NCBI GenBank assembly: GCA_964390265.1
Contig: CAYMHI010000002.1
Span: 4,254 to 68,253 of the forward strand
Length of the DNA stretch: 64,000 nucleotides
From: an uncultured Candidatus Saccharibacteria bacterium
GTDB lineage: Bacteria; Patescibacteriota; Saccharimonadia; CAILAD01; BJGX01
Direction: 5' to 3'
The position numbers were made by a program, and so were the translations under genes. The notes under the pieces were generated by a model. The model was not told where the DNA came from and did not search any database. It saw only the letters and a list, made by a program, of their open reading frames with translations. Of this stretch, positions 1-64,000 are shown one piece after another. Position 1 is the first letter of the stretch. Each line of letters starts with the position of its first letter.

Positions 1-643
1 AACTATCACTATTGTCTAGAATTTTTTTTGTTTGACTTATTATTTTTTTAATACTAACCATATCTTGATGATTACTACTACTTAATATATCTTCTTCTGC
101 AAAATCTAAGCTAGCTGCTGAATGGGCAGACAAATCTAATAATGAACGCTTAATACTAGCTATATCTCTGGTTAATCCTCCGGCTAGCTGTCTGCTAGCA
201 AGCCGCATCATCTGCTCATTACCACTAGCTATCAACTCACCTACGGCTTCTGCTTGGGTTAGGTCTAATTTACCATTTAGATAGGCTCTTTTTGTAAATT
301 CACCAGGTAGAGCTAAAGTAGCTCCGGCAATCAGTGATAGATCGATTGTCTTTTGAGTAATTGCTGGCGATCCGTGTAAATGAATTTCAACTACATCTTC
401 ACCTGTATAAGAGTGTGGTGCTGGCATATAAACTAATAAGGCTTGGTCTATTTTTGACTTATTATCTATCAACCAACCAAGAGTAAGCTCGCGCGGTTTA
501 ATCGTTGCTCTTATAGCGGGTTGCCAAACACACTCGGCGATATTTAAGGCTTGCGGACCAGAAAAGCGCACTATACTAATAGCCGCCGGAGTATTAGCGG
601 TAGCTGGTGCAACAATAGTTTTTTTTGATATAGTTTTTTTCAT
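1..643 (-). CDS. mnmE: tRNA modification GTPase MnmE, N-terminal part (truncated by window edge)
   Basis: Reverse-strand ORF with ATG at 641-643 (not in the ORF track because it is truncated). Translation MKKTISKKTIVAPATANTPAAISIVRFSGPQ...YTGEDVVEIHLHGSPA matches the MnmE N-terminal domain. Its position next to jag-yidC-yidD-rnpA-rpmH fits the canonical origin-region gene order. Confidence 0.7.
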   Translation of the reverse strand, partial: MKKTISKKTIVAPATANTPAAISIVRFSGPQALNIAECVWQPAIRATIKPRELTLGWLIDNKSKIDQALLVYMPAPHSYTGEDVVEIHLHGSPAITQKTIDLSLIAGATLALPGEFTKRAYLNGKLDLTQAEAVGELIASGNEQMMRLASRQLAGGLTRDIASIKRSLLDLSAHSAASLDFAEEDILSSSNHQDMVSIKKIISQTKKILDNSDS

Positions 644-790
644 GTTTATAGACAGATAATTAGAATTTAATAGCTTGAGTGCAGTTAATAAGTTATTTTT
701 TGAGGTGCTCTAGCGAGGCGTATCTGTAATACGTTGAGCTGGTACCACAGAAAAAACTTTTTAAATGTGCCGAGATATAAATTCTAATAG

Positions 791-1231
791 CTAAGATTTT
801 TTAATTACTATAGATCTATTAGGGTCTTCACCGATACTTTCTGTAGTTAGTTCTGCAGTATCTGCTAACACCATATGTGCCTGGCGACGTTCAAATGAGT
901 TCATAGCTGGTAGTGTCTTAGGTTGTCCATAAGCCAAGACTTCCGCGGCAGCTTCTTCGGTAATTCTTTTTACTTTTGCTATACGCTCTTTTTTATAGCC
1001 CGCTACGTCAATAGCTACAAACTGACTATCAGGGTATTTACGTCGGCGTAAAGTATTAAAGATATACTGTAAGGATCGTAAATTCTCGCCACGTTTACCT
1101 ATTAAAAGCGCGTGGTTTTCAGTAGTAATTTCGAGCATGCTATTTTCTTCATCTAGCTCACAGGTAGCTTCAATACCCATATGCTGTAATAGCTCTTCAA
1201 GTAGTGATTTTGAGTCACTAAAGCTGTTCAT
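791..1231 (-). CDS. khpB: Jag/KhpB RNA-binding protein (KH + R3H)
   Basis: 146 aa; conserved position downstream of yidC; R3H-like C-terminus. Overlaps the yidC stop by 4 nt (1228-1231). Confidence 0.75.
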   Translation of the reverse strand: MNSFSDSKSLLEELLQHMGIEATCELDEENSMLEITTENHALLIGKRGENLRSLQYIFNTLRRRKYPDSQFVAIDVAGYKKERIAKVKRITEEAAAEVLAYGQPKTLPAMNSFERRQAHMVLADTAELTTESIGEDPNRSIVIKKS

Positions 1232-2031
1232 TTTTTACTCTTCTTTTTAGCTATTCCTTTAGTATTAGGAGAGGTTTTTTTAACAATTTTTACTTCCTCC
1301 ATCTCCTCTACCTCTCCACGCATTATTATATATTGCTGACCAATCGTCATGACATTAGTTACTGTCCAATAGAGAGGTAGAGCGGCGGGTAGTTTCCAAG
1401 CTATAAAGGTTGTTAAAAATGGGAAAAGATAATTCATCATAGCTGTTGCTTGAGCTTGTGAATCTTTGGCATCGGTTTTTTTAGGTGCAATCATTTTTAC
1501 TTGAATGTATTGAGTTATACCAGCAAGAATTGCTAAGAAGATGCTTGGTTGAGCCATATTTACTAATCCAAATAAACTAGGATTAAAACTACTTGGATTT
1601 TGTAACACAGATTGTATGTATGGCAAACTCTTTATTGGGGCATAAAGCAAATTAGCAATTGCGGCTGGGTCGTGAGTACTCTTTTGAAAGACAAAATATA
1701 GTGCAATAAGAAAAGGGAACTGAAGTAGAGCTGGTAGGCAGGCCGAGAATGGACTTATCTCTTTTTCTTTGTATAACTCCATAAGTAATTGAGATTCTTT
1801 TTGTTTATCACCACCAGCTTGTTTTTTGAGCTTGGCGATATCTGGAGCTAGAGCTTGCATCTTCTTTTGACTATGTAGTTGTTTGGCAGTAAGTGGCCAG
1901 AGAGCTAATCTAATAATAATAGTAAGTAAGATTACGCTCATACCAAAATCGTGGCCAGGTATAATGCCGTATATTAAGAAAAGTAAGTTCATTAAGGGCT
2001 GTACAAAGATAGTGGTTAGAATATTTAGCAT
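1228..2031 (-). CDS. yidC: membrane protein insertase YidC (short form)
   Basis: 267 aa polytopic membrane protein with a Lys-rich C-tail; conserved position between yidD and jag. Confidence 0.85.
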   Translation of the reverse strand: MLNILTTIFVQPLMNLLFLIYGIIPGHDFGMSVILLTIIIRLALWPLTAKQLHSQKKMQALAPDIAKLKKQAGGDKQKESQLLMELYKEKEISPFSACLPALLQFPFLIALYFVFQKSTHDPAAIANLLYAPIKSLPYIQSVLQNPSSFNPSLFGLVNMAQPSIFLAILAGITQYIQVKMIAPKKTDAKDSQAQATAMMNYLFPFLTTFIAWKLPAALPLYWTVTNVMTIGQQYIIMRGEVEEMEEVKIVKKTSPNTKGIAKKKSKK

Positions 2032-2291
2032 TATATATTTCCTCGGTTTTTAGTATTTTTAAAACTCATATCTACACTTGGTTCAACAAAAGGATTACAC
2101 TTAACAATCCTTTTAGCTCCTAATGCTAGCCCCTTTATTGATCCATTATGCTTAATTGCTAAGCGTGTATACTCGCTACAACTTGGGTAGTGTCGACAAT
2201 AGCCATAAGGATAGCGTGACCTAAACCAGCCATGATCTGGTGATAATGTTTTTTGATAAATCGTAATAGATTGAATAATAATTTTTTTCAT
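2031..2291 (-). CDS. yidD: membrane protein insertion efficiency factor YidD
   Basis: 86 aa; contains a YGYCRHYPSCSEY motif resembling the conserved YidD Cys-rich motif. Confidence 0.85.
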   Translation of the reverse strand: MKKIIIQSITIYQKTLSPDHGWFRSRYPYGYCRHYPSCSEYTRLAIKHNGSIKGLALGAKRIVKCNPFVEPSVDMSFKNTKNRGNI

Positions 2292-2307
2292 TAATTAGTA
2301 TTATATA

Positions 2308-2649
2308 TTAGCCAATTACAGATAGTTTCTTTAATCCGCTAATAATAGCGCTTTCAAGCTGTTTAGGGTTAAGAGTAGAAATATCTGTCTTTGCCGTAAC
2401 TATTATAGTATACCCAGGCTTTATCTTGCCAAAGTTTACTCTAATAGTCTCATATAAACGTCGTCTAATACGATTTCTATCTACCGCACGCTTAGATATT
2501 TTTTTTGGTGCAACCACAGCAAACCGACTATTGGGCGCCTGAACAGCCAAAGCTTTAATATAAAAGTCGGTATGATTATAGCTTTTTCCGTATTTATAGG
2601 TACGCGTAAAGTCAGTGGCTTTACTTAGGCGAAAACCACGAGCCAACAT
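2308..2649 (-). CDS. rnpA: RNase P protein component
   Basis: 113 aa basic protein containing RNRIRRRL; lies immediately downstream of rpmH. Confidence 0.85.
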   Translation of the reverse strand: MLARGFRLSKATDFTRTYKYGKSYNHTDFYIKALAVQAPNSRFAVVAPKKISKRAVDRNRIRRRLYETIRVNFGKIKPGYTIIVTAKTDISTLNPKQLESAIISGLKKLSVIG

Positions 2650-2655
2650 AGTATA

Positions 2656-2793
2656 TTACACAGCCGTACGGCTGCGACCCTTTAGTCTGCGTCGTTTAAG
2701 TACATTACGACCAGCTTTGGTAGACATTCTACTTAAGAAGCCATGTACTCTAGCTCGTCGACGCTTTTTTGGTTGAAAAGTTTTTTTACTCAT
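2656..2793 (-). CDS. rpmH: 50S ribosomal protein L34
   Basis: Hand-translated (below the track's ORF length cutoff): [45 protein letters not shown], the classic L34 sequence. Confidence 0.85.
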
Positions 2794-2947
2794 AACTCAA
2801 TATATTACAGCTAATATTGGCTTAAGTCAAGATATCCACCAGGTTTATCCACAATAACAACAGATGGTTGTTATTTTTGGTACTTGTTCGGTTGTGGAAA
2901 ACTTTGTAAAGCAGTATTATAAAAAGTAATCTAAAGGGTGAGTAAAT
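2794..2947. promoter_or_regulatory. rpmH-dnaA intergenic region with DnaA boxes (oriC part 1 / dnaA promoter region)
   Basis: Perfect TTATCCACA at 2846-2854; near-consensus boxes gaTATCCACc (2831-2840) and TGTGGAAAA. Confidence 0.5.
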
Positions 2948-4333
2948 GTGGATAAAAAAAATGTAGAGCTGTGGCAAGCAGCTCTGGGCAGATTAGAATT
3001 AAGCGTTTCTCCAGCTAGTTATAATACCTGGATAAAAACATTACAGTTTGGTGGTATTAAGCCACCAGTAGCTACTATATATACTCCAAATTTTATGTCT
3101 AAAAACTATGTAGAGCATACCTTTTATCAAAATTTACTCGATGCCCTCTCTCAAGCAAACCCACAAATTACTGAGCTTGAATTTGCGGTTAGTCACAACA
3201 CTAGTACTAAAAAAGATAAATACGCCGAGGCCAGTTTATTTGATCAGAGTAAAAAAACTAAAGAGCGAGAAACTTCACCTCAACCTACAACCAAACAAGT
3301 TAGTTCTACACCTGTGCAGACCGGTATTCAAGCTGGCTACACCTTCGAGACGTTTATTGTAGGTTCAAGTAACCGTTTAGCTTTTTCGGCCGCTCAGCTA
3401 GTAGTGGAGAAACCAGGAGTAGCTTATAACCCATTATTTTTGTACGGCCCAGCTGGTGTGGGTAAAACTCACTTAATGTGGGCGATTAGAAATGAGATTA
3501 CTAAGCTTCAGCCAGAATTTAGCTCGCACTACATTACTAGTGAAACTTTTACCAACGAATATGTTAACGCTATTAGAAGAGGTGAAGAATTTAGTAATAA
3601 ATACCGAGAAGTAGACTTGTTATTTGTAGATGATATGCAATTTATTGCCGGTAAAGAGAAGACTCAAGAGGAGTTCTTTCACACCTTTAATGCCTTACAT
3701 CAAAATGCTAAACAAATTGTACTCTGCTCAGATAGACCACCTAAAGAGATACCTACTCTTGAGGAGAGGTTGAGATCGAGATTTGAGTGGGGATTGGTGG
3801 CCGATATCAACCCGCCAGATCTTGAGACTCGTATAGCGATAGTATTAAACAAAGCGGCTCGACAAGACATAGTACTAGACGAACAGGTGGCGGAATACAT
3901 AGCTCAGTCTGTAGATAAAAACATCCGCGAACTAGAGGGTGCGCTCACTAAAATAATCGTACATTGTAAGGTTCATAATACACCTATGACACTAAGTGTA
4001 GCCCAAGAGGTTTTTGGTGAATTAGCCAACACAAAACCTCAATTAAGTGCTAATAGTGTAGTTGAAAAAACAGCCCGGTTTTACAATCTCACCCCGGCCG
4101 ATATTTTGGGCGTTAAGCGCGATAAAGAGATAGTGCTACCTCGTCAGATTACTATGTATATACTAAGAACTAATCTAAATCTTAGTTACCCAAGAATAGC
4201 CGCGCAACTAGGTGGTAAAGACCACACCACTATAATGCATGGTCAAAAGAAAATTGAAAAATTAATAAAAGAAGATAGTAGTTTTAAAAAAGAGATAAGT
4301 GAACTTAATGAGTTTATTAGCTCATCGAGATAA
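2948..4333 (+). CDS. dnaA: chromosomal replication initiator DnaA
   Basis: 461 aa, GTG start; Walker A GPAGVGKTHL; C-terminal DnaA-box binding helix (ILGVKRDKEIVLPRQITMYIL...DHTTIMH). Confidence 0.95.
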   Translation: MDKKNVELWQAALGRLELSVSPASYNTWIKTLQFGGIKPPVATIYTPNFMSKNYVEHTFYQNLLDALSQANPQITELEFAVSHNTSTKKDKYAEASLFDQSKKTKERETSPQPTTKQVSSTPVQTGIQAGYTFETFIVGSSNRLAFSAAQLVVEKPGVAYNPLFLYGPAGVGKTHLMWAIRNEITKLQPEFSSHYITSETFTNEYVNAIRRGEEFSNKYREVDLLFVDDMQFIAGKEKTQEEFFHTFNALHQNAKQIVLCSDRPPKEIPTLEERLRSRFEWGLVADINPPDLETRIAIVLNKAARQDIVLDEQVAEYIAQSVDKNIRELEGALTKIIVHCKVHNTPMTLSVAQEVFGELANTKPQLSANSVVEKTARFYNLTPADILGVKRDKEIVLPRQITMYILRTNLNLSYPRIAAQLGGKDHTTIMHGQKKIEKLIKEDSSFKKEISELNEFISSSR

Positions 4334-4616
4334 TTAGTATTGTGGATAACTATGTGTATAAGTTGTGCAAACTGTGTGTATATGGCCGGTATCTATACAC
4401 AACTCTTACACAAACAATCTGTGGTTTAAAACCTAGGGGTGGAAAAAGTCTAGTTATGCATAGTCTGTACCCCACTCAATCACAACCTTACACACAAAGC
4501 ACAAGAGTTATTTTTAAGCCTAGCATAAGTAAAATAATTGCTTATACCCACTATCCACAATACCTACTATTACTACTACTAAAGAATATATATAAATATG
4601 ATAAGATGAGGAGTAT
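4334..4616. promoter_or_regulatory. dnaA-dnaN intergenic oriC candidate (DnaA boxes plus AT-rich unwinding element)
   Basis: Perfect reverse box TGTGGATAA at 4341-4349; cTATCCACA at 4552-4560; several 7/9 boxes; AT-rich tract 4561-4616. The track ORF 4342..4620 here is judged spurious. Confidence 0.55.
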
Positions 4617-5717
4617 ATGAAACTTTCTGTATTACAAAGTAATTTAAATAAAGCATTAAGTGTTACTAGTAGATTAATTCAGACTAATAACAGCCTACCA
4701 GTACTAAGTAATGTATTATTACAAACCAAAGATGGTCGTCTAGAGCTACAAGCTACAAACTTAGAAATAGCTATTTCTTATAAGATTGGCGCCAAGATAG
4801 AAAAAACTGGTAGTCTAAGTGTCCCCGCTCGCCTGCTTAGTGATCTAATTAACACCCTGCCTAACGATAAAATACAATTAGTACAGGTCAAAGACAATCT
4901 AGAAATTCACACCAACCAGCTTAATTCAGTAATTAATGGTATAGCAGCTAGTGAGTTCCCTAAGATTCCTGAGGTTAAAACTACTAAGCAATTTAGTATT
5001 GCAGTTAATGATTTTGTAGACGGCTTAGAGTATGTGTTGCCAGCTGTTAGCCTAGATGAGTCGCGACCGGTATTAACTGGGGTGTATTGTAAGGTAGAAT
5101 CGTCAGTTTTAACTTTTGCCGCTACCGATAGTTACCGTTTAGCTCAATACACTATTTCTGGTGTTAAAATCGATGATATTGAAGTTATTATTCCCCACCG
5201 CACTATTCAAGAGCTAATTCGAATTATTAAAAGTGAATCTATTACTGAGTTAGATGTAGGTGTAAGTGCAACCGAGGTGGTATTTTCATCTAAAAACTTT
5301 ACACTCACCTCACAACTAATTGAAGGTAGTTACCCAGATTACACTAAGATAATTCCACCCAACTCTCAAACATCAGTAGTGATTAATAAAGATGATTTAC
5401 TCAGTGGCCTAAAAATCGCTAGTTTATTCTCTAAAGAAAATGCCAATACTATAAGCCTGGCGGTAGTAAAAAACGGTTTAACAATTCAGTCTCAGGGTGC
5501 GCAGGTAGGTACCAACGAATCTAAACTAGAAGCAAAAACCACCGGTAATAATAAAGAAATTAATCTTAACGCTCGCTATCTTATAGATACCTTATCGGTT
5601 ATTGATAGTAAGTCTATACTATTGTCTCTCAATGACAAGCTCGACCCATGCGTGGTTTCTGCTAATAATAAAAAATCTACCTCCAACATTCATATTATTA
5701 TGCCTTTACGGAGCTAA
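4617..5717 (+). CDS. dnaN: DNA polymerase III beta sliding clamp
   Basis: 366 aa with three-domain clamp-like layout; sits in the canonical position after dnaA. Confidence 0.9.
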   Translation: MKLSVLQSNLNKALSVTSRLIQTNNSLPVLSNVLLQTKDGRLELQATNLEIAISYKIGAKIEKTGSLSVPARLLSDLINTLPNDKIQLVQVKDNLEIHTNQLNSVINGIAASEFPKIPEVKTTKQFSIAVNDFVDGLEYVLPAVSLDESRPVLTGVYCKVESSVLTFAATDSYRLAQYTISGVKIDDIEVIIPHRTIQELIRIIKSESITELDVGVSATEVVFSSKNFTLTSQLIEGSYPDYTKIIPPNSQTSVVINKDDLLSGLKIASLFSKENANTISLAVVKNGLTIQSQGAQVGTNESKLEAKTTGNNKEINLNARYLIDTLSVIDSKSILLSLNDKLDPCVVSANNKKSTSNIHIIMPLRS

Positions 5718-5729
5718 AAGGTAAATTAA

Positions 5730-6782
5730 ATGATAACCCACCTGGCGCTCAAGCAATTTCGTAACCACGCCGCGCTCAATTTAGACTTCAACTCTAATTT
5801 AGTTGCTATTACCGGCCCAAATGCATCTGGTAAGACCAATATTCTAGAAGCTCTCTATATTAGCTCACTTACAAAGTCGTTTAAAAATACCGATAACAAA
5901 CTAGTTCTACATGGAAGTAATTTCTTCACTATAGATAAAGTAGATAATAACAATAATATACATATTAGATTTACCCAGACAGATCTTAGTCGCGCTAAGG
6001 CGCTCAAGGTAAACAAGGTAGCCAAACCTCTTTACTCTATTATTGGTCAGAGCCCAATTACGCTTTTTGAACCTAATGATCTGTATTTACTCACTGGTTT
6101 ACCATCATTGCGACGCAACTACCTAGATAAAATACTTTCACAAGTAGATAAGGCCTACCTACAAAACCTTAGGCTATACAAAAAAATAATTCATCACCGC
6201 AACAGCTTACTGAGGCGAGCTAAAAAGGAAAATGTTAGAAATATAGATGAACAATTGTTTGTATTAAATATTCAACTAGCTAAGCCGGGCTACTACCTTA
6301 CAAAGAAACGCCAAGAGTTTATTAGTAGCTTAGTAAAAAGCTTAAATAATTATTACCAATTAATAAGCGGTGAATCGGCCAAAATAGTAGTAGAATTTCA
6401 TGCGAGCGCTAGCTCTAGTCAAGATTTACTAAATAAAATAGAACTTGCTGTGCAAAAAGACAGGGCTTGCGGGTTTAGTACAGTGGGCCCGCACAAAGAA
6501 GATTTCAATGTATCACTGCGGGGTCATAACTTAACAGACTCTGCCTCGCGAGGAGAGCTTAGGAGCTTAGTGTTGGCCTGCAAGCTCTCAGAACTAGACT
6601 ATATAGAAAAGAAGCTCTCACGCCGCCCTACGTTACTACTAGACGATGTCTTAAGTGAGTTAGACGACAAACGTCAAAAGTTTTTACTAAGTAGTTTGAG
6701 TATGCAGCAGACTTTCTTAACTACCACCCACTTACCAGATAATTTAAAACTAAAATTTCAACATATTGAGTTACCACTATGA
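5730..6782 (+). CDS. recF: DNA replication/repair protein RecF
   Basis: 350 aa; Walker A GPNASGKTNILEA; an SMC-like signature; LLLDDVLSELD Walker B. Confidence 0.9.
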   Translation: MITHLALKQFRNHAALNLDFNSNLVAITGPNASGKTNILEALYISSLTKSFKNTDNKLVLHGSNFFTIDKVDNNNNIHIRFTQTDLSRAKALKVNKVAKPLYSIIGQSPITLFEPNDLYLLTGLPSLRRNYLDKILSQVDKAYLQNLRLYKKIIHHRNSLLRRAKKENVRNIDEQLFVLNIQLAKPGYYLTKKRQEFISSLVKSLNNYYQLISGESAKIVVEFHASASSSQDLLNKIELAVQKDRACGFSTVGPHKEDFNVSLRGHNLTDSASRGELRSLVLACKLSELDYIEKKLSRRPTLLLDDVLSELDDKRQKFLLSSLSMQQTFLTTTHLPDNLKLKFQHIELPL

Positions 6783-7054
6783 GCTTAGAACCAATACATA
6801 AAAAACTTATTAATAATAGATTTTCTACTGAAACCATAGTATTAAGAGATATTAAAGATATTATTTTTCAATTAACAAAAGTGGAGGCAGGGGTAAAATT
6901 ATCACCACCCTCTAAGCTGGTATTAAAAGTAGATAACGCATCAGCTGCTAGCGAAATTAGTTTGGTTAGCGACAGGGTTGTACTAAATATCAACAACTAC
7001 TTAGATTCTATAGCTATGCCGCGTATTGAAAAGCTGATTATTAAGCAAATTTAG
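6779..7054 (+). CDS. small protein after recF, possibly DUF721/DciA-like
   Basis: 91 aa; 4-nt overlap with the recF stop. Its position matches where DUF721 genes usually sit, but no sequence motif was verified. Confidence 0.3.
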   Translation: MSLEPIHKKLINNRFSTETIVLRDIKDIIFQLTKVEAGVKLSPPSKLVLKVDNASAASEISLVSDRVVLNINNYLDSIAMPRIEKLIIKQI

Positions 7055-7075
7055 TTAATCTAAATAAGTTAAATA

Positions 7076-7855
7076 TTAATCACCAGTCAAGTTATCTAGT
7101 TTTATTTTTGAACCTGGCGGAATACTATCTGAGTTTATTAGTTTTGCAAGTGTAGGATTATCGGCGGTTAAAACATAGCTTTTTCTATCCACTTTAGTAC
7201 TGGCAAGAAAATCACTGATAGACTTAGCAGTATATGCTATCTCACTTTCTGGATAAGGAGGAGTTAGGGTTGGATAAAACAAATCTTTAACTACTACAAC
7301 GGTATTAGTTTTACCATTACTATAGTTAATCTTACCCCCTACAATTGCGTAGTTTTGAGTATTATAGGGTAAAAAATTAGTTATAGTGTTAGTTGCTGGC
7401 TTAGGGTCGGTGTCTTCTATTTGTAGTTTCTGTTGTGCCTCAGTTAAGTCAGAAAATGGAATGTATTTAGTCTTAAAATTAATCTTAGTATTTTTTAATA
7501 CATCTCCTTTATTAGACACAATTTCTTTTATTGTAATTGTGTATCTTTGATTAATTTTCAAAGTATATAGTTTTAATATTAAAGTTTTTTTATCAACACT
7601 TATTCCACTTACTATAGAGTTGTTATTGCTATCACCCAAAGTAATTTTACTAGCATCAATTTCTTTATTAAAGTTAATATTTAACTGGGTTGATGATGAT
7701 GGGAAGTTTTGGTTAGCTTCAGGTAAAGTATCAACCAGCCTAAATTTTTCAAAAGATTCTCTATTAAAACTGTAAATTACTATTCCTATAAAAATTATAA
7801 CTATAGCCACTATAACCGATATTAAAATATATTTGTTCTCAAATAATTTATTCAT
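7076..7855 (-). CDS. bitopic membrane protein, T4SS-associated (VirB8-like topology?)
   Basis: 259 aa with an N-terminal TM helix (ILISVIVAIVIIFIGIVIY) and an extracytoplasmic domain. Its stop overlaps the start of the upstream hydrolase gene, suggesting the same operon. Confidence 0.4.
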   Translation of the reverse strand: MNKLFENKYILISVIVAIVIIFIGIVIYSFNRESFEKFRLVDTLPEANQNFPSSSTQLNINFNKEIDASKITLGDSNNNSIVSGISVDKKTLILKLYTLKINQRYTITIKEIVSNKGDVLKNTKINFKTKYIPFSDLTEAQQKLQIEDTDPKPATNTITNFLPYNTQNYAIVGGKINYSNGKTNTVVVVKDLFYPTLTPPYPESEIAYTAKSISDFLASTKVDRKSYVLTADNPTLAKLINSDSIPPGSKIKLDNLTGD

Positions 7856-8961
7856 TGTACCCTCATAAAACCGGTTAAGTATGGCGCATTAATACTATGG
7901 GTTGATTGTTTTACTTGGTCGCTTTCGTTACCGCCAATAGATGTGTATATACTTACACCATCATAACTAATTACTAAGTTAACATGACTTGGGTAGGGCG
8001 ATATACCTTCTTTGTAAATCGCCACATCACCGGGTTGTGGTTTGAAGCCCTGTTCGCCCTTTGGATGATAGAAGCCATTCTGAATAGCGTAATCTAATAT
8101 TCCTTGCGCTGAACCTATTACTCCATCACCACCACCTTTATTAAGTGGCTGACCGGCTTCATTAAATATATAACTTATAAAGAATGCGCACCAAGGATTA
8201 CTGCCACCACCAAACTTACTAGGGTCTTGTGCGCCACCATTCCAGGCTGCTAGTTCTCTTTTGGCAACATCAACTACCCCTGTATTTACAGTTGGTCCAG
8301 CATCATCACAAGCGTCGCTATTAGTAGAGTCTGGAGTAGTTGTAGGGGTTGTAGGTGCAGCACCCCCTGAAGCCTGTAAATACCTCGCGAAGTCTGGTGC
8401 ATCGTTATATAGTAATGGAATTTCCGCACCTTGGCCGGCATTAAAAGCCGCCACCACACTATTAGCATAGGCAATATCGGCCGCATTTGGATTATTTATA
8501 TTAGCCGGTTCATAATGGCTGACTGCTAGTTTGAAAACATCTTCACCTAATGTTCTTATTTTTGTAGCATATTCTATATAGGCCACAGCATCTTGCATAG
8601 CCTCAGGCGCATCTTTTGCACGTGCAAAAGGAATAGCAGGAGGATAAGCTTGTTTTACCGAGTTCCATGTACGGTTGACGTATTGGTATTTACCTGATGC
8701 TGTTGATTCTGGGTTTTGAGCTGTAGGATCACCACCACTTTCAACTGACATTATAGCTCTTAGAAGTTTATCTTCAAACCCACCACTAGCAGGAGTGGAC
8801 GTGCTTGTGCTAGAGCCACAATCGGTTTGATCGTACCAAAAACGCTTCTCTATCTCTAATCGCTGTTCTCTATTAAGTGCAAATGTTTGAAGTGGTATAG
8901 CTATAAACCCAACCACTATAAGTATTAAAAATGTTTGTATTATTCTTTTCATATCAACCAC
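7852..8961 (-). CDS. secreted peptidoglycan hydrolase with lytic transglycosylase (SLT) and CHAP domains (PrgK/TcpG/VirB1-like)
   Basis: 369 aa; N-terminal TM/signal. SLT-like block LLRAIMSVESGGDPTAQNP...SGKYQY. C-terminal CHAP domain with catalytic Cys (GGSNPWCAFFISYIF) and His (SHVNLV). Confidence 0.7.
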   Translation of the reverse strand: MVDMKRIIQTFLILIVVGFIAIPLQTFALNREQRLEIEKRFWYDQTDCGSSTSTSTPASGGFEDKLLRAIMSVESGGDPTAQNPESTASGKYQYVNRTWNSVKQAYPPAIPFARAKDAPEAMQDAVAYIEYATKIRTLGEDVFKLAVSHYEPANINNPNAADIAYANSVVAAFNAGQGAEIPLLYNDAPDFARYLQASGGAAPTTPTTTPDSTNSDACDDAGPTVNTGVVDVAKRELAAWNGGAQDPSKFGGGSNPWCAFFISYIFNEAGQPLNKGGGDGVIGSAQGILDYAIQNGFYHPKGEQGFKPQPGDVAIYKEGISPYPSHVNLVISYDGVSIYTSIGGNESDQVKQSTHSINAPYLTGFMRVQ

Positions 8962-11900
8962 CTGTCACCGACCAGTGCCACGGCTCTGACTCTAAATTAA
9001 TTAGACCATAGTTAGCCGCGTTGGCTACTAACCAATTAAAACCCGGGCTTCCTCTGTCAATCGTATTACCACCTGTAGTAAAGTCAATAGCTAAACCTTT
9101 TTCGTGGTTAGATGTACCAGGTATTGCAGTAGGTACTCTACAGCTACTAGGTGAAGCAGTGAAAACATCTGGGCAGCCATTAGTAGTACGTAAACCAACT
9201 TGTTCTTCATACGATCTAAAACCACCGCCACCAAATAATATGCCAGCCGCCTGTGCGTCTTTTAGTAATTTATTAAGCTGACTTGCTAGTGATACGTTAA
9301 TATCTATTACTCCACCACCTGGTGCGGCAACATCACAAACCATTATCTTATTAGCAGGTACCTGACCTGGTCCATAAGTTTGGGCAACTCCGTTAACTAG
9401 GTTTGGGCCAGTACTAGTAGTTATGCCTGGTTCACTTGGGCAAGGGGTACCGCTTGTGTCGGCATCGGGGTCGGGTGCACCAATCGGGCCAGTTGGTCCG
9501 CTAGTGCCGCTATTAGCATAAATACTTGGGTTGTCGGCATCACTACTTAGGCTTGCCATTTGGTCTAATACTATATTGTAGTACACATACATACGGTACT
9601 TAACCGGTAAAGAATTAATATCTTTGGCGTCTTGTAGTATTTCTTTACAGTCATTAAATTTATTAAACTTACCCTCTGGATCATCGGTTCGTACTGCCGC
9701 AACGTTTCCGTTAGCATCTAATATTACACCCCTGTGCCACTCTGGGTGAAAGATAAACCATTGTACTGCATTAGCCCCGGGATACTTATCTCTAATACTA
9801 TCAGTTAATGTTCGATTACCAATTTCGCTCAAAGGCTTTGTTCTAATCTTAAAGTACTGGCTTGTAGGTATTTTTTGTTTAAAGCACGAATCATAATGTG
9901 TGAGTTTACGTTTTTCTGCCGGGCTACCATTAGCTTTTAGGTTTTCTATATAGGTAGCATTTTCTAGCATACTAATATTAAAATCACCCTGGGGTATGCC
10001 GGCCGTATCTATCTTGAGGTATTTGTCTCCGCTGGTATTGGCAGCAAAGGCCTTATTGTGCTGACCAAAGCTATAGTAAAGCGCTGAACTATGAATATTT
10101 GCGAGTGATTTTAATGGGTTAAGTAGTTGTTTAAACAATCCTGTTCCTGCTGTCATGGCGGTTTTGGGGGTAACGGTATTTTGATTAATAATACTTCGCG
10201 CCGATCGTATATTATCTAATGCAAACAGCCTATAGCCTACCCCCCTGTCCTTTTCTTCTTCTCTACGTAGGTTTTCAGAGTCGATAGCTACTTGATTGGC
10301 CTCGGTCTCCGTTAAAAACCTTCCACCTATTCTTAAAAAGTAATCATTCATTAATTGCCTAAACCCAGCGGCCTGACGATTATAATTATCTGGGCCAGAT
10401 TCTAAACCACTAACTGCAGTAACCGAGCCAGTTCTTACAAAAGAAGTAATAATCTCTTTGAGGCCAAAATCTGATGGGCTATTAAATACTCCCTCTGATT
10501 GAGCAACAATTTCTAGCTTGAGATCGCGATAGCCATCAGCCACCATTTTATTACCAGTATCAGCTAATGCATCGCCAAATATTCCACCCGGGGCGCTTAT
10601 AAAAACGCATCCATTTTTTAATTTCTGTATAGCCTCTGTGTCATATAAAGCAGTCTGTCTGGCGTTGTAAGACCTTGTAGAGGTGGCCTCTGGGTTTTGT
10701 TGTACTCCATTTAAGGAGTTATGTACGTCAATTGAGTATGCAGCACTACTAGCCCAATTATCTTGCTGAGCAATAGTAGAGTTGTTTTCTACATTGCTGA
10801 GTTGATCGGCCTTGCGGGTGTCGGCTAGAGTGGTAATTTTAATTGCGCCCCGTTCTGTACTAGCTAGTCTACTCTCTATCGCTTTTCTAGCGTTCTTAGC
10901 AGACTCCTCTTCTGTAGGGTCGTCACCTAAATCTAAAAATCCCATAATAAAAGGACAAAGTGTATTGGCTAAACCAGTGGTTACGACTCGCGATTGACCA
11001 TTATCTTTAGTGGGAATATTAATATAACTCTGTAATTGCATATCATAAGGACTTTTACCTGCGGCCATATCTTCATACATCTTGTTGATACCTGCAACCA
11101 AGTTAGACTTGTCGTCGCTGTAAGGTATTTGATCGTCTGGGTTGGCGGCGTTATATTCTCTTACGGCGTCTCTATAGCTATTTTGAATTATATCTATTTG
11201 GCCCTGATAATTAGAGAAATCAATTGAATCCTCTTTTTTTGGAGTTATACGGTTAAGAGTTTTATCATATACATACCTGTCTACCTCGGCTTTATTTCTT
11301 CTAAACTCCTCAGTATCTTTTTTGCTTGCATAATTGAGCCTAACGTCGGCTAACTGGTTAATTTCTCTAGTAACTGGCTGACGAGCCATCAAATTAAATA
11401 TTGGGTACTGTTGTTGAATGCAGTTTGTGGCTAGTATGTTATTGCTTAGATTGTCAATCTGAATTGTAGTGTCCGTCTTGGTGTTTACTACGTAATCTGG
11501 TACAAACCGTACTCTACCCTCACTATTAATTACTTGCTTTAGCTTGAGTTCATAGCCGCAACCTTTTTTATCAAGTGTTTGGTACTGAGCTTTCTTCCAA
11601 TCAATTTTTGAAAGACGCTCAAGGGTAGAGCCTGGCGGTATAGTTGTAGGTGCTGCAGCAATAGCAGTGTTGGGTCCGTGGTAATCTACCTCTCCAAGGC
11701 CAGGTAGAGCATCTATAGCATCTTTTAGAATATTTTTGCCAAAGGCCCTAGCGAGGTCATAGCCATAATCTCGCAATTTTTGATTAGTTAAGACTTTACC
11801 AATAATTTCGTCGGGGTTTTGCATGATATAAAAAAATGTAAATAGTGGTATAAGCGAAATAACCACAGTTACTAATAAAATTACCCCTACTCCGCGTATA

Positions 11901-12397
11901 CCCCCTGCTTTTTCAAAAGCAGTACCCGCACCTGGCGCTATAAATTTATTTAACCCCTCCTTAATTGCTAAATTAGCTGCTTGCTCGGCTTTACCGGCTT
12001 TGGCCTCGGTATTTTTTTCCATAGGGGTTTTAGGTACTTTTTTACCAGCCTTACCTCCAGCCCCACCATCAGACTTATCGGATAATTTTTTTAAAGCATC
12101 TAAAGTTTTGGATTGCTTAGGATCTTTTGCGGCTCCGCCCCCTGCAGCACTTTTAGCTAATTTATCGCCGGCACCACCTTTTACACCTAGTGGAGCAGAT
12201 TTTAAGTTATCCATGCTTGTTGGTAAATCTTTGGCTGGATTAAAAGCTGATTGCTTACCAGCTCCTCCACCCATTTCTTTACCGGCGCTACCCTTGTCTA
12301 GTGGGCTAACTGGCAAATTACCGTCACCCAAGCCCTCACTTTGGCCAGGCATGTTTTTCTTACTATTGCCTTCGCTTTTTTTGGGGTTATTATCCAT
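8954..12397 (-). CDS. large membrane-anchored surface protein with C-terminal M15 (VanY-like) zinc peptidase domain
   Basis: 1147 aa. Gly/Lys/Ala-rich low-complexity N-terminus and a single TM (GVGVILLVTVVISLIPLFTFFYIM). C-terminus carries SNHEKGLAIDF (SxHxxGxAxD) and EPWHW, hallmarks of LAS/VanY M15 peptidases. Confidence 0.6.
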   Translation of the reverse strand: MDNNPKKSEGNSKKNMPGQSEGLGDGNLPVSPLDKGSAGKEMGGGAGKQSAFNPAKDLPTSMDNLKSAPLGVKGGAGDKLAKSAAGGGAAKDPKQSKTLDALKKLSDKSDGGAGGKAGKKVPKTPMEKNTEAKAGKAEQAANLAIKEGLNKFIAPGAGTAFEKAGGIRGVGVILLVTVVISLIPLFTFFYIMQNPDEIIGKVLTNQKLRDYGYDLARAFGKNILKDAIDALPGLGEVDYHGPNTAIAAAPTTIPPGSTLERLSKIDWKKAQYQTLDKKGCGYELKLKQVINSEGRVRFVPDYVVNTKTDTTIQIDNLSNNILATNCIQQQYPIFNLMARQPVTREINQLADVRLNYASKKDTEEFRRNKAEVDRYVYDKTLNRITPKKEDSIDFSNYQGQIDIIQNSYRDAVREYNAANPDDQIPYSDDKSNLVAGINKMYEDMAAGKSPYDMQLQSYINIPTKDNGQSRVVTTGLANTLCPFIMGFLDLGDDPTEEESAKNARKAIESRLASTERGAIKITTLADTRKADQLSNVENNSTIAQQDNWASSAAYSIDVHNSLNGVQQNPEATSTRSYNARQTALYDTEAIQKLKNGCVFISAPGGIFGDALADTGNKMVADGYRDLKLEIVAQSEGVFNSPSDFGLKEIITSFVRTGSVTAVSGLESGPDNYNRQAAGFRQLMNDYFLRIGGRFLTETEANQVAIDSENLRREEEKDRGVGYRLFALDNIRSARSIINQNTVTPKTAMTAGTGLFKQLLNPLKSLANIHSSALYYSFGQHNKAFAANTSGDKYLKIDTAGIPQGDFNISMLENATYIENLKANGSPAEKRKLTHYDSCFKQKIPTSQYFKIRTKPLSEIGNRTLTDSIRDKYPGANAVQWFIFHPEWHRGVILDANGNVAAVRTDDPEGKFNKFNDCKEILQDAKDINSLPVKYRMYVYYNIVLDQMASLSSDADNPSIYANSGTSGPTGPIGAPDPDADTSGTPCPSEPGITTSTGPNLVNGVAQTYGPGQVPANKIMVCDVAAPGGGVIDINVSLASQLNKLLKDAQAAGILFGGGGFRSYEEQVGLRTTNGCPDVFTASPSSCRVPTAIPGTSNHEKGLAIDFTTGGNTIDRGSPGFNWLVANAANYGLINLESEPWHWSVTGG

Positions 12398-12511
12398 TTT
12401 ATATATTAAAACTCATTATATATTTGCAACAAAACTCTTATCCTTATATTCAACAATTATAGCATGTATTGACAGGCTATCTACTCAGACTAAACCATAA
12501 AATAATTAGGT

Positions 12512-14371
12512 CTAACCCGTCGCTTGTTCTACCGAAATATCTTGTCCATCGCCTACACTACTAACTGCCTTGCCGGCATCTATAAGGTCTTGAGGGTTAG
12601 TAGTGATTAGCTCTGTTTCGGTGGGACTAGCCAAAACATGCAGAATAATGTGACTAAGCCCAGCAAAGAACAGACCCTCACCTACCGGAAACTGACTAAG
12701 GCGTTTTTTCTCTTCACTAGTTAGTTTAAAAGTCTCAGCTACTACATCTACTGCAGCTGGGTTTTGTTTGAGTAATAGCTGTAGGCTTGAGTTATTTACA
12801 ATTGCTCTACCTAAGCGTGTACCTAAAAAGTCCTCTACATCTTGAGAGATGGTAGTTAAGCCCAAAAAGTACTTACGAGCGCGTTTAGCAATAGAGAACA
12901 TAAACATTGCTGAGTCTTGATACTGCATTAACTGCCAAGCCTCATCAATTATTAATATGCGCTTTTTCTTCTCAGACTTTACTCTGTTCCAGACATAGTT
13001 AAGGACTATATACATACCAATTGGTCGTAGCTCGTCTTCAAGGTCGCGAATATTAAACACCACAAATGGGTTATTAAGATTAACATTACTTTGTTGTGAG
13101 AATATACCAGAGAAAGTGCCTTCGGTAAATCGTCGCAACCTGGCAGCCAGTGCCGGGCCATTCCCACCCATTTGATTAAGGTTGTTGTATAAGTCAAGCA
13201 TCACGGGCGGCTCGGCCGTATGAGTTAGTGGATCGTTGGTAATGCCTTTTTGACCGTAGGTGTTAATAAGCGCAATGTCCAAATCTGACTCCTCGGTAGA
13301 GCTTAGCTCGCCCATCATTAGCCGCAGCAGACCATGAAGCATAATAATATTTGCTCGCAAGGCGTTATCGGCCTCATCAGAGTCTATAGCTGTGGGAATA
13401 TCAAAGGGGTTTACATGGCTATCGCTGGTAAGACTAAGCTGCAAAAAACTACCACCTACTGCGTCGCACAGTGTTCTGTATTCGTTTTCTGGGTCTATTA
13501 CTATTACCTCGGTGCCAAACATCAGCGAACGCAAGGCCTCTAGCTTAACGGCAAAAGATTTACCCGCACCAGACTTTGCAAACACCACCATATTGGCGTT
13601 TTCAAGACTAAACCTATCAAATAACACCAACCCGTTGTTGTGGCGATTAATGCCATAGAGTATACCCTCTTGGTTACTAAGATTGGCTGTAGTAAATGGG
13701 AAGGTGGTAGATATTGCACCGGTGTCCATATTTCGCTCTACCCCCAACAGGTCGGTGCCAAGCGGCAGCGTAGAGGTAAAGCCCTGCTCCATTTGAATAG
13801 TAGCTGGCTTGGTATAAATAAGGCTAGTGCCAAAGGTAGATTCTATTTTTTTAACTAGCTCATCGAGCTCTTCTAGGTTGCGCCCGTAGATTGTTACGTA
13901 TAAACCTAGTCTAAAAAATCGCTCCTCCCCCACCTGCAATTTGTCGCGCATTTCTTCGGCATCGCTTATTGAGGCCTCTAGTGCTGGGTCTCTTACCTTG
14001 CCTTTTTCGGCGTTAATTGAGTAACTTGCCTCAAGCTGAGTTACTTTCTTTTTGAGGTTTTTTAGAACTACCTGGCTTTCTACTGGCTCAATGTTGAGAC
14101 TAATATCTATAACCTCATCCATATTAATTATTGGGCTTAGCCAGCCGGTAAACAGACTGCGTGGGTAGGCGTAAACAAATAGGGTTCTGGCAAAGCGCGA
14201 ACCTATTCTTATAAAATTGGCCTCTACCTGAATGGAGCTAGGGGCAATCACATCGCGCAATGTCACCACTCCTTGGCGGTATACTTGTTGAGCCTTTTGT
14301 TCAGCACTCATGTTGGCCTGTTGCTGAGGTGTTAGCTTAGGTGCGGCAGGTTTTTTATTACCAAATATCAT
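12512..14371 (-). CDS. virB4: VirB4/TrbE/CagE-family T4SS ATPase (middle and ATPase domains)
   Basis: 619 aa; Walker A VVFAKSGAGKSF; Walker B ILIIDEAWQLM; DVIAPSSIQVEANFIRIG...LFVYAYP block typical of VirB4. Starts immediately after the TAA stop of the upstream ORF (14369-14374 = TAA then ATG on the minus strand). Confidence 0.85.
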   Translation of the reverse strand: MIFGNKKPAAPKLTPQQQANMSAEQKAQQVYRQGVVTLRDVIAPSSIQVEANFIRIGSRFARTLFVYAYPRSLFTGWLSPIINMDEVIDISLNIEPVESQVVLKNLKKKVTQLEASYSINAEKGKVRDPALEASISDAEEMRDKLQVGEERFFRLGLYVTIYGRNLEELDELVKKIESTFGTSLIYTKPATIQMEQGFTSTLPLGTDLLGVERNMDTGAISTTFPFTTANLSNQEGILYGINRHNNGLVLFDRFSLENANMVVFAKSGAGKSFAVKLEALRSLMFGTEVIVIDPENEYRTLCDAVGGSFLQLSLTSDSHVNPFDIPTAIDSDEADNALRANIIMLHGLLRLMMGELSSTEESDLDIALINTYGQKGITNDPLTHTAEPPVMLDLYNNLNQMGGNGPALAARLRRFTEGTFSGIFSQQSNVNLNNPFVVFNIRDLEDELRPIGMYIVLNYVWNRVKSEKKKRILIIDEAWQLMQYQDSAMFMFSIAKRARKYFLGLTTISQDVEDFLGTRLGRAIVNNSSLQLLLKQNPAAVDVVAETFKLTSEEKKRLSQFPVGEGLFFAGLSHIILHVLASPTETELITTNPQDLIDAGKAVSSVGDGQDISVEQATG

Positions 14372-15283
14372 TTATGATTTACCTCCTGTTGCTGTAGTCG
14401 ATTGAGCCGAACTTGCAGGTGGGTTATTTGGCGCCACTTGCTGCCCTGGGCTAGGTTGTGGTTGAGCTTGCATAGCCTGGCGGTTGGCGGCTGAGTAAAG
14501 ATCGTCGGGCGTAGGTTCTTTGGGTGTAGGTGGGTGCACTTGGGCTGGGCCGCCGGTGCGCGTAACTGCCGGAGTGCCTATATCATCAACACTCGTGAGG
14601 CTTTGGCTTTGGCTCTCAGCCACATTGTAAGAGTTGTAAAACAGCTCAATTATCTCTTGAGTATTGAGTATGGCCGAGCGTACACCTATTTGGGCCAAGC
14701 CTTGGGCTACTTGGTTGGTGCGCTGCATTAACTCGTTTTTGTGTTTCTCATAATCACCCATTGACTGAGTGGCCTCAGCCGACTCATTAGATGCCCCACG
14801 CAATTTAGTAAGAATATTGGCCTTAGCAATGCCGGCCATATAGTATGGCACCACTACGTAAAAACGTTTTTCCATAATATTTACTTCATCGAGCAAACTT
14901 TTAATGTTGTCTACATAATCGTCCATTAGTGTGGCAAGCAACGGGTTGGGCTGGTCGCTTTGAATTTTTTCTAGCTTGCCCAAGTAATCGTCTAGGTCAA
15001 TTTTACGAGACTGTATAACTATTTGAATAGGGTGATGTAAGCCATTCACAAAGCCCTGAAAACCAAACTCAATAGCGTCTTTTTCGTCTGGGCTTTTAAG
15101 ATCAAAGTTGGTAGGTGAGCAAATAATTACCATACGCAAGCTGCCATCGCGCATTATTACTACCCCATCTTTTATTTCAGAAAAAGGCAAATGACTCTGA
15201 GTGCTCATTTGCTTATTCTCTTGTTTTGGCGGTGGTGTAATTGAGTTTACGTATTCTTGCTGTTGGGGGGTAACTTGTGCCAT
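14372..15283 (-). CDS. VirB4 N-terminal-domain-like protein (upstream piece of an apparently split VirB4)
   Basis: 303 aa. LPFSEIKDGVVIMRDGSLRMVIICSPTNFDL...FQGFVNGL follows the VirB4 N-terminal pattern (lPYs..d.vi.tKdGsl..v.k..G..fe). C-terminal Pro/Gln-rich linker ends in TAA directly before the ATG of the ATPase ORF, in the same frame. Confidence 0.5.
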   Translation of the reverse strand: MAQVTPQQQEYVNSITPPPKQENKQMSTQSHLPFSEIKDGVVIMRDGSLRMVIICSPTNFDLKSPDEKDAIEFGFQGFVNGLHHPIQIVIQSRKIDLDDYLGKLEKIQSDQPNPLLATLMDDYVDNIKSLLDEVNIMEKRFYVVVPYYMAGIAKANILTKLRGASNESAEATQSMGDYEKHKNELMQRTNQVAQGLAQIGVRSAILNTQEIIELFYNSYNVAESQSQSLTSVDDIGTPAVTRTGGPAQVHPPTPKEPTPDDLYSAANRQAMQAQPQPSPGQQVAPNNPPASSAQSTTATGGKS

Positions 15284-15368
15284 ATAAAATATCTGCTATT
15301 TTTATTTTGCTTACGCTTTATTATAGCAGGTATAGTAATAGAATCTATAAGTTTGCAGTCTCTAAACT

Positions 15369-16199
15369 CTAACTACTTTGCTGCTTGAGCTGTACGCTGG
15401 CGCCAGGCTCAAGAGGCTGCGGTTGAGCCTGCTCGTTGGCTCTTAGCGCCACTTGCTTAATAGTTAGCCCTCCGCCCTGCATGGCTACTTGCGTAGCATT
15501 GGGGCTAGGGGCTGTTGAGGGCTGGGTAGAGCTGGGCTCTATTACGCTACCAGGCTTATTAATTGCCTGTTGTACTTGGTTGGCGGCTTTGTCGCGAGTG
15601 TTTTCTTTGGCGCTTTGCAGTAGCTCGCCCACGGCAGCCGCACGTTGGCTGTTTTCGTCGAGTACATCGTCTTTTTGGGTGGCCAATTGATCGGGGCCTT
15701 GGGCATCACCTTGGGCTTGCGGGCCTATTATACGCTGCGCATATATTGTGGCCTCGTTATCACCTTCGTGCAATTGAATAGTAGGATCTTTAAAATTACC
15801 TCTGGTATCTATTATATTAGCGAGCTGTTTGAGCTGGCCGGTGGTGACTGTTGAGGTTTTCTCGAGATTTTCTTTGGGTTTCTCGGGCTCTTTTACTATT
15901 ACGTCTTTTCTATCGTCTTTTATCCATATGCGTCGGCGCGGCACTATTAAAAATCTTATAAAGGCTACTACGTAGTCTTCAAACGGCACGCCCTCGCGCG
16001 AGCCAAAGCCCAGTAGTAAAAAAAACCCAGTAACCGGCAGGGCAAATATTACTGCCACTATTATAGAGAAGCTAAATATTCGCCACATCAAAAATCCCCA
16101 TAATAAACCAATTATTACGTATATAAATTGCTTTACCGAGAGTGGCCCCAGTATTTTGTCTTCGGTTTCTACATTTTGCGGTACTTTGTATTGACCCAT
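15369..16199 (-). CDS. VirB3/PrgI/ConD-like small membrane protein with disordered C-terminal extension
   Basis: 276 aa. Two N-terminal TM helices (FIYVIIGLLWGFLMW, FSFSIIVAVIFALPVTGFFLLLGF). Position immediately upstream of VirB4 matches Gram-positive systems (ConD-ConE). Confidence 0.4.
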   Translation of the reverse strand: MGQYKVPQNVETEDKILGPLSVKQFIYVIIGLLWGFLMWRIFSFSIIVAVIFALPVTGFFLLLGFGSREGVPFEDYVVAFIRFLIVPRRRIWIKDDRKDVIVKEPEKPKENLEKTSTVTTGQLKQLANIIDTRGNFKDPTIQLHEGDNEATIYAQRIIGPQAQGDAQGPDQLATQKDDVLDENSQRAAAVGELLQSAKENTRDKAANQVQQAINKPGSVIEPSSTQPSTAPSPNATQVAMQGGGLTIKQVALRANEQAQPQPLEPGASVQLKQQSS

Positions 16200-16253
16200 A
16201 GATAGTATTATAACAGTTATGTTTGTAATATTTTAGCTACTAGTTATAGGTGA

Positions 16254-18965
16254 CTAATTTTTTATTTTAACTAAGTGTATTGAGTTTGGGTTTGCTAAGT
16301 ACTCTTGGTAGGTAACCATTTGCAGCCCTAGAGAATTGTAGTCAACTCTATAGAACCCAAGCTTGTCGGTTAGTACAGATGTTGGGTGGGTAAGCAATAT
16401 ATCTTGCGCCATCACACCTACGTATTCTGTGTTGCTCCATAGGTACTTAAACTTATAAATTTTTATACCGTTTTCAAGATTATTTACCAACTTAACATTT
16501 CTTTTGAGTCTAATATCTGATCGCGGTACTGGAGCTGGTGTTGGAGGGGGTGCAGGTGGCTGATTAATGCCTTGAGTCGCAAGGTCGAAGTTTGCCCTAC
16601 CCTCGTATACTGCCCTAGCTCTTGCCACTGCAGCTTGAGGGGTTTCACCTGGTCGCGGTGTTGCAGTTTGTGGATCTTTTGCCGCGTGTCTCGCTGTGGC
16701 AGCTCTATGAACCTGTTGATAAGCTGCATATTCTCTTGTTGCTCCTGCAGGCAGAATACCAGCATCAATATCTGATTTAATAGCAGCAGGATCGCTATAC
16801 TGGTCGAGCATTGTGTTATGTAGATTGGTATATGCCCTTGCTTCTTTTACCTGCGCAGGTGTTGTTGGATCTAGTCTCCCCTGTCTCTCCATATCCCACG
16901 CTATAACAGATTCGGCATATGTTTTACCTCCAGCAGCTCTAGCTAAGGCATCGTATTTTTGCCTTTCTGAAGTGCTCATAGGGGCTTTACCATCTAATAT
17001 TGCAGCCCTAGCATCACGTTGTTTTTCGGCATGTCCTTTTTCAATAACACCTTTAGCAACGCCAGCTCTTAAAGTTGGCTTACCATCTCTTCCAGTTTCC
17101 CCTGAAATTCTCTGTTGCTCCTCAAGGTCCATAAGCCCAATATCTTTCTTTTGAGCTTCTTTTACAGAGTCCTCAAGCCTCAAGCCTTTCTGTTTAACAC
17201 CTCTCCCTGCCTTTGTGCCCTTAAGTAAACTAGATTCACTAGCTTTACCAAATCCTTTGGCTTTGAGCTCTGCCAATTTACCCTCCTGAGCACTTTTACT
17301 GACTGCTCCAGTAGCTGCTTTGCCAGCCCTAGTATCTTTGGCGTTGGCTATTGCTTTACTACCCGCCTCTTTGGCCTTGGCCATAATTGCTCCACTCATC
17401 TTGAGGGTTTTGGGTATCAATACAAGCACAATTATAGGTATTAATATTGATATGATTGAACCCATAAAATTGGCAAAACCTCCACTAGGCCCACCAGCGG
17501 TTAGGTCGCCCTCAGCAAACAAGAAAGAGAATACAGCACCCAGTACAAAAAGTAAGTTTACAAGTAAGAACATTATGCTTAGCTTAAGAAAGTACTGCCA
17601 CCATTTTTTAAAGAACTGTTCGGTGTTGGGTAGTACCCAGGCCGCAAAAGCTAGCGGAGCCGATAGTACCAGGCCAAGCAAGAATAGATAACGAGCCACT
17701 ATGTATATAAATGCTATTATCGCAACAACCAAGCCCACTAGCATTGTGAGATTGAATATTGCAAACTTACCCAAAGCCTCTAACATATCTCCACCATTTT
17801 TAATTCTATCTATCTGAGGCACGATAGTTTGCGAAAATGCCTCTGCGGGTGTAGAGCCGGTAACACCCGGAAACGCTCTAAGGATTTGATTAGGTAGCGC
17901 AATGGCCAATATATTGCCAAGGTCTAGCACTGCCTGGCATATCAGTAATGAAAACTGAGTAAGTATTATAGCTACTATTAGCTTAGGCAAAGCCTTTTTG
18001 ACCGTATAATTATCAAGACCAGGTATGGCTACAAAGTTAGCCAGTATAATAAAAAGAAATATTAGTATATAAAAAGAATTTGCTAAAGTAATCATACTGT
18101 TTACAGCATTTTTTAGGTTTTGGCTGTTAGTAAGATCGGGGTTCTCGAGTAACTTGGTAACAGCTGTAATCATCTTTGTTAGAGTGTCGGTTAAGAACTC
18201 GCTAATAGGACAGAGTACAAAACTAAGGGCGCTATCTAGATTGTCCTCGCATCCACCACTTGCCTCCAACAACTCAGCCTGCACCTCTTCTGTAAATGTA
18301 GTCGTATCTAAACCCTCACCATTAAAAGCACTTCCATCCTCCTTAACACAATTTCCAGGATTTGTAACTCCACACCTGTCGCCTGCCGGGTCTGTAAGTG
18401 CATCGTCTATATTACCAACAGCAAAAAGGTGATTAGGGTCTGAGTTGTCAGTTACAGCGCCAGTTGCATCAGATGCATATGCAAATTTTGCACTTTCTTG
18501 CGTTAAATTGAAGTGTAGACAGTTTCTAGATAACAATCCATTATTGTCTGGGTTACAAAATATTGGGTAGCCTGCATTTTGACTAAATTGAGGATTGTAA
18601 AAATAATCCCTACAAGTTGCATTTGGTGTAAGTGTTCCGCATATCAAGGTGGGATAAGTACTACCTATTTGTGAATTCCAGTCTGCTGCGTTTAGTAATG
18701 CCCCAACCGGTGTATTACTGACTATTCCACCTACCCGTGGTATGGCATTAGGATCTACTGTAAGAGTATCAAAAAAACCTAAAATAGAATTCATCAAACT
18801 ACCAACGGCATTTGGTCTTTTGCATTCAATATGCCCACTATCTTGCCATTGGCACAAAACCTCACTAGATAACGCTTGCGCCGGTTTGGCATTCAAAAAC
18901 AATCCGGCAAATACAAACACAAAAGCCAGCAAAGGTAATATTAAAAATCGGGAGAGTTTATTCAT
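16254..18965 (-). CDS. VirB6/TrbL-like polytopic membrane protein with N-terminal Cys-rich secreted domain and C-terminal peptidase S74 intramolecular-chaperone domain
   Basis: 903 aa. Signal peptide MNKLSRFLILPLLAFVFVFAGLFLNAKPAQA. Five to seven TM helices in the middle. Ala/Lys-rich region, then SDIRLKRNVKLV...IKIYKFKY...GVMAQDIL...YRVDYNSLGL matching the S74 consensus (SDxRLKxNI...GxIAQE...VDY). Confidence 0.6.
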   Translation of the reverse strand: MNKLSRFLILPLLAFVFVFAGLFLNAKPAQALSSEVLCQWQDSGHIECKRPNAVGSLMNSILGFFDTLTVDPNAIPRVGGIVSNTPVGALLNAADWNSQIGSTYPTLICGTLTPNATCRDYFYNPQFSQNAGYPIFCNPDNNGLLSRNCLHFNLTQESAKFAYASDATGAVTDNSDPNHLFAVGNIDDALTDPAGDRCGVTNPGNCVKEDGSAFNGEGLDTTTFTEEVQAELLEASGGCEDNLDSALSFVLCPISEFLTDTLTKMITAVTKLLENPDLTNSQNLKNAVNSMITLANSFYILIFLFIILANFVAIPGLDNYTVKKALPKLIVAIILTQFSLLICQAVLDLGNILAIALPNQILRAFPGVTGSTPAEAFSQTIVPQIDRIKNGGDMLEALGKFAIFNLTMLVGLVVAIIAFIYIVARYLFLLGLVLSAPLAFAAWVLPNTEQFFKKWWQYFLKLSIMFLLVNLLFVLGAVFSFLFAEGDLTAGGPSGGFANFMGSIISILIPIIVLVLIPKTLKMSGAIMAKAKEAGSKAIANAKDTRAGKAATGAVSKSAQEGKLAELKAKGFGKASESSLLKGTKAGRGVKQKGLRLEDSVKEAQKKDIGLMDLEEQQRISGETGRDGKPTLRAGVAKGVIEKGHAEKQRDARAAILDGKAPMSTSERQKYDALARAAGGKTYAESVIAWDMERQGRLDPTTPAQVKEARAYTNLHNTMLDQYSDPAAIKSDIDAGILPAGATREYAAYQQVHRAATARHAAKDPQTATPRPGETPQAAVARARAVYEGRANFDLATQGINQPPAPPPTPAPVPRSDIRLKRNVKLVNNLENGIKIYKFKYLWSNTEYVGVMAQDILLTHPTSVLTDKLGFYRVDYNSLGLQMVTYQEYLANPNSIHLVKIKN

Positions 18966-26221: not shown

Positions 26222-28601
26222 TTTCAGCCTCTAGCTCGGCAATGTCTTTTTTAGCTTGCACAAGCCTTTCTTTCTCCCCTTTTACTACCTCGCTAGGAGC
26301 ATTTTGCACAAACGCCTGGTTGCCAAGTTTACCCTCAATTAGCTTAACGGCATTGGTTTTGAGTATTATCTCTTTTTTGAGCTTAGTTAGCTTAGCTTTA
26401 CTCTCGTGGTTTTGTTTTGCTGCCAGTATATTGATAATCTCGGTTTCAAATACTTTGGCTTTGGTGGGTGACGGACTTAGTAACATATTCGGCCAATATT
26501 CGGTTATTAAGATAGTAGATTGCCATGGCAGCTCTTGCCAAATGGTCTCAGTTACAAACGGTGCAAAAGGGTGGAGAAGTCGCAATATGGTGTCTAGAGT
26601 GTAGGCCAGCATTGACGGGTTGGTAGATTGCTTGGAGTACTCAATGTATTGATCGGCAAACTTGTCCCACAGTAGGGAGTAGACAGCCTGACCGGCCTCG
26701 GAGTAGCGATATTTTTCAATAGCTTTGGTGGCTGTTTCGATAGTTTGATTTAGCTGTGTGGCCATCCAGTGATCGGCCGGGGAGAGTAGTTTTGGTTCAT
26801 CGAGTGATTGAAGGGAATTTGTTTTCGAGAGGGTGTAGCGAGCAACGTTCCAAAGCTTATTGCAAAAATTGCGGTAACCCTTAATCTTGTCGTGGCTAAT
26901 TTTGCCGTCATTACCAGGTGTAATACCAATACTTAGGGCCAGGCGCAAGGCATCGGTGCCAAACTCGGCAGTGATTTTCATTGGGTCGTCATAATTGCCT
27001 TTGCTCTTGGAGAGTTTTTGGCCTTTTTCGTCGGTTACCATGCCCCATAGGTAGACGTTTTCAAACGGCACCTTGCCAGTTTTGTACAGGCTAAACATTA
27101 TCATTCGGGTTACCCACTTGTGCAGAATGTCGCGAGCAGTAGCCATTAAGGTAGTGGGGAAGAATTGATCAAAATCACCGGTGCTTTGGAGGGTAGCAAA
27201 AGGCCATTGTCCAGATGAGAACCAAGTGTCGAAGGTATCGGTTTCGGCCCTGTAATTGCCCTTGCCGTAGTAAGCTTCGGCTTCAGCCTCGCTAGTAGCT
27301 ACTAGATGTGCATCTTTATTGTTGTCGTTGTTGGTTTTGTAATACACCGGAATCCGAATACCCCACCAACCTGGGCGTGAGATGCACCAGTCGTGTTCGT
27401 TTTGTAACCAATTGAGGGCAATTCGTTTGAATCTGGCAGGATAAAAATCAATCTCGTCTGCTTCAATAGCCTCAATAACTGGCTTGTTAAGCTCAGTGAC
27501 ACGCAAAAACCATTGCTCAGAAATAAGCGGCTCAATAACAGTTTTACATCTGTCATGTACCGCTACGGCGTGCTTGAGGGGAGTGGTTGCGATGAGTTTG
27601 CCAGCATTTTTCAAATCTTCTACTACTTTTGTTCTAGCCTCATCTACGCTCAGGCCATTGTATTGACTGGGCGAGTTAATAATCTTACCTTCAAAATCTA
27701 CTACCGATATTTCTGGTAAATTATGGCGCTGACCTATCTCGTAGTCAGCCATGTCGTGACCTGGTGTTACCTTTAGTGCGCCAGTGCCGTCTTTGATACT
27801 CACATGATCGTCGGCAATAATTGGTATTGCTCGGTCTATGAGGGGGATAGTGGCCATTTTACCAATTAAGCTAGCATATCTGGGGTCTTTGGGGTTAACT
27901 GCAACAGCGCTATCGGCAAAAATAGTCTCTGGTCTGGTTGTGGCTATTTGTATGGGTCCGTAATCGAGAGTGTACATAGCGTCTTCGCGATCTATGCGGT
28001 CGGTCTCAATATCGGCAAAAGCAGCTTGGCAACGGGTACACCAGTTGACAATTCTGTTGCCACGATAAATGTGCCCGTCATTGTATAAACTTTTGAATGT
28101 TTGGTGCACTATTTCAATCACGTCTTTATCGAGAGTGAACTTGAGTTTGGCCCAATCGGCCGAGAAACCCATTGAACGCATTTGCTCAATAATAGTGTGT
28201 TGTTGGCCCAGCACAAAGCTTTCTACCTCGTTGTAGAACTTGTCGGGGCCCAGATCGAATCTGGTAAGGCCCTTTTTCTCGAGCTCGCGCTCATAAACTA
28301 CTTGGGTCTCTATACCGGCGTGGTCGGTACCAGGTAGCCAAAGAGCCGGACGACCTTGCATACGAGCGTAGCGAGTAGCAATGTCTTCTACCACATACAT
28401 AAGGTGACCGGCATGAAGGGAGCCGTTGGCATTGGGTGGGGGCATAATAATACAGAACGGGTCTTTATTGGCTGTGCCGTTACCTTGTTGGGCTTTTACG
28501 CCAGAATCTGGTTCAAAGGCGTTGTTGGCTTTCCATAAATCATATATTTGAGCCTCGTGCTTAGCTGGCTGGTATGTTTTGGGCATCTCTTTTGCATTCA
28601 T
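26199..28601 (-). CDS. valS: valine--tRNA ligase
   Basis: 800 aa; HIGH motif PPPNANGSLHAGH; KMSKS motif KLSKSKGN; C-terminal coiled coil typical of ValS. Confidence 0.9.
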   Translation of the reverse strand: MNAKEMPKTYQPAKHEAQIYDLWKANNAFEPDSGVKAQQGNGTANKDPFCIIMPPPNANGSLHAGHLMYVVEDIATRYARMQGRPALWLPGTDHAGIETQVVYERELEKKGLTRFDLGPDKFYNEVESFVLGQQHTIIEQMRSMGFSADWAKLKFTLDKDVIEIVHQTFKSLYNDGHIYRGNRIVNWCTRCQAAFADIETDRIDREDAMYTLDYGPIQIATTRPETIFADSAVAVNPKDPRYASLIGKMATIPLIDRAIPIIADDHVSIKDGTGALKVTPGHDMADYEIGQRHNLPEISVVDFEGKIINSPSQYNGLSVDEARTKVVEDLKNAGKLIATTPLKHAVAVHDRCKTVIEPLISEQWFLRVTELNKPVIEAIEADEIDFYPARFKRIALNWLQNEHDWCISRPGWWGIRIPVYYKTNNDNNKDAHLVATSEAEAEAYYGKGNYRAETDTFDTWFSSGQWPFATLQSTGDFDQFFPTTLMATARDILHKWVTRMIMFSLYKTGKVPFENVYLWGMVTDEKGQKLSKSKGNYDDPMKITAEFGTDALRLALSIGITPGNDGKISHDKIKGYRNFCNKLWNVARYTLSKTNSLQSLDEPKLLSPADHWMATQLNQTIETATKAIEKYRYSEAGQAVYSLLWDKFADQYIEYSKQSTNPSMLAYTLDTILRLLHPFAPFVTETIWQELPWQSTILITEYWPNMLLSPSPTKAKVFETEIINILAAKQNHESKAKLTKLKKEIILKTNAVKLIEGKLGNQAFVQNAPSEVVKGEKERLVQAKKDIAELEAEIEKTGKQ

Positions 28602-28798
28602 ACCAGCAATTGTAGCATTTTATCTGGATTTTAAGAATAATGTAGTTTTAAATAATAAGTAAGTAGATATTGTTTCTACCAGATTCAATATTTTGTATTC
28701 TAGCCTCTAAAAAGTTTGACACAAACGCTTATGTTCAGCTAATATATAGATAACTTTGTAATTATTTTGAATTAATTGGGGGAGATTAAGTAGGAGCG

Positions 28799-29800
28799 GT
28801 GATGAAAGATGTTTATAGTCCATTAGAAATAGATGAGCAGTGGGATCAACGGGCACCAATGATAGAGGGGGATACAGCTACTCAGGCTGTGACTTCTGCC
28901 CCTGACGCAGCCGTTGGAGTTGCCGAGTCTGCCCCTGAGGGCGCGGTTGCGACTATGGGCGAGAGACCAGCCGGAGAACCCGACCCAACTCTGAGTGTAG
29001 ATACTACTTATGGCGCAACGCCTGCCGAGGTAAGCCCGCAAGCTGCAGACCAACCAGAAAATGCTTATGGCACACCGCAGACTGCTCAGATGGTGCCAAC
29101 CCCTGCACCAGAAGGCCAGATGGAGCCCGTAGCAGTTGACGACGGTCAGGCTTTGGCGCAACTAGGCGATAGTGCAGCTGTGGAAGACTCTGGTAATTCT
29201 CAAGTACCAGTTGGTATGCCTCACATTACACCCGAGCCACCAGCCGGAATTCAGATGGGCGCACAACCTGAGCTAGCCGAGGGTGCTGCTGACACTACCG
29301 GTGATCAGCCCGCCGAAGCAGTAGGCAAGCAGATTGTTGAGCCAGTAGAAAAGTTTGAACCTACCAAGCCGCGCAACCAAGGTGGAGACGATGAGCCGAC
29401 AGAACCACCCATTGACCCTGAAGAGTTAGACCGCAATATTAAAGATGCCGAATCGGCTTTGCCAAAGCCGGGCGATGAGCTTGAGACTTCTCCAGTAAAA
29501 ACCGATAAAGATAAAGAGCCCCACCACGCCCAGGGCAAAGAGGCCAAACCAGACCAAAAAAGAGCTCGGGCAATTGAATTGCACGACAAATTATTGCGTG
29601 AGCTTAAGAAAGATATTAATCAAATTGATTCTGAGCTAGCCAAAGAAAGAGCCAATATGGAAGCCGTTGAGCGAAAAATTAGCGATCTTGAGGCCAAGCG
29701 TGCATTTAAAGAAGATGAAGTTGAAGCATTTGAGCGAGCCAAAGCAGCTCTGGCTGATATGCCTGATTACAGCTCTGAGGAATTTGAAGACACATTGTAG
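28799..29800 (+). CDS. acidic Pro/Ala/Glu-rich protein with C-terminal coiled coil
   Basis: 333 aa, low complexity; C-terminal heptad-like region (...ELAKERANMEAVERKISDLEAKRAFKEDEVEAFERAKAA). Confidence 0.45.
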   Translation: MMKDVYSPLEIDEQWDQRAPMIEGDTATQAVTSAPDAAVGVAESAPEGAVATMGERPAGEPDPTLSVDTTYGATPAEVSPQAADQPENAYGTPQTAQMVPTPAPEGQMEPVAVDDGQALAQLGDSAAVEDSGNSQVPVGMPHITPEPPAGIQMGAQPELAEGAADTTGDQPAEAVGKQIVEPVEKFEPTKPRNQGGDDEPTEPPIDPEELDRNIKDAESALPKPGDELETSPVKTDKDKEPHHAQGKEAKPDQKRARAIELHDKLLRELKKDINQIDSELAKERANMEAVERKISDLEAKRAFKEDEVEAFERAKAALADMPDYSSEEFEDTL

Positions 29801-29940
29801 CCAGCTGTAAGGGTTGAGCCTTATTTACTCATAAATTGAATACTAGTTTTTTGCTAATCATCGGGTCTATAATAAAAACGTTAAATTGTAAAACTAAATA
29901 CATTAGATATTTATACATAATATAATAAGGATAAATAGAT

Positions 29941-30300
29941 ATGGCTGATCCAGGAGCGCCAGATATAAGAGAAATTGACGATAGTAATCACCATGACGAT
30001 GGTCGTGCTCAAGAAGTTATAAGGACAGCTACGGGAGACCCAACCGCCGCAGAAGACAACTCTACATATCCCGAAACCCAAGCTCTAATTAATAATATTG
30101 ATAGAGATTTGAGAGCCCATCACGGTGAAATCCTTACCAAAGACCAGGTAGCAAGAATGCTAAATATTGGTCTTCAAGATGTAATACAACTTGCAACAAA
30201 TTTAGGTATTGATGCCGAGGGTGACTTGTCTAGCCAAGCCGCAGCTTCTATTATTGCAACATACGGTATTCAAAAAAACTTATCTCAAAAAGATAGTTAA
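29941..30300 (+). CDS. hypothetical protein
   Basis: 119-aa ORF with no recognisable motif. Confidence 0.35.
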   Translation: MADPGAPDIREIDDSNHHDDGRAQEVIRTATGDPTAAEDNSTYPETQALINNIDRDLRAHHGEILTKDQVARMLNIGLQDVIQLATNLGIDAEGDLSSQAAASIIATYGIQKNLSQKDS

Positions 30301-30314
30301 ATTATTAGCCCATA

Positions 30315-31340
30315 TTAGTCTTCTAAGCTAGAGTCGGCACTCAGTGCACTAGGCTCTATAAACATATCGTTTTGAGCCATTTGTAGCGCGATAGAACCTA
30401 TCATGGCAGCGTTGTCGGTACAAAGTACTGGTGGTACAAAAATTGCCTCAGGCAATACCTTGTGCATCTCAGTGCGTAGTAAGTTATTGCAGGCCACGCC
30501 TCCACCCACCACAATGCTTGCGGGTTGCAATCGTGCATTGGCCTTGAGGGTGTTTTTTACCAAAGCCGTCACCACTGCTTTTTGAAAACTGGCTGCAATA
30601 TCGGCCACAACTTGGTTAGGTAATTCATAAGTCTTCTTGGCTTGTATATTTGCAGGATTGTGACCGGTGATTTGCTGTACTTGTCTTAAAACAGCAGTTT
30701 TAAGACCCGAAAAACTAAAGTCTAAGCTATCTTTACCCAATTGAGCAATAGGAAACTTAAATTTGTCTGGGTCGCCATGTTCGGCAGCTTTTGAAATAGC
30801 TGGACCGCCTGGATAAGGGAGGCCAATTAGTTTAGCTACCTTGTCAAAGGCTTCTCCAGCTGCATCATCTAGTGTTTCGCCTAATATTTCGCGAGTTAAA
30901 TCTGCTTTGTAAAGCGAAAGAGTAGTGTGACCACCCGATACTGTCAGTGCCAAAAAGGGGAACAGTGGCTTGTTGTCGGTGAGGTAAGCGGCAAAGCCGT
31001 GTGCCCAAATGTGATTAACGCCAATTAAGGGTTTGTTTTTAGTAATAGCCAAGGTCTTGGCGGTGAGCACGCCAATCAGTAGCGAACCAATAAGGCCCGG
31101 CCCCTTAGTGACGGCAATGGCATCGATACTATCCCAACTAGATTTTGCTTGCGTCAAAGCCTGCTCTATTACTGGAATCATCACTTCTATATGGCTTCGG
31201 GCGGCAACTTCTGGTACTACACCGCCATACTGAGCATGAATATCTATCTGGCTAGAGATAATGTTGCTCAAAATATTGCCGTCTTCTACAACGGCAGCAG
31301 CAGTTTCGTCACAACTAGTTTCTATGGCCAGTATCTTCAT
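30315..31340 (-). CDS. tsaD: tRNA N6-adenosine threonylcarbamoyltransferase TsaD (Kae1/Gcp family)
   Basis: 341 aa; N-terminus MKILAIETSCDETAAAVV; the VGGGVACN motif. Confidence 0.9.
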   Translation of the reverse strand: MKILAIETSCDETAAAVVEDGNILSNIISSQIDIHAQYGGVVPEVAARSHIEVMIPVIEQALTQAKSSWDSIDAIAVTKGPGLIGSLLIGVLTAKTLAITKNKPLIGVNHIWAHGFAAYLTDNKPLFPFLALTVSGGHTTLSLYKADLTREILGETLDDAAGEAFDKVAKLIGLPYPGGPAISKAAEHGDPDKFKFPIAQLGKDSLDFSFSGLKTAVLRQVQQITGHNPANIQAKKTYELPNQVVADIAASFQKAVVTALVKNTLKANARLQPASIVVGGGVACNNLLRTEMHKVLPEAIFVPPVLCTDNAAMIGSIALQMAQNDMFIEPSALSADSSLED

Positions 31341-31404
31341 AATTTATATCAAGTATATTACCATATATAATTAAAATCCCCTTTAGAATAAAAGGGGATA
31401 ATAG

Positions 31405-31710
31405 TTATCGAGCTTCATCGGGTAAGCGACGGCCACTGGAATCGACACAATGGACAGAACTTGGGTCAAGGGTCTCGTAATGATTAGTGCTATACGAGCT
31501 TCCTTCGCAATGATTGCCATCATCGGTAGTATAGGCAAAATGATAATCCGACCTTATACCATCGGGTGCTCGATCGGTGTTGGTAATGGTAATGTTGTAT
31601 TTCGCTTCGAGCTGGGTACGTACACGTTCTTGTTCGCTGGCGCTTGCACCGCACCCCAAGAGTGTTAGTGCTGTCAAAGCAGTAATAATCAAAAACACTG
31701 CTCGTTTCAT
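31405..31710 (-). CDS. small lipoprotein
   Basis: 101 aa with a lipobox (LTLLGC) signal peptide. Confidence 0.5.
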   Translation of the reverse strand: MKRAVFLIITALTALTLLGCGASASEQERVRTQLEAKYNITITNTDRAPDGIRSDYHFAYTTDDGNHCEGSSYSTNHYETLDPSSVHCVDSSGRRLPDEAR

Positions 31711-31808
31711 CTTGTCTCATTTCTCTTGTAGGAACAATTGTTGCTGTATTATACGTTTTAATAATGCTGTTGTCAATGTGTGTAAACTAGTATATAGTTG
31801 AATATCTA

Positions 31809-32642
31809 ATGAAAATAGCCATACAGGGCCTTGAGGGCTCATACCACGATATTGCTCGCAAAGAATATTTTACTAACAATCAAGAAGTAGTGCATTGCGA
31901 TACTTTCAAAGAAGTCTTTGAAACAATAAAAAACGAATCTGCAGACTATGGCTTAGTAGCCATAGAGAATTCTTTGTATGGATCTATAAATGATGTCTAC
32001 GATTTACTGCTCAAGTATGAATTTTGGATAAGCGGTGAAATTTATTTAAGAATTAATCATTGCTTACTGGGCACAAAAGACGCCAAACTATCAGATATTA
32101 AACAAATTCATTCCCAGCTACCAGCTTTAGCTCAGTGCGAAGACTATTTAGATGCGTATTTGCCTCACGCCGAGCGAGTAGAAGAACACGATACCGCAGC
32201 AAGCGCAAAATTGGTGGCAAAACTTAATGATGCCACCAAAGCCGCAATAGCTAGCAAAGCTTCTGTAGAAATTTACAACCTAAAGGCTCTGGCTGAAAAT
32301 ATCGAGTCTAATAAACAAAACTATACTCGCTTTATTATCTTTAGTAAGAAAAAAGTAGAGTCACAAAGGGCTAATAAATCTTCACTTATTGTCCGTACAT
32401 CTCAAGATATTAAAGCTGGTTCTTTGTATAACGCTCTTGGTGTATTTGCCAACAGGGGCATTAATCTTACCAAAATAGAGAGCCGACCGGTCGTTGGCCG
32501 AGCCTGGCATTATATGTTTTATTTAGATTTTGAGATGAGTTGTGATAGCGAAGAGGGTAGATCAGCCTTGGCCGAACTTGATTCTCTAGGGGCCAAAGCG
32601 GTAGTACTAGGAAGCTATACCAAGGGTAAAATAATAGAATAA
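31809..32642 (+). CDS. pheA: prephenate dehydratase with ACT domain
   Basis: 277 aa; PDT domain with TRF and ESRP motifs; C-terminal ACT domain. Confidence 0.85.
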   Translation: MKIAIQGLEGSYHDIARKEYFTNNQEVVHCDTFKEVFETIKNESADYGLVAIENSLYGSINDVYDLLLKYEFWISGEIYLRINHCLLGTKDAKLSDIKQIHSQLPALAQCEDYLDAYLPHAERVEEHDTAASAKLVAKLNDATKAAIASKASVEIYNLKALAENIESNKQNYTRFIIFSKKKVESQRANKSSLIVRTSQDIKAGSLYNALGVFANRGINLTKIESRPVVGRAWHYMFYLDFEMSCDSEEGRSALAELDSLGAKAVVLGSYTKGKIIE

Positions 32643-32682
32643 TAAAGAAATCCCCCAGATACAAATGTACCTGGGGGCAGTG

Positions 32683-32755
32683 TGGGCCTGGAGGGGATCG
32701 AACCCTCAACCGAGCGATTATGAGTCGCCTGCTCTAACCATTGAGCTACAGGCCC
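32683..32755 (-). tRNA. tRNA-Met/Ile2 (anticodon CAT), elongator type
   Basis: GGGCCTGTAGCTCAATGGTTAGAGCAGGCGACTCATAATCGC...GGGTTCGATCCCCTCCAGGCCCA; G1-C72 pair; CCA not encoded. Confidence 0.8.
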
Positions 32756-32759
32756 TACG

Positions 32760-32834
32760 TGTCCGAAGAGAGATTTGAACTCTCGACCCCTTCCTTGTAA
32801 GGGAAGTGCTCTGACCCAACTGAGCTATTCGGAC
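32760..32834 (-). tRNA. tRNA-Val (anticodon TAC)
   Basis: GTCCGAATAGCTCAGTTGGGTCAGAGCACTTCCCTTACAAGGAAG...GAGTTCAAATCTCTCTTCGGACA. Confidence 0.8.
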
Positions 32835-32839
32835 GGGAG

Positions 32840-32923
32840 TGCCGATGGCGGGACTCGAACCCGCAATCCTCGAGAGGAACCAGGACCTAAACCTGGCGCG
32901 TCTGCCAATTTCGCCACACCGGC
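32840..32923 (-). tRNA. tRNA-Leu (anticodon TAG)
   Basis: GCCGGTGTGGCGAAATTGGCAGACGCGCCAGGTTTAGGTCCTGG with a long variable arm, then GGGTTCGAGTCCCGCCATCGGCA. Confidence 0.8.
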
Positions 32924-32928
32924 TAAAG

Positions 32929-33012
32929 TGCCCGAGGCGGGGCTCGAACCCGCACGGCCCGAAGGCCAGGGGGGTTTAAGCCCCCCGCGTTTGCCAATTA
33001 CGCCACCCGGGC
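32929..33012 (-). tRNA. tRNA-Leu (anticodon TAA)
   Basis: GCCCGGGTGGCGTAATTGGCAAACGCGGGGGGCTTAAACCCCCC with a long variable arm, then GGGTTCGAGCCCCGCCTCGGGCA. Confidence 0.8.
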
Positions 33013-33130
33013 TGGGGTTACTTGACGATTACCTCGCTAGCGGGAAAAGCCTCATGTCTGCCGTAGGTGCTAAGTCGATAGCTATAATAGCAAAATAAAG
33101 TACTTTTGTCAATATTTTATACTTACTGCC

Positions 33131-34105
33131 TTGGCCTGCTACAATAGGAGTATGAATTTGCCAGAAAATTGGAATAAGACAATACAATCGCGGGGTGGGC
33201 ACGTGCTGCAATCGGCTGAGTGGGCCAACTTTCAAGGCCTAATTGGCAGAGTGCCGTATTATGCTATTGACCAAGATTGGTACTGGATAGCTTACAATCA
33301 GCAAAAAACCGGCTTGCACTACTTGCTTGCTACCTACAACCCGGTGATTGAGCGTGAAGTCGCCAATGCTCTTGAATCGTTGAGGGTAAAAGCAGAGGAT
33401 TTAAATTGTGATTTTGTACGCGTAGAGCCAACCGGTAATGTTACTCCAGAAGACCTAGAGAAATTTGGGGCTACCAAGATCGCCGATGCCGAACCATCTA
33501 CAACCTTAATACTAGATCTTACCAAGTCGTTAGACGAACTAAGAACGGGGTTGGGCAAAACTCATCGCAATAAAATAAATACCACGGCCAAACGCGGCAT
33601 AGAAGTAGAGAAGACCACCAGTCTCAATACGACCAAGTCATTTTTACGGTTAATGCACGACACCGACCGTCGCGCCAAGATCAAAAACCACCCCGACTGG
33701 TACTTTGAAAAAATGGCCCATTCACTTATAGAGCAAGGCGCAGCCAGCTATTACGTTGCTACTGTAGAAGATACACCGGCCAGCATATCGCTAATATACG
33801 ACTGGGGCGACACTCGCTACTATGCCTATACAGGCAACGATCAAGTACTAAATAGGCAATACAACGCCGGGATAAGCAATCTATGGCAAATGATTGTAGA
33901 TGCCAAGGCTGATGGTAGAAAATATTTTGATTTTTGGGGAATAGCACCCGAAGGTGCAGTCAATCATCCATGGGCAGGACTGACTGAATACAAGAAGTCG
34001 TTTGGTGGCGAAATAGTAAGCAATATTGGCACTTACGATATAGTAATAAACAAATCAAAATATGCTATGTATAATGCCTATCGCAAACTGAAGGGTCGCA
34101 AATGA
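33131..34105 (+). CDS. FemAB-family peptidyltransferase (peptidoglycan interpeptide bridge formation)
   Basis: 324 aa with FemAB/FemX-like GNAT fold features (…YYAYTGNDQ…); tandem with a paralog. Confidence 0.7.
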   Translation: MACYNRSMNLPENWNKTIQSRGGHVLQSAEWANFQGLIGRVPYYAIDQDWYWIAYNQQKTGLHYLLATYNPVIEREVANALESLRVKAEDLNCDFVRVEPTGNVTPEDLEKFGATKIADAEPSTTLILDLTKSLDELRTGLGKTHRNKINTTAKRGIEVEKTTSLNTTKSFLRLMHDTDRRAKIKNHPDWYFEKMAHSLIEQGAASYYVATVEDTPASISLIYDWGDTRYYAYTGNDQVLNRQYNAGISNLWQMIVDAKADGRKYFDFWGIAPEGAVNHPWAGLTEYKKSFGGEIVSNIGTYDIVINKSKYAMYNAYRKLKGRK

Positions 34106-35172
34106 TACGCCAAGCCACCTCAGACGAAATTGCTACCTGGGATAAGCTTGTAGAGCAAAACCCCGACGGTGGGCATATACTGCAATCATACGAATGGAGT
34201 AAATTCAAAAAATCGTCTGGTTGGGAGCCCAACTTTTTGGTATATGAACAGCCGGGTTTTTTACTATATTTTTGTTTGGCGGTAAAACCAGCTAGCTTTT
34301 TGGGTAATATATATTACTGCGCCAAAGGCCCCGGATTTTTTAAAAACTTCAAAGCCAGCGATGAGTCGAGAGCGCACCTCAAAGACTTTATTGGTGAGAT
34401 AAAAACATATGTAGAACGCCTAGACAGCAAGGCAATATTGGTAAAAATTGAACCTGAGATATTAGAGAGCGAAATTGACCTTAATAATCTTGGTTTGCAA
34501 AAAAGCCGTGCCGACTTGCAGCAAAAAGCTACAATATTTGTTGATATTGAGCCACCTGAGGATGAGATACTTGCTGCTTTTAAGCAAAAAACTCGCTACA
34601 ATATTCGATTAAGTGAGCGCAAGGGAGTAGTAATAGAGCAGCGCGATATGAGCGATGCCAACGTAGATATTATGTACGATCTAATAGTTGCCACTCAAGC
34701 TCGCGCAGGGTTTTCGCTACGTAAAAAAGATTACTTTGCCGGGTACTGGCAGGGTTTGGCCAGAGTTGGTATGGGGCAGCTTTTTGTGGCCACTCACGAA
34801 GGCGAGGTATTGGCTGGGGTGTACGCCACGCTGTTTGCAAACAAGGCTTACTACAAAGACGGCGGGTCTTTTCCAATTAAGCGCAACTTAATGGCTCCAT
34901 ACTTAATTCAGTGGGAGGTAATGCGTTGGGCCAAAGCTAAGGGTGCAACCAGCTACGACCTTATTGGTTCGCCGCCCAAAGATCAGCTCGATAATCCCAA
35001 CCACCCTCAAGCCGGACTCTACCAGTTTAAACGCGGCTTTAACGAAGAGGTAACTGAGTTTACTGGTTGCTGGGATCTGCCCATTTACCCCAAAAAGTTC
35101 AGTATTTTCAAAAGCCAAGAACGGCAGTTTCTCAAGCTCTACAATAAGATGACCAAGAAGATATTTTGGTAG
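34102..35172 (+). CDS. FemAB-family peptidyltransferase, second paralog
   Basis: 356 aa; FemAB-like (…YYKDGGS…LYQFKRGF); 4-nt overlap with the upstream paralog. Confidence 0.7.
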   Translation: MIRQATSDEIATWDKLVEQNPDGGHILQSYEWSKFKKSSGWEPNFLVYEQPGFLLYFCLAVKPASFLGNIYYCAKGPGFFKNFKASDESRAHLKDFIGEIKTYVERLDSKAILVKIEPEILESEIDLNNLGLQKSRADLQQKATIFVDIEPPEDEILAAFKQKTRYNIRLSERKGVVIEQRDMSDANVDIMYDLIVATQARAGFSLRKKDYFAGYWQGLARVGMGQLFVATHEGEVLAGVYATLFANKAYYKDGGSFPIKRNLMAPYLIQWEVMRWAKAKGATSYDLIGSPPKDQLDNPNHPQAGLYQFKRGFNEEVTEFTGCWDLPIYPKKFSIFKSQERQFLKLYNKMTKKIFW

Positions 35173-35176
35173 TTAT

Positions 35177-36550
35177 TTATTGATGATTACGGTAAGGGTA
35201 TTGATTATAGCGGTTATTCTTACCTTGAATCCCAGCCAGCATATCATCTAGTTCTTTAAACACATTTTCGGCATGTTTGGGGCCATGATTTTTACGCATT
35301 GCATACTGATCACGGGCGATTTGCTTGGTAACATTATGGTAAAACACATATCGCCACAAGTCTTCTTCGTCGCTTGCAAATAAGTATGTAGCATCGTCTT
35401 CGGCGTGGGTTATCTCGCCACTAAGCCCGTTTTTTACTTGCAATTCCTCGGGTCGCTCTAGTATTGCTGTCTCAACTATTCTATCTGAGCCAGGACGTCT
35501 GAGCCTAATAATTAGCGCAAGATAAGGTATAGGGCTGGGCCCATCATCTAGGGTGGTACGATATATCTCGGTACTGACTACATTGCTGTTTTCTGCACAG
35601 GCATCTATTATTTCTTGCAAAAATCGTAATCTGTCAGGGGCTATATTGTATTCTATGCTACTAACTCTCTCGCCACGGCTTTGTTGTCGAGCAGCAAGCG
35701 ACTCTATTGGCGGGATATCTTTTCCGCCGTACGGCAAGCTGTCTATCCAGTCAAAAAAAGCTCGTCTCTGCTGTTCTCCTGATAGTTTTAATATTTCATT
35801 AATATCTAAAGGTGGTGGTTCTGGCTCGTTTTCTGCACCTCGTGCATTGGCGTTGACTTCTTCGGTCTGTACGCCAAGCAGTTTCTCAAGCTGCAGCTTG
35901 GCAAATCGAGCAACCTTTTCTCGCTCTGGGCTGAGCATCTCTTTTGATTTCGGCAAATGCATTAAGTCTTTGAGGCCATTAATACATAGTCTAAAAACGT
36001 GATCGTCGGCTTGCTCATACGAGTGGTGAGCAATATTGCTCAATCGCTCAACACTATATGGACCACTATTTTCTCTTGCTCTACTTTCAATTTGTGAGTC
36101 ACTACCATAACCTAGTTTGTAATTCGGCCTACTGGTGTAATCACTCAGATTATGCTCGAGAGACTGTGCTACCACACCCAATATATATACTCGCTCTAGC
36201 TGGTTAAAGCCCAGGTGGGGCAGCGAGTGAATAAACTTGGGGTCGTGAACAACCCGGCCAAAGTCAATATTGTGCTCATCTAACACTGCTTTTACATGAC
36301 TAGCAATTTGAGCCGTCTCAGTTTCATTTACACCAACTTCTTCGGGCCTAAGAGCGTACTCGGTTTTAACGCTCTCGTAAATAGGCACACCACCCAAATG
36401 CTGGGGCAGATTACTTTCTTCTATTCTGCGCTTTCGTTCCAAGTCGCCAAAAACCCTACCTAGCCCCGGCATATCGCCTAGTCTCATAGTGTCGTCGTGC
36501 TCGCCTTCTCCAAATAGAGGTTGGTAGCTATCTCTATCTCTAAAATCCAT
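35177..36550 (-). CDS. hypothetical protein
   Basis: 457-aa ORF of intermediate GC with no recognisable motif. Confidence 0.45.
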   Translation of the reverse strand: MDFRDRDSYQPLFGEGEHDDTMRLGDMPGLGRVFGDLERKRRIEESNLPQHLGGVPIYESVKTEYALRPEEVGVNETETAQIASHVKAVLDEHNIDFGRVVHDPKFIHSLPHLGFNQLERVYILGVVAQSLEHNLSDYTSRPNYKLGYGSDSQIESRARENSGPYSVERLSNIAHHSYEQADDHVFRLCINGLKDLMHLPKSKEMLSPEREKVARFAKLQLEKLLGVQTEEVNANARGAENEPEPPPLDINEILKLSGEQQRRAFFDWIDSLPYGGKDIPPIESLAARQQSRGERVSSIEYNIAPDRLRFLQEIIDACAENSNVVSTEIYRTTLDDGPSPIPYLALIIRLRRPGSDRIVETAILERPEELQVKNGLSGEITHAEDDATYLFASDEEDLWRYVFYHNVTKQIARDQYAMRKNHGPKHAENVFKELDDMLAGIQGKNNRYNQYPYRNHQ

Positions 36551-36583
36551 ATTAGTATTTTAGCATAAGAGTAATTGTTAATG

Positions 36584-36619
36584 ATAAACAAAAACCCCAA
36601 ATTTGTTTAAAACTTGGGG
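36584..36619 (-). terminator. intrinsic terminator ending the minus-strand GC-rich operon
   Basis: On the minus strand: hairpin CCCCAAGUUUUAAACAAAUUUGGGG followed by UUUUUGUUU. Confidence 0.5.
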
Positions 36620-36622
36620 ATG

Positions 36623-36955
36623 TTAGTTTGCGCTTTGCAAACTACTCGCATAGGTGCGGCACAAAACACAATTTGCGTTATGAGTAGTAACACAGTTTGC
36701 GGTAGACTGAGCGTGTTGACGGGCGTTGTCTATGAGTATTCTGTTGAGCAGACAGTGCGTTTGTGCAAACTCTACATCGTCACTCACGGGTAGAGGGGCA
36801 GCTAGAGTTTCGTCTAGAGGGTCTACCCACAACTCGCCTTCACCAGCGCTATTTAGCCGGGGCACAACTTTGTATAGGCTATGCAGTCTGGCTAGGAAAT
36901 CGTCATATTGTGGCCGGGTTGGCATGGTTCTCCTCACATGGGTTGTTGGGTGCAT
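36623..36955 (-). CDS. hypothetical protein (last gene of the island operon)
   Basis: 110-aa ORF, start uncertain (internal Met MPTRPQYDD possible). Confidence 0.35.
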   Translation of the reverse strand: MHPTTHVRRTMPTRPQYDDFLARLHSLYKVVPRLNSAGEGELWVDPLDETLAAPLPVSDDVEFAQTHCLLNRILIDNARQHAQSTANCVTTHNANCVLCRTYASSLQSAN

Positions 36956-37028
36956 TTGACGTCAATATTTTACAACACAACGCTACTTATTACAAGTAAA
37001 ATGCTCTAGATATCTCTAGAGCAAAATA

Positions 37029-37574
37029 TTACAAAAGGTCTGGTATCCCGTGGCGAGCCAAGCTACTGTTCTTGTACCCATGGTAATAACTTACATCGCG
37101 TGCAACACCAAGCCATTCTGGCAACTCAAAGTTAAATATTTCTGGCCGAATGTCTTGCAGCCAGCTTAGTAGCGAGGCCTCATCAAGGGTGTCGTCGGTA
37201 GTGAGTTCTACTAGCCACTCGGCCTCAATAGTAACAAGTCCCCCTAGGTTGTCGTGGTAGCAATCTAGCTCAAGTTTAACGCCATCTGGGCTAGTAAATG
37301 TCCATCGGGTTTTTCTAAGCCCACAAACCGATATTGCGGCTAGCTCATCGTAGAGCCATTCTGGAATAGACGTTTCAGCCTCTGCTCTGGCAACATCACC
37401 ATCTGATTTTTTGGTTGCAGTGTAGTTACCACTGGCATTACGAATACGAAATCCGCCGTTTTGGGTGTCTATATATCGTTGTTCAATTTCTTGAGTGATG
37501 GCATTGTGTATTTGGCTAAAGCCAGTAAAACCTGGTAATACCCACTTTCGTTCTACCTCTATAGTCTGTGGCAA
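37029..37574 (-). CDS. CYTH-domain protein (triphosphate tunnel metalloenzyme family)
   Basis: 181 aa with a TTG start. N-terminal IEVERKWVLP matches the CYTH signature (EIERKFLV). Upstream leader GGCCAACCGCACCUUAAGGAGACACC. Confidence 0.55.
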   Translation of the reverse strand: MPQTIEVERKWVLPGFTGFSQIHNAITQEIEQRYIDTQNGGFRIRNASGNYTATKKSDGDVARAEAETSIPEWLYDELAAISVCGLRKTRWTFTSPDGVKLELDCYHDNLGGLVTIEAEWLVELTTDDTLDEASLLSWLQDIRPEIFNFELPEWLGVARDVSYYHGYKNSSLARHGIPDLL

Positions 37575-37690
37575 GGTGTCTCCTTAAGGTGCGGTTGGCC
37601 GACCATAGGTTAGCACGCACAGGTGTTGGCGTCTAGTCAAAACGTATTGACCAAATGAAAAAGCCTCAGAATCTCTCCTGGGGCTATGTA

Positions 37691-38248
37691 TTATTTATCA
37701 AACATCTGCCGGGCAATCCCTCCTTGTTCAAGTGCATCGTCGTCAGCTCGGTGTGTGTGGGGCGTATCTACTGGGTAGTGCTTGAGCATCTCTTTGCGTC
37801 CAGTCTTGGCAAATAGCGCTATGCCGTGCTTGCCCATGAAGTAACTCTTGAGCTCGATTGCGGTAAAGCCCACAAATCGACGATCCAAGAAGTGTACGCT
37901 GTACCAGTCTACATACATCATGTCCCAAGTGGAGAGGATGACTAAAACGGCCCTAGACTTGTGGTATTTGGCGAGCATTATATTAACCCATTGTTCAAAT
38001 TTTTCCATCGCCTCTTTTGCCGGTACGCCAGTTATTTTGAGGGCTTCTCTATCTATCCCACTAACGGCGAGCGCCTCAGGGTCGTACTTGTCAGAAATGG
38101 GTTGAAACTCAATGTAGAAAGTTTCTTCTGGGTAGTCGATAAGACTGGCACCAAGAGATAGTAGGGAGTAATCTCCCGGAATAGGGCCATCGGCCTCGAG
38201 ATCTAGCGATATTAGTAGTTCATTGTTCATATCTATATTGTCTTTCAA
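37691..38248 (-). CDS. DEDDh-family 3'-5' exonuclease (DnaQ/RNase T-like)
   Basis: 185 aa. Exo I LISLDLEADGP; Exo III HTHRADDDALEQ (H-x4-D). Start is TTG at 38248, or ATG at 38230. Confidence 0.6.
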   Translation of the reverse strand: MKDNIDMNNELLISLDLEADGPIPGDYSLLSLGASLIDYPEETFYIEFQPISDKYDPEALAVSGIDREALKITGVPAKEAMEKFEQWVNIMLAKYHKSRAVLVILSTWDMMYVDWYSVHFLDRRFVGFTAIELKSYFMGKHGIALFAKTGRKEMLKHYPVDTPHTHRADDDALEQGGIARQMFDK

Positions 38249-38364
38249 TTGTTGTCCTTTCTCAAGGTGCCTCCGAGAGTATTTCTCTCAGCCAAGAAAT
38301 TCAATATCATTGAACATCTTGGTAGAGCCCCAATCCGCACTTTAACAGATTGGGGCAAATGAAG

Positions 38365-38607
38365 CTAGCAGCGATCAGCGTGCTTGAAGCAACCACCTAC
38401 GGCAGTGTCGCAACCGCCGGGGCACATTCGGCCAGCAGCTACTTCTTTGGCAATATATGCTTGATTATCTCTTCGTCGTTGTGCTGCTCGGGCGTGATCG
38501 CCTCGAGCTTCAGCAGCCTGCCACTCATAAGCTTCTGCTCTGAGCCTGGCTGCTCTAGCCCTGCCCTCCATTTCGGCAGCTCTGGCCTCTGCTTCGTAAT
38601 CGCGCAT
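38365..38607 (-). CDS. small Ala/Arg-rich protein with C-terminal Cys cluster
   Basis: 80 aa; very GC-rich codons; ends ...MCPGGCDTAVGGCFKHADRC. Confidence 0.4.
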   Translation of the reverse strand: MRDYEAEARAAEMEGRARAARLRAEAYEWQAAEARGDHARAAQRRRDNQAYIAKEVAAGRMCPGGCDTAVGGCFKHADRC

Positions 38608-38742
38608 CTTATCTCCTAGGTAGGTACAAATCTGGGTATCTCCCAGCCAAAACCCTCAAAAATGTTAAGTGCTTTGGTTGGCCCTGCACTCAGCTTCGAG
38701 TGCAGGGAAGAGCTTTTGGACATAGCCCTTTGGTTTTACTAT

Positions 38743-39039
38743 TCACCAGGGATCATCAGCCTTATCCCAAGCGGGATCATCGGGGTCCATCGAGTCAGAA
38801 CGGTCTCGTGGCTTTCTAGTCACCCTACCTCTCATCTCACTAGATTCTTTAATGCGCATCGCACTTTCGTGGTTATAGACTTCAAACTCTTGATCACATA
38901 CGGGACACTTCGCTATGAAAACGCCATCCGTCGTACTTGTTGTATCGTTTCTTTCGATCTCAAGCTCGCTATGGCATTTTGAACAAATTGAGCGCATGGG
39001 CCATACAAGATGATTGAAGCCTTGCCTAAGTATCTTCAC
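38743..39039 (-). CDS. small zinc-ribbon protein
   Basis: 98 aa, GTG start. CSKCHSE...CPVCDQ forms a CxxC...CxxC ribbon. Immediately preceded by hammerhead #2 and an AAGGAGA SD. Confidence 0.45.
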   Translation of the reverse strand: MKILRQGFNHLVWPMRSICSKCHSELEIERNDTTSTTDGVFIAKCPVCDQEFEVYNHESAMRIKESSEMRGRVTRKPRDRSDSMDPDDPAWDKADDPW

Positions 39040-39063
39040 TATTCTCCTTTGTGTATGTACGGG

Positions 39064-39118
39064 TCTGATTTCGTCGTTTTCGACTCTTCAGGGCAAGGGC
39101 ACACTTGCCGATCAGGAG
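39064..39118 (-). ncRNA. type III hammerhead ribozyme (#2)
   Basis: Minus-strand RNA CCUGA-U-C/GGCAAG-UGUGCC-CUUGCC-CUGAAGA-GUCG-AAAA-CGAC-GAAA-UCAGA. Helix I is a 6-bp hairpin; core CUGAAGA; helix II is 4 bp with an AAAA loop; core GAAA; helix III is open (CUGA/UCAG); cleavage site is U-C. Confidence 0.75.
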
Positions 39119-39152
39119 AGGTCTTAAAAGGACCTCCCTTAAACCTTCTGGT

Positions 39153-39341
39153 CTAACAGCGACCATAATCGTGGTCGTAACAAAGAGGTAGATTGGGGTA
39201 GCCACTATCAGCAGGGTAGTTACACCCCTTAACTGAGCATTTGCCATTGTGCTTCAGCTCGTGAACACGAGGATCGTAGAGCTCGTGTATGTTCTTTTTA
39301 TCCGATCCTGCTTTGTTGCTTTCGTCGTCGCCCTGCGCCAT
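39153..39341 (-). CDS. small Cys/His-rich protein
   Basis: 62 aa (…GKCSVKGCNYP…LCYDHDYGRC). SD AAGGAGAUAAG before the ATG; preceded by hammerhead #1. Confidence 0.45.
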   Translation of the reverse strand: MAQGDDESNKAGSDKKNIHELYDPRVHELKHNGKCSVKGCNYPADSGYPNLPLCYDHDYGRC

Positions 39342-39363
39342 CTTATCTCCTTGGTAGGTGCAT

Positions 39364-39419
39364 CTGACTTTCGTCCACCTTTCGGAAGACTCATCAGGGC
39401 CGTCGTTCGGCCGAGTCAG
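39364..39419 (-). ncRNA. type III hammerhead ribozyme (#1)
   Basis: Minus-strand RNA CUGAC-U-C/GGCCG-AACGA-CGGCC-CUGAUGA-GUCUUCC-GAAA-GGUGGAC-GAAA-GUCAG. All conserved core nucleotides present (CUGAUGA, GAAA, U16.1, C17); helices I and II are hairpins; helix III (CUGAC/GUCAG) is open. Confidence 0.8.
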
Positions 39420-39458
39420 GGGAGGTTTTGGTAGGACCTCCCGGAACCTGTTAAAGGA

Positions 39459-39731
39459 CTATTGCAGCTTCCGAATCACTTCCTCTACAGTAAGTCTCAC
39501 AATCTCTTCTAGTTGGGTTCTAGTAATTACTCTTGTCTCTTTGATCGGTTCTTCGTTCTTTGGCCCAAGCCAGATGTGGTCACGAGTATTGGTGCAGTTT
39601 TTACGCCCAGAAGTGTTGCAGGTACCACACCACGTAGGTGGGTATGAGTAGTCTGGGTCCATGCTCTCACGCACAGTGTACCATCCAGTGCGAACTTGCT
39701 CGGTGTGGGTAACGGTGTGATAGCCTTCCAT
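39459..39731 (-). CDS. small hypothetical protein with Cys motif
   Basis: 90 aa (…TWCGTCNTSGRKNC…). Leader GGCCGCACCUCGACAAAGGAGAGAAAUG. Confidence 0.4.
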   Translation of the reverse strand: MEGYHTVTHTEQVRTGWYTVRESMDPDYSYPPTWCGTCNTSGRKNCTNTRDHIWLGPKNEEPIKETRVITRTQLEEIVRLTVEEVIRKLQ

Positions 39732-40181
39732 TTCTCTCCTTTGTCGAGGTGCGGCCTGGGAATCTCCCAGCCGAAGCGTTCGTATCTATACAAGTGCTTG
39801 GGTTGGGAGGGAGCCGGAGTTATTTCTCGGCTCCCTCGGTGAATGTTTCGCCTCTTTCAGTCCTCGTCTAGAAGATCCAGGTCAAAACCAGGTACTCGAG
39901 GTAGCTGATGAAACAGCAGGCCAACAAGATCGAGGCGGTTACAATCTGGTGGCGAGTGATATGAGTCACGGGGCTCTCCTTTGTTGAGGGTCTGTTTCGA
40001 GAAGTTAGTAATCCTACTTCATTCGGCTTTCCTTGCGGTTACGCATATTCACACCCATCAGAGCATTACAGTTTGGGCAGGTGACTACTGCTTCTTCATA
40101 TGATACGAGGAAGGTGATAATGTCTTCCTCTCTGCTGTGACCAGGATCGGGATCGAATCGCCTGGTGCTGGTTGCAGGGCG

Positions 40182-40289
40182 TCACCGAATAGGGTCGTTG
40201 ACGTGATCTACCTCAATTTCTGAGAGGCAAGTTGGGCAAGTGTGTAGCTTTAGACACTTGCTTCCATTTCGTTGTTGGACGATTCTCAT
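40182..40289 (-). CDS. 35-aa zinc-ribbon micro-protein
   Basis: Hand-translated (below the track's length cutoff): MRIVQQRNGSKCLKLHTCPTCLSEIEVDHVNDPIR. SD AAGGAA; lies directly 3' of hammerhead #3. Confidence 0.35.
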   Translation of the reverse strand: MRIVQQRNGSKCLKLHTCPTCLSEIEVDHVNDPIR

Positions 40290-40311
40290 GTTGTTCCTTT
40301 TTAGGTACGGG

Positions 40312-40375
40312 TCTGATTTCGTCGTTTTCGACTCTTCAGGGCAAGTACACACTTGCCGATCAGGGGGAGGTTTTG
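40312..40375 (-). ncRNA. type III hammerhead ribozyme (#3)
   Basis: Near-identical to #2: CCCCUGA-U-C/GGCAAG-UGUGUA-CUUGCC-CUGAAGA-GUCG-AAAA-CGAC-GAAA-UCAGACC. Confidence 0.75.
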
Positions 40376-40402
40376 TAAGGACCTCCCAGAACCTTTCTCG
40401 AT

Positions 40403-41023
40403 CTACTCGAGACTAGCCACATCCTTCAGGATTCGCTGCAACACCCGTTCGGCCTTGAGGTCGATGTTGGGCTCTGCAGCAAAGACGGTGTAGCGGGGAT
40501 GGGCACTCCACACCTCTCGAGTTGCCAGCTCAATCTCGGCAGCCTCCTCGAGTGACTCCATGCGCTCAGCGTTACCTTGCTTGCCGTAGCTTGCAGGGTT
40601 GCCGATAGCCAGAGACTCGAGATGGTACACCGAGTGGTAGCGCTGCAGAGTAGCCTCGAGGTTGAGTCCGTAGGTAGCAGCAAACTTAGTTGCGCCACCA
40701 GGGGTGTAGGCCGCTCCATCGAGCATTCCTCGGTCGAGCACCAGCATCTTCTTGCCAGCCTCTTGTGCCTCGTGGACCCAGAAGCTTTCAAGCCGCTGCT
40801 GAAGGTCGAGTATGGCACCCTGGAAGTTGTACCTCCAGTGGTCGCTGTACTCTACCTCGCGCCCCGGAACCGGGTATCCCCCCGAGAGCAGCACGGTGGC
40901 TGCTTCGGGTACGAACGCTGCATTGGGCAACGCTGCTCTCAGGTACTCTAGCACGGTGCTTTTACCGGCGCAGGGGCCGCCAGTCAGCACCAGCATGGGG
41001 ATGGTAGCAAGGATGGTGGTCAT
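40403..41023 (-). CDS. P-loop nucleotide/polynucleotide kinase-like NTPase
   Basis: 206 aa with very GC3-rich codons. Walker A LVLTGGPCAGKSTVLEYL, resembling dephospho-CoA kinase and phage polynucleotide-kinase P-loops. Confidence 0.55.
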   Translation of the reverse strand: MTTILATIPMLVLTGGPCAGKSTVLEYLRAALPNAAFVPEAATVLLSGGYPVPGREVEYSDHWRYNFQGAILDLQQRLESFWVHEAQEAGKKMLVLDRGMLDGAAYTPGGATKFAATYGLNLEATLQRYHSVYHLESLAIGNPASYGKQGNAERMESLEEAAEIELATREVWSAHPRYTVFAAEPNIDLKAERVLQRILKDVASLE

Positions 41024-41311
41024 ATTTCCTCCAGGGTAATTCCGTCCGGACTATCCGGCTCGGCTACCTGGCAGTGATCACTTTTTTTGCCAGGGTACCA
41101 AGCCGGATTTTACCTAGAGTTTTTCACTTATCTTTGCCTAGCCTTTATTATGTGGTGGCGCTCGGTGGTATATCTAGTCAATTTATTTTGAGTCAAGGTT
41201 CTTTAACTTTCGCCCTGCCGTTACAGTTGTGGGCTCATCAGGACTGGTACTCACCAGTCGAGTTAGTGGGAGCTTTTGGCAGGAGCTCCCGAAAACCTGT
41301 GTGTGAGCTGG

Positions 41312-41563
41312 TTAGCTCCGGCGCCAGTCGATGTCTTTGCCGGGCTTGGCCAGCTTGTGGCCCTCCTCTCGTAGAGCCTCAGCGACCTGCTTCATCATCG
41401 GGCGGGTCATTTTCAGCTCTGGCTTGAGCTTCTTGCCGCAGCCCTTGCAGTTGCCAGCTTGGCCGAGCAGAGCCTTGCGGATGCCCTCGCGAGTAGCTCG
41501 ATCAGGCCGGTTGCGGTGGTTGCACTTGCTGCAGATGATGTAGTAGGGGTGCCAGACAGCCAT
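41312..41563 (-). CDS. small basic zinc-ribbon protein
   Basis: 83 aa; CSKCNHRN...CKGCGKK (CxxC...CxxC); GC-rich; first gene after the island promoter. Confidence 0.45.
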   Translation of the reverse strand: MAVWHPYYIICSKCNHRNRPDRATREGIRKALLGQAGNCKGCGKKLKPELKMTRPMMKQVAEALREEGHKLAKPGKDIDWRRS

Positions 41564-41608
41564 GTTATCTCCTTGGTGTCGAGGTGCGCCTTTGAGCGGT
41601 TGCTCTAG

Positions 41609-41637
41609 GCCGAAAACAATTTTACCTTAAATAACAC
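41609..41637 (-). promoter_or_regulatory. sigma70-like promoter for the minus-strand island operon
   Basis: On the minus strand: TTGACT, 17-nt spacer, TAAAAT. Confidence 0.4.
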
Positions 41638-41745
41638 AAAAAGTCAATGTATAAATAGTCAAAATAATAGATAACAGATAAGAAAAGTAATAGAAACTGT
41701 CGAAAAGCCATCGACAAAAAGTGTATAAAGTGTATAATTAAACCT

Positions 41746-42531
41746 ATGGACACTCAAACAATACAAGAGCTCGGCTTAAACGAATCACAAGCTAAAATGT
41801 ATGTTTTACTTATGCAGCATGGCAGCCTTACTCCCCCCGAAGCAGCAAAATTGTCTGGCGAAAGTCGAACTACGGTTTATTCAATACTAGAAAAATTAGA
41901 GAAGCTTGGCCTAATAAAAAAGAAGTTAGGAACAAAAAAAGTTACATATTTACCTGAAAACCCAGCTGCTCTAGAGAAACTTGCCGAGACAAAGTACCAG
42001 CAAACGGTTGAGCTTAAGCAAAAGATTGCTAGTAACATGACTCGCTATATGACATATTTTTACACCTATCAAGAACAACCGGGAGTACGATTTTTTCAAG
42101 GTGAAGACGGAATTGTAAAGATGTATGAAGACCAACTTCGCACTAAGAAAAATATTTACTTTTTGCGCTCCGAAAGCGATGTAAATGTAATGGGTAAAAC
42201 AATTTATAAGGTCATAGAAAACCGCCACAAGCTCGGTATAAAGGTCTACGGAATTGAGGCTGGTGAAGCTGATAATATTGAGTTCTCGCGACAAAACGAC
42301 ATTAGGCTAGGCCGAAAAATATCTTTTTACCCTACTGGTTTGTACACCGCACCTGTTAATTTTTACACCTATGGCACCAAAACAGCCTTAATATCTTATG
42401 GCGAAGAAGTAATTGGTACCATAATTGAATCACCACAGATAGCACAGGCTTTTCGGCAAATTCATACCATGCTCAAAATAGCCGTCGATTCTTTAAACGA
42501 TCAACCCAAAAAGAGTAAACTAGAGTTATGA
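41746..42531 (+). CDS. TrmB-like HTH transcriptional regulator
   Basis: 261 aa. N-terminal winged HTH (LNESQAKMYVLLMQHGSLTPPEAAKLSGESRTTVYSILEKLEKLGLI), typical of TrmB-family sugar regulators; followed by PMM/PGM. Confidence 0.55.
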   Translation: MDTQTIQELGLNESQAKMYVLLMQHGSLTPPEAAKLSGESRTTVYSILEKLEKLGLIKKKLGTKKVTYLPENPAALEKLAETKYQQTVELKQKIASNMTRYMTYFYTYQEQPGVRFFQGEDGIVKMYEDQLRTKKNIYFLRSESDVNVMGKTIYKVIENRHKLGIKVYGIEAGEADNIEFSRQNDIRLGRKISFYPTGLYTAPVNFYTYGTKTALISYGEEVIGTIIESPQIAQAFRQIHTMLKIAVDSLNDQPKKSKLEL

Positions 42532-43898
42532 ACCAAAAAAACCTCAAAAGTATTTTTAAGGCTTACGACATCAGGGGCCTATCGCCCAAAGAGCTCAACC
42601 CCAAGGTAGCCTATAGCATTGCTCGAGCTTTTGCTGATTTTTTACCCAAAGGTAGAGTAGCGGTTGGTTACGATATGCGCAAAGACTCGCATAGGCTTGC
42701 CGTCGCCTTTATGGCCGGCTTGGTCAAGCAGGGTAGAGAGGTGATTGATCTGGGCCTAATCACCTCCGATATGATTTACTACGCTATTGGCCACTACAAG
42801 CTAGCGGGTGGTGCGATGATAACTGCTAGCCACAATCTGGCAGGCTATGACGGCATTAAACTGACAGGCAAAAACGTGGTACCTATTGGTATAGACTCGG
42901 GTCTACTCAAGATAGAAGATAAGGTAGAGCACCATCATTTCAAAAAACTACATAAGCAAGGTTATGACATTGGGCAAATTGCCAAAAAAGATATTACCAA
43001 AGAATGGGTAGAGCATGCTCTAGAGATTGTGGGCTTGGGCAATTCACGTTTAAGTATTGCCACCGATACTGGCAATGGTATGGCCTCGATAGTTTTGCCG
43101 TATCTAGACGAACTCACCGATTTGCAAATTGAGAGCTTGTATACCGAGCTTGATGGCAGCTTCCCCAACCACCCAGCCAATCCACTCAATGTAGCCAACA
43201 ACAAGGCACTGTGCAAATTAGTAGCCAAAAACCATCTCGATTGTGGGCTTGCGTTTGATGGCGATGGCGACAGGGCCTTTGTGGTAGACGATCAAGGCAA
43301 TCTACTTAGCGCCAGCGTACTAGGGGCAATAATTGCTCGCGATATACTTGAGTGCGAGCCTGGCCAAACTATTTTGTATAGCGCTACAGCATCAGATATT
43401 GTACCGGCTACCATTGAGAGCTTTGGTGGTCACTCGATTCGTACCAGGGTAGGTCATAGTTTTGTTAAGGCCGATATGAAAAAGCATCATGCTATATTTG
43501 GCATTGAGCACTCTGGCCATTTTTACTATGCTCAAAACTACAATGCCGATAGCGGTCTTATTACGGCCTTGACGATTCTAAAAATAATTGCTCAAAGCGG
43601 CAAGCCACTCTCTGAGATAGCTGCGCCTTTTGTGAGTATGTATGCCAACTCTGGTGAGCTAAACTTTGAAGTAAGTGAGCCCAAAGATGCTCTCAAAATA
43701 CTACAACGACACTTTAATAACGCCGAGACCGATGAGCTTGAGGGTCTTACTGTTCGCTATCGCAACTGGTGGTTTAATGCCAGAGCCAGTAACACCGAGC
43801 CATACTTGCGAGTAAACATTGAGGCTGACAGTGCCTATATACTAAAAGCTTACCAAAAAGAAATTACTCGGTTACTGAAAGAAAAGAAGATTAAATAG
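42528..43898 (+). CDS. phosphomannomutase/phosphoglucomutase (alpha-D-phosphohexomutase family)
   Basis: 456 aa; active-site block MITASHNLAGYDGIKL (TASHNP motif); four-domain length. Confidence 0.8.
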   Translation: MNQKNLKSIFKAYDIRGLSPKELNPKVAYSIARAFADFLPKGRVAVGYDMRKDSHRLAVAFMAGLVKQGREVIDLGLITSDMIYYAIGHYKLAGGAMITASHNLAGYDGIKLTGKNVVPIGIDSGLLKIEDKVEHHHFKKLHKQGYDIGQIAKKDITKEWVEHALEIVGLGNSRLSIATDTGNGMASIVLPYLDELTDLQIESLYTELDGSFPNHPANPLNVANNKALCKLVAKNHLDCGLAFDGDGDRAFVVDDQGNLLSASVLGAIIARDILECEPGQTILYSATASDIVPATIESFGGHSIRTRVGHSFVKADMKKHHAIFGIEHSGHFYYAQNYNADSGLITALTILKIIAQSGKPLSEIAAPFVSMYANSGELNFEVSEPKDALKILQRHFNNAETDELEGLTVRYRNWWFNARASNTEPYLRVNIEADSAYILKAYQKEITRLLKEKKIK

Positions 43899-43953
43899 TT
43901 CTCCCTGTGCCTTTCCTGTCTGCCAGCAGAGTGCTACCTGCTACAATAATATT

Positions 43954-44808
43954 ATGATAAGAGCCGCCCAAACCGACAAAAAACTAAAAGAATCAATTTT
44001 AGAATTGCTTAGTTTTTGTACTGAGCACGGAATTAGTCTTGATGAATCCGAAATATTGCAGCATCTACCAGTTAGAGCAAGCAGTGTAGGTGTAAACTCT
44101 CACTTAAGATGGCTAGTGGAACAAAAAAAGGTTACTAAGTTGAAAGATAATAGTTATGGAATTATTAAGGCAAAGTTTTCGGGTGCTCATAGACTTAGCG
44201 ATATTTACAAACAAATGCATTACTCTAGAAAAGTAAAAAATATAGTCAAGGTTGCCAAAATGGTGCCGTTTATAAAGGCAGTTCTAATTAGTAGCGATAG
44301 TATTTTTCACCCAATAGATAAAAATAAGTCACATCAAGAGTTAATAATTGTAACTCTTCCAAATAGAATCTATTTGGCCAAAGATATCATAAGATCTACG
44401 GCATATCGAACTAACAACAAGCAAGATAAAGCTAAATCTAAAAAAAATTCTCTCAAAGCTAGCTGCCAAGACATATATTACTCTACGGCTGGGCTTAGGT
44501 TTGTAGATAAAATGGGAAAATCTCAATTAGAAAAAGTGCTATGGGCAGCTTTTGCCAAGCCAATATACGGCAACTCAACATGGCAGAATTTGTTGCATAA
44601 CGATCCGTTTATATCTCGCCATCTTCCTAATAATCCCTATGTTCATAAGGTGGGCAAAATAGATGTGTCTACCAGTCGGTGGCTAGATAGTTTGGACAAT
44701 GCTCGTTATAGAGACTATCTACAAGAAATGTCAAAATTGAAAGATTTTAAAGACAGCTCACACTTTTTACGTATACGACCCGATGTGTTTATTGTTAAAG
44801 AAAATTAA
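43954..44808 (+). CDS. hypothetical protein
   Basis: 284-aa ORF with no motif recognised. Confidence 0.45.
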   Translation: MIRAAQTDKKLKESILELLSFCTEHGISLDESEILQHLPVRASSVGVNSHLRWLVEQKKVTKLKDNSYGIIKAKFSGAHRLSDIYKQMHYSRKVKNIVKVAKMVPFIKAVLISSDSIFHPIDKNKSHQELIIVTLPNRIYLAKDIIRSTAYRTNNKQDKAKSKKNSLKASCQDIYYSTAGLRFVDKMGKSQLEKVLWAAFAKPIYGNSTWQNLLHNDPFISRHLPNNPYVHKVGKIDVSTSRWLDSLDNARYRDYLQEMSKLKDFKDSSHFLRIRPDVFIVKEN

Positions 44809-44829
44809 TAATTTTATTGTCAAAAGGTA

Positions 44830-44858
44830 TTGACATCATTGTGCTTATGTGATACTAT
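44830..44858 (+). promoter_or_regulatory. consensus sigma70 promoter driving the GC-rich non-coding transcript
   Basis: TTGACA (44830-44835), 17-nt spacer, TACTAT (44853-44858). Confidence 0.5.
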
Positions 44859-44865
44859 GTATTTC

Positions 44866-45792
44866 TACCTAGGCAAAAGCCAATGGTTGCACCACAACAA
44901 AAAGGTCTTGGGTGCTCCGAAAGGAGCAGCACGACTCGTCTTGGAGAAATCCCTCTCGTAAAGAGAAAAAGACGAAGCGTGTATTGGTCTACAGAGCTTA
45001 AAGGCACTGTATATCAATCCCTCACAAACCTGATACTGCTGCAAGGAGGCAAGGCGCCGTAGTCCCTCGAGCCCCGCGCGCAACGCGGAGCTGGGATCGC
45101 CGCCTTGGCTCGGAGCCGCCATCGGGCGTAGTCTCCGGGCCACGAGACCCTGCAGTAGTTAAGGGCACCGTTACCCAGGCCGGGAGCGGTGCAGCGGGGC
45201 CGGTGGTGAGTCGGGGCACAGCTCGACACCACCACCGGCCCCTTCGAAATCCTCGATTCAAAGAACGCTAGGCACCGACTGAGGTCCGCGACCTCTGCCT
45301 GGTATCGAGGTAGCCACACGGCTGAGTTCATCTCGCGAAAACCTGTAATGAAAGGGGAACCAGTGGTTCCACCCGGCAACTAAGCCCCTCTTAGTAGGGG
45401 TACGGGCTTGCCCGAACCACATCCGCCCTCGCTGAGACCGAAAGGAACAAGGCGTGACACGAGAAGATTTACCCTAGCCTTGACCGAGAGAGTAAGTGGG
45501 CGAAAAACAATCCCAGCTCTCGTGATAGGCGCCTCCGTCCCGTTCTTAGGTGCTAGGTGTTGCACCACACCTAAGAACACGCGGCCAAGCTGCCAGAGAC
45601 CACCCCGGTGCAAGACCGGAGTAGAAGTGAGCGAGCGTTGTGCGCAAGATTGTTTTTGACTCCCCCTCAGGCAACTAGAGCCGAGGTGAGCGAGCCCAAA
45701 ACCATGACAGCCACAGCGCCAAACAGACTCTACCTACGTCTTAGCGGCTTTGGTCGCACCCCACACCCTCCACCAGGAGGGTGTTATTCGTT
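44866..45792 (+). ncRNA. candidate large (~0.9 kb) GC-rich structured non-coding RNA, unassigned family
   Basis: Bounded by a consensus promoter and an intrinsic terminator (CACCCUCCACCAGGAGGGUG + UUAUUCGUU at 45764-45792). No coherent ORF in any frame, only short overlapping ORFs on both strands. Many strong hairpins (e.g. GUUCUUAGGUG...CACCUAAGAAC, GGCCGGUGGUG...CACCACCGGCC). GC far above the genome background. Confidence 0.4.
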
Positions 45793-45811
45793 ATATAGAC
45801 ATAAATAATGC

Positions 45812-45841
45812 TTGACACAGCACTTACCGCACTAGTAGAAT
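45812..45841 (+). promoter_or_regulatory. groESL promoter
   Basis: TTGACA (45812-45817), 18-nt spacer, TAGAAT (45836-45841). Confidence 0.5.
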
Positions 45842-45846
45842 AACTA

Positions 45847-45873
45847 TTAGCACTCCACCGCTATGAGTGCTAA
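45847..45873 (+). promoter_or_regulatory. CIRCE element (HrcA operator)
   Basis: TTAGCACTC-N9-GAGTGCTAA, a perfect inverted repeat, between the promoter and groES. Confidence 0.85.
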
Positions 45874-45978
45874 TGCTTATCTAAAAAACTAATGTCATAT
45901 CGAGCGTAGTTGAGAGATCTAAGAAAAGATTTCTCCAGTCCAGTCGAAATGACAAGTAATTTGTAAAAAGGAGAACGT

Positions 45979-47893
<1,915 letters not shown>

Positions 47894-47961
47894 TTTCGCA
47901 CTAAGCGACAATTAATTGACTTAAATAAAAAGACCTCTTACAACGGAGGTCTTTTTAGTAA

Positions 47962-47990
47962 TTGACAAAGAGTATATAGCATGCTATACT
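47962..47990 (+). promoter_or_regulatory. consensus sigma70 promoter for the small GC-rich gene
   Basis: TTGACA, 17-nt spacer, TATACT. Lies just after the groEL terminator hairpin (AAGACCUCUUACAACGGAGGUCUUUUU). Confidence 0.5.
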
Positions 47991-48035
47991 ACTATTTGTT
48001 CCATAAGGAATTTCCCGTTGATCACTAGGAGCGAT

Positions 48036-48293
48036 ATGAGCGACATGTTTGCTTTGACCGTCGGCAACGACGGTGTGTTCCACGCCGGTAACGCCAGTGA
48101 TGACCTGGTACCCGGCGAGGAAACCACGCCAGTCTCCGCACCTCCGCGCGGTCTCGATCCCGAAGACAACGAGTTGCGCTCGCCCGTCTTCGATCCGCAT
48201 CGCTGCCGAGCGTTGGCGGAATGCGACAGTTGGGACCTCCACGGCCCCGATCGCGTCGAGTCGAGTGGGCGAAAGCCCAGAGATCGCAAGTAG
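48036..48293 (+). CDS. small acidic hypothetical protein encoded with high-GC codons
   Basis: 85 aa from ATG 48036 (MSDMFALTVGNDGVFHAGN...). Strong GC3 bias (GAC, GTC, GGC, AAC, TTC). SD AGGAG. Followed by terminator GAGGCUUGCC...GGCAAGCCUC + UUU (48318-48356). Confidence 0.45.
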   Translation: MSDMFALTVGNDGVFHAGNASDDLVPGEETTPVSAPPRGLDPEDNELRSPVFDPHRCRALAECDSWDLHGPDRVESSGRKPRDRK

Positions 48294-48435
48294 AAAACAG
48301 CAACAAACGCCCTGCCCACCCCGAGGCTTGCCCGTCAAAAGGCAAGCCTCTTTACTAATAAATCATTCTAGACACATAGTTTATAAATTGCTACAATTAC
48401 TGGGCATTTGTACCCCTCAATAAGAAAGGCGAGAG

Positions 48436-48888
48436 ATGACAGCGGTAGAGAGATTACGAGGTGGGCTTGAAAGAGAGGCTGCGCTCGAGGAAGCGTCGCG
48501 CAAAAGCATACCATGCCTAAAGCCAGGCATATTGGTATTAGCCGATCTAAGCGAACTACGCCATAAGGCAGACCGCCAAGATCTGCAGGTTCCGGTAGTG
48601 TTGATTCACTCCGTGGAGTGCAGTTGTTTCTGGAAAGCAGCCTGCACAACCATTAGGTCAACCAACCCAATCAATGGGCGAAAAATGCCAAGACTGGATT
48701 GCACAGGTGATGGTGTTCTTCCACAGCTGTATCTGCGTGCAAGTAAAGTCATCGAGCTACCCGATTTTGCGGTAGTTAGGCACTTGGCCACACTCACGCC
48801 AAATGATGCCGAGAGGGTAATTCGTACATACAATTATTACGGTGCCATTGCCAGTAGGCTGCGAAAAGTGGCCAACGGTATAAGCTAA
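48436..48888 (+). CDS. hypothetical protein
   Basis: 150-aa ORF with no motif recognised. Confidence 0.4.
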   Translation: MTAVERLRGGLEREAALEEASRKSIPCLKPGILVLADLSELRHKADRQDLQVPVVLIHSVECSCFWKAACTTIRSTNPINGRKMPRLDCTGDGVLPQLYLRASKVIELPDFAVVRHLATLTPNDAERVIRTYNYYGAIASRLRKVANGIS

Positions 48889-49020
48889 CTCACTCAGCCA
48901 ACAGCCCTTATTGTCTACAACAGTAAGGGTTTTTAAATTACCAACTAGACACCCTACAGGTATGTTTGTTACAATAAATAGCGTTTTGTACCTTATAGGC
49001 GAGAGAGGCGAGGTAAGTTA

Positions 49021-49815
49021 ATGCAAACTAAGCTAAGAGATCACACCCAGGCCGATATGGCCTTTAGAGCCGGTAGAACAGATAGGGCAATAAAGTACTA
49101 CCAAGCGTGCCTAGATGTGTATCGAGTGAATGGTGATGTATATGGCCTGGCTGGCTGCACTCATTCTCTTGGAGTGGCCCTGGTATACGAAAACTGCCCC
49201 AAGGAGGGCATGGAGGCTCTTCTGCAGGCTCGTATAGCCTGGACTGGCCAAAACCGCATCAACGAGGTGGGCAGGGCCGAAAGAGATATTGGAGTAGCCC
49301 ATATGCTGTTTAGGCAGTATTTTGAAGCCAACGAGTGGCTAGAACGTAGTCGCCAAACTCTTGGTTTTAGTAAGGCTACCGAGAGAGGCCTCACCGAGGC
49401 AAAGAGGGGTAGACTATACAGCCTAGATGGCGAGTTCGATATGGTTGATGGCTGTTTTGATGAGGCATTTACCCTTGTAGCCCAAGCACAGTCGCCAGAG
49501 GTAGTTTGTGTGGTACATATAGACAACGCTTTTGCCTGTATGGAGCGTTTGCAGTGGGGACATATGCACAACCATCTGGAGGCCGCTTGGCAGATAATTC
49601 ATTGCCTGGGCGATCAACTAATACGGCAAATGTTGCAACTAACCACTCTCAATGCGCGCTGGTTAATGAACAACTCGGAGTGGGTGCACGCCCAGAAGTT
49701 ATTTAGAGAGAAGTTTGTTGAACCTAGCAGAGATCTCTCGCCTGGAATGGTTGAGGTATTGAAGCGTGAGGTTGGTGCCGATGAACTTGCCGAACTACTA
49801 CTAGTAGATTTCTAG
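49021..49815 (+). CDS. hypothetical protein (possibly TPR-like helical repeats)
   Basis: 264-aa ORF, helical with Tyr/Ala/Leu repeats; no firm motif. Confidence 0.45.
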   Translation: MQTKLRDHTQADMAFRAGRTDRAIKYYQACLDVYRVNGDVYGLAGCTHSLGVALVYENCPKEGMEALLQARIAWTGQNRINEVGRAERDIGVAHMLFRQYFEANEWLERSRQTLGFSKATERGLTEAKRGRLYSLDGEFDMVDGCFDEAFTLVAQAQSPEVVCVVHIDNAFACMERLQWGHMHNHLEAAWQIIHCLGDQLIRQMLQLTTLNARWLMNNSEWVHAQKLFREKFVEPSRDLSPGMVEVLKREVGADELAELLLVDF

Positions 49816-49972
49816 CACTACGCCCTATCTGTTACGCAGATAGGGCTTTTTATATAACTTATAAAGTACATCTCAAACAATAATGTCAGTGAAACTATAC
49901 AAATAGTATGTTTCACACCAGATGTGAAACATATATATAGAGTAGAGTGTATATAAAACTTGTAAAAAAGTA

Positions 49973-50001
49973 TTGACAAACACCTCATAGTTTGATACAA
50001 T
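49973..50001 (+). promoter_or_regulatory. consensus sigma70 promoter with a ~230-nt AT-rich leader before the high-GC gene
   Basis: TTGACA, 17-nt spacer, TACAAT; the start codon is ~235 nt downstream. Confidence 0.45.
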
Positions 50002-50239
50002 ACTTGGCGATACGGTGACCAGGGTAAAACCAATTGTCGTGTCGACACTTTGACAAAGCAAGGATCATATATAAGTAAACAACAATCATGTTGACTGTTG
50101 TGCTGCATAGACCGGTTTACAAATAAATGTTAGACCGGCGCATGCAGTACAACAGCAGTAAACAAAAAAGATAATACGCTTTTTTGTATGGTAGCCCAAA
50201 CCAATTAAGCTACCGTTGCCCCAGGAGGGGTATATCGAC

Positions 50240-51820
50240 ATGACCAGCAACGACACCCGTACCAGCGCGCAGAAGCGCCAGGACACCATCAACGAGCGCA
50301 AGGCCGAGGCCGAGCGCCTGGGCATGAGCTACACCGACTACGTCAAGTCCCTCAAGGCCCAGAAGCGCAAGCCCGGCAAGAAGAAGACCGGCACGGCTCC
50401 GGCCGCGCAGGAAGACAGCGTCGAGGAGACCCGAAGGGCCATCCGAGGTGCCAAGGGCCAGACCGGTTCGACCGTGGCCGAGCAGGCAACGGCTGCGCTC
50501 ACGCACATCCACGACGACGACAGCATGAGCTGGAAGGACGACGCCCACAAGGGCGAGGCCATCCTGAAGCTCATGTCCGGCGACGAAGAGGTGCAGCTGG
50601 CGGGTCTGAGGATGTACGAGACCAGCCTGCGATACACGGAGGCGGCACGCATCAAGGACGAGCTCATCGAGGGTGGCATCGACGATGACGTCGCCGAAAC
50701 CATTCGCTTCAAGATGTGCAACCCGCACGCCGAAGTTCGCGAGTGGGTCAGCGAGGTAGTGTTGCCCAAGATCAAGTCGGGTGAATGGAGCACGGTCCCC
50801 AAGAAGGACTTTGCTACCACCAACCCGACGAGTGGCCCCAGCCAGAGCCCCGCTGAGATCCGTGAGGAGCTCAACAAGGCACTCGAGCAGATGCGGAACC
50901 ACCCGTTCCGAAGCGCCATCGAGGCGCTCATCGTCGAGCAGGCTGAGGCCAAGGGCGGCAAGCACGCGAAGTGGGTCATCCAGGTTCTCAATGACGAGAG
51001 CGACCCGTTGCATCGTGCCAAGTCCATCCGGGCAGCAAAAGGTGTGTTCTTGAGCATTGGTCACCAGATTGCCGAACCGTTGGTGCCGCTCGACATCGCT
51101 CAGCTCGAGGCCGACCGCAAGGTCATCCTGGGCGACGTGAACGCGAGCAAGCTGACGGGCTGGGTGGCTGAGAAGATCAGCGACCCGGGCGATCTGAAGC
51201 ACATGCAGAACCGTGCTTCCCTGAGGAAGGCCCTTGCCATCGCCCATGGAGTGCTGGGCAGGTACATCGAGACCGCCGCAGTGGTGGCCAAGGTACTCGA
51301 GACCATCGACCCGTGGTTCAGCTACGGCTGGGATGCGGAACTCGATGCGATCGAGCAGCGCGATGCCGAGCGCACAGCCAACCAGGCGAATCCGTACGTG
51401 CCCTGGAAGGTCGAGCTCATCGACGAAGCGCTGGCGGCTTACAAGGCCGACCTCGAAGACGGCGGGAGCGCGCTGCTTGCTCTGTGTGGCAACACCAACA
51501 AGCTGCACGGTCTGCTCAAGGCGATCGATGTGTTTCGACGCGTCGTGACCGAAACCGGACAGACCCTGTTCGAGAGCCACGAGTTGCAGATGCAGTTCGA
51601 GGCGCTTCTCGGTGGCGACAAGGCCAAGGCGAGCAACTCCAAGCCGAGTGATGGCGCGCCCACCCGGCGTTCCAGCACCTCCGAGGAGAAGCGAGCCAAG
51701 GCCGAGCGCAACCGGAAGAACCGGGAAGCCCGGGCCGAGGCCGACAAGGCCAAGGCCGCCGCCAACCCCGAGCGCAAGCGCGGGTACGAGCAGGTCGGGG
51801 GCCGCAAGAAGAAGAGTTAA
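50240..51820 (+). CDS. high-GC hypothetical protein with Lys/Arg-rich termini (horizontally acquired?)
   Basis: 526 aa from ATG 50240 (MTSNDTRTSAQKRQ...). SD CAGGAGGGG. Pronounced GC3 codon bias across the gene, unlike the flanking genes. Followed by hairpins at 51830-51955. The antisense 456-aa ORF is rejected. Confidence 0.55.
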   Translation: MTSNDTRTSAQKRQDTINERKAEAERLGMSYTDYVKSLKAQKRKPGKKKTGTAPAAQEDSVEETRRAIRGAKGQTGSTVAEQATAALTHIHDDDSMSWKDDAHKGEAILKLMSGDEEVQLAGLRMYETSLRYTEAARIKDELIEGGIDDDVAETIRFKMCNPHAEVREWVSEVVLPKIKSGEWSTVPKKDFATTNPTSGPSQSPAEIREELNKALEQMRNHPFRSAIEALIVEQAEAKGGKHAKWVIQVLNDESDPLHRAKSIRAAKGVFLSIGHQIAEPLVPLDIAQLEADRKVILGDVNASKLTGWVAEKISDPGDLKHMQNRASLRKALAIAHGVLGRYIETAAVVAKVLETIDPWFSYGWDAELDAIEQRDAERTANQANPYVPWKVELIDEALAAYKADLEDGGSALLALCGNTNKLHGLLKAIDVFRRVVTETGQTLFESHELQMQFEALLGGDKAKASNSKPSDGAPTRRSSTSEEKRAKAERNRKNREARAEADKAKAAANPERKRGYEQVGGRKKKS

Positions 51821-52202
51821 CTTCTTCCGCCGGTATCAGGAACCGGCGACAACCAACGCCGATTAACTTCGGCAAAAAACCTGAATTTCGTCCCCCACGT
51901 AGGGGCCGGTAGGAGATCGATTTCTGATCTGTGGACATGGTCCTTAACTACCGGCCCCTGGGGGCTGCAACAAGAAAGAGAATATATATGATATCTTGCT
52001 TTGTCTCTTTCCCAGAAAACCTATTATTTGGCTGAGATTCTGAAGCTAGTTCAGAATGACGAATTAGGCTTTGTGAGAAAGAACACCAAAACACCACCAT
52101 ACATTAGGTGGTGTTTTGTATATTAAACAATTATAATACCACTTGTAATTGTACCTACCACCACTATAGCTCACAGGCCGAGCCGAAAGGGGTACACAAG
52201 CT

Positions 52203-52739
52203 ATGATGACCTCAATGGGAATTGAGTTCCCTGACGACCATATTCGAATTACTCCGCGCACTAGCGCCGAGCTAGACCGAGCAACTCATCAAGAAATCGC
52301 TCTGATGATACTTGCAATTTTGGCTGACAATAGACGATTGTACAGAGACGTACGTGAAGATGGCTATCGCTCGAGTATAAGGCGCGTAAAAACCAAGTAC
52401 GATATCTTTGACCCCAATCTGGTTATAGATGAATCTGACTTGAAAAGATGGAAACGCATTCTCAAACGGATATTTATTCCCGCCGAGAATGAGCACGAGC
52501 GACGGCTCAATTGTCATAGTGCTGAAAAATGTCGTTTGCTTAGATTGATGGTACAAAAACGGTATCCAGAGTGGCGCGCAATGCTGGTAAATCATCCGGA
52601 GTATTCTGAGTACAATCAAGACTTAGATAGGATGATGCTTACAGAACTCGAAGCAATGCTCAGAGAGCTTAAGTGTATAGAAGAAATGGGTATTAGATTC
52701 TCTGATGATGGCGAAGTAGATACCACGAACAGTAGCTAA
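52203..52739 (+). CDS. hypothetical protein
   Basis: 178-aa ORF; preceded by a bidirectional terminator-like hairpin (ACACCACCAUACAUUAGGUGGUGU + UUUUG, ~52084-52120). Confidence 0.45.
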   Translation: MMTSMGIEFPDDHIRITPRTSAELDRATHQEIALMILAILADNRRLYRDVREDGYRSSIRRVKTKYDIFDPNLVIDESDLKRWKRILKRIFIPAENEHERRLNCHSAEKCRLLRLMVQKRYPEWRAMLVNHPEYSEYNQDLDRMMLTELEAMLRELKCIEEMGIRFSDDGEVDTTNSS

Positions 52740-52809
52740 GAAGTGTGGCTAAGTCTAGCTGCGGTCTAAATATTTAGGCCGCTTTTTTAATTCTGATATA
52801 CTAAGTAGT

Positions 52810-53871
52810 ATGAATGATAATGCTTATGCCAAATTGAGCCAAATAGACAAAAATCACATTTTTGACGTGATAGATGCTCAGCCCAATCAGCTACGCCAAA
52901 ACTACGCCGATAGTATGCGCGACGATATTACCGCCCAAGATGGGGTGGGTATAGACAACGTTTTGTTTGTGGGTATGGGTGGCTCGGCTTTGGCGGGTTC
53001 GCTGGCACACAACTGGCTAAGCTCGCGTAGTCAAGTGCCAATAGAGGTAGTGCGAGGCGATAAATTACCGGGCTACACCAGCAATAGAACGCTGGCAATA
53101 ATATCTAGCTACTCGGGTGATACGGCTGAGACATTGGGAGCACTTGAGCAAGCCTTTAAGCTCAATGCTCAAATAATAGGGGTGGGCCGTGGTGGTAAAT
53201 TAGCCAGGTTGTGCCGAGAGTCAAACTTAACATTTCTCAAATTGCCACAAGTAAGCCAACCACGGCTAGCAGTTTTTGCTTGCCTGCGCGCCCTAGCTTG
53301 TGTACTAGATGATATGGGCTTAGTAGCTGCCACCGATCTGCGGCGTGAGTTGCAAGATGCTGCTGATTACCTCGATACCGCTAAGTTGAGTTGGGGCAGC
53401 GATGCCACCCAAGACAATTTAGCCAAGCGGGTTGCTACTACACTACAAAACAAACCGGTAATTATCTATACTAGCCCTCTACTAGAGAGCGCTGGCTACA
53501 AATGGAAGATAGACATTAACGAAAACGCCAAACAAATGGCCTTTAGCAACACTTTTACTGAGCTAAATCACAACGAAATGCAAGGCTGGGTAGAGCAAAC
53601 CAATGCTGAGTTTGCCAATATATTGCTACATACCGATTACGATAGTACTGCTGTTAAGGCACGTATATCTATTACCGAAAATTTATTAAAAAAATACGGT
53701 TATGAGCCTATACACTTAGAGGCCAGAGGTAGTAATCACATTCAGCAACTGCTCTACATTATATTATTGGGAGACTTTGCGAGCGCATACTTGGCAATAC
53801 TAAATGGTGTAGATCCTACACCGGTAGAGATTGTTCAAGAATTTAAGAAAAAACTCGCTCTAAGCACTTAA
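52810..53871 (+). CDS. bifunctional phosphoglucose/phosphomannose isomerase (SIS-domain family)
   Basis: 353 aa; SIS motif VGMGGSALAG; length and layout of PGI/PMI. Confidence 0.65.
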   Translation: MNDNAYAKLSQIDKNHIFDVIDAQPNQLRQNYADSMRDDITAQDGVGIDNVLFVGMGGSALAGSLAHNWLSSRSQVPIEVVRGDKLPGYTSNRTLAIISSYSGDTAETLGALEQAFKLNAQIIGVGRGGKLARLCRESNLTFLKLPQVSQPRLAVFACLRALACVLDDMGLVAATDLRRELQDAADYLDTAKLSWGSDATQDNLAKRVATTLQNKPVIIYTSPLLESAGYKWKIDINENAKQMAFSNTFTELNHNEMQGWVEQTNAEFANILLHTDYDSTAVKARISITENLLKKYGYEPIHLEARGSNHIQQLLYIILLGDFASAYLAILNGVDPTPVEIVQEFKKKLALST

Positions 53872-53983
53872 AATTACTTCAATACTGCGCCTATGGTTGT
53901 AAAAAAACCCTTTTTATGCTAAAAATAGGTTGCCTGCTAATTAGTAGCGCGTACTTACCAACTATCAAAAAGGCTGGACCTCA

Positions 53984-54580
53984 ATGTCTCCGTTTCCAAC
54001 AAGCAAGAGGATTAAGGTAGCAGTAATTGTTGTAGATCTGCCAAACATGAACTCGCGACTAAGAGAATTGGTTGGTGCAGATGTTCATCTAGGCGAGGAT
54101 CAAAAAATTCATTACGATGTGCTCAAAGCCTATTTTGAGTCATTGTTTGATGATGATACCGATATCAATGCCACCGCATTCATGAATGTGAGCCACGATA
54201 ACTGGGGAGGGGCTCTTGGTTGGTCAAATAGCTCGATGAAGAGTGCTGGCTGGGAGGTGTATGTAAGACCTCGTATTGGCAAGTCTGATGTTGACGAAAA
54301 TATGACAGCTCACATTGAGAAAATTACCAACAACCCAGCAAAAGAAGTGGTGATGGTGGCGATAGTGTCGCACGATGTAAGTCAGTTTGGAGGACTGCTT
54401 GCCCAATTGAGTAGACAGGGGATCAGAGCAGCATACGTAGCCTTTTCAGAAATGATCAGTCCTTGGCCAAAAGAAGGTGTAGAGGTAATTGATCTGCGCG
54501 ACATTGCCGGAATTACCGACAAGCCCTTACCGGACCGTCTGCGATACGAGAACATACCCGCTGAGGGAATGTACTTATAA
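53984..54580 (+). CDS. NYN/LabA-like (PIN-fold) domain protein
   Basis: 198 aa. KVAVIVVDLPNM and ...IVSHDVSQFGG match the Asp-containing NYN/LabA pattern. Confidence 0.45.
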   Translation: MSPFPTSKRIKVAVIVVDLPNMNSRLRELVGADVHLGEDQKIHYDVLKAYFESLFDDDTDINATAFMNVSHDNWGGALGWSNSSMKSAGWEVYVRPRIGKSDVDENMTAHIEKITNNPAKEVVMVAIVSHDVSQFGGLLAQLSRQGIRAAYVAFSEMISPWPKEGVEVIDLRDIAGITDKPLPDRLRYENIPAEGMYL

Positions 54581-54675
54581 AATGCCCCAACTCTATTATC
54601 AGGAGTTGGGTTTTTTAATACACTAGAGCTCTAAGCCTTGAAAGAATATAATAAAGGAGTTCATTAACGATATAC

Positions 54676-54765
54676 GGAGAGGTGGCCGAGTGGCTGAAGG
54701 CGCACGCTTGGAAAGCGTGTGGGCGGGCAACCGTCTCGCGGGTTCGAATCCCGCTCTCTCCGCCA
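54676..54765 (+). tRNA. tRNA-Ser (anticodon GGA)
   Basis: GGAGAGGTGGCCGAGTGGCTGAAGGCGCACGCTTGGAAAGCGTG...GGGTTCGAATCCCGCTCTCTCCGCCA. Confidence 0.85.
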
Positions 54766-54808
54766 TTGTAGATTTTTTAATAAAAATAGAGCATAATTAA
54801 AAGCACTT

Positions 54809-55510
54809 ATGGTAGATAATAATTCAAACGACATAGAAAACGAGGTTCAGGCTACTGAGTCGTCATTTAATGCCGATATACCCGGCGAAGACGTAGATAA
54901 AGGCTTAGCTGGAGTGGAACTTGTAGGTAAAAGAGCTGAAGAAAAGGCGGCTAAGCCAGAAGAAAAGCCCCCATCACTGTTTTCGCGCTACTTGAAGCTT
55001 GGATCAACCAAGCCGGCCGAAAACAAACCAACCACCAACCCAGATGTGCCCGAGCAGTTCTTAATGCGTTGGAGTGCTCCTGAGTTTGTGCAGACCCACA
55101 AACCCATTGGCTGGTATATAGGTTTCGGTATATTTTTTATAGCCATGATAGCGCTGGCTGTATTCACTAGGCAATATCTAGCTATTGGTGTATTTGTACT
55201 GATGGCGATTACACTATTTATTTATGCCAATCGTCCACCTAGAGTACTGCAGTATCAAATAAGTAATTATGGTGTGTATGTGGGCGACAAAAAATATATG
55301 TATGACAACTTTGATGCCTACTATGAGACGAGCGATTATGGCCAAACGGTATTAGAGCTAGTGCCAAACGGCAGATTTGGCACGCTAGTAAGCCTGCCCC
55401 CTGCTGAGCACAAGTTAGAACAATTAGAGCAAACACTTGGACAAATGCTACCCAAGGTAGATAACCGCGAAAATATTGTTGATAAGCTTTTTAGAAAACT
55501 ACGATTTTAA
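54809..55510 (+). CDS. membrane protein (two TM helices, acidic N-terminus)
   Basis: 233 aa; TM pair IGWYIGFGIFFIAMIALAVF / LAIGVFVLMAITLFIY; possibly a bacterial PH-like domain. Confidence 0.45.
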   Translation: MVDNNSNDIENEVQATESSFNADIPGEDVDKGLAGVELVGKRAEEKAAKPEEKPPSLFSRYLKLGSTKPAENKPTTNPDVPEQFLMRWSAPEFVQTHKPIGWYIGFGIFFIAMIALAVFTRQYLAIGVFVLMAITLFIYANRPPRVLQYQISNYGVYVGDKKYMYDNFDAYYETSDYGQTVLELVPNGRFGTLVSLPPAEHKLEQLEQTLGQMLPKVDNRENIVDKLFRKLRF

Positions 55511-55543
55511 AAAATCAGCCATCTAAGGCTGACTTAATAATAC

Positions 55544-55709
55544 CTGGTGCGCCCGGCGGGATAGCGGCTAACGCCTTCTCCCTGTGGTGCTCGACCAAAA
55601 CACTAACAAGTTTGGTTTTGCTCTGCGCGCCTCCTGCACCGAACCATAGGTTTCGACTCTGTCAAACAAACCAATCTCTAGCCCTCATGTAAACATGAGT
55701 ACCAGAGAT
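55544..55709 (-). repeat. ~165-bp tRNA-associated element ending in an exact 17-nt copy of the tRNA-Arg 3' end
   Basis: tggtgcgcccggcggga at 55544-55560 equals the 3'-terminal 17 nt (including CCA) of the adjacent tRNA-Arg. Interior is homologous to the 24050-24214 element (shared ...gcgcctc.t.c.ccgaacc.tagg... and GGTGCTCG...AACAAG.TTGGT.TT blocks). Confidence 0.45.
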
Positions 55710-55786
55710 TGGTGCGCCCGGCGGGATTCGAACCTACGACCTTCAGTACCGCAAACTGACGCTCTATCCAGCTGAGCTACGGGCGC
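55710..55786 (-). tRNA. tRNA-Arg (anticodon read as GCG)
   Basis: GCGCCCGTAGCTCAGCTGGATAGAGCGTCAGTTTGCGGTACTGAAGGTCGTAGGTTCGAATCCCGCCGGGCGCACCA. Arg-like D-arm and A73; anticodon loop UUGCGGU; one A-C mismatch in the T-stem. Confidence 0.7.
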
Positions 55787-55895
55787 GCATCTTGATTAAT
55801 TTAATTTGCACTATTGCTGTGCAACAGAGAGATTATACCCTATTATTCGGCAAAATAAAAGAAACACATTAGTGATATTACAATGCAAAAAGTAC

Positions 55896-55924
55896 TTGAC
55901 AATAATGCTAGTGTTAGCTATAAT
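55896..55924 (+). promoter_or_regulatory. perfect consensus sigma70 promoter
   Basis: TTGACA (55896-55901), 17-nt spacer, TATAAT (55919-55924). Confidence 0.55.
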
Positions 55925-55930
55925 ACTACT

Positions 55931-56779
55931 CATGTTCATTTTCATTACGAATAGAACTGAAACTTCTAGGTTGAACCGCTGACCTCCTCAGCGTGTCTCA
56001 CCCAAGGAGCCGGTCGCCCATCGCCCGCCCGGCCGGCTCCTAAAATCTCCTCTTGTACTGTGCAATGTAGTGCCAACGCGAAGCGCCAAGGCGTAGCGAG
56101 GCGCGATCTTCACCTTTTGCAAAGAGAGGTGGCATGGTCAAGGAGAACCCCAATCAGCCAGGGGTCAATTGCGGGTAACAAAGATTCTGCGGTTGTTAAA
56201 TTACACCACCGCGGTGCCAACCAAAAAGGGCTGACTAAATCACTTTTTGGAATCTTTAACAGAGCTTGATAACTATCGCTACTACTGGAGACGCTGCGGC
56301 GTCGTGGAAGGTAGTGGATGATAAGCTCGCAGCCTGCCGGCTGAGACTCTGCTCTCCTAGCAAGAGAGTTAAAGAAGGCAAACTGTCCAGGCAGTATAAA
56401 AAACAGGTGAGGCATGAGCCAAATCTGTTTGGCGCCCCATCTTGGGCGTATAAGAGTTTGGTGTAGCTCAATAGATACGAGGGTGCGAAGAGCCTGGACT
56501 CTTCAAGCCTTCACCAGTTCTTTAAAGATCGGGGTTCGGTCGGCTCCTCCTCTCGCCGGGACCCGCCACCGACCGAACCCCACTTCGCCAGTCAGCGGCC
56601 TCAAGCTGGCGATCCCGAGAACATCGGGAGGGGCGCTCCGCATAGGAGCTACAACCACCCCGCCATGAGGCACCCTGGCCATCGTCCAGGGTTACTAAGA
56701 GAAGATACAACGTCCACCGGTAGGGAGGGCCACCAAGGCCCTCCCTACCACGACCACCCACCAATTGGTGGGTTTTTTT
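55931..56779 (+). ncRNA. second candidate ~0.85-kb GC-rich structured non-coding transcript
   Basis: Runs from the consensus promoter to the terminator CCCACCAAUUGGUGGG + UUUUUUU (56756-56779). Only short overlapping ORFs in all frames. Many GC-rich hairpins (GGAGCCGG...CCGGCUCC, GGUAGGGAGGGCC...GGCCCUCCCUACC, GGGGUUCGGUCGG...CCGACCGAACCCC). Confidence 0.35.
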
Positions 56780-56808
56780 ATTACTGCTATAATATTAAGT
56801 CAACAACA

Positions 56809-57600
56809 ATGAAAAACATTATTATTTTTAGCAAACCCAGTCAGCGTGCAAAAGCCATAGCGGCCAAATTAAAAAATGACCTAAAAGAATTAAAAAAATC
56901 GCCTAGCAAACCGATTGTAGTTGCTATAGGTGGTGATGGTACTATGCTAATGGCTATAAATAAATACGAGAACAAAGATGTATTGTTTATAGGTATATCT
57001 GCTGGACACTTAGGGTTTTTACAGACACTTAACTATGAAGACACTCCATTACTCATTCAATCAATTGAGAAGAATCAATTTAGTATAATTTCTGCACCAA
57101 TGTTGGGTGTTCGATATGTCGATAACAAGCAAGTGTTGGGCTACTGTTTTAACGATATTACCATTGAACGGTCTGGCCCCAGAGCGGCACGTTTCCAACT
57201 GCATGTAGACGACTTTGAAGGAACATTTATTGGTGATGGAATTATTTTTTCAACACCTCTCGGCTCAACTGCCTATTCACTTGCGGCTGGCGGGCCCATA
57301 ATAGATTCGCGTGCTCAGGATGTATTTGTGGTGAGCCCCAGCAATCCGCACATATCGGCGCTTTACTCTAGCTTACAGCGACCACACGTAATGCAAAAGG
57401 GCCGAATTATTAAGGTAGAATCTTACCCCGAAGATCGCAAAGAAAGACCCATACAGCTATCAATAGACGGCCATATTATTACCAATAAACTTACTCGTGG
57501 TGTTGAAGTATTTGTATCTGATAAATCTGTAAAATTATTAGAACTTAAAGAAAAAGATTTTCATAGTCGTATAGACAAAAAAAGACTCGGTAAATATTAA
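56809..57600 (+). CDS. nadK: NAD kinase
   Basis: 263 aa from ATG 56809 (MKNIIIFSK); GGDGTML motif; NAD-kinase C-terminal fold signature DGIIFSTPLGSTAYSLAAGGPI. The track ORF start at 56665 is an over-extension. Confidence 0.85.
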   Translation: MKNIIIFSKPSQRAKAIAAKLKNDLKELKKSPSKPIVVAIGGDGTMLMAINKYENKDVLFIGISAGHLGFLQTLNYEDTPLLIQSIEKNQFSIISAPMLGVRYVDNKQVLGYCFNDITIERSGPRAARFQLHVDDFEGTFIGDGIIFSTPLGSTAYSLAAGGPIIDSRAQDVFVVSPSNPHISALYSSLQRPHVMQKGRIIKVESYPEDRKERPIQLSIDGHIITNKLTRGVEVFVSDKSVKLLELKEKDFHSRIDKKRLGKY

Positions 57601-57980
57601 ATATTATCTGTGATAAATTGTTTTAAGCCTTCAATGTCTTTTTTGTTCTCATCATAGAAGAAAGTTTTAATCCCTACTGACTCAGCTGATTTTGCCGCTT
57701 CAAGCTTGTGTTCAAAATATATTACGTCATCACTCTTGAGTTTGTAGTGTGATAGCATTTGTTTAAAATACTCTGGGTCGGTTTTTTCGGGATTATGTTG
57801 GAGGGTGAATAGTTCATAAGGCAAATAGGTGAGACCAAACTTTTTAATTTCTTTATTGTTGGCGCCGGTAAGTATAATCTTCTTATTAGGGAAAGTATCG
57901 AGCATATCTACCATTGGCTTATATAAACCCTCGTCTTTTGTTACTAAGCCACCAATAGCATCTACTAATATTGTTTTCAT
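57597..57980 (-). CDS. HAD-like hydrolase-domain protein (first Asp conserved, second Asp of DxD absent)
   Basis: 127 aa from the Met at 57980 (MKTILVDAIGGLV...). The track's N-terminal extension runs antisense through tRNA-Ser and is rejected. Confidence 0.45.
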   Translation of the reverse strand: MKTILVDAIGGLVTKDEGLYKPMVDMLDTFPNKKIILTGANNKEIKKFGLTYLPYELFTLQHNPEKTDPEYFKQMLSHYKLKSDDVIYFEHKLEAAKSAESVGIKTFFYDENKKDIEGLKQFITDNI

Positions 57981-58018
57981 GAATGTATTATACAATAGTT
58001 GAGTATAATAGATGTAGT

Positions 58019-58108
<90 letters not shown>

Positions 58109-58175
58109 AATTTATATATACTACTATTACAATTTTATTAGAATAATCTCAATAATTACTAAGCCAACGGCCATA

Positions 58176-59519
58176 ATGGACAAAAGAGAACAGCACAAAC
58201 AACAATTAGCAATTTTAGGTAAAGAGCTACAAGGCAATACTCAGCCCATACGCATAGCCAAAAAAACTATCTCCAACCTTTTTCGTTATGAGGGCAGCAA
58301 GCCAGACATTGGTAGTCGAGAGGTTGATTTGAGCAAATTCAATAAGCCTCTCTATGTTGATACCAAGGCAAAAACTCTTGAGGTACAAGGGCTAACTACT
58401 ATGAATAATATTGTAGATTTTTGTTTGCCTCACGGATTGTTGCCACTTATTACTCCAGAACTTAAACATATTACAATTGGCGGAGCAATTGTTGGTATAG
58501 GTATAGAGTCTAACTGTTACAAATATGGGTTTGTGCATGACAGCTTGCTTGAGGCTGATGTATTGTTGCCGGATGGCACAATTGTAACAGCAACCGCTAC
58601 CAATGAATACTCAGACCTGTTTTATGGCTTACCAAACTCATACGGTACTTTGGGCTATGTGTTGCGGGCCAAAATAAAACTGCGCAATGCCACCAAATAC
58701 GTGAGCTTACACACTCAAAAGTATTCAGATTCTAAAAGTTTACTTGCGGCAATTAAGCGAGCCACCCAAGACACCAGCATAGACTATGTAGAGAGTTTAG
58801 TCTACGATGCCAAAACCATGTTTTTGACTGTAGGTGAGCAGGTAAAAACTTTGCCGAACGGCGAAAAGCTGTCTAGCATATATGGCTCCTCGATATTCTA
58901 TAAAGATATTTCAAAACCCGGCGACATGTACTTGCCTACCAAAGAGTATATATTTCGCTACGACCCTGAGTGGTTTTGGAATGTGCCAGAGTCAAAATTT
59001 TATAATTTGTATCGAAGAATTGCGCCACCGGCTTTGCGTAACTCGGGGTTCTTTACGCGCTACAATGCGTTTAGAAGTCGGCATGTGTCGCAAATCGAAA
59101 CCGATAATAGCCTAGAAAGGCTTATTCAAGATTGGGAAGTACCGTGGCCACAAGCTCAGGGACTACTAGACTTTGGACTGGCCAATATTGATATGGCCGG
59201 CCACCCATGGCTAATAACAGTAATTAAGACCCCAGCAAAGGCGACTTGTTACCCAATGCAAGCTAATACTTTGTATCTTAATCTGGGCTCATACAGCTTT
59301 GTAAAAAAACTTATTGGCAAAGAGCCGTATTACAATACCAAAATAATGGACGATTACTGCTTTGAGCACGACGGAATAAAAATGCTTTACTCAAGCTCGT
59401 TTATGAGCCAAGCCAAGTTTAATAAAATATATGCAGGCGAAAAATATAAACAACTCAAGCAAAAGTATGATAGCGGTAAATTAGCGCCCACTACCTTTGA
59501 GAAAATAACGCGAACTTAA
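58176..59519 (+). CDS. FAD-binding (PCMH-type, FAD_binding_4) oxidoreductase
   Basis: 447 aa from ATG 58176 (MDKREQHKQQ). ITIGGAIVGIGIESNCYKYGFVHDSLLEADVLLPDGTIV fits the FAD-binding PCMH domain. Confidence 0.55.
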   Translation: MDKREQHKQQLAILGKELQGNTQPIRIAKKTISNLFRYEGSKPDIGSREVDLSKFNKPLYVDTKAKTLEVQGLTTMNNIVDFCLPHGLLPLITPELKHITIGGAIVGIGIESNCYKYGFVHDSLLEADVLLPDGTIVTATATNEYSDLFYGLPNSYGTLGYVLRAKIKLRNATKYVSLHTQKYSDSKSLLAAIKRATQDTSIDYVESLVYDAKTMFLTVGEQVKTLPNGEKLSSIYGSSIFYKDISKPGDMYLPTKEYIFRYDPEWFWNVPESKFYNLYRRIAPPALRNSGFFTRYNAFRSRHVSQIETDNSLERLIQDWEVPWPQAQGLLDFGLANIDMAGHPWLITVIKTPAKATCYPMQANTLYLNLGSYSFVKKLIGKEPYYNTKIMDDYCFEHDGIKMLYSSSFMSQAKFNKIYAGEKYKQLKQKYDSGKLAPTTFEKITRT

Positions 59520-59651
59520 GTAGTGATGCCCAATAAAAGTAAATTTTAAAATATTGTAATTATCTGTATAATAAATTGCAATAATAGTATACTCATAAAA
59601 GAATGTGTGTCCCAGATAGGACACTATAATAATTAATCAAAGGGGATAGAT

Positions 59652-60791
59652 GTGGCCAACAACGAACACAAAACCAAATTAATCAAACTACTAGCTCAAG
59701 CCGATGTGAAAGTAGGAGGTAGTAGAGCTCAAGATATTCAAATACACGACGAGCGATTTTACGATAGGGTGTTTAGCGATGGTAGTTTGGGCGTTGGTGA
59801 AAGCTATATGGATGGCTGGTGGAGCTCTAAACAGCTAGACAAGACAATGACGCTGGTTTTTAAAGCTCAATTAAGCGATAGGCTCGGGCTAGACGACAAG
59901 GTTAAATTTGCTCTGTATCATATTAAAGCTCGAATTGCCAACCAACAAGCTGGCAAAAAAGCATATAAGAATGCCCAAAGTCATTATGATATTGGCAATG
60001 ATTTGTATGAGCCAATGCTGGGGCGCACCATGGCTTACACTTGTGCTTATTGGGCTAGGGGAGCCAAGACTCTCGACCAAGCCCAGACCGATAAGTATGA
60101 ATTGATATGCCAAAAGCTTGGTCTTAAGCGCGGTATGACAGTACTCGATGTAGGCTGTGGTTGGGGTGAGCTAGCAATATATATGGCTAAAAAGTATGGC
60201 TGTGAGGTTGTTTGTCTTACGCCGGCTCACGAGCAAATAGCCTATATTAAGGCTCACGCAAAAGGCCTTAAGGTAAAGCCTATCTTAACAACTTGGCAAG
60301 ACTACCCGGGCAAGACTAAGTTTGATAGAATTGCCGCAATTGGTGTGATGGAGCATGTGGGGCCCAAAAATTATAATGCATTTTTAACCAAGATGCACAA
60401 CCTGGTAAAACCAGATGGTTTATTTATACTCCATACTATTGGTAGCAACAGAAGTATAGTTTCTATGGACCCCTGGATAGATACCTATATTTTCCCTGGA
60501 GGAGTATTGCCATCTATCAAACAAATTGCCGCCGCCGCAGAAGGCAAGTTTGTGATGGAAGACTGGCACAATATGGGTGCTAATTATGACCCAACACTTA
60601 TGAGCTGGTACAAAAACTTTATTAAGGCTTATCCCAAGCTAGATCACGAAAAGTACGACGAACGCTTTAAGCGCATGTGGGAGTTTTATTTGCTAGCTTG
60701 TGCTGGACAGTTTAGATCTCGCAATATTCAACTCTGGCAAGTAGTCTATAGCCCGCGCGGTGTCGAAGGCGGCTATAAGTCGGTTCGCTAA
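59652..60791 (+). CDS. cfa: cyclopropane-fatty-acyl-phospholipid synthase-family SAM methyltransferase
   Basis: 379 aa; SAM-binding VLDVGCGWGELAIYMAKKYGCEVVCLT; CFA-synthase-like C-terminus. Confidence 0.8.
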   Translation: MANNEHKTKLIKLLAQADVKVGGSRAQDIQIHDERFYDRVFSDGSLGVGESYMDGWWSSKQLDKTMTLVFKAQLSDRLGLDDKVKFALYHIKARIANQQAGKKAYKNAQSHYDIGNDLYEPMLGRTMAYTCAYWARGAKTLDQAQTDKYELICQKLGLKRGMTVLDVGCGWGELAIYMAKKYGCEVVCLTPAHEQIAYIKAHAKGLKVKPILTTWQDYPGKTKFDRIAAIGVMEHVGPKNYNAFLTKMHNLVKPDGLFILHTIGSNRSIVSMDPWIDTYIFPGGVLPSIKQIAAAAEGKFVMEDWHNMGANYDPTLMSWYKNFIKAYPKLDHEKYDERFKRMWEFYLLACAGQFRSRNIQLWQVVYSPRGVEGGYKSVR

Positions 60792-60845
60792 TATTTTTAC
60801 AAAAGTTAGCTATGCCTATTACATATTTAAGGTACAATTAAATAT

Positions 60846-62633
60846 ATGGCAAAAACAACCCAAGAAACTAAGACCTGGAATTTAGATGATATTATCATGC
60901 TCGATAAGTTTCCAGAGACACTCAAACAGGCATATGCTCAGATAGATCAACTGGCAGAGTTTTATGCCGAGAGCGTAGAACCTGGCATGACAGAACAGGA
61001 CTTTGTCACATTTTCGAGCCTTAATGAGTCTACTATTGAGTTACTGATGAGGCTTGGTAGCAGGGCTGAGCTTATGCAGTTTGCTGATCAAAAAGATCCA
61101 CAAGCACTCAAGCTCAAGAGTCAATGCAAAGACATTGAGCAATATTATACCGAGAAGATGCAATCAGCTGGACTTTGGCTAGAGGGCAAAGAAGTGGAGG
61201 GTAAACTACAACTTGATGACGCCAATGCAGCACGTCTTTTTGCGAGCGTGCCAGATTTAGAATATCAGTTGCTCTACGATCGTTCTATGGCAAGCCACAG
61301 CCTCCCTGTCGACCAAGAAAACATTATTTCCGCAAAAAATCAGAATGGTACCTCGGTACTTTTTGACCTTTACGGCTTACTCGATGCCGAAATGTCATAT
61401 CGCTTTGTCTCTCAAAAAGGTGAAGTAAAGGTGCTCACTCGGGGTGAAGTAGATACACTCAAGAGTTCTGGCGATGCATATGCTCGCAAAGAAGCATTTA
61501 GGTGTTTCTTTGAGGCGTACAGTAAAAACATCGAGAAGTTCTTTATGATCTATCAGGCTCGAGTTAAAGACTGGATATATACTGCCAAGCTTAGGGGCTA
61601 TCCTACGTCTATTTCAATGCGCAATGCTGCCAATCACGTCCCAGATGAGGCTATCAATACGCTTCTTCAGGTGTGTATGGCAAATAGTAAGGTATATCAC
61701 AGATATTTTGACTACAAGGCCAGGTTTTTAGGGCAGACTAAGCTATCACGATTTGATTTGTATGCTCCGGTTGGCGAAGATACCACAAACATCTCATATG
61801 ACGACGCTGTAGATTTGGTACTCGAGGCATATCAAGAATTTGATGCAGAATTTGCCGCTAAGGCTCGTAGTATTGTTGATGCTAGTCATATTGATTATCA
61901 ACAAAGAAATAATAAGATAAGTGGTGCATTTTGTGCGGGTATCGCTCCCAGTATTACGCCCTATGTGCTTACCAACTTCGCCGGCAAGGGAAGAGATGTG
62001 AGTACCATCGCGCATGAGCTTGGCCATGGTATACACTATCTTTTCGGTAATCACCTGAGCATCTCTGCACAACATACTACACTGCCACTCGGTGAGACTG
62101 CATCTACTTTCGGCGAGATGATACTTTTTGACAAGCTACTCTCAATGGCGAAGGATGATGACCAAAAACGATTTTTGCTAGCAGACAGGCTTGCTGATAG
62201 CTATGCGGGAATAGTACGTCAAAATTCATTTACTCAGTTTGAAATAGTTGCGCACCAAGAGCTGTCAAAAGGAGTCTCTGAAGAGGAACTATCGAAGCTT
62301 TGGCTCAAGAGCTTGCAAGATCATTTTGGAGAAAGTGTAGAACTTGACGACATGTTTGGCCGAGAGTGGGCATATATATCACATCTTTTTGATCGTCCAT
62401 TCTACTGCTATGCGTACTCGTTTGGTGAGCTACTAAGTATGTCGCTTTATAAGCGCTACAAAGACGAAGGTGAAAGTTTTGTACCCAAGATTAAACAAAT
62501 ATTGAGTGCCGGTGGGTCGCAGTCACCCGAAAAAGTATTAGCCAAAGTTGGTATTGATATGACAAGTGCTCAGTTTTGGCAAGATAGCTTTAAGATAATT
62601 GAAGATTGGCAGGATCAACTAGAAAAGCTATGA
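60846..62633 (+). CDS. pepF: oligoendopeptidase F (M3B family metallopeptidase)
   Basis: 595 aa; zinc-binding HELGHGIHY (HExxH); M3-like length. Confidence 0.85.
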   Translation: MAKTTQETKTWNLDDIIMLDKFPETLKQAYAQIDQLAEFYAESVEPGMTEQDFVTFSSLNESTIELLMRLGSRAELMQFADQKDPQALKLKSQCKDIEQYYTEKMQSAGLWLEGKEVEGKLQLDDANAARLFASVPDLEYQLLYDRSMASHSLPVDQENIISAKNQNGTSVLFDLYGLLDAEMSYRFVSQKGEVKVLTRGEVDTLKSSGDAYARKEAFRCFFEAYSKNIEKFFMIYQARVKDWIYTAKLRGYPTSISMRNAANHVPDEAINTLLQVCMANSKVYHRYFDYKARFLGQTKLSRFDLYAPVGEDTTNISYDDAVDLVLEAYQEFDAEFAAKARSIVDASHIDYQQRNNKISGAFCAGIAPSITPYVLTNFAGKGRDVSTIAHELGHGIHYLFGNHLSISAQHTTLPLGETASTFGEMILFDKLLSMAKDDDQKRFLLADRLADSYAGIVRQNSFTQFEIVAHQELSKGVSEEELSKLWLKSLQDHFGESVELDDMFGREWAYISHLFDRPFYCYAYSFGELLSMSLYKRYKDEGESFVPKIKQILSAGGSQSPEKVLAKVGIDMTSAQFWQDSFKIIEDWQDQLEKL

Positions 62634-63034
62634 TCAAGTTTGTACTCTGGGATTTTTATAATGTCTTGTACTTTCCTCGCACCGACCAGCTCAATACAGA
62701 GCTAATAGAGTTTATAGAAGACCACAACAAAAAATATGGCTTTGGAGTACTAACGGCCGTAAATTCTGATATTACCAACTGGCTACAAGAGCGTAAGGTA
62801 AAACGTTACTTTGAATTTATTAAAAATACTACTGAGCTAGGATTGCCAAAAACCGATCCTGGTCTTTACGAAACAGTCCTAAACAGTCTGGGCTTTAAAC
62901 CCAACCAAGTACTAATGGTTGACGACTTAAGCGAAAATTTAGTGGCCGCTAATGAGGCCGGCTTACTAACTCTTAAATATCGAAAAACAGTGCCATTTAG
63001 TAAACAACTAAACGAAGCTAATATTAAGCTGTAG
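62630..63034 (+). CDS. HAD-family hydrolase-like protein
   Basis: ~134 aa from the Met at 62630 (MIKFVLWDFYNVLY); C-terminal HAD motif LMVDDLSENLVAANEAGL. Confidence 0.45.
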   Translation: MIKFVLWDFYNVLYFPRTDQLNTELIEFIEDHNKKYGFGVLTAVNSDITNWLQERKVKRYFEFIKNTTELGLPKTDPGLYETVLNSLGFKPNQVLMVDDLSENLVAANEAGLLTLKYRKTVPFSKQLNEANIKL

Positions 63035-63035
63035 C

Positions 63036-63413
63036 TTATTTCTTTTTTAGATCTAGTGCGCAAGAATTTATACAAAACCGTTGACCAGTAGTCTCTTTGG
63101 GGCCGTCTTCAAACATGTGGCCCAAGTGCGCACCGCATTTACTACAAACTACCTCGGTGCGCTTCATTCCCAATGTATTATCTTCTATAAGCTTGGTTGA
63201 GCCTGGTACGGCCTGGTCAAAGCTTGGCCAACCTGTTCCGCTATCAAACTTTGTGCCACTCTCAAATAGTTTTTGACCACAAACTACGCAGTGGTAACTA
63301 CCATCGGTATGCTCATTTACATATTTGCCAGTAAATGGTGTTTCGGTCGCTTTGTTTTGCGTCACCTCGTAAGTTAGTGGGTCAAGTTTAGTTTTGAGAT
63401 CTTCTTTGTTCAT
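63036..63413 (-). CDS. msrB: peptide-methionine (R)-S-oxide reductase MsrB
   Basis: 125 aa; two CxxC zinc pairs; catalytic region CGAHLGHMFEDGP...RFCINS. Confidence 0.9.
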   Translation of the reverse strand: MNKEDLKTKLDPLTYEVTQNKATETPFTGKYVNEHTDGSYHCVVCGQKLFESGTKFDSGTGWPSFDQAVPGSTKLIEDNTLGMKRTEVVCSKCGAHLGHMFEDGPKETTGQRFCINSCALDLKKK

Positions 63414-63447
63414 AGGTTTATTGTAACACTACATGTAAAATGAAATA

Positions 63448-64000
63448 ATGACGAAAAAAGAATTTGTACAATCTGAACGCCAGTTTACGGTTGATTTACT
63501 TAAGAAGCTTAAGCCCGAGCAGTGGAATACACAAACACTATGTGAAGGGTGGAGTGTAGAAGAATTGGCTGCTCACTTGATAACTCGTGAGCGAAATATA
63601 ATAGGCGGTATTGGGCTGGTGGTGCCTAGCTTGCAAAAACTGCATGAAAATCGATTGGCTAAAGTGGCCATGCATGGCCACGAGTACATTATTGAAAAAC
63701 TACAAAATTATCCATGGTACATACCGGCCAGTGTAAATGTTGCCGAGTTTTGGGTACACAACGAAGACTTTTTGCGAGGAGAGCTAAAAATGAAACGCCC
63801 GGCTCCTACCAAGAAAGAAAATGATATTATTTGGAGTAGCCTTAAAGGCTTGGTAAAAGTTAGAAAGACAATGTTAAAAGACCTAGGTAATGTAAGATTA
63901 GAAAACACAGAAAATAACGAAGTGATTGATATTCAATTTAAAAATAGTCATAAAAAGACAGTCGTACGAGGAAATGCAGGTGAACTGCTTCTGTTTTTCT
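63448..64000 (+). CDS. DinB/YfiT-like helical-bundle protein, truncated at window end
   Basis: Open reading frame from ATG 63448 (MTKKEFVQSERQFTVDLLKKLKPEQWNTQTLCEGWSVEELAAHL...) with a DinB_2-like pattern. Not in the track because it runs off the window. Confidence 0.35.
   Translation, partial: MTKKEFVQSERQFTVDLLKKLKPEQWNTQTLCEGWSVEELAAHLITRERNIIGGIGLVVPSLQKLHENRLAKVAMHGHEYIIEKLQNYPWYIPASVNVAEFWVHNEDFLRGELKMKRPAPTKKENDIIWSSLKGLVKVRKTMLKDLGNVRLENTENNEVIDIQFKNSHKKTVVRGNAGELLLFF

What the first reader, a model, noticed from the sequence alone, without database searches (positions are those of the whole stretch)
12512..15283. VirB4 ATPase apparently split into two in-frame ORFs by a single TAA inside a low-complexity linker
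ORF 14372..15283 carries the characteristic VirB4 N-terminal domain (LPFSEIKDGVVIMRDGSLRMVIICSPTNFDL...). It ends ...TATGGKS-TAA, and the next codon is the ATG of ORF 12512..14371, which holds the VirB4 middle and Walker A/B domains. Both are in the same frame with no spacer. The junction lies in a Pro/Gln/Ala-rich disordered segment present on both sides (…QPQPSPGQQVAPNNPPASSAQSTTATGGKS* MIFGNKKPAAPKLTPQQQANMSAEQKAQQ…). Possible explanations are a genuine two-piece VirB4 that is translationally coupled, stop-codon read-through, a recent nonsense mutation in an otherwise intact T4SS, or a sequencing error.
Basis: seen in the sequence. Interest (0 to 1): 0.6.

Follow-up and report, generated by a model that had tools for sequence, protein, structure and literature searches.

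The report
Two-gene VirB4 of Saccharibacteria T4SS
The apparent stop codon inside a VirB4 secretion ATPase is the normal boundary between two tightly packed genes, a TrsD-like N-terminal piece and a short VirB4, that are separate in hundreds of Saccharibacteria, an arrangement already published, so the finding is real but ordinary.

Summary
On the minus strand, ORF A (14372-15283, 303 aa) ends in TAA, and the next codon is the ATG of ORF B (12512-14371, 619 aa), in the same frame. It is not a broken gene. ORF A belongs to a large family of stand-alone proteins of about 200-480 aa (Pfam TraC-like, remote TrsD/TraD homologues). That family occupies roughly the first 130-200 positions of full-length VirB4 profiles, and its model matches only R388 TrwK/VirB4 among solved structures. 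ORF B is a VirB4 ATPase lacking exactly that part. The pair is conserved in at least 578 Saccharibacteria species genomes. Across 83 junctions, 52 have a 1-nt stop/start overlap, 9 a 1-nt gap and 9 spacers of 30-462 nt. B is in A's frame in only 11, so the in-frame TAA is incidental. A Shine-Dalgarno (AGGAGGT here) lies inside A's tail, 9 nt before B's ATG, and is conserved across relatives. Independent assemblies carry the identical junction, which rules out a sequencing error. Quinonero-Coronel et al. 2025 already report TrsD homologues next to virB4 throughout Patescibacteria. Staphylococcal pSK41 has the same trsD-trsE split. Verdict: known, translationally coupled gene pair; low interest.

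The parts
14372..15283 (-). ORF A: 303-aa TrsD-like / Pfam TraC-like protein, the detached N-terminal module of VirB4 (33.2 kDa)
   Evidence: ORF. PF26593 TraC-like is precomputed for this exact protein. NCBIfam gives VirB4_plasma positions 97-233/894 (E 1.1e-5) and TrsD 25-200/201 (E 3e-3). The fold matches R388 TrwK/VirB4.
14594..15205 (-). Folded core of ORF A (aa 27-230), a mixed alpha/beta domain
   Evidence: AlphaFold2 model built on 129 diverse sequences; pLDDT above 90 over most of residues 30-230, with a dip to about 67-69 at residues 151-170.
14375..14593 (-). Low-complexity C-terminal tail of ORF A (aa 231-303), rich in P/A/T/Q/S
   Evidence: Unconserved and variable in length in alignment A1. 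pLDDT is 51-64. It corresponds to the linker (residues 253-313) of the natural fusion P0235.
14381..14387 (-). Shine-Dalgarno AGGAGGT for ORF B, embedded in the Gly-Gly codons of ORF A, 9 nt upstream of B's ATG
   Evidence: Sequence. Identical in a strain with 94% protein identity. An SD-like motif is present at 56 of 66 tight junctions in relatives, against 1-7 of 66 in most control windows. The conserved 'GG-x-x-stop' ending is visible.
14369..14374 (-). Stop/start junction TAA-ATG: TAA at 14374..14372, ATG at 14371..14369
12512..14371 (-). ORF B: 619-aa short VirB4 ATPase (68.7 kDa) lacking about the first 175 positions of full-length VirB4
   Evidence: NCBIfam conju_CD1110 at 379 bits, above the 325 cut-off, aligned to profile positions 176-731/752; VirB4_CagE positions 239-729/792. 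Pfam P-loop_TraG, AAA_10, DUF87 and CagE_TrbE_VirB.
13556..13579 (-). Walker A motif AKSGAGKS (B aa 265-272)
12941..12958 (-). Walker B motif ILIIDE (B aa 472-477)
15369..16199 (-). PrgI family (VirB3-like) membrane protein, immediately upstream of ORF A
   Evidence: Pfam PrgI, E 4.1e-14. It sits in the same position in relatives.
16254..18965 (-). VirB6/TrbL-like polytopic membrane protein (903 aa)
   Evidence: Pfam TrbL_3, E 8.4e-7.
8954..12397 (-). 1147-aa protein with a C-terminal VanY peptidase domain, downstream of ORF B (cell-wall hydrolase of the cluster)
   Evidence: Pfam VanY, E 3.2e-11. A VanY or Peptidase_M23 protein holds the same position in relatives.
7852..8961 (-). SLT + CHAP protein (VirB1-like peptidoglycan hydrolase)
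   Evidence: Pfam CHAP, E 3.9e-7, and SLT, E 1.8e-4.
20103..20855 (+). Two T4SS pilin genes (VirB2-like), divergent from the cluster
   Evidence: Pfam T4SS_pilin, E 9e-12 and 1e-10.

Best explanation
ORF A and ORF B are two real, separately translated genes of the chromosomal, origin-proximal type IV secretion cluster of a Saccharibacterium. ORF A is the TrsD-like (Pfam TraC-like) protein, corresponding to the first subdomain of the N-terminal domain of a canonical VirB4. ORF B is a short VirB4 holding the rest of the N-terminal domain and the ATPase domain. Shown here: the two-gene state is ancestral and conserved across Saccharibacteria. The stop/start junction is nearly always within a few bases, most often a 1-nt TAATG overlap. 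A Shine-Dalgarno is kept inside A's otherwise unconstrained tail. The two proteins cover complementary parts of full-length VirB4 profiles, and a rare natural fusion is colinear with A, a linker, then B. Inferred: ribosomes finishing A re-initiate or are recruited at the embedded SD, so A and B are made in roughly equal amounts (translational coupling). Also inferred: the two proteins associate non-covalently to rebuild a complete VirB4 N-terminal domain, which in R388 contacts VirB3; the VirB3-like PrgI is encoded just upstream here. The shared reading frame in this window is incidental.
For: All 120 listed homologues of A (51-94% identity) are stand-alone proteins of 251-358 aa from Saccharibacteria/Patescibacteria. 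An exhaustive profile search found 2917 cluster representatives, and 149 of the best 150 are 134-478 aa. At least 578 species genomes encode A. The gene order PrgI - A - B - hydrolase is conserved. Junctions in 83 non-duplicate loci: 1-nt overlap in 52, 1-nt gap in 9, direct adjacency in 3, spacers of 30-462 nt in 9; B is in A's frame in only 11. An SD-like motif lies in the 16 nt upstream of B's start in 56 of 66 tight junctions, against 1-7 of 66 in most control windows. The tail of A ends 'GG-x-x-stop' in nearly all relatives. The junction AGGAGGTAAATCATAAATG is identical in assemblies from four runs and in a 94%-identity strain. Complementary coverage: the A family hits CD1110 positions 2-134, VirB4_CagE 5-202 and PRK13853 3-180, whereas B hits CD1110 176-731 and VirB4_CagE 239-729. 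Of 129 diverse A-family members, 127 hit TrsD, 124 VirB4_plasma and 99 CD1110. The model of A (pLDDT 82) has R388 TrwK/VirB4 as its 14 best PDB matches, all at probability 1.00. The natural fusion P0235 matches A at residues 13-252 and B at 314-890, and it occurs in at least 3 samples downstream of PrgI. pSK41 trsD-trsE shows the same break: B 40-588 aligns to TrsE 36-626, and the A profile aligns to TrsD at E 7.6e-6. PMC12102498 reports 2272 TrsD homologues in Patescibacteria, 1664 of them next to virB4, and the S. epibionticum one is listed as essential.
Against: There are no expression or protein data, so translational coupling and equal stoichiometry are inferred from geometry and the SD alone. 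Physical association of A with B was not modelled or tested. The window protein's own hits are weak: TrsD at E 3e-3 and 17 bits against a curated cut-off of 200, and VirB4_plasma at E 1e-5. The case therefore rests on family-wide profiles and on the fold. The Foldseek TM-scores are modest (0.35-0.42, normalised over a query that includes the disordered tail), and the output does not say which TrwK residues were aligned. Nine relatives have 30-462-nt spacers, so tight coupling is not obligatory.
Confidence: 0.93

Rival explanations
1. Stop-codon read-through: the in-frame TAA is partly read through, so that a functional fused VirB4 of about 102 kDa is made alongside or instead of the two pieces.
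For: In this window and its closest strains A and B share a frame with no spacer. A natural single-chain version (P0235) exists, so a fusion is probably functional.
Against: B is in a different frame from A in 72 of 83 relatives. The in-frame state (11 of 83) is rarer than the one-third expected by chance, so the shared frame is not under selection. The stop is TAA, the most common stop at this junction (61 of 83), and from general knowledge the least leaky bacterial stop. B has its own strong SD and ATG. There is no unusual RNA structure around the stop (z -0.21).
Confidence: 0.03
2. Recent nonsense mutation: an originally single VirB4 gene was recently interrupted, giving a pseudogene or a decaying T4SS.
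For: The two ORFs are colinear with full-length VirB4 and share a frame.
Against: The two-gene state is conserved down to about 35-40% identity and in at least 578 species genomes. Both ORFs are intact and highly conserved; B is 62-92% identical in most relatives. The S. epibionticum homologues are essential. The same break point occurs in pSK41 trsD/trsE.
Confidence: 0.01
3. Sequencing or assembly error that created a false stop codon.
For: None beyond the a priori possibility.
Against: The exact ORF A, followed immediately by B, is present in an independent assembly (SRR16481184). The identical junction occurs in three further runs from a strain with 94% protein identity.
Confidence: 0.005
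4. ORF A is an independent accessory protein that shares ancestry with the VirB4 N-terminus, for example an old duplicate with its own role, and does not complete ORF B.
For: [quoted passage not shown] Some TrsD homologues, notably in Gracilibacteria, are not encoded next to virB4. Nine relatives have sizeable spacers.
Against: B lacks exactly the profile positions that A supplies, so A is complementary and not redundant. The rare fusion is colinear: A, linker, B. The junction is tightly coupled in most genomes.
Confidence: 0.05

Closest known systems
TrsD homologue + VirB4 of the Patescibacteria T4SS (Quinonero-Coronel et al. 2025, PMC12102498; S. epibionticum ML1 cluster SEML1_0006-0019, Wang et al. 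2023, PMC10633639)
   Same: It is the same system. A chromosomal cluster next to dnaA contains PrgI/VirB3, VirB6, a TrsD-like gene next to virB4, cell-wall hydrolases and VirB2-like pilins. The paper already states that TrsD is remotely homologous to the N-terminal part of VirB4 and is mostly encoded next to virB4.
   Different: Nothing substantive differs. In the passages I read the paper does not describe the stop/start overlap, the embedded SD, the complementary profile coverage or the rare fused form. Those are small additions made here.
TrsD / TrsE of staphylococcal conjugative plasmids pSK41 and pGO1 (and TraD / TraE of pIP501, according to the name of NCBIfam model NF041427)
   Same: The local order is the same: a small gene (trsC), then trsD (227 aa), then trsE (672 aa, VirB4-like). 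The break point is the same: B 40-588 aligns to TrsE 36-626, and A 24-221 aligns to TrsD 30-217.
   Different: Similarity is very remote: 25% identity for B/TrsE, and detectable only by profile for A/TrsD. pSK41 has a 14-nt spacer instead of adjacency. TrsD has no long disordered tail. The plasmid system is conjugative, with a relaxase and a coupling protein, whereas the Saccharibacteria system is chromosomal and needed for epibiotic growth.
Full-length single-chain VirB4 (R388 TrwK; CD1110 and Mbov_0397 families)
   Same: A plus B together cover the whole profile. The model of A matches TrwK chains. Walker A and Walker B motifs are present in B.
   Different: Here the first roughly 175-200 positions are a separate polypeptide with a 73-aa disordered tail.
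Classical translational coupling at overlapping or adjacent stop/start codons in bacterial operons (established general knowledge)
   Same: Stop and start lie within a few bases of each other, and an SD sits inside the upstream coding region.
   Different: Coupling was not measured here. No SD-masking RNA structure was detected.

Membership tests
VirB4 family ATPase (ORF B) | Scores above the curated family cut-off of a VirB4 model | tested here: met
   NF045971 conju_CD1110: 379.4 bits against a cut-off of 325, E 3.5e-113.
VirB4 family ATPase (ORF B) | Walker A and Walker B nucleotide-binding motifs | tested here: met
   AKSGAGKS at aa 265-272 and ILIIDE at aa 472-477.
VirB4 family ATPase (ORF B) | Complete N-terminal domain on the same polypeptide | tested here: not met
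   The alignment starts at position 176 of 752 (CD1110), 239 of 792 (VirB4_CagE) and 279 of 894 (VirB4_plasma). The missing part is encoded by ORF A.
TrsD/TraD family (NCBIfam NF041427) (ORF A) | Scores above the curated cut-off of 200 bits | tested here: not met
   17.4 bits, E 3e-3 for the window protein. This makes it a remote homologue and not a member in NCBIfam's sense.
TrsD/TraD family (NCBIfam NF041427) (ORF A) | Detectable homology over the whole TrsD length | tested here: met
   127 of 129 diverse family members hit the model, best E 8.5e-13. hhalign of the family profile against pSK41 TrsD gives probability 84%, E 7.6e-6, 177 columns.
TrsD/TraD family (NCBIfam NF041427) (ORF A) | Encoded immediately upstream of a short VirB4-like ATPase | tested here: met
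   Window, pSK41, relatives.
Pfam PF26593 TraC-like (ORF A) | Hit to the Pfam model | tested here: inconclusive
   A precomputed, unmarked PF26593 hit is listed for this exact protein and for nearly all homologues. The local Pfam copy returned no family for ORF A; I infer that it lacks this model.
VirB4 N-terminal domain fold (ORF A) | Structural similarity to the N-terminal domain of a solved VirB4 | tested here: met
   The 14 best PDB matches are all R388 TrwK/VirB4 chains (probability 1.00, E 5e-4 to 6e-3, 177-237 columns), and the next matches have probability below 0.3. Caveat: the target residue ranges are not reported, so the N-terminal placement comes from the profile positions.
Translationally coupled gene pair | Stop and start overlapping or within a few bases, conserved across relatives | tested here: met
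   73 of 83 junctions have between a 14-nt overlap and an 8-nt spacer, and 52 are a 1-nt overlap.
Translationally coupled gene pair | Ribosome-binding site inside the upstream ORF | tested here: met
   AGGAGGT 9 nt upstream of the ATG; 56 of 66 relatives against 1-7 of 66 in most control windows.
Translationally coupled gene pair | Translation of B depends on translation of A | not testable with these tools
   This needs reporter assays or ribosome profiling.
Programmed stop-codon read-through | The downstream ORF is kept in frame with the upstream ORF across relatives | tested here: not met
   Same frame in only 11 of 83 loci.
Programmed stop-codon read-through | Leaky stop or a stimulatory RNA structure | tested here: not met
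   The stop is TAA, and folding of the junction gives z = -0.21.

The most novel reading that the evidence does not exclude
In the minority of lineages where A and B happen to share a frame with no spacer (this window, L018, L027), rare read-through of the TAA could give small amounts of a covalently joined, full-length VirB4 resembling the natural fusion P0235. Such a molecule might, for example, nucleate assembly of the hexamer. A milder version of the same idea: the conserved break point shared with pSK41 TrsD/TrsE means that the first VirB4 subdomain works as a detachable, separately regulated adaptor to PrgI/VirB3.
Probability: 0.04. Interest if true: 0.4.

Novelty: already known. Interest (0 to 1): 0.12.

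Why it matters
It matters mainly for annotation. An automated or naive reading could flag this locus as a pseudogene, a read-through site or an assembly error. It is in fact the normal form of a T4SS that is essential for the epibiotic lifestyle of Saccharibacteria. This check adds a few small points to the published description. The TrsD-like protein and the short VirB4 cover complementary parts of full-length VirB4. Their junction is a conserved stop/start overlap with an SD that leaves a Gly-Gly footprint in an otherwise free-evolving tail. A rare natural fusion exists. Together these points support treating TrsD as the detached first subdomain of VirB4, which could guide structural work on monoderm and Patescibacteria T4SSs.

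Tried and rejected
- The profile-profile comparison of the shallow alignment A1 (Neff about 2) with pSK41 TrsD failed (probability 2%). It worked only with the diverse alignment A3.
- A sequence search of the PDB with the A1 profile found nothing relevant.
- The first AlphaFold2 model, built on A1, was too poor to use (pLDDT 50). The second, built on A3, was good.
- A literature search for TrsD and TrsE returned only unrelated papers.
- Guglielmini 2014 does not mention TrsD in its main text.
- My first junction script reported five loci with overlaps of 115-169 nt. Inspection showed that tblastn had run through A's stop.
- I looked for an SD-masking or read-through-stimulating RNA structure at the junction and found none.
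- The pseudogene, sequencing-error and read-through readings were considered and rejected; see the rival explanations.
Full report
**Observation.** On the minus strand, ORF A (14372..15283, 303 aa) ends ...TATGGKS-TAA, and the next triplet is the ATG of ORF B (12512..14371, 619 aa). The two share a frame and have no spacer.

**What the two ORFs are.**
- ORF B is a VirB4-type ATPase. It scores 379 bits against the CD1110 VirB4 family (curated cut-off 325) and has Walker A and Walker B motifs.
- The alignments of B begin only at position 176 of 752 (CD1110), 239 of 792 (VirB4_CagE) and 279 of 894 (Mbov_0397 family). B therefore lacks the first part of a canonical VirB4.
- ORF A on its own gives weak hits: VirB4_plasma positions 97-233 (E 1e-5) and TrsD/TraD (E 3e-3).
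- I built a diverse alignment of 129 family members. Scanned one by one, 127 hit TrsD/TraD, 124 the Mbov_0397 VirB4 profile, 99 CD1110 and 42 the general VirB4_CagE profile.
- In ten members examined in detail, the hits fall at the extreme N-terminal positions of the full-length profiles: CD1110 2-134, VirB4_CagE 5-202 and PRK13853 3-180.
- A and B are therefore complementary, not redundant.
- An AlphaFold2 model of ORF A built on that alignment is confident for residues 30-230 and not for the tail (mean pLDDT 82). Its 14 best matches among solved structures are all TrwK/VirB4 chains of the R388 T4SS (probability 1.00). Nothing else exceeds probability 0.3.

**Is the split real and conserved?**
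- All 120 listed homologues of ORF A (51-94% identity) are stand-alone proteins of 251-358 aa. Where a source names them, they come from Saccharibacteria or Patescibacteria.
- An exhaustive profile search found 2917 cluster representatives. Of the best 150, 149 are 134-478 aa long.
- A scan of one genome per species found at least 578 genomes that encode the protein.
- The gene order PrgI - A - short VirB4 - large hydrolase recurs in relatives.
- I analysed the A/B junction in 83 non-duplicate loci (which corrects an artefact diagnosed):

| Junction geometry | Loci (of 83) |
|---|---|
| 1-nt overlap (TAATG type) | 52 |
| 1-nt spacer | 9 |
| Direct adjacency (including the window) | 3 |
| Overlaps of 4, 8 or 14 nt | 3 |
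| Spacers of 2-8 nt | 6 |
| Spacers of 30-462 nt | 9 |
| No start codon assigned by the script | 1 |

- B's start is in the same frame as A in only 11 of 83 loci, fewer than chance would give.
- An SD-like motif lies in the 16 nt ahead of B's start in 56 of 66 tight junctions, against 1-7 of 66 in most control windows. One control window over a conserved coding motif reached 21.
- At the protein level this shows as a conserved 'Gly-Gly-x-x-stop' at the end of a tail that is otherwise unconserved and variable in length.
- The junction RNA shows no unusual folding.

**Error or recent mutation?** The exact ORF A followed directly by B occurs in an independent assembly. A strain with 94% protein identity, from three further runs, has the identical AGGAGGTAAATCATAAATG although the neighbouring tail has diverged. 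Both readings are excluded.

**A natural fusion.** One representative, P0235 (898 aa), is a single chain. ORF A aligns to its residues 13-252 (36% identity) and ORF B to 314-890 (51% identity). A Pro/Ala-rich linker sits where the window has its stop/start. P0235 occurs in at least three samples, downstream of a PrgI gene. This supports the view that A and B are two halves of one functional unit, and that their disordered tails correspond to a linker.

**What is known.**
- Quinonero-Coronel et al. [quoted passage not shown]
- They count 2272 homologues, 1664 of them associated with virB4. The homologue in S. epibionticum ML1 is listed as essential. Wang et al. 2023 describe that essential T4SS.
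- The paper also notes that the cluster often lies near the replication origin. In this window dnaA, dnaN and recF (2948-6782) directly flank the cluster, and two T4SS pilin genes lie at 20103-20855.
- In pSK41 the order is trsC, trsD (227 aa), a 14-nt spacer, then trsE (672 aa). B 40-588 aligns to TrsE 36-626, and the A-family profile aligns to TrsD 30-217 at E 7.6e-6. The break point is therefore the same.

**Mechanism.**
- Shown: there are two genes with a conserved stop/start junction and an embedded SD, their domain content is complementary, and the fold of A resembles VirB4.
- Inferred: translation of B is coupled to that of A, giving matched amounts, and A binds B to complete the VirB4 N-terminal domain.
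- In the R388 machine that domain contacts VirB3 (established knowledge from the R388 structures, which are the entries matched). The adjacent PrgI gene fits this.
- Neither coupling nor the A-B contact could be tested with these tools.

**Verdict.** The arrangement is an ordinary and already published feature of Saccharibacteria T4SS clusters, so interest is low.

Noticed in passing
NCBIfam NF042935 SCO6880_fam; ORF B aa 43-205 (window about 13757-14245, minus strand) and A-family members P0188, P0212, P0221, P0234: The actinobacterial SCO6880 family profile (477 positions) is hit by A-family members at positions of about 237-298 and by ORF B at 312-476. That family may be a stand-alone protein covering the whole VirB4 N-terminal domain, which would mean VirB4 is split at a different point in Actinobacteria.
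   Followed up: no
window 16254-18965 (-), aa 816-856: The 903-aa VirB6/TrbL-like protein has a weak C-terminal hit to Peptidase_S74, the intramolecular chaperone of phage endosialidase tail-spikes (E 1.1e-3, 19.6 bits, below the cut-off of 22). This would be an odd domain on a T4SS channel protein, if it is real.
   Followed up: no
window 8954-12397 (-) compared with L001 6805-8864 and L003 6836-8930: The giant protein downstream of virB4 has a C-terminal VanY domain in this window and in L003 and L086, but a Peptidase_M23 domain in L001 and L002. The cell-wall hydrolase module appears to be swapped between lineages.
   Followed up: no
window 2948-6782 (+): dnaA, dnaN and a recF-like SMC_N gene lie directly beside the T4SS cluster, so the cluster is origin-proximal. 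This agrees with the statement in PMC12102498.
   Followed up: partly
alignments A1 and A3; representatives P0121-P0270: The low-complexity tail of the TrsD-like protein varies widely in length; total protein length among the stand-alone representatives ranges from 134 to 478 aa. Some members also have long disordered N-terminal extensions, such as P0079, P0155 and P0211. Why reduced genomes keep such tails is unexplained.
   Followed up: no
L078 4745-5206; also L033, L039, L041, L062: A few Saccharibacteria have 100-462 nt between the TrsD-like gene and virB4. The 462-nt gap in L078 could hold a small inserted gene or a regulatory element.
   Followed up: no
L001 1-3067: This relative has two tandem VirB6/TrbL_3 paralogues (at least 759 aa and 655 aa) where the window has a single 903-aa gene.
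   Followed up: no
window 32682-33012 (-): A tight cluster of four tRNA genes (Met-CAT, Val-TAC, Leu-TAG, Leu-TAA). In addition, four tRNA-Ser genes are scattered over the window.
   Followed up: no
window 12000-12500 (+): A 166-aa antisense ORF rich in P/A/L overlaps the low-complexity 5' end of the 1147-aa gene. It is most likely a spurious mirror ORF of the Gly/Ala/Lys-rich coding region.
   Followed up: no

What the first reader, a model, noticed from the sequence alone, without database searches (positions are those of the whole stretch)
16254..18965. VirB6-like channel protein fused to a peptidase-S74 intramolecular-chaperone autoproteolytic domain
The 903-aa protein has a signal peptide, a Cys-rich secreted N-domain, a VirB6/TrbL-like polytopic core and an Ala/Lys-rich spacer. 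Its last ~90 residues read SDIRLKRNVKLVNNLENGIKIYKFKY...GVMAQDILLTHPTSVLTDKLGFYRVDYNSLGL. This matches the S74 / C-terminal intramolecular chaperone domain consensus known from phage tail spikes, endosialidases and some bacterial surface fibres, which autocleaves at the Ser of the SD-RLK motif after trimerisation. Finding it at the end of a T4SS membrane component is unusual. It implies trimerisation-dependent self-processing of the extracellular part of the secretion apparatus, reminiscent of phage fibres.
Basis: partly seen in the sequence, partly recalled or inferred. Interest (0 to 1): 0.6.

Follow-up and report, generated by a model that had tools for sequence, protein, structure and literature searches.

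The report
VirB6 channel protein with self-cleaving tail domain
A core membrane subunit (VirB6) of the type IV secretion machine of a Saccharibacteria-like ultra-small bacterium ends in an intact copy of the trimerise-then-self-cleave domain known from phage tail fibres. The combination recurs in a whole clade of these bacteria and was not described in the literature I could search.

Summary
ORF 16254-18965 (-) encodes 903 aa in this order:
- a signal peptide;
- a 10-Cys N-domain;
- a VirB6/TrbL_3 helical core (Pfam above cut-off; predicted fold closest to R388 TrwI/VirB6);
- a 270-aa basic Ala-rich helical tail;
- a 15-aa Pro-rich linker;
- an 88-aa Peptidase_S74 / intramolecular-chaperone auto-processing (ICA) domain.

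The S74 call is borderline on the whole protein (19.6 bits; cut-off 22) but passes on the domain alone (24.8 bits). All 56 aligned relatives also match. Ser816, Asp817 and Lys821 are invariant, and Arg819 is at least 90% conserved. The AF2 model (pLDDT 91.7) matches phage ICA models.

The fusion is not a one-off. About 45 of the top 149 relatives of the domain are VirB6 proteins. Ten of 11 Saccharimonadales loci keep the order pilins | VirB6-S74 | PrgI | VirB4.

- **"Extracellular"** is unproven. Charge and helix-count topology favours a cytoplasmic tail; the R388 structure and exported proteobacterial relatives argue the opposite.
- **"Fibre-like"** fails. No trimeric fibre or beta-helix lies upstream, and VirB6 is a pentamer in R388 while S74 domains act as trimers.

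Cleavage and trimerisation are inferred, not shown. I rate it a new variant of a known kind, of moderate-to-high interest.

The parts
18873..18965 (-). Signal peptide (aa 1-31, MNKLSRFLILPLLAFVFVFAGLFLNAKPAQA|LS)
   Evidence: Hydrophobic segment 1-30 with max Kyte-Doolittle score 2.52, followed by an AxA site. A31 is conserved in at least 90% of 56 homologues. No dedicated signal-peptide predictor was available.
18123..18872 (-). Secreted N-terminal domain (aa 32-281), acidic, 10 Cys, no known family
   Evidence: Composition. No Pfam hit. C239 and C252 are nearly invariant or invariant across homologues. AF2 confidence is mixed.
17376..18122 (-). VirB6/TrbL_3 hydrophobic helical core (aa 282-530)
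   Evidence: PF19590 at 28.6 bits, above cut-off 23. AF2 helices 282-312, 319-364, 394-434, 436-443, 449-485 and 496-544. The six best Foldseek PDB hits are R388 TrwI/VirB6 (8rt9_F E 1.4e-3, prob 1.0, TMt 0.45).
16566..17375 (-). Basic Ala/Lys/Arg-rich tail (aa 531-800), disordered at 551-595, then helical
   Evidence: 47 K+R against 34 D+E, and no Cys. AF2 predicts helices at pLDDT about 80-89 for aa 600-797. No Pfam hit. The tail is shared only with the closest relatives P0004/P0005.
16521..16565 (-). Pro-rich linker (aa 801-815, NQPPAPPPTPAPVPR) ending at the predicted P1 residue R815
   Evidence: Translation. AF2 pLDDT is below 50 at 808-813. In 46 VirB6-S74 proteins the 20 residues before the Ser are 53% Pro+Gly on average.
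16257..16520 (-). Peptidase_S74 / ICA domain (aa 816-903); the predicted released fragment of 88 aa
   Evidence: PF13884 at 24.8 bits on the domain alone. AF2 pLDDT 91.7. BFVD Foldseek E 2.7e-6, TM 0.66, rmsd 1.3 A to phage ICA proteins. PHROGs phrog_6121 E 1.8e-15, matching the profile's C-terminal end.
16503..16520 (-). Catalytic motif S816-D-I-R-L-K821 (Ser nucleophile, Lys base, Arg819 candidate oxyanion residue)
   Evidence: S, D and K are invariant and R is at least 90% conserved in 56 domains. The motif aligns with SDERLK, ADLRAK and SDRRIK of tail fibre 8jov, MYRF 7dc3 and long tail fibre 6f45.
15369..16199 (-). PrgI/VirB3-like gene immediately downstream
   Evidence: PF12666 E 4e-14. 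It has the same position in 10 Saccharimonadales loci.
14372..15283 (-). Conserved 303-aa T4SS-locus protein of unknown family
   Evidence: No Pfam hit. Found at E 1e-53 to 1e-60 between PrgI and VirB4 in nine of the ten syntenic related loci; L012 ends within PrgI.
12512..14371 (-). VirB4-type ATPase
   Evidence: P-loop_TraG, AAA_10 and CagE_TrbE_VirB hits.
7852..8961 (-). VirB1-like cell-wall hydrolase (SLT + CHAP)
19059..20855 (+). Divergent array of four VirB2-like T4SS pilin genes (19059-19661, 19712-20008, 20103-20468, 20484-20855)
   Evidence: PF18895 T4SS_pilin E 1e-10 to 3e-13. The same divergent arrangement occurs in related loci.

Best explanation
This is the genuine VirB6 subunit of the chromosomal, origin-proximal, monoderm-type T4SS of a Saccharimonadales (Patescibacteria) bacterium. 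It is an 'extended VirB6'.

Shown:
- A long, lineage-variable hydrophilic tail ends, after a flexible Pro-rich linker, in a compact 88-aa S74/ICA domain.
- The catalytic motif (Ser816, Arg819, Lys821) is intact.

Inferred mechanism:
1. Once several VirB6 tails are brought together by assembly of the VirB6 oligomer, three ICA domains fold into a trimer.
2. This positions Ser816 and Lys821, and the Arg815-Ser816 bond is cut.
3. An approximately 10-kDa C-terminal fragment is shed, and the tail ends at ...PAPVPR.

No trimeric fibre lies upstream, and the tail sequence is not conserved among carriers. The domain therefore more likely acts as an oligomerisation sensor or one-shot maturation switch, as in MYRF, than as a folding chaperone for a fibre.

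Location is unresolved. Sequence-based topology (N-out, five passes, basic flank after the last helix) slightly favours the cytoplasmic face, next to the VirB4 ATPase.
For: Domain identity:
- PF13884 passes on the isolated domain, and 56/56 relatives match.
- S, D and K are invariant.
- Profile-to-PDB alignments put SDxRLK in register with the tail-fibre and MYRF motifs.
- The AF2 fold matches phage ICA models, and PHROGs tail and virion families match at their C-terminal ends.

VirB6 identity:
- Pfam, a TrwI/VirB6 fold match, and T4SS synteny.

Selection for the fusion:
- About 45 of the top 149 domain relatives are VirB6.
- There is a clade of 39 representatives plus scattered cases.
- The linker and the fragment length (median 86 aa) are conserved.

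Mechanism by family knowledge:
- The Ser-Lys dyad plus an oxyanion Arg become competent only after trimerisation, which makes the domain a 'folding sensor'. It works autonomously in foreign contexts (PMC3742443).

Cytoplasmic lean:
- Family loop charges are +2.1 / -1.2 / +1.0 / +0.8 / -0.7 / +2.6.
- Helix 394-434 is continuous, which gives an odd number of passes.
Against: - No experiment or multimer model shows trimerisation or cleavage here.
- VirB6 is a pentamer in R388, and AlphaFold3 modelling cited in the 2025 review predicts pentamers for Gram-positive homologues. Three-fold ICA assembly does not fit one complex cleanly.
- Foldseek against solved PDB structures gave no significant match for the domain. 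The profile-to-PDB E-values are only 0.1-0.3.
- The usual upstream triple beta-helix is absent.
- Against a cytoplasmic location: in the R388 structure only VirB6 helices alpha1-alpha2 are in the membrane. The closest non-VirB6 relatives of the domain sit on Sec/TAT-exported proteins. S74-less relatives have Pro/Ser/Thr-rich tails typical of wall-spanning linkers.
- Some family members begin M-SDIR..., so they have nothing to cleave off. That hints at a role for the domain itself.
Confidence: 0.55

Rival explanations
1. Extracellular version. Only the first two core helices stay in the membrane, as in R388 TrwI/VirB6. The remaining helices, the tail and the S74 domain lie in the wall zone or on the surface. 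There the tails trimerise, self-cleave and form a mature appendage around the base of the VirB2-like pilus.
For: - In R388, only VirB6 alpha1-alpha2 are transmembrane and the bulk is periplasmic.
- At least 41 of 70 proteobacterial carriers of the same S74 subfamily have Sec-like signal peptides, and 7 carry a twin-arginine (Tat) motif. Fusions include OMP_b-brl and FecR.
- S74-less relatives have Pro/Ser/Thr/Gly-rich tails.
- The locus encodes four pilins.
Against: - A strongly basic, conserved flank follows the last hydrophobic helix. The alternating loop charges fit N-out/C-in.
- The AF2 helix count is odd.
- Reporter-based topology of Agrobacterium VirB6 puts the C-terminus in the cytoplasm.
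- No fibre-forming sequence lies upstream of the domain.
- The tail and the S74 domain have no Cys, against 10 in the N-ectodomain.
Confidence: 0.3
2. Non-cleaving module. The S74-like domain is kept as a stable C-terminal oligomerisation or docking knob and is never released. It could tie VirB6 tails together or bind a partner such as VirB4, peptidoglycan or the host surface. The conserved SDxRLK would then be structural.
For: - Some relatives start directly at M-SDIR or carry only a Gly-rich leader, so cleavage would release nothing useful.
- Tandem S74 repeats exist (P0117, P0118, P0120, P0129).
- The domain is compact and predicted with high confidence as a monomer.
- No upstream cargo fold is conserved.
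Against: - Absolute conservation of Ser, Asp and Lys and at least 90% of Arg across VirB6-linked and other members is what catalysis predicts.
- In every characterised ICA protein these residues drive cleavage (PMC3742443).
- The domain is always at the extreme C-terminus behind a flexible linker.
Confidence: 0.12
3. Artefact or accident. The fusion is a misassembly, a read-through of a neighbouring phage tail-fibre remnant, or a neutral recent insertion with no function.
For: - NCBI labels a homologue 'tail fiber domain-containing protein' (MCA9347165.1).
- The query's closest VirB6 relatives lack the domain.
Against: - The same architecture occurs in independent assemblies, in about 45 divergent 50%-identity cluster representatives and in 10 syntenic GTDB loci.
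- There are no phage genes in the locus.
- It is the only S74 hit in the window.
- The query's S74 domain groups with other VirB6-linked S74 domains.
Confidence: 0.03

Closest known systems
C-terminal intramolecular chaperone / ICA domain of phage tailspikes and tail fibres (K1F endosialidase, T5 and T4-like long tail fibres; Pfam PF13884, MEROPS S74)
   Same: - Extreme C-terminal position.
- An SDxRLK motif with the Ser-Lys dyad and an Arg.
- Sequence profile and predicted core fold.
- Expected self-removal after trimerisation (PMC3742443).
   Different: - The host protein is a polytopic T4SS membrane subunit, not a virion fibre.
- No triple beta-helix or fibre lies upstream, only a Pro/Gly linker.
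- The domain is a minimal version of about 86 aa.
- The carrier is probably pentameric.
MYRF (myelin regulatory factor) ICA domain
   Same: An ICA domain in a membrane-anchored cellular protein. It acts as an oligomerisation-dependent self-cleaving switch rather than a fibre chaperone. MYRF (7dc3) is among the top three PDB profile hits.
   Different: - In MYRF the domain lies between the cargo and the membrane anchor, so cleavage frees a transcription factor.
- Here the domain is terminal, so only the domain itself would be shed.
- MYRF keeps a conserved beta-helix-like segment upstream.
Extended VirB6 proteins (Rickettsiales VirB6 paralogues, MPF-FA VirB6 of 700-900 aa, F-plasmid TraG)
   Same: A VirB6 core plus a large hydrophilic C-proximal extension of unknown function (PMC12857230). 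For some of these, proteolytic processing of the extension has been reported (my recollection; not checked here).
   Different: None is described with an S74/ICA domain.
R388 TrwI/VirB6 (PDB 8rt9, 7o3v)
   Same: Best structural match of the core. It has the same locus logic, with VirB2-like pilins, VirB3 and VirB4 neighbours.
   Different: TrwI is about 340 aa (my recollection; the solved chains matched here are 193-272 residues) and has no ectodomain, tail or S74 domain. Sequence identity is 14-20%.

Membership tests
Peptidase_S74 / ICA domain (PF13884, PROSITE PS51688) | Significant match to the family profile | tested here: met
   The isolated domain scores 24.8 bits against gathering score 22 (E 2.7e-5). 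All 56 of 56 relatives match, best E 4.4e-11. On the whole protein it scores only 19.6 bits, below the cut-off.
Peptidase_S74 / ICA domain (PF13884, PROSITE PS51688) | Catalytic Ser and Lys five residues apart at the start of the domain, plus a conserved Arg | tested here: met
   S816 and K821 are invariant and R819 is at least 90% conserved in 56 sequences. The motif is in register with SDERLK, SDRRIK and MYRF ADLRAK. Roles are taken from PMC3742443. That R819 is the oxyanion Arg is inferred.
Peptidase_S74 / ICA domain (PF13884, PROSITE PS51688) | ICA core fold | tested here: met
   The AF2 model has pLDDT 91.7. BFVD gives 16 hits at E<1e-3, the best E 2.7e-6, TM 0.66, rmsd 1.3 A over 70 columns, to 'intramolecular chaperone auto-processing domain' proteins. 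Caveat: these are predicted structures, and Foldseek against solved PDB chains found nothing.
Peptidase_S74 / ICA domain (PF13884, PROSITE PS51688) | Trimeric beta-helix or fibre segment immediately upstream that the domain chaperones | tested here: not met
   A Pro/Gly-rich linker lies upstream, with pLDDT below 50 at 808-813. Before it is an alpha-helical tail that is not conserved among carriers.
Peptidase_S74 / ICA domain (PF13884, PROSITE PS51688) | Trimerisation-dependent autoproteolysis at the Ser | not testable with these tools
   No multimer prediction or experiment was available.
VirB6 / TrbL (PF19590 TrbL_3, PF04610) | Profile match | tested here: met
   PF19590 scores 28.6 bits against cut-off 23, at aa 375-555. 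Of 109 homologues, 91 carry a precomputed PF19590 hit.
VirB6 / TrbL (PF19590 TrbL_3, PF04610) | Five or more hydrophobic helices with a VirB6-like fold | tested here: met
   Helices. The six best PDB hits are TrwI/VirB6, with prob 0.99-1.0 and TMt 0.42-0.48 but modest E-values of 1.4e-3 to 4.7e-2.
VirB6 / TrbL (PF19590 TrbL_3, PF04610) | Encoded in a T4SS locus beside VirB3/PrgI, VirB4, VirB1-like hydrolase and pilins | tested here: met
   The synteny is conserved in 10 Saccharimonadales loci.
VirB6 / TrbL (PF19590 TrbL_3, PF04610) | Pentameric stalk or platform assembly | not testable with these tools
   Known for R388. Not modelled here.
Extended-VirB6 subgroup | Large hydrophilic C-proximal domain in addition to the hydrophobic core | tested here: met
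   There are 373 aa after the last hydrophobic helix. Definition from PMC12857230.
Phage tail fibre / tailspike protein (the database label of homologue MCA9347165.1) | Fibre or beta-helix body in a phage structural gene context | tested here: not met
   There is no fibre domain, and the locus is a chromosomal T4SS next to dnaA/dnaN/recF. The label reflects only the S74 domain.

The most novel reading that the evidence does not exclude
The S74 domain is an assembly-gated proteolytic switch built into the secretion channel. Only when VirB6 subunits oligomerise do the tail ends trimerise and cut themselves. That would license the T4SS, which is essential for epibiotic growth in a cultured Saccharibacterium, and release a ~10-kDa fragment. 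The fragment could itself be a signal or a T4SS cargo. The 3-fold against 5-fold mismatch would then be functional, for example by cross-linking neighbouring machines or leaving uncleaved tails as a timer. This would be a bacterial MYRF-like mechanism and the first self-processing core subunit of a T4SS.
Probability: 0.15. Interest if true: 0.8.

Novelty: new variant of a known kind. Interest (0 to 1): 0.58.

Why it matters
- The Patescibacteria/Saccharibacteria T4SS is essential for epibiotic growth in the one system tested (PMC12102498 and PMC12857230, citing Wang et al. 2023). What it transports and how it is regulated are unknown.
- The role of the hydrophilic extensions of 'extended VirB6' proteins is explicitly an open question (PMC12857230). 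A conserved self-cleaving, oligomerisation-sensing domain on that extension gives a concrete, cheaply testable handle: S816A/K821A mutants and fragment detection.
- It raises a stoichiometry puzzle, since ICA domains are trimers and VirB6 is a pentamer.
- It corrects a database label: these VirB6 proteins are named 'tail fiber domain-containing protein'.
- It widens the known use of ICA domains from virion fibres and MYRF to bacterial envelope machinery. The sister fusions in Alphaproteobacteria include outer-membrane barrels and FecR-like proteins.

Tried and rejected
- A single-sequence phmmer search of the C-terminus against PDB gave only a chance hit.
- The word-indexed homologue search with the full protein returned almost only S74-less VirB6 proteins, which made the fusion look unique. 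The exhaustive search corrected this.
- The search for related loci with the full-length alignment failed because it had no conserved stretch. The domain alignment was used instead.
- AF2 coordinates are not exposed to scripts. I could not measure on which side of the helix bundle the tail emerges, so topology rests on charges, helix count and literature.
- Pfam on the tail and on the N-domain alone gave no hits.
- The GC content of the S74-coding part (0.35) against the tail (0.475) reflects amino-acid composition. I did not take it as evidence of recent transfer.
- I considered and rejected a prophage remnant or misassembly (see rival 3).
- I considered a coiled-coil trimeric stalk in the tail. 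AF2 shows separate helices, and the tail is not conserved among carriers. I ran no coiled-coil predictor.
Full report
**1. Observation**

The window carries a 903-aa ORF on the minus strand at 16254-18965. The parts, in order:
- a hydrophobic N-terminus ending AQA|LS (aa 1-31);
- an acidic segment with 10 Cys (aa 32-290);
- hydrophobic helices between aa 282 and 530;
- a basic, Ala-rich, Cys-free segment (aa 526-800: 19% Ala, 47 K+R against 34 D+E);
- the Pro-rich stretch NQPPAPPPTPAPVPR;
- SDIRLKRNVKL...IHLVKIKN.

An identical protein exists in NCBI and in a Logan assembly. An 89%-identical full-length homologue exists in another sample. The ORF is therefore not an assembly artefact.

**2. 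Context**

The gene lies in a monoderm-type T4SS operon on the minus strand:
- PrgI/VirB3-like, 15369-16199;
- a conserved 303-aa protein of unknown family, 14372-15283;
- VirB4, 12512-14371;
- a 1147-aa protein with a VanY domain, 8954-12397;
- an SLT+CHAP VirB1-like hydrolase, 7852-8961;
- a Big_5 protein, 7076-7855.

Four VirB2-like T4SS_pilin genes are transcribed divergently at 19059-20855. The genes yidC, dnaA, dnaN and recF lie 3-15 kb away. This fits the origin-proximal T4SS described for Patescibacteria (PMC12102498). The homologues that carry a source name are labelled Candidatus Saccharibacteria, Saccharimonadales or Patescibacteria.

**3. VirB6 identity**

- Pfam TrbL_3 (PF19590) scores 28.6 bits against a cut-off of 23.
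- 109 homologues were found, 91 of them with a precomputed PF19590 hit.
- A full-length AF2 model (pLDDT 77.7) has long helices at 282-312, 319-364, 394-434, 436-443, 449-485 and 496-544.
- Its six best PDB matches are all R388 TrwI/VirB6: 8rt9_F at E 1.4e-3, prob 1.0, TMt 0.45.

**4. S74/ICA identity**

- On the whole protein PF13884 falls just below the gathering score (19.6 against 22 bits).
- On the isolated 98-aa C-terminus it passes (24.8 bits, E 2.7e-5). All 56 aligned relatives match, best E 4.4e-11.
- In that alignment Ser, Asp and Lys of SDxRLK are invariant and the Arg is at least 90% conserved.
- A profile of the alignment ranks a tail fibre (8jov), MYRF (7dc3) and a long tail fibre (6f45) as the top PDB sequences. 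The E-values are weak (0.1-0.3), but SDxRLK is in register with SDERLK, ADLRAK and SDRRIK.
- An AF2 model of the domain is confident (pLDDT 91.7). It matches predicted structures of phage 'intramolecular chaperone auto-processing domain' proteins at E 2.7e-6, TM 0.66, rmsd 1.3 A and 37% identity.
- It gave no significant match to solved PDB chains.
- PHROGs families of virion and tail-fibre proteins match at their extreme C-terminal ends (phrog_6121, E 1.8e-15).

**5. The fusion is recurrent**

- An exhaustive HMMER search with the last 105 aa finds 3687 cluster representatives at E<=1e-3.
- About 45 of the 149 best also contain the VirB6 core, with the domain at the extreme C-terminus.
- Most 'mid-length' Patescibacterial carriers are C-terminal fragments of VirB6 that start at its last hydrophobic helix.
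- In GTDB genomes, 10 of 11 Saccharimonadales loci found with the domain keep the order pilins | VirB6-S74 | (0-1 extra gene) | PrgI | 303-aa protein | VirB4.
- In 46 VirB6-S74 proteins the tail between core and Ser has a median of 406 aa and is not conserved in sequence.
- The 20 residues before the Ser are 53% Pro+Gly. P1 is most often Pro. The predicted released fragment has a median of 86 aa.

A neighbour-joining tree of VirB6 cores shows one large S74 clade of 39 representatives plus at least four scattered occurrences. The query and its 89% relative are nested among S74-less proteins. In a tree of the domains, the query's S74 groups with other VirB6-linked S74 domains. This points to exchange of 3' modules between virB6 genes, or to repeated loss. 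These are crude NJ trees on a biased sample.

S74-less relatives end in Pro/Ser/Thr/Gly-rich tails with other short conserved tips, such as EPPEPPPGTTE and THNGQTFTQTSSGLYIPKH.

**6. Relatives outside VirB6**

The same compact S74 subfamily is common in Alphaproteobacteria, at the C-terminus of proteins of 75-650 aa.
- At least 41 of 70 have Sec-like signal peptides and 7 carry a twin-arginine (Tat) motif.
- Sampled architectures include OMP_b-brl + S74 and FecR + S74.
- There are also mini-proteins with (MGGGG)n leaders, proteins starting at M-SDIR, and tandem S74 repeats.

**7. Mechanism**

Established family knowledge (PMC3742443):
- The Ser-Lys dyad and an oxyanion-stabilising Arg become correctly positioned only after the ICA domain folds as a trimer, so the domain acts as a folding or oligomerisation sensor and then cuts itself off.
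- It works autonomously in heterologous contexts.

Applied here, as inference: three tail ends associate, Arg815|Ser816 is cleaved, and an 88-aa fragment is released. Nothing fibre-like precedes the domain and the tails are not conserved. I therefore favour a MYRF-like oligomerisation-sensing or maturation role over a classical fibre-chaperone role.

VirB6 is a pentamer in R388, and AlphaFold3 modelling cited in the 2025 review predicts pentamers for Gram-positive homologues. Three-fold association of the tails is thus a real, unexplained mismatch.

**8. Location**

| | For a cytoplasmic tail | For an extracytoplasmic tail |
|---|---|---|
| Sequence and model | Family-averaged net loop charges alternate +2.1, -1.2, +1.0, +0.8, -0.7, and +2.6 after the last helix. 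AF2 makes 394-434 one continuous helix, giving five passes from an outside N-terminus. | S74-less tails look like wall-spanning linkers. |
[quoted passage not shown] Reviewers warn that predicted TM counts exceed those observed. |
| Domain relatives | Phage and MYRF ICA domains fold in the cytoplasm. | The sister S74 domains sit on exported proteins. |

I lean slightly towards a cytoplasmic tail (about 55:45).

**9. Novelty**

- Full-text searches for VirB6 with intramolecular chaperone, Peptidase_S74 with type IV secretion, and Peptidase_S74 with Patescibacteria found nothing relevant.
- The dedicated survey of Patescibacteria T4SS does not mention the domain.
- A 2025 review states that the role of extended-VirB6 domains is unknown.
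- Annotation pipelines do detect the domain, but they name the protein 'tail fiber domain-containing protein' (MCA9347165.1).

Both parts are known families. The combination, its conservation in a clade and its implications are new, so I rate it a new variant of a known kind.

**10. Verdict**

- Domain identities are near-certain.
- Self-cleavage is likely but untested.
- Location and biological role are open.

Noticed in passing
L018, L021, L004, L010, L023, L073 and other Alphaproteobacteria loci: The same compact S74 subfamily caps many exported alphaproteobacterial proteins. Examples are an outer-membrane beta-barrel (OMP_b-brl) + S74, FecR + S74, small proteins with Sec or TAT signals, and (MGGGG)n-leader mini-proteins. 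The purpose of a self-cleaving trimerisation domain on an 8-stranded OMP or a FecR-like protein is unexplained.
   Followed up: partly
P0117, P0118, P0120, P0129, P0141: Small proteins carry two or more tandem S74 domains, each with its own SDxRLK motif. Self-cleavage would chop them into single domains.
   Followed up: no
L052:6001-6267 and protein P0156: In Saccharibacteria, a roughly 470-490-aa ORF has an N-terminus that looked to me like a ferredoxin-reductase / FAD-binding domain (MHIYKLIENK...GFQPGQYAAI); I ran no domain search on it. It also ends in the S74 domain and is not in a T4SS context. It could be a genuine second carrier or an ORF-calling artefact.
   Followed up: no
P0003-P0012 and P0045-P0085: S74-less Saccharibacteria VirB6 proteins end in low-complexity Pro/Ser/Thr/Gly tails with short, strongly conserved tips. 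The tips are EPPEPPPGTTE in one group and THNGQTFTQTSSGLYIPKH in another. This suggests alternative C-terminal modules or signals at the same position as S74.
   Followed up: no
L005:3327-6240, L012:3041-6225: In two Saccharimonadales MAGs the VirB6 core and the tail+S74 part are separate adjacent ORFs. The break is a frameshift, an assembly error or a genuinely split gene.
   Followed up: no
L002, L005, L006, L040, L056 between virB6-S74 and prgI: A variable extra stretch of 1-2.7 kb (one gene or more) sits between VirB6-S74 and PrgI in several loci. It is absent from the window, where the gap is only 54 bp. I did not characterise it.
   Followed up: no
window 14372-15283 (-): A 303-aa protein with no Pfam hit lies between PrgI and VirB4. 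It is very well conserved (E 1e-53 to 1e-60) at the same position in nine of the ten syntenic related loci (L012 ends within PrgI). It may be the TrsD-like component mentioned in PMC12102498.
   Followed up: partly
window 8954-12397 (-): A 1147-aa protein in the T4SS operon has only a C-terminal VanY D-Ala-D-Ala carboxypeptidase domain recognised. It would be a second cell-wall enzyme besides the SLT+CHAP protein.
   Followed up: no
window 2948-6782 and 791-2031: dnaA, dnaN and recF, together with yidC and a KH/R3H (Jag-like) gene, place the T4SS locus within about 15 kb of the probable replication origin.
   Followed up: partly
window 50001-52000: GC content rises to 0.60 here against about 0.43 in the surroundings. 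No rRNA or other Rfam family was reported there. I did not examine it.
   Followed up: no

What the first reader, a model, noticed from the sequence alone, without database searches (positions are those of the whole stretch)
39064..40375. Three canonical type-III hammerhead ribozymes in the intercistronic spacers of a GC-rich minus-strand operon
Reading the minus strand, 39364-39419 encodes CUGAC-U-C/GGCCG-AACGA-CGGCC-CUGAUGA-GUCUUCC-GAAA-GGUGGAC-GAAA-GUCAG. This has every invariant hammerhead core nucleotide (CUGANGA, GAAA, the A15.1-U16.1 pair, C17) in the correct order, with helices I and II closed by loops and helix III open, which is type III. Two further copies (39064-39118 and 40312-40375, near-identical to each other) have the same architecture with CUGAAGA, a GUCG-AAAA-CGAC helix II and GGCAAG/CUUGCC helix I. 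Each sits 10-25 nt upstream of the Shine-Dalgarno of a small zinc-ribbon gene and immediately downstream of a GGGAGGUCC...ACCUCCC hairpin. Self-cleavage would therefore chop a polycistronic transcript into monocistronic mRNAs with defined 5' ends. Clustered hammerheads are known from phage and prophage transcripts but are rare in reduced genomes, and none is expected in a CPR-like chromosome.
Basis: seen in the sequence. Interest (0 to 1): 0.85.

Follow-up and report, generated by a model that had tools for sequence, protein, structure and literature searches.

The report
Hammerhead ribozymes punctuating a Saccharibacteria operon
A ten-gene operon in a Saccharibacteria (CPR) chromosome carries four, not three, intact self-cleaving hammerhead RNAs between its genes, a known way of cutting a long mRNA into single-gene pieces, here joined to a conserved upstream pseudoknot or hairpin and interchangeable with a second, uncharacterised RNA structure.

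Summary
All have a complete catalytic core. A strict descriptor finds only these four in 64 kb, and 299 of 300 shuffles give none. Rfam's RF00008 stays below its threshold (25 bits against 48.5), but a model built from relatives scores them 45-68 bits, with the next window hit at 9.6. Thirty-two distinct homologues from Saccharibacteria genomes show compensatory changes in 14 of 16 base pairs.

The operon is a syntenic chromosomal locus, not a recognisable prophage. In relatives nearly every cistron is preceded by such a module.

Each hammerhead follows a 7-bp hairpin that probably forms an H-type pseudoknot with an upstream AGG. Three other spacers carry a different conserved two-hairpin motif ("type-2") with no Rfam match. 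Type-2 replaces the hammerhead in front of orthologous genes.

The most likely function is co-transcriptional self-cleavage into separately stable mRNAs. This is inferred, not shown. Gene-flanking hammerhead clusters were described in 2011, so this is a new member of a known kind. The type-2 motif is the lead worth testing.

The parts
41619..41647 (-). Promoter-like site TTGACT-17-TAAAAT at the head of the operon, in the AT-rich divergent region shared with the TrmB-family gene
   Evidence: 10 of 12 consensus positions; sequence
41312..41563 (-). First cistron, an 83-aa Cys-rich (CxxC..CxxC) protein
   Evidence: only sub-threshold zinc-finger hits
41268..41299 (-). Pseudoknot/hairpin D: S1 CAGG(41299-41296)/CCUG(41283-41280), S2 GGGAGCU/AGCUCCC, A-rich L3 CCAAA
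   Evidence: S2 is G-C-swapped relative to the other three copies, and the S1 fourth pair is C-G instead of A-U
41203..41266 (-). C17 is 41260, so cleavage falls at 41260|41259. Helix I is GACUGGU/ACCAGUC and helix II is GCCC..GGGC with a 15-nt loop
   Evidence: R1 65.7 bits
41024..41202 (-). Long leader of the ATPase gene: conserved AU-rich stretch, conserved CATAAT, then a near-invariant ~70-nt hairpin element
   Evidence: alignment A10 of five genomes; TAGATA-18-CATAAT
40403..41023 (-). AAA_28 P-loop ATPase, 206 aa
   Evidence: PF13521, 1e-18; homologues
40365..40395 (-). Pseudoknot/hairpin C: S1 AAGG/CCUU, S2 GGGAGGU/ACCUCCC, L3 ACAAA
40312..40364 (-). Hammerhead C (type III). C17 is 40358, so cleavage falls at 40358|40357
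   Evidence: RF00008 25 bits; R1 68.5 bits
40014..40289 (-). Zinc-ribbon gene of 92 codons (stop included) with an in-frame TGA at 40184-40182
   Evidence: The L003 orthologue (2797-2522) has Trp at that codon
39868..39969 (-). 33-aa hydrophobic peptide gene with no processing module in front of it
   Evidence: orthologue visible in the L003 sequence
39809..39835 (-). Plain GC-rich hairpin GGGAGCCG..CGGCUCCC with no U-tract
39752..39807 (-). Type-2 spacer motif, copy 1. It consists of ACC + P1/P2 long hairpin + an abutting P3 hairpin CUGGGA..UCCCAG. It sits upstream of the 90-aa gene, whose L003 orthologue is preceded by a hammerhead
   Evidence: R2 61.1 bits
39459..39731 (-). 90-aa gene
   Evidence: orthologue in L003
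39420..39449 (-). Pseudoknot/hairpin B: S1 AGG/CCU (3 bp only), S2 GGGAGGU/ACCUCCC
39364..39419 (-). Hammerhead B (type III). C17 is 39413, so cleavage falls at 39413|39412. Helix I is 5 bp. Helix II is 7 bp with one U.U mismatch and a GAAA loop
   Evidence: no RF00008 hit; R1 44.9 bits; close variants in L004 and L017
39153..39341 (-). 62-aa Cys-rich gene
39116..39147 (-). Pseudoknot/hairpin A: S1 AAGG/CCUU, S2 GGGAGGU/ACCUCUC with one G.U pair
39064..39116 (-). Hammerhead A (type III). C17 is 39110, so cleavage falls at 39110|39109
   Evidence: RF00008 25 bits; R1 64.2 bits
38743..39039 (-). 98-aa zinc-ribbon gene with a weak Lar-like restriction-alleviation match
   Evidence: phrog_6422, 3.8e-5
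38628..38707 (-). Hairpin CCCUGCACUC..GAGUGCAGGG (38707-38682) followed by type-2 motif copy 2 (38682-38628)
   Evidence: R2 63.5 bits
38365..38607 (-). 80-aa gene (MRDYEAEARAAE..)
   Evidence: orthologues in L003, L007, L011 and L004
38270..38356 (-). Hairpin GCCCCAAUC..GAUUGGGGC (38356-38327) followed by type-2 motif copy 3 (38327-38270). P1 covaries to CCAAGA/UCUUGG. It sits upstream of the exonuclease gene, which in L005 is preceded by a hammerhead
   Evidence: R2 57.2 bits
37691..38248 (-). DEDDh 3'-5' exonuclease gene
   Evidence: PADLOC PDLC00753, 7e-43
37029..37574 (-). CYTH-domain gene, last cistron before the first terminator-like site
37002..37023 (-). First terminator-like hairpin plus U-tract downstream of the promoter on this strand

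Best explanation
The four elements are functional type-III hammerhead ribozymes embedded in the spacers of one roughly 4.6-kb polycistronic transcript, running from about 41620 to about 37000 on the minus strand.

Proposed mechanism:
1. As the RNA is made, each hammerhead folds and cleaves 3' of C17.
2. The upstream fragment ends in a stable hairpin or H-type pseudoknot, about 6 nt and a 2',3'-cyclic phosphate.
3. The downstream fragment starts with a 5'-OH guanosine that is already paired in helix I. The rest of the ribozyme follows, then a conserved CACCU motif, the Shine-Dalgarno sequence and the gene.
4. The operon is thus converted into separate mRNAs with fixed, structured ends, whose stability and translation no longer depend on their neighbours.

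The module of 3' hairpin/pseudoknot + cleaving element + standard leader travels with individual genes. Gene order is shuffled between relatives while the modules stay.

Shown here: sequence, fold, covariation, conservation, position and strand. Inferred: cleavage itself, the end chemistry, and the effects on stability and translation.
For: Core and topology:
- All core nucleotides and the type-III topology are present in four copies.
- The chance expectation is about 0.003 per window.
- Model R1 finds 36 copies (32 distinct), all in Saccharibacteria-type loci, and none in about 55 control loci. With filters off it finds exactly four in the window, at 45-68 bits against 9.6 or less for everything else.

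Covariation:
- 94.1% of cells are paired against 60.6% in shuffles.
- 14 of 16 pairs carry compensatory changes.
- Controls with one strand slid give 46% or less.
- A15.1-U16.1 is invariant and G10.1-C11.1 holds in 31 of 32.

Position:
- All copies are on the coding strand in spacers, and helix III ends 11-14 nt before the SD for copies A-C.
- One promoter-like site heads the operon, and the first terminator-like sites downstream on that strand lie at 37023-37002 and 36619-36595.
- Relatives show the same rule. L004 has a hammerhead before each of four successive genes. L019 has five in 3.5 kb, one before each gene.

Other support:
- Loop 1 (UGNGUA) and the A-rich loop 2 are conserved in most copies, as expected for fast natural hammerheads with loop-loop contacts.
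- Comparable clusters cleaved at every site in vitro (PMC3088659).
- Predicted 3' products keep helix I at the extreme 5' end.
Against: - No experimental or transcript data are available for these RNAs.
- Rfam RF00008 does not reach its gathering score.
- Nearest-neighbour folding of the spacers prefers pairing of the 3' strand of helix III with the core CUGA rather than with the 5' CUGA. Some fraction could therefore misfold.
- Hammerhead D is followed by a 180-nt leader with a conserved -10-like box. The ATPase may therefore also be transcribed on its own.
- In Firmicutes a 5'-OH end can promote decay by RNase J1 (glmS precedent, my own knowledge). The effect on stability could therefore be negative rather than protective.
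Confidence: 0.8

Rival explanations
1. Cleavage is regulated rather than constitutive. The conserved pseudoknot that abuts helix III (0-2 nt away), the upstream AAGGU and the downstream CACCU would form alternative pairings, or bind a ligand, a protein or the terminating ribosome. These would decide whether the hammerhead folds, so the modules would set the ratio of full-length to processed RNA or tune translation.
For: - The pseudoknot loop sequence CCUNNCAAA and the flank AGG are conserved well beyond what a protective hairpin needs, and the fourth S1 pair covaries.
- The structure starts 1-13 nt after the upstream stop codon, as read from the sequences. A terminating ribosome would therefore have to melt it.
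- CACCU can pair with the SD AGG in predicted 3' products.
- The core CUGA competes with the 5' strand of helix III.
Against: - No known riboswitch family matches.
- Several modules in relatives have only a plain hairpin, or none, yet keep an intact hammerhead (L019 327/712, L017 8067, L118 13613).
- Independent covariation events for S1 are few.
Confidence: 0.1
2. Pairs of same-strand hammerheads excise gene-sized RNA segments. Their 5'-OH and 2',3'-cyclic phosphate ends are then rejoined by an RtcB-type ligase or by the ribozyme itself, giving circular or spliced RNAs rather than simple linear mRNAs.
For: - Copies A and C are 95% identical over 63 nt and flank a 1.25-kb segment.
- The end chemistry of hammerhead products suits RtcB (my own knowledge).
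- The possibility was raised for bacterial clusters (PMC3088659).
Against: - The authors of PMC3088659 looked for such products and found none.
- Nothing in the window points to a ligase coupled to the operon.
- Each segment carries its own SD and start codon, which fits linear mRNAs.
Confidence: 0.05
3. The hammerhead-like sequences are decaying relics of a mobile element and no longer cleave. The spacers act only as structured insulators or as recombination repeats.
For: - The region is richer in GC than its surroundings.
- The genes are small, poorly annotated and reshuffled between genomes.
- One gene carries an in-frame stop.
Against: - Every invariant core position is intact in 32 distinct copies from genomes whose ATPase is only 44-85% identical.
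- The helices change by compensatory substitutions.
- This pattern needs selection on the folded, active ribozyme.
Confidence: 0.03

Closest known systems
Type-III hammerhead ribozyme (Rfam RF00008, clan CL00010)
   Same: Identical catalytic core, three-helix junction, open helix III and closed helices I and II. The helices covary.
   Different: Scores are below the Rfam gathering threshold (25-32.5 bits against 48.5). The loops differ from the viroid and satellite seeds. Some relatives carry an extra U after A9.
Clustered, gene-flanking hammerheads of bacterial prophage-like regions (Agrobacterium tumefaciens ardA cluster, Clostridium scindens, Azorhizobium caulinodans; Perreault et al. 2011, PMC3088659)
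   Same: Several same-strand hammerheads bracket single genes or short gene blocks. The genes include small ones linked to restriction evasion: ardA there, a weak Lar-like match here. The same processing model was proposed, and there every site cleaved in vitro.
   Different: Here the locus is a syntenic chromosomal operon of Saccharibacteria between TrmB/phosphomannomutase and FemAB genes. No integrase or phage genes were seen. The DNA pattern, blastn and ATPase-based searches of viral and phage collections recovered no copy of the module. All copies are type III. Each is coupled to a conserved upstream pseudoknot or hairpin and alternates with a non-hammerhead motif.
RiboJ-type synthetic ribozyme insulators (sTRSV hammerhead plus hairpin placed before an RBS; my own knowledge, not checked here)
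   Same: A hammerhead placed just upstream of the SD removes the upstream RNA context and leaves a fixed, structured 5' leader.
   Different: The element here is natural and repeated along an operon. It has an additional structure on the 5' side that stays with the upstream product.
RNase III processing sites between the early genes of phage T7, and tRNA punctuation of mitochondrial transcripts (my own knowledge)
   Same: The logic is the same: structured spacers are cut so that a polycistronic RNA becomes gene-sized RNAs, and the upstream product keeps a 3' hairpin.
   Different: Those systems need a protein or RNP nuclease. Here the spacer would cut itself. The type-2 motif may be the nuclease-dependent counterpart.
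Ribosome termination structure (stable structure just after stop codons; PMC7518266, abstract only)
   Same: A stable structure lies 1-13 nt downstream of the upstream stop codon, as read from the sequences.
   Different: Here it has a conserved loop and a probable pseudoknot, and it is always followed by a cleaving or type-2 element.

Membership tests
Hammerhead ribozyme, type III | Invariant core C3 U4 G5 A6 N7 G8 A9, G12 A13 A14, and H17 (not G) at the cleavage site | tested here: met
   All four window copies and 32 distinct relatives. H17 is C in all window copies.
Hammerhead ribozyme, type III | Three helices around the core, supported by covariation; A15.1-U16.1 and 10.1-11.1 paired next to the core | tested here: met
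   94.1% paired against 60.6% in shuffles; 14 of 16 pairs with compensatory changes; U-A in 32 of 32; G-C in 31 of 32.
Hammerhead ribozyme, type III | Topology: helices I and II closed by loops, helix III open | tested here: met
Hammerhead ribozyme, type III | Score at or above the Rfam RF00008 gathering threshold | tested here: not met
   Two copies score 25.0 bits against 48.5. Copies B and D give no hit: B lay inside the low-threshold search, while D was covered only by the gathering-threshold search. This is a property of the curated model, because a family-specific model scores the copies 45-68 bits.
Hammerhead ribozyme, type III | Loop 1-loop 2 tertiary contact needed for fast cleavage at physiological Mg2+ | tested here: inconclusive
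   Loop 1 UGNGUA and an A-rich loop 2 recur in most copies.
Hammerhead ribozyme, type III | Site-specific self-cleavage giving 2',3'-cyclic phosphate and 5'-OH ends | not testable with these tools
   Needs in vitro transcription or end mapping.
Prophage-associated clustered hammerheads (Perreault 2011) | Several hammerheads on one strand flanking individual genes | tested here: met
   Four in 2.2 kb in the window; up to five in 3.5 kb in L019.
Prophage-associated clustered hammerheads (Perreault 2011) | Prophage or integrase neighbourhood | tested here: not met
   The locus is syntenic and chromosomal in at least six Saccharibacteria genomes. Only weak PHROG matches were found. The DNA pattern, blastn and ATPase-based searches of viral and phage collections recovered no copy of the module.
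Intrinsic terminator (for the upstream hairpin) | GC-rich hairpin followed by a U-tract | tested here: not met
   The hairpins are followed by CUGAUC or CCAACC. The scan places no terminator-like site on any of the spacer hairpins.
H-type pseudoknot (for the upstream hairpin) | A second stem between the 5' flank and the hairpin loop, kept by covariation | tested here: inconclusive
   AGG/CCU is invariant. The fourth pair is A-U 11, C-G 5, U-A 1, G-U 1 and unpaired 5, and 0 of 10000 permutations reach this. Most C-G cases are orthologous, so independent events are few. A nested alternative pairing also exists.
Known self-cleaving classes other than hammerhead (twister, twister-sister, pistol, hatchet, HDV-like, hairpin, glmS, VS, hovlinc), for the type-2 motif | A match to the family covariance model | tested here: not met
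   No such hit at E up to 10 in window 38700-40700 or in L003 1-3000. Together these hold five complete type-2 copies and part of a sixth.

The most novel reading that the evidence does not exclude
The type-2 spacer motif may be a functional replacement for the hammerhead, that is, a new RNA-cleavage element and possibly a new small self-cleaving ribozyme class.

The motif consists of an invariant A-CC, a 13-bp P1/P2 hairpin, and an abutting hairpin CUGGGA..UCCCAG. The window holds three copies: 39752-39807, 38628-38682 and 38270-38327.

It occupies exactly the hammerhead's slot, between a 3' hairpin or pseudoknot and the CACCU-SD leader. It swaps with the hammerhead in front of orthologous genes in three independent places: the 90-aa gene, the exonuclease gene, and the spacer after the ATPase. 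Its helices covary and it matches no Rfam family.

The evidence equally allows a site for a host nuclease or a binding protein. The lack of conserved internal-loop nucleotides argues against a ribozyme.
Probability: 0.15. Interest if true: 0.85.

Novelty: new member of a known kind. Interest (0 to 1): 0.5.

Why it matters
Natural hammerheads have been catalogued in bacteria for years, but their function there is still argued largely from gene context. This locus is a clean case for three reasons.
- It is a conserved chromosomal operon in Saccharibacteria, some of which can now be cultured and genetically manipulated (PMC10633639, title and abstract only).
- Almost every cistron carries a ribozyme module.
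- Relatives provide natural swap experiments: hammerhead against type-2 motif, pseudoknot against plain hairpin.

The locus makes three questions directly testable:
- Do bacterial hammerheads really punctuate operons?
- What does the structure left on the upstream product do?
- Is the type-2 motif a new cleaving RNA?

It also shows that the Rfam hammerhead model misses this lineage, so annotated CPR genomes probably undercount ribozymes.

Tried and rejected
- Rfam at gathering threshold over the whole window gave only tRNAs. At low threshold it gave sub-threshold RF00008 hits for two copies and nothing for the type-2 motif.
- The loose core pattern CTGANGA..GAAA alone is not significant: 6 matches against 3.0 expected. 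The full descriptor was needed.
- Viral and phage collections gave no PK-hammerhead pattern, no type-2 pattern and no blastn match. The 18 viral loci with distant ATPase homologues carry no hammerhead by the descriptor, and the seven of them searched with R1 and R2 gave no match. I therefore dropped the prophage reading.
- I considered a closing helix between the upstream AAGGU and the downstream CACCU. I rejected it in favour of the pseudoknot because the covarying flank base pairs with the loop and not with the downstream motif (reading of the sequences).
- I considered a stop-codon read-through or frameshift role for the pseudoknot. I rejected it because the spacing to the stop codon varies from 1 to 13 nt and no frame continues into the ribozyme (sequence reading).
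- I considered recoding of the in-frame TGA. I rejected it because long table-11 ORFs fill the window and the orthologue has TGG there.
- MAFFT alignments A5 and A6 could not keep the register of pseudoknot stem 1, so the tool-based pair count was replaced by my own anchored count.
- Pfam, NCBIfam, PHROGs and PADLOC give little for the small proteins.
- ATPase homologues in Paceibacterota, Parcubacteria and Moranbacteria MAGs have no hammerhead nearby.
- Literature searches found no paper combining hammerhead with Saccharibacteria, and none among the listed papers combining it with the CPR terms. Weinberg 2015 (PMC4509812) is not held.
Full report
WHAT IS THERE. From 5' to 3' each has:
- the 5' strand of helix III ending in U16.1;
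- C17;
- a closed helix I;
- CUGA(A/U)GA;
- a closed helix II starting G10.1-C11.1;
- GAAA, whose last A pairs with U16.1;
- the 3' strand of helix III.

A scan for the loose core pattern turned up a fourth copy at 41203-41266, in the spacer between the first small gene and the ATPase gene. A strict descriptor of my own finds these four and nothing else in 64 kb. Of 300 block shuffles, 299 gave no hit and one gave a single hit. The predicted cleavage sites are 39110|39109, 39413|39412, 40358|40357 and 41260|41259.

DATABASE MODEL VERSUS FAMILY MODEL. Rfam reports only tRNAs at gathering thresholds. At low threshold RF00008 gives 25.0 bits (gathering score 48.5) for the two near-identical copies and nothing for 39364-39419. 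It is a limitation of the model, as the following shows. A covariance model built from 25 relatives (A3, R1) scores the four window copies 68.5, 65.7, 64.2 and 44.9 bits. With all filters off the next best hit in the window is 9.6 bits.

RELATIVES AND COVARIATION.
- An exact-pattern scan of 185,579 species genomes with hairpin + hammerhead returned six loci, all Candidatus Saccharibacteria or Saccharimonadia MAGs. The same pattern found nothing in 2.9 million viral contigs.
- Homologues of the operon's ATPase brought in further loci.
- R1 finds 36 hammerheads (32 distinct) in these loci and none in about 55 control loci that hold more distant ATPase homologues.
- On the resulting alignment 94.1% of cells are standard pairs, against 60.6 +/- 1.5% when partners are shuffled.
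- 173 cells carry a change on both sides, against 52.9 in shuffles.
- 14 of 16 pairs have compensatory changes.
- Sliding one strand by 1-3 columns drops pairing to 46% or less.
- A15.1-U16.1 never varies, and G10.1-C11.1 holds in 31 of 32.
- Every core nucleotide is intact in all copies.

This is the signature of a ribozyme under selection, not of a relic.

CONTEXT. The window is a bacterial chromosome. It has tRNAs and table-11 ORFs throughout. The only closely related genome records are Saccharibacteria MAGs.

The operon starts at a promoter-like TTGACT-17-TAAAAT (41647-41619), divergent from a TrmB-family gene. The first terminator-like sites downstream on its strand are at 37023-37002 and 36619-36595, and none lies on a spacer hairpin. 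It encodes, in order:
1. an 83-aa Cys-rich protein;
2. an AAA_28 ATPase;
3. a zinc-ribbon gene with an in-frame TGA;
4. a 33-aa hydrophobic peptide;
5. a 90-aa protein;
6. a 62-aa protein;
7. a 98-aa protein, which has a weak Lar-like match;
8. an 80-aa protein;
9. a DEDDh exonuclease;
10. a CYTH protein.

The same locus, between TrmB/phosphomannomutase and FemAB genes, occurs in several Saccharibacteria genomes. It is therefore chromosomal and syntenic, not a recognisable prophage.

The set and order of the small genes differ between genomes, but the modules stay with the genes. In L004 the order is small gene, 80-aa gene, exonuclease, ATPase, with a hammerhead in front of each of the last three and one after the ATPase. 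In L019 five hammerheads precede five successive genes in 3.5 kb. ATPase homologues in Paceibacterota, Parcubacteria and Moranbacteria MAGs have none.

THE UPSTREAM HAIRPIN IS PROBABLY A PSEUDOKNOT. All four window hammerheads follow GGGAG[G/C]U-CCUNNCAAA-A[C/G]CUCCC.

The 7-bp stem covaries across relatives. Variants include:
- GGGAGCU/AGCUCCC
- GGGGCGU/ACGCCCC
- GGGCGG/CCGCCC
- GGGAGAG/CUCUCCC
- GAGGGGU/ACCCCUC
- CGGAUGU/ACAUCCG

The first loop bases, CCU(N), are complementary to a conserved (N)AGG lying 3-5 nt upstream of the stem. With 23 modules anchored on AGG and CCU, the fourth pair is A-U 11, C-G 5, U-A 1, G-U 1 and unpaired 5. None of 10,000 permutations reaches this. In three of the five unpaired cases the stem is extended on the other side instead (AGGUA/UACCU, AGGC/GCCU).

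The remaining loop (NCAAA) is A-rich. That is what a loop crossing the minor groove of a short G-C stem usually looks like; this is my own knowledge of H-type pseudoknots.

Two caveats apply. The three core pairs never vary, and most C-G cases are orthologous, so independent events are few. A nested alternative pairing also exists. I therefore rate the pseudoknot as probable, not established. Its 3' strand abuts helix III (0-2 nt away), and it begins 1-13 nt after the upstream stop codon. There is no U-tract, so it is not an intrinsic terminator.

A SECOND KIND OF SPACER. Three other spacers of the operon lack a hammerhead: 39870-39732, 38745-38608 and 38364-38249. Each has a GC-rich hairpin followed by a conserved two-hairpin motif, which I call type-2. 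It consists of:
- an invariant A-CC;
- a long imperfect hairpin, with P1 CCAAAG/UUUUGG plus P2;
- directly abutting it, a hairpin CUG(G/A)GA(G)..(C)UC(C/U)CAG;
- then the same CACCU..AGGAG leader found after the hammerheads.

A model built from nine copies finds 12 strong sense-strand copies (55-67 bits) and weaker variants, only in these operons. 93% of cells pair, against 87.1% in shuffles (0 of 500 shuffles reach this). Seven pairs carry double changes, against 3.4 in shuffles. Slid controls give 53% or less. Further compensatory variants are CCAGAG/CUCUGG and CCGGGA/UCCCGG in L011. No Rfam family matches.

The two modules are interchangeable:
- The 90-aa gene has type-2 in the window but a hammerhead in L003.
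- The exonuclease gene has type-2 in the window and L007 but a hammerhead in L005.
- The spacer after the ATPase has a hammerhead in most genomes but a weak (20-bit) type-2-like variant in L010 and L011.

That argues for an equivalent role, most simply RNA cleavage. The motif has no conserved internal loop. I therefore think a nuclease or protein site is more likely than a new ribozyme, and I put the ribozyme reading at about 0.15.

MECHANISM. Steps 1 to 3 and step 5 are inferences. Step 4 is observed apart from the recombination suggestion.
1. One transcript runs from about 41620 to about 37000.
2. Each hammerhead cleaves after C17. This rests on the intact core, on covariation, and on published activity of comparable clusters, all of which cleaved in vitro (PMC3088659).
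3. The upstream product ends in the pseudoknot or hairpin plus about 6 nt and a cyclic phosphate. That is a plausible block to 3' exonucleases. The downstream product begins with a 5'-OH G that is already paired in helix I and keeps the folded ribozyme remnant, followed by CACCU, the SD and the gene.
4. Gene order changes between genomes while the modules stay with the genes, so each gene plus its module behaves as a unit. The near-identical modules (95% over 63 nt) may themselves promote this shuffling by recombination.
5. CACCU can pair weakly with the SD AGG and may tune translation.

Nearest-neighbour folding prefers pairing of the helix III 3' strand with the core CUGA. This could be a misfold. 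After cleavage it could also be a refold that makes the cut irreversible.

COMPARISON AND NOVELTY. The fold is a textbook type-III hammerhead. The arrangement, several hammerheads flanking single genes, was described in 2011 for prophage-like regions, with the same processing hypothesis. I found no paper that combines hammerhead with Saccharibacteria, and none among the listed papers that combines it with the CPR terms.

What is new here:
- the lineage;
- the chromosomal, syntenic setting;
- the near-complete punctuation of an operon;
- the coupled pseudoknot;
- the alternation with an unclassified motif.

I file the finding as a new member of a known kind with interest 0.5. The type-2 motif is the piece that could raise that score.

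Noticed in passing
window 41203-41266 (-): A fourth type-III hammerhead with its own upstream pseudoknot/hairpin (41268-41299).
   Followed up: yes
window 39752-39807, 38628-38682, 38270-38327 (-); L003 404-459, 32-89, 2842-2896, 1148-1201 (-); L006 460-517; L007 4537-4598, 6072-6129; L017 5604-5658, 6333-6387: A conserved two-hairpin 'type-2' spacer motif with no Rfam match. It takes the place of the hammerhead in front of orthologous genes. It could be a nuclease site or a new ribozyme.
   Followed up: partly
window 41024-41202 (-); L003 2220-2416 (-); L013 9809-10000; L007 4869-5046; L017 6813-6985: The ATPase leader holds a conserved CATAAT box after TTGACTAGATA, then an almost invariant ~70-nt hairpin element (AUCCGGCUUGGUACCCUGGC..UGCCAGGUAGCCGAGCCGGAUAGUCCGGACGG). 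The flanks vary between genomes. There are no compensatory changes and no Rfam hit. This may be an internal promoter plus a regulatory leader.
   Followed up: partly
window 40182-40184 within gene 40014-40289 (-): An in-frame TGA sits at codon 36 of a 91-aa zinc-ribbon gene. The L003 orthologue (2797-2522) has Trp (TGG) there. The likely readings are a nonsense mutation or a leaky stop, not a code change.
   Followed up: partly
L118 13613-13664 (-), same as L002 2914-2965 (+): A solitary hammerhead without a pseudoknot lies between a 572-aa gene and groES-groEL in a Saccharimonadia MAG. Hammerheads in this lineage are therefore not confined to the ATPase operon.
   Followed up: no
L001 6166-6222; L004 7170-7227; L118 about 7545-7610: Hammerhead variants with an extra U between A9 and helix II (CUGAYGA-U-GACC..GGUC-GAAA) occur in the same operon family.
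   Followed up: no
window 37691-38248 (-) and 37029-37574 (-): The operon's exonuclease matches a PADLOC defence-effector exonuclease model (PDLC00753, 7e-43) and sits next to a CYTH-domain gene. The operon may have a nucleic-acid or nucleotide-signalling role related to defence or anti-defence.
   Followed up: no
window 40397-40411 (-) and orthologous sites in L003, L005, L006, L007, L017: The ATPase stop codon lies in the loop of a small conserved hairpin (CUCGA-GUAGA-UCGAG), just before the pseudoknot.
   Followed up: no
window 50216-51820 (+): A 534-aa ORF without any Pfam match lies in a 60% GC block, far above the window's 33-51% elsewhere. It may be acquired DNA.
   Followed up: partly
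window 16254-18965 (-): A 903-aa protein with a TrbL/VirB6-like domain, that is, a type IV secretion component.
   Followed up: no
window spacers, 8-14 nt upstream of each SD (e.g. 39357-39353, 40303-40300, 39748-39744): A conserved (C)ACCU motif follows both hammerhead and type-2 modules. It resembles the start of the 16S anti-SD and pairs with the SD AGG in predicted folds of cleavage products.
   Followed up: partly

What the first reader, a model, noticed from the sequence alone, without database searches (positions are those of the whole stretch)
44830..45792. Candidate ~0.9-kb GC-rich 'ornate' non-coding RNA immediately upstream of groESL
A consensus promoter (TTGACA-17-TACTAT) and a clean intrinsic terminator (CACCCUCC-ACC-AGGAGGGUG + U-tract) bracket about 925 nt with no ORF longer than ~120 aa in any frame; the short ORFs overlap on both strands. 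The region has a very high density of long perfect hairpins (11-bp stems such as GUUCUUAGGUG/CACCUAAGAAC and GGCCGGUGGUG/CACCACCGGCC) and GC well above the genome. It carries none of the RNase P, tmRNA, SRP or 6S hallmarks that were looked for. Large promoter-to-terminator structured RNAs of this size (GOLLD, ROOL, OLE and HEARO classes) are often prophage- or tRNA-associated. This one could be a member of such a class, a new one, or a decayed high-GC gene.
Basis: seen in the sequence. Interest (0 to 1): 0.65.

Follow-up and report, generated by a model that had tools for sequence, protein, structure and literature searches.

The report
New large structured RNA in Saccharibacteria
A roughly 0.9-kb non-coding, heavily folded RNA gene with its own promoter and terminator sits just upstream of groESL in a Saccharibacteria (CPR) genome. 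Relatives keep it, its 3' half is far better conserved than neutral sites, and it matches no known RNA family, so it is most likely a new class of large bacterial RNA of unknown function.

Summary
A sigma-70 promoter (44830-44858) and an intrinsic terminator (45763-45793) bracket about 930 nt. This stretch has no coding signal, has 58% GC against 43% for the window, and folds far better than shuffled sequence (z = -9.7).

It is a separate transcription unit, because groES keeps its own promoter and CIRCE operator.

Syntenic RNAs of 0.5-1.1 kb, each with promoter and terminator, occur in related Saccharibacteria.
- Against the closest relative, the 3' 417 nt is 96% identical, while four-fold sites are 75% identical.
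- Within the clade, helices show compensatory changes: 25 double-changed pairs against about 10 in shuffles.

Rfam 15 gives nothing, which covers GOLLD, ROOL, OLE, HEARO, raiA, RNase P, tmRNA and introns. ARAGORN, motif checks and a literature search also gave nothing.

In sister lineages the RNA is enclosed by a covarying 5'/3' closing helix plus a 3' hairpin. The same frame surrounds a nearby mRNA for an orphan protein with very high GC3.

Verdict: a genuine new family of large structured ncRNA. Its function is unknown.

The parts
44830..44858 (+). Sigma-70 promoter of the RNA gene: TTGACA, 17 nt, TACTAT, with TG before the -10. The transcription start site (TSS) is inferred near 44865.
   Evidence: The equivalent strong promoters (TTGACA/TTGACT, 17 nt, TAnnAT, often with TG) sit in front of every relative's RNA.
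44862..44904 (+). Conserved 5' leader: a small GGC-AAAA-GCC hairpin, the near-palindrome GGUUGCACC, and an A-rich linker ending in GGUCUUG.
   Evidence: 96% identical to L105. 85-88% identical to L082/L083, in which everything else up to the core is missing. The GGUCUUGRG motif is shared with L089, L088, L102 and L106.
44905..45345 (+). Variable GC-rich 5' domain, an expansion region of long hairpins that includes GGGGCCGGUGGUG/CACCACCGGCCCC at 45196-45242.
   Evidence: Fold z = -9.1. Only 72.7% identical to L105, with indels of 1, 3, 4, 5, 39 and 41 nt, close to the neutral rate of 75% at four-fold sites. Absent from L082/L083. The window's MFE pairs are kept in L105 no better than in slid controls. 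L105's own version still folds with z = -5.7.
45346..45762 (+). Conserved 3' core of the RNA, the likely functional part.
   Evidence: 96.4% identical to L105/L108, against 75% at four-fold sites, 68% in the next intergenic region and 79% in the neighbouring gene. Fold z = -5.0. Covariation with L082/L083. Covariance model R1 of 45349-45537 finds L102 at the expected place, E = 5e-5.
45350..45414 (+). Core motif block: GAAAGGGG, hairpin, CCACCCGG, N5, AGCC, then the hairpins CCCCU...AGGGG and CGGG-CUUG-CCCG.
   Evidence: Nearly invariant in the window, L105, L082 and L083. Aligned to L102 by model R1. Similar motifs appear in L085/L086 and L003/L004/L095.
45477..45530 (+). Long hairpin with a conserved base (UAGCC...GGCGCC) and a distal stem that differs in sequence but stays paired in each relative.
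   Evidence: helices 7-8, 7 pairs with changes on both sides.
45542..45578 (+). The 11-bp perfect hairpin GUUCUUAGGUG/CACCUAAGAAC, a lineage-variable insert.
   Evidence: Missing from L105/L108 as a 38-nt gap. Present with compensatory changes in L082/L083 (helix 10).
45581..45757 (+). 3' domain closed by a long-range helix of about 19 bp, 45581-45600 with 45738-45757.
   Evidence: Predicted in every single-sequence fold. Changes on both sides at 3 pairs, plus G-U pairs, in clade 1 (helix 11). Analogous helices in L085 (GAGCCGCGGAAAG/CUUUCCGCGGCUC) and L003 (GAGACCGCGGAG/CUCCGCGGUCUC).
45763..45793 (+). Intrinsic terminator of the RNA gene.
   Evidence: Terminators at the same place in all relatives.
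45812..45873 (+). Context, not part of the RNA: the groES promoter (TTGACA, 18 nt, TAGAAT) and the CIRCE operator TTAGCACTC-N9-GAGTGCTAA (45847-45873).
   Evidence: Conserved in relatives. This shows that groESL is a separate, HrcA-type regulated unit.
43954..44808 (+). Context: a 284-aa lineage-specific protein with an N-terminal winged helix. Its gene lies next to the RNA gene in both observed gene orders.
   Evidence: No Pfam, NCBIfam or PDB assignment. AlphaFold2 is confident only for residues about 10-80.
49973..52118 (+). Related transcript frame elsewhere in the window: promoter, leader hairpin, closing-helix strands GACAAAGCAAGG (50052-50063) and CUUGCUUUGUC (51995-52005), a 3' hairpin and a terminator. 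It encloses a 526-aa ORF (50240-51820) with GC3 = 0.85.
   Evidence: The same frame surrounds the ncRNA in L085, L086, L089, L102, L106, L098 and L100. It also surrounds high-GC ORFs in L082, L003, L004 and L106.

Best explanation
This is a stand-alone gene for a large structured non-coding RNA that probably acts in trans. It belongs to a previously undescribed family restricted to one lineage of Saccharibacteria.

Shown:
- The gene runs from a strong sigma-70 promoter to an intrinsic terminator, independently of groESL.
- It does not encode protein.
- It has two parts. The 3' core of about 420 nt (45346-45762) is under strong purifying selection and has helices that covary. The GC-rich 5' domain of about 440 nt (44905-45345) changes at about the neutral rate, gains and loses whole hairpins, and is absent in some relatives.

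Inferred:
- The core is the working part, either a scaffold for a ribonucleoprotein or a catalytic or ligand-binding fold.
- The 5' domain is a tolerated expansion that mainly has to remain a stable, compact fold.
- In sister lineages the RNA is closed by a 5'/3' helix (UUGACGAAGUAAA with UUUACUUCGUC) followed by a conserved 3' hairpin. This most likely protects or processes the transcript ends, in the way an RNase III stem does, so that the RNA accumulates. The window's lineage has lost this frame at this locus but keeps it on a nearby mRNA.

The cellular function is not known. The only recurring gene linkage is with the adjacent winged-helix protein gene.
For: Transcription unit:
- Promoter and terminator sit on the + strand.
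- groES has its own promoter and CIRCE.

Non-coding:
- No period-3 signal: P3 = 0.01, p = 0.96, against 22.8 and 10.5 for coding controls.
- None of 15 family members shows the strong periodicity of the coding controls: P3 is at most 0.99, and two short members reach nominal p of about 0.02-0.03.
- Indels are not multiples of three.
- No credible protein homologue.

Structure:
- Fold z = -9.7, -9.1 and -5.0.
- In clade 1, 89% of cells are paired against 41-48% in slid controls. 25 pairs changed on both sides against 9.7 +/- 2.4 in shuffles (0/500) and 2-7 in slid controls.
- G-U pairs outnumber A-C mismatches 28 to 12, which favours the + strand.

Selection:
- The core is 96.4% identical to L105. 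Four-fold sites are 75%, the next intergenic region 68%, and the neighbouring gene 79% at nucleotide level and 72% at amino-acid level.

Family:
- Syntenic promoter-RNA-terminator units occur in L082-L087, L003, L004, L095, L089, L102, L105, L106 and L108.
- Model R1 links clade 1 to L102 (E = 5e-5).
- nhmmer links L102 to L106, L089, L088 and L085.

Frame:
- The closing helix and 3' hairpin appear in independent single-sequence folds and covary.

Not a known RNA:
-.
- No description found in the literature.
Against: - There is no expression data.
- Covariation rests on few sequences: 3-4 per clade, with structures derived from the same alignments. No R-scape-grade test was possible.
- Homology across clades is firm only for clade 1 to L102 and onward by nhmmer.
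- Model R2 of the 3' domain, and sequence profiles, did not link the other clades.
- L003-type, L098 and L100 RNAs are joined to the family by synteny, short motifs or the shared frame only.
- Conserved pairing in the 5' domain is not supported statistically.
- The RNA is absent from the same locus in some related genomes (L002, L090, L096), so it is dispensable or has moved.
- Nothing here indicates what it binds or does.
Confidence: 0.75

Rival explanations
1. A strongly diverged copy of a known RNA, above all RNase P RNA. CPR bacteria are known to carry RNase P RNAs with expanded or missing helices that fall below Rfam thresholds.
For: Lui et al. 2021 (PMC8172020) found 10 of 35 CPR RNase P RNAs only after lowering the bit threshold to 5. 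From memory, E. coli M1 RNA contains CCACCCGGAGCAAGGCC, GUGAGCG and CACGACAGAAC in the same order as the motifs CCACCCGG..AGCC, GGUGAGCG and CACAACGCCCAGAA seen here. No RNase P RNA was found elsewhere in the 64-kb window.
Against: - No RNase P model hit at E<=10, even when only 551 or 546 nt were searched.
- No member carries the P4 signatures GGAAAGUC or ACAGAA-N-GGCUUA.
- The ACAGAA-like motif lies inside a domain closed by a 19-bp helix, which does not fit the RNase P architecture.
- Sequence conservation between clades is almost nil, whereas the conserved regions of RNase P are universal.
- The RNA is missing from the syntenic site in close relatives.
- A 64-kb window is expected to lack most housekeeping RNAs anyway.
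Confidence: 0.04
2. A decayed high-GC protein gene, or a piece of foreign high-GC DNA carried passively. This reading applies at least to the 5' 440 nt.
For: - This genome does take up high-GC units. The unit at 47964-48350 is absent from the 99%-GroEL relatives.
- The ORF at 50240-51820 has GC3 = 0.85.
- The 5' domain has 65% GC, diverges at the neutral rate (72.7% against 75%) and shows no better pair conservation than slid controls.
- L082/L083 do without it.
Against: For the whole RNA:
- No period-3 signal.
- No protein homologue.
- The core is conserved at 96%.

For the 5' domain:
- It lies inside the transcript, between a conserved leader and the core.
- Both the window's and L105's versions fold far better than shuffles (z = -9.1 and -5.7), which neutral drift would erode.
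- Several hairpins keep pairing through A-U to G-C and U-A to U-G changes.
- Long 5' domains are also present in L085, L102, L106 and L100.
Confidence: 0.12
3. A cis-acting leader or long 5' UTR, for example a thermosensor that controls groESL.
For: The RNA lies directly upstream of groES, on the same strand, in most members. The terminator's U-tract is interrupted (UUAUUCGUU), so some read-through is conceivable.
Against: - A terminator is followed by a complete groES promoter with CIRCE in all members.
- In L098/L099 and L100/L101 the RNA is separated from groES by the winged-helix gene.
- Relatives with the same groESL genes lack the RNA altogether.
- 0.5-1.1 kb is far beyond any known heat-shock leader.
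Confidence: 0.04
4. A mobile or cassette-like DNA element. On this reading the closing helix is a pair of terminal inverted repeats, and the GC-rich interior is cargo.
For: The same end sequences, UUGAC(G/A)AAG... and ...CUU(C/U)GUC(G/U)CUUUYCCAGA, flank very different interiors at two loci: an ncRNA at one and high-GC ORFs of 245-526 aa at the other. Inverted repeats recognised by one enzyme would also appear to covary.
Against: - The conserved unit extends beyond the repeats to a promoter and leader hairpin upstream and a hairpin and terminator downstream.
- Both loci are syntenic across diverged genomes rather than scattered.
- No transposase or integrase lies nearby.
- G-U pairs occur in the helix.
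- The window's own RNA lacks the repeats yet is conserved.
- Viral-contig scans gave only chance matches or matches inside coding sequence.
Confidence: 0.05

Closest known systems
OLE RNA (Rfam RF01071)
   Same: Large (about 600 nt), highly structured and lineage-restricted. It is a stand-alone ncRNA of unknown biochemical function, encoded next to a lineage-specific partner-protein gene. Its conserved core carries variable peripheral stems.
   Different: No sequence or structure match. OLE occurs in extremophilic Firmicutes and lies inside an operon next to membrane-protein genes (oapA). Here the RNA has its own promoter and terminator, occurs in CPR bacteria, and its neighbour is a soluble-looking winged-helix protein with no shown interaction.
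GOLLD (RF01998) and ROOL (RF03087) RNAs
   Same: RNAs of 0.6-0.8 kb running from promoter to terminator, with many helices, large variable regions and no known function. A near-palindromic loop in the leader (GGUUGCACC, or GGUGCACC in L082) could mediate self-association, as in their homo-oligomers (PMC12286853). That possibility was not tested.
   Different: No covariance-model match. There is no prophage or tRNA neighbourhood. The taxon differs. Size varies much more within the family (0.5-1.1 kb).
Bacterial RNase P RNA (RF00010/RF00011), including the diverged CPR forms
   Same: A structured RNA with helix expansions and losses in CPR genomes (PMC8172020). A few short motifs resemble E. coli M1 RNA in order; this comparison is from memory.
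   Different: The P4 and CR-I/CR-V signatures are absent from all members. No model hit. The domain topology differs. The RNA is not universal even among close relatives.
RNase III processing stems that flank rRNA precursors and some phage mRNAs
   Same: In sister lineages, and on the nearby mRNA, a helix of 11-16 bp pairs sequences just inside the 5' and 3' ends of the transcript and is followed by a 3' hairpin. This geometry resembles stems that are cleaved to give end-protected stable RNAs.
   Different: Cleavage has not been shown. The helix is shorter than classical substrates of about 20 bp. The same conserved sequence is used on an ncRNA and on an mRNA. The window's RNA itself lacks the stem.

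Membership tests
GOLLD (RF01998) | Match to the family covariance model (conserved multi-stem core) | tested here: not met
   cmscan of Rfam 15 gave no hit at gathering score. No hit at E<=10 on 44700-49500, or on the shorter relatives L082 and L003.
GOLLD / ROOL | Frequent location in prophages or next to tRNA genes | tested here: not met
   The neighbours are TrmB, PGM, a winged-helix protein, groESL and a TPR protein. The nearest tRNA is more than 9 kb away. Viral-contig scans gave only chance matches.
ROOL (RF03087) | Match to the family covariance model | tested here: not met
   no hit.
OLE (RF01071) | Match to the family covariance model, with adjacent oapA-type membrane-protein genes | tested here: not met
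   No hit. No such neighbour genes.
HEARO / IscB omega-RNA (RF02033) | Model match and an adjacent IscB/HNH nuclease ORF | tested here: not met
   No hit. No nuclease ORF within or beside the RNA.
raiA motif RNA (RF03072) | Match to the family covariance model | tested here: not met
   no hit.
RNase P RNA (RF00010, RF00011, RF00373) | Match to a family model, even below gathering score | tested here: not met
   No RNase P hit at E<=10 in searches of 4.8 kb, 551 nt and 546 nt. Scores below about 15 bits could not be displayed, so a very weak match is not excluded.
RNase P RNA | Universally conserved P4 strands: CR-I GGAAAGUC(C) and CR-V ACAGAA-N-GGCUUA | tested here: not met
   A regular-expression scan of all 15 family members found no CR-I, no CR-V and no GGCUUA. 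The consensus strings were taken from memory.
RNase P RNA | Exactly one essential copy per genome, with no other RNase P RNA present | not testable with these tools
   Only a 64-kb window and loci of about 10 kb were available. Whole genomes could not be scanned.
tmRNA (RF00023) | tRNA-like domain with a tag reading frame | tested here: not met
   ARAGORN found nothing in 44700-45900. No Rfam hit.
Group I / group II introns (RF00028, RF00029, RF02001 and related) | Model match to the catalytic core; interruption of a host gene | tested here: not met
   No hits. The RNA lies between genes and has its own promoter and terminator.
6S RNA / SRP RNA | Match to the family covariance model | tested here: not met
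   no hit.
New family proposed here (groES-upstream large RNA of Saccharibacteria) | Own promoter and terminator; core motifs GAAAGGRG-hairpin-CCRCCCGR-N5-AGCC with the following hairpins; 3' domain closed by a long-range helix | tested here: met
   For the window. The features are shared with L105/L108, L082 and L083, and with L102 by model R1 (E = 5e-5). For L003-type, L098 and L100 RNAs, membership rests on synteny, motifs or the frame only: inconclusive.

The most novel reading that the evidence does not exclude
The RNA is one of two GC-rich cargo transcripts that this Saccharibacteria lineage produces in a shared, end-paired stabilising frame. The other is an mRNA for an orphan protein with basic termini and actinobacterium-like codon usage (GC3 = 0.85 in a genome whose own genes have GC3 of about 0.36). 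On this reading, the two form a lineage-specific ribonucleoprotein, or they are products aimed at the high-GC host on which these epibionts live. The RNA core would then be a new functional fold, a scaffold or a ribozyme, rather than a housekeeping RNA.
Probability: 0.12. Interest if true: 0.85.

Novelty: new variant of a known kind. Interest (0 to 1): 0.62.

Why it matters
Only a handful of bacterial RNAs longer than 500 nt with a conserved structure are known, and most have turned out to be ribozymes, RNP scaffolds or self-assembling cages. I found no report of one specific to the Candidate Phyla Radiation, whose reduced genomes leave little room for non-essential DNA. A 0.5-1.1-kb RNA gene behind a consensus-like promoter, with a core that is conserved more strongly than the protein gene next to it, therefore suggests an important function specific to this lineage.

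It gives a defined target for RNA-seq, covariation modelling, cryo-EM and pull-downs.

The shared 5'/3' frame with an mRNA of host-like codon usage also raises a testable question. How do these epibionts stabilise particular transcripts, and do they direct them somewhere?

Tried and rejected
Only 3 were useful.
- MAFFT alignment across clades of the 3' domain gave no consensus structure.
- nhmmer profiles of each clade did not find the other clades.
- Covariance model R2 of the 3' domain found nothing significant in other clades.
- Model R1 found only L102/L103 outside clade 1, and nothing in 0.93 Mb of other groEL neighbourhoods.
- The test of conserved pairing in the 5' domain, window MFE pairs mapped onto L105, was negative.
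- Protein route for the decayed-gene idea: Pfam found nothing for the 121-aa antisense ORF. A full HMMER scan gave one hit (E = 4e-5) to a fibronectin-repeat protein, judged spurious.
- The winged-helix neighbour has no Pfam hit above cut-off, no NCBIfam or PDB match. Its AlphaFold2 model had pLDDT 57, too poor for a fold search.
- Viral-contig scans: the core pattern gave 10 chance hits, rejected by R1. The frame pattern gave 28 hits, 26 of which (24 from one sample) lie in one conserved, apparently coding region of a family of phage contigs of mostly 20-31 kb, with no hairpin frame around them.
- Literature searches for a described Saccharibacteria or CPR large RNA found nothing.
- The idea that UUGACGAAG is a hammerhead core or an internal -35 box was considered and dropped, because the spacing and the partner elements do not fit. 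This is inference from the sequences.
Full report
**What the sequence shows**

The window comes from a member of the Saccharibacteria (TM7, Candidate Phyla Radiation). Its GroEL is 88-100% identical to proteins that their sources label Saccharibacteria or Patescibacteria.

Between a 284-aa gene (43954-44808) and groES (45979-46248) lie 1,170 nt. A consensus scan finds two promoters and one terminator on the + strand:
- TTGACA-17-TACTAT at 44830-44858, with TG before the -10.
- A 9-bp GC-rich stem with a U-rich tail at 45763-45793.
- TTGACA-18-TAGAAT at 45812-45841.

The second promoter is followed by a perfect CIRCE inverted repeat (TTAGCACTC-N9-GAGTGCTAA, 45847-45873). groESL is therefore an ordinary HrcA-type unit. 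The roughly 930 nt from about 44865 to 45790 form a separate transcription unit.

The longest ORF in any frame is 121 aa, on the antisense strand. GC is 0.58, and up to 0.68 locally, against 0.43 for the window.

The RNA folds much better than dinucleotide-preserving shuffles. The z-score is -9.7 for the whole RNA, -9.1 for 44905-45345 and -5.0 for 45346-45762.

**It is not coding**

The GC indicator has no three-base periodicity in the RNA (power 0.01; 96% of shuffles are higher). groEL gives 10.5, the neighbouring 284-aa gene 1.2 (p = 0.002), and a high-GC ORF elsewhere in the window 22.8. None of the 15 related RNAs collected shows the strong periodicity of the coding controls. The highest P3 is 0.99, and two short members reach nominal p of about 0.02-0.03. 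Their longest sense ORFs are mostly under 85 aa.

The 121-aa antisense ORF has no Pfam match. In a full HMMER scan of 1.8 billion representatives it has one marginal hit (E = 4e-5) to a fibronectin-type repeat protein, matched four times over. I regard that as compositional.

Indels between the window and its closest relative are 1, 1, 1, 1, 3, 4, 5, 38, 39 and 41 nt long.

**It is not a known RNA**

Rfam 15 (4,227 models) gives only tRNAs in the window at gathering score. It gives nothing but noise at E<=10 for 44700-49500. It gives nothing for the shorter homologues in L082 and L003 when these are searched alone with lax filters, and nothing in seven related loci. ARAGORN finds no tmRNA. Full-text searches found no description of such an RNA in Saccharibacteria or the CPR.

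One paper shows that CPR RNase P RNAs can be so diverged that they are found only at a bit threshold of 5 (PMC8172020), so I took that rival seriously. None of the 15 family members contains the P4 signatures GGAAAGUC or ACAGAA-N-GGCUUA (the consensus strings are from memory). The ACAGAA-like motif lies inside a domain closed by a 19-bp helix. The clades share almost no sequence. The RNA is also missing from the syntenic site in close relatives. I rate RNase P at about 4%.

**Relatives**

I recovered syntenic loci by looking up contigs that encode GroEL or the 284-aa protein of relatives. All of the following carry a strong promoter, 0.5-1.1 kb of ORF-poor GC-enriched sequence and a terminator:
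- L105/L108, 819 nt
- L082, 513 nt
- L083/L084, 508 nt
- L085/L087 and L086, 844-871 nt
- L003, L004 and L095, 521-545 nt
- L089, 647 nt
- L088, partial
- L102/L103, 794 nt
- L106, 841 nt

In all of these, groES follows behind its own promoter and CIRCE.

In L098/L099 (727 nt) and L100/L101 (about 1,100 nt) the RNA lies on the other side of the winged-helix gene, and still next to it. L002, L090-L093 and L096/L097 have the flanking genes but only 150-210 nt between them.

Sequence similarity between clades is weak:
- nhmmer links the window to L082/L083 (E = 1e-7 to 1e-10).
- nhmmer links L102 to L106, L089, L088 and L085.
- Clade profiles do not find each other.
- Covariance model R1, built from 45349-45537 and its three clade-1 homologues, finds L102 at exactly the expected position (22 bits, E = 5e-5). 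It finds nothing else in 77 kb of related loci, 0.93 Mb of other groEL neighbourhoods, or 90 kb of viral contigs.
- Model R2, covering the 3' domain, links no further clade.

The family is therefore firm for clade 1 plus the L102, L106, L089 and L085 group. L003-type, L098 and L100 RNAs are joined by synteny, short ordered motifs or the shared end frame only.

**Selection**

L105/L108 is the most informative relative. Its GroEL is 99% identical to the window's, but four-fold degenerate sites are only 75% identical. The intergenic region after the terminator is 68% identical. The neighbouring gene is 79% identical at nucleotide level and 72% at amino-acid level.

Against that yardstick, the 5' leader is 96% identical and the 3' core (45346-45792) is 96.4% identical over 412 aligned nt. 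The 5' GC-rich domain is 72.7% identical, with many indels.

The core is thus under purifying selection comparable to first and second codon positions of groEL. The domain that makes the region look "ornate" drifts at about the neutral rate. The showy 11-bp hairpin at 45542-45578 is simply absent from L105.

**Structure conservation**

I aligned the window core with L082 and L083. RNAalifold predicts 102 pairs, and 25 of them have changes on both sides with pairing kept. The counting tool gives:
- 89% of cells paired, against 41-48% when the 3' partners are slid by 1-3 columns.
- 25 double-changed pairs, against 9.7 +/- 2.4 in 500 shuffles (none reached 25) and 2-7 in slid versions.

Three caveats apply. 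There are only three sequences. The structure was derived from the same alignment. In at least one helix the window row is misaligned, so the counts are approximate.

The clearest cases can be read directly from the sequences:
- The hairpin at 45477-45530 keeps a conserved base (UAGCC...GGCGCC). Its distal stem is GACCGAGAGAG/CUCUCGUGAU in the window, CGUAAGU/ACUUAC in L082 and GUAUGAGUC/GACUCGUAU in L083.
- The long-range helix 45581-45600 with 45738-45757 recurs as GCCGCCGGAGAC/GUCUUCGGCGGC in L082, GAGCCGCGGAAAG/CUUUCCGCGGCUC in L085 and GAGACCGCGGAG/CUCCGCGGUCUC in L003.

In the clade-1 helices, G-U pairs (28) outnumber A-C mismatches (12). This favours an RNA read from the + strand.

For the 5' domain the evidence is mixed. 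The window's MFE pairs are kept in L105 no better than in slid controls (16 of 51 changed pairs stay canonical, against 15-26). On the other hand, L105's own 5' domain still folds with z = -5.7, and several hairpins are visibly maintained through A-U to G-C and U-A to U-G changes.

**The end frame and a second framed transcript**

In L085, L086, L089, L102, L106, L098 and L100, independent single-sequence folds all recover the same outer architecture:
- a 5' leader hairpin;
- a closing helix of 11-16 bp between ...UUGA(C/U)GAAG(U/A/C)AA... near the 5' end and its complement near the 3' end;
- a conserved 3' hairpin (CUUUUCCAGA...UCUG.AGAAG);
- a terminator.

The helix covaries. Examples are GACGAAGUAAA/UUUACUUCGUC, GAUGAAGUAAAA/UUUUACUUCAUC and GACGAAGCAAAUCUC/GAGAUUUGCUUCGUC, and some members have G-U pairs.

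The window's RNA and the other clade-1 and L003-type RNAs lack this frame. The same frame does occur 4 kb downstream in the window (49973-52118). There it encloses structured UTRs and a 526-aa ORF (50240-51820) with a strong Shine-Dalgarno sequence and GC at codon positions 1/2/3 of 0.63/0.44/0.85. groEL has GC3 of 0.36. That protein is an orphan, with one partial homologue among 5.8 billion proteins.

Orthologous framed units with other high-GC ORFs (245 to about 326 aa) occur in L003, L004, L095, L082, L083, L106 and L002.

I read the frame as a transcript-end module, pairing the ends and possibly an RNase III-type processing site, that is used for at least two abundant transcripts. This is inference. 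The alternative, that these are terminal inverted repeats of a mobile cassette, is unlikely for four reasons. The conserved unit includes the promoter and terminator outside the repeats. Both loci are syntenic. No transposase is near. G-U pairs occur in the helix.

**Context and function**

The only recurrent linkage is with the 284-aa protein gene, which neighbours the RNA in both gene orders. This protein is lineage-specific, with seven homologues in the large database. It has no Pfam hit above cut-off and no NCBIfam or PDB match. Only its N-terminal winged helix is modelled with confidence. It also occurs without the RNA. A partnership is therefore possible but unsupported.

No prophage, tRNA, nuclease or reverse-transcriptase genes are nearby.

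What can be said is as follows. The promoter is close to consensus. The core is conserved more strongly than the adjacent protein gene. The RNA tolerates large peripheral expansions and deletions. In this it behaves like rRNA, RNase P RNA and the large orphan RNAs (OLE, GOLLD, ROOL), where a compact functional core carries variable stems.

My best reading, at 0.75 that it is a genuine functional ncRNA of a new family, is a stable trans-acting RNA whose 3' core is the functional fold. Whether it is a scaffold, a ribozyme or something else cannot be decided here.

**Verdict**

It is a new family within the known kind "large structured bacterial ncRNA of unknown function".

The main weaknesses are the small number of sequences, the lack of expression data and the absence of any functional clue.

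Noticed in passing
window 49973-52118: A second transcript carries the same promoter, leader, closing-helix, 3'-hairpin and terminator frame as sister-lineage copies of the RNA. It encloses a 526-aa orphan ORF (50240-51820) with GC3 = 0.85 in a genome whose groEL has GC3 = 0.36. Orthologous frames in L082, L003, L004, L095, L106 and L002 hold other high-GC ORFs of 245 to about 326 aa.
   Followed up: partly
window 47964-48350: A small high-GC unit directly after the groEL terminator: a promoter-like TTGACA, an 85-91-aa ORF (48018/48036-48293) and a terminator hairpin. It is absent from the 99%-GroEL relatives L104/L105, where the gap is 173 nt instead of 543, so it is a recent insertion. No period-3 signal was detectable at this length.
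   Followed up: partly
L002 4100-4626; L090 2975-3500; L091-L093; L089 3091-3495; possibly L102 2348-2812: A different candidate ncRNA of about 430-530 nt, with its own promoter and terminator, lies between the phosphoglucomutase gene and the winged-helix gene in several relatives. It is conserved among them (nhmmer E down to 1e-161) and has no Rfam hit at gathering score. It is not present in the window.
   Followed up: partly
window 55886-56615: An intergenic stretch of about 0.75 kb, GC-enriched at 56418-56790, is conserved with L082 19905-20662 and L084 (nhmmer E = 1e-48 and 1e-41), although proteins of these genomes are only about 50% identical. Rfam gives only noise at E<=10. It is possibly another unannotated structured RNA.
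   Followed up: partly
window 45812-45873: A textbook groES promoter followed by a perfect CIRCE operator (TTAGCACTC-N9-GAGTGCTAA). It is conserved in most of the Saccharibacteria relatives examined, while L002/L090-L093 and L089 carry degenerate variants. This implies HrcA-type heat-shock control in this CPR lineage.
   Followed up: no
window 40348-41628 and 38250-40400: A GC-rich island covers an AAA_28-family gene (40403-41023, minus strand, clear period-3 signal) and adjoins more than 2 kb with no ORF of at least 110 aa. Parts of this stretch are conserved with L082/L083. Not examined further.
   Followed up: no
window 44883-44894; L082 about 9063-9072: The conserved 5' leader of the RNA contains a near-palindrome, GGUUGCACC in the window and GGUGCACC in L082/L083. 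It could form a self-complementary kissing contact between two RNA molecules. This was not tested.
   Followed up: no
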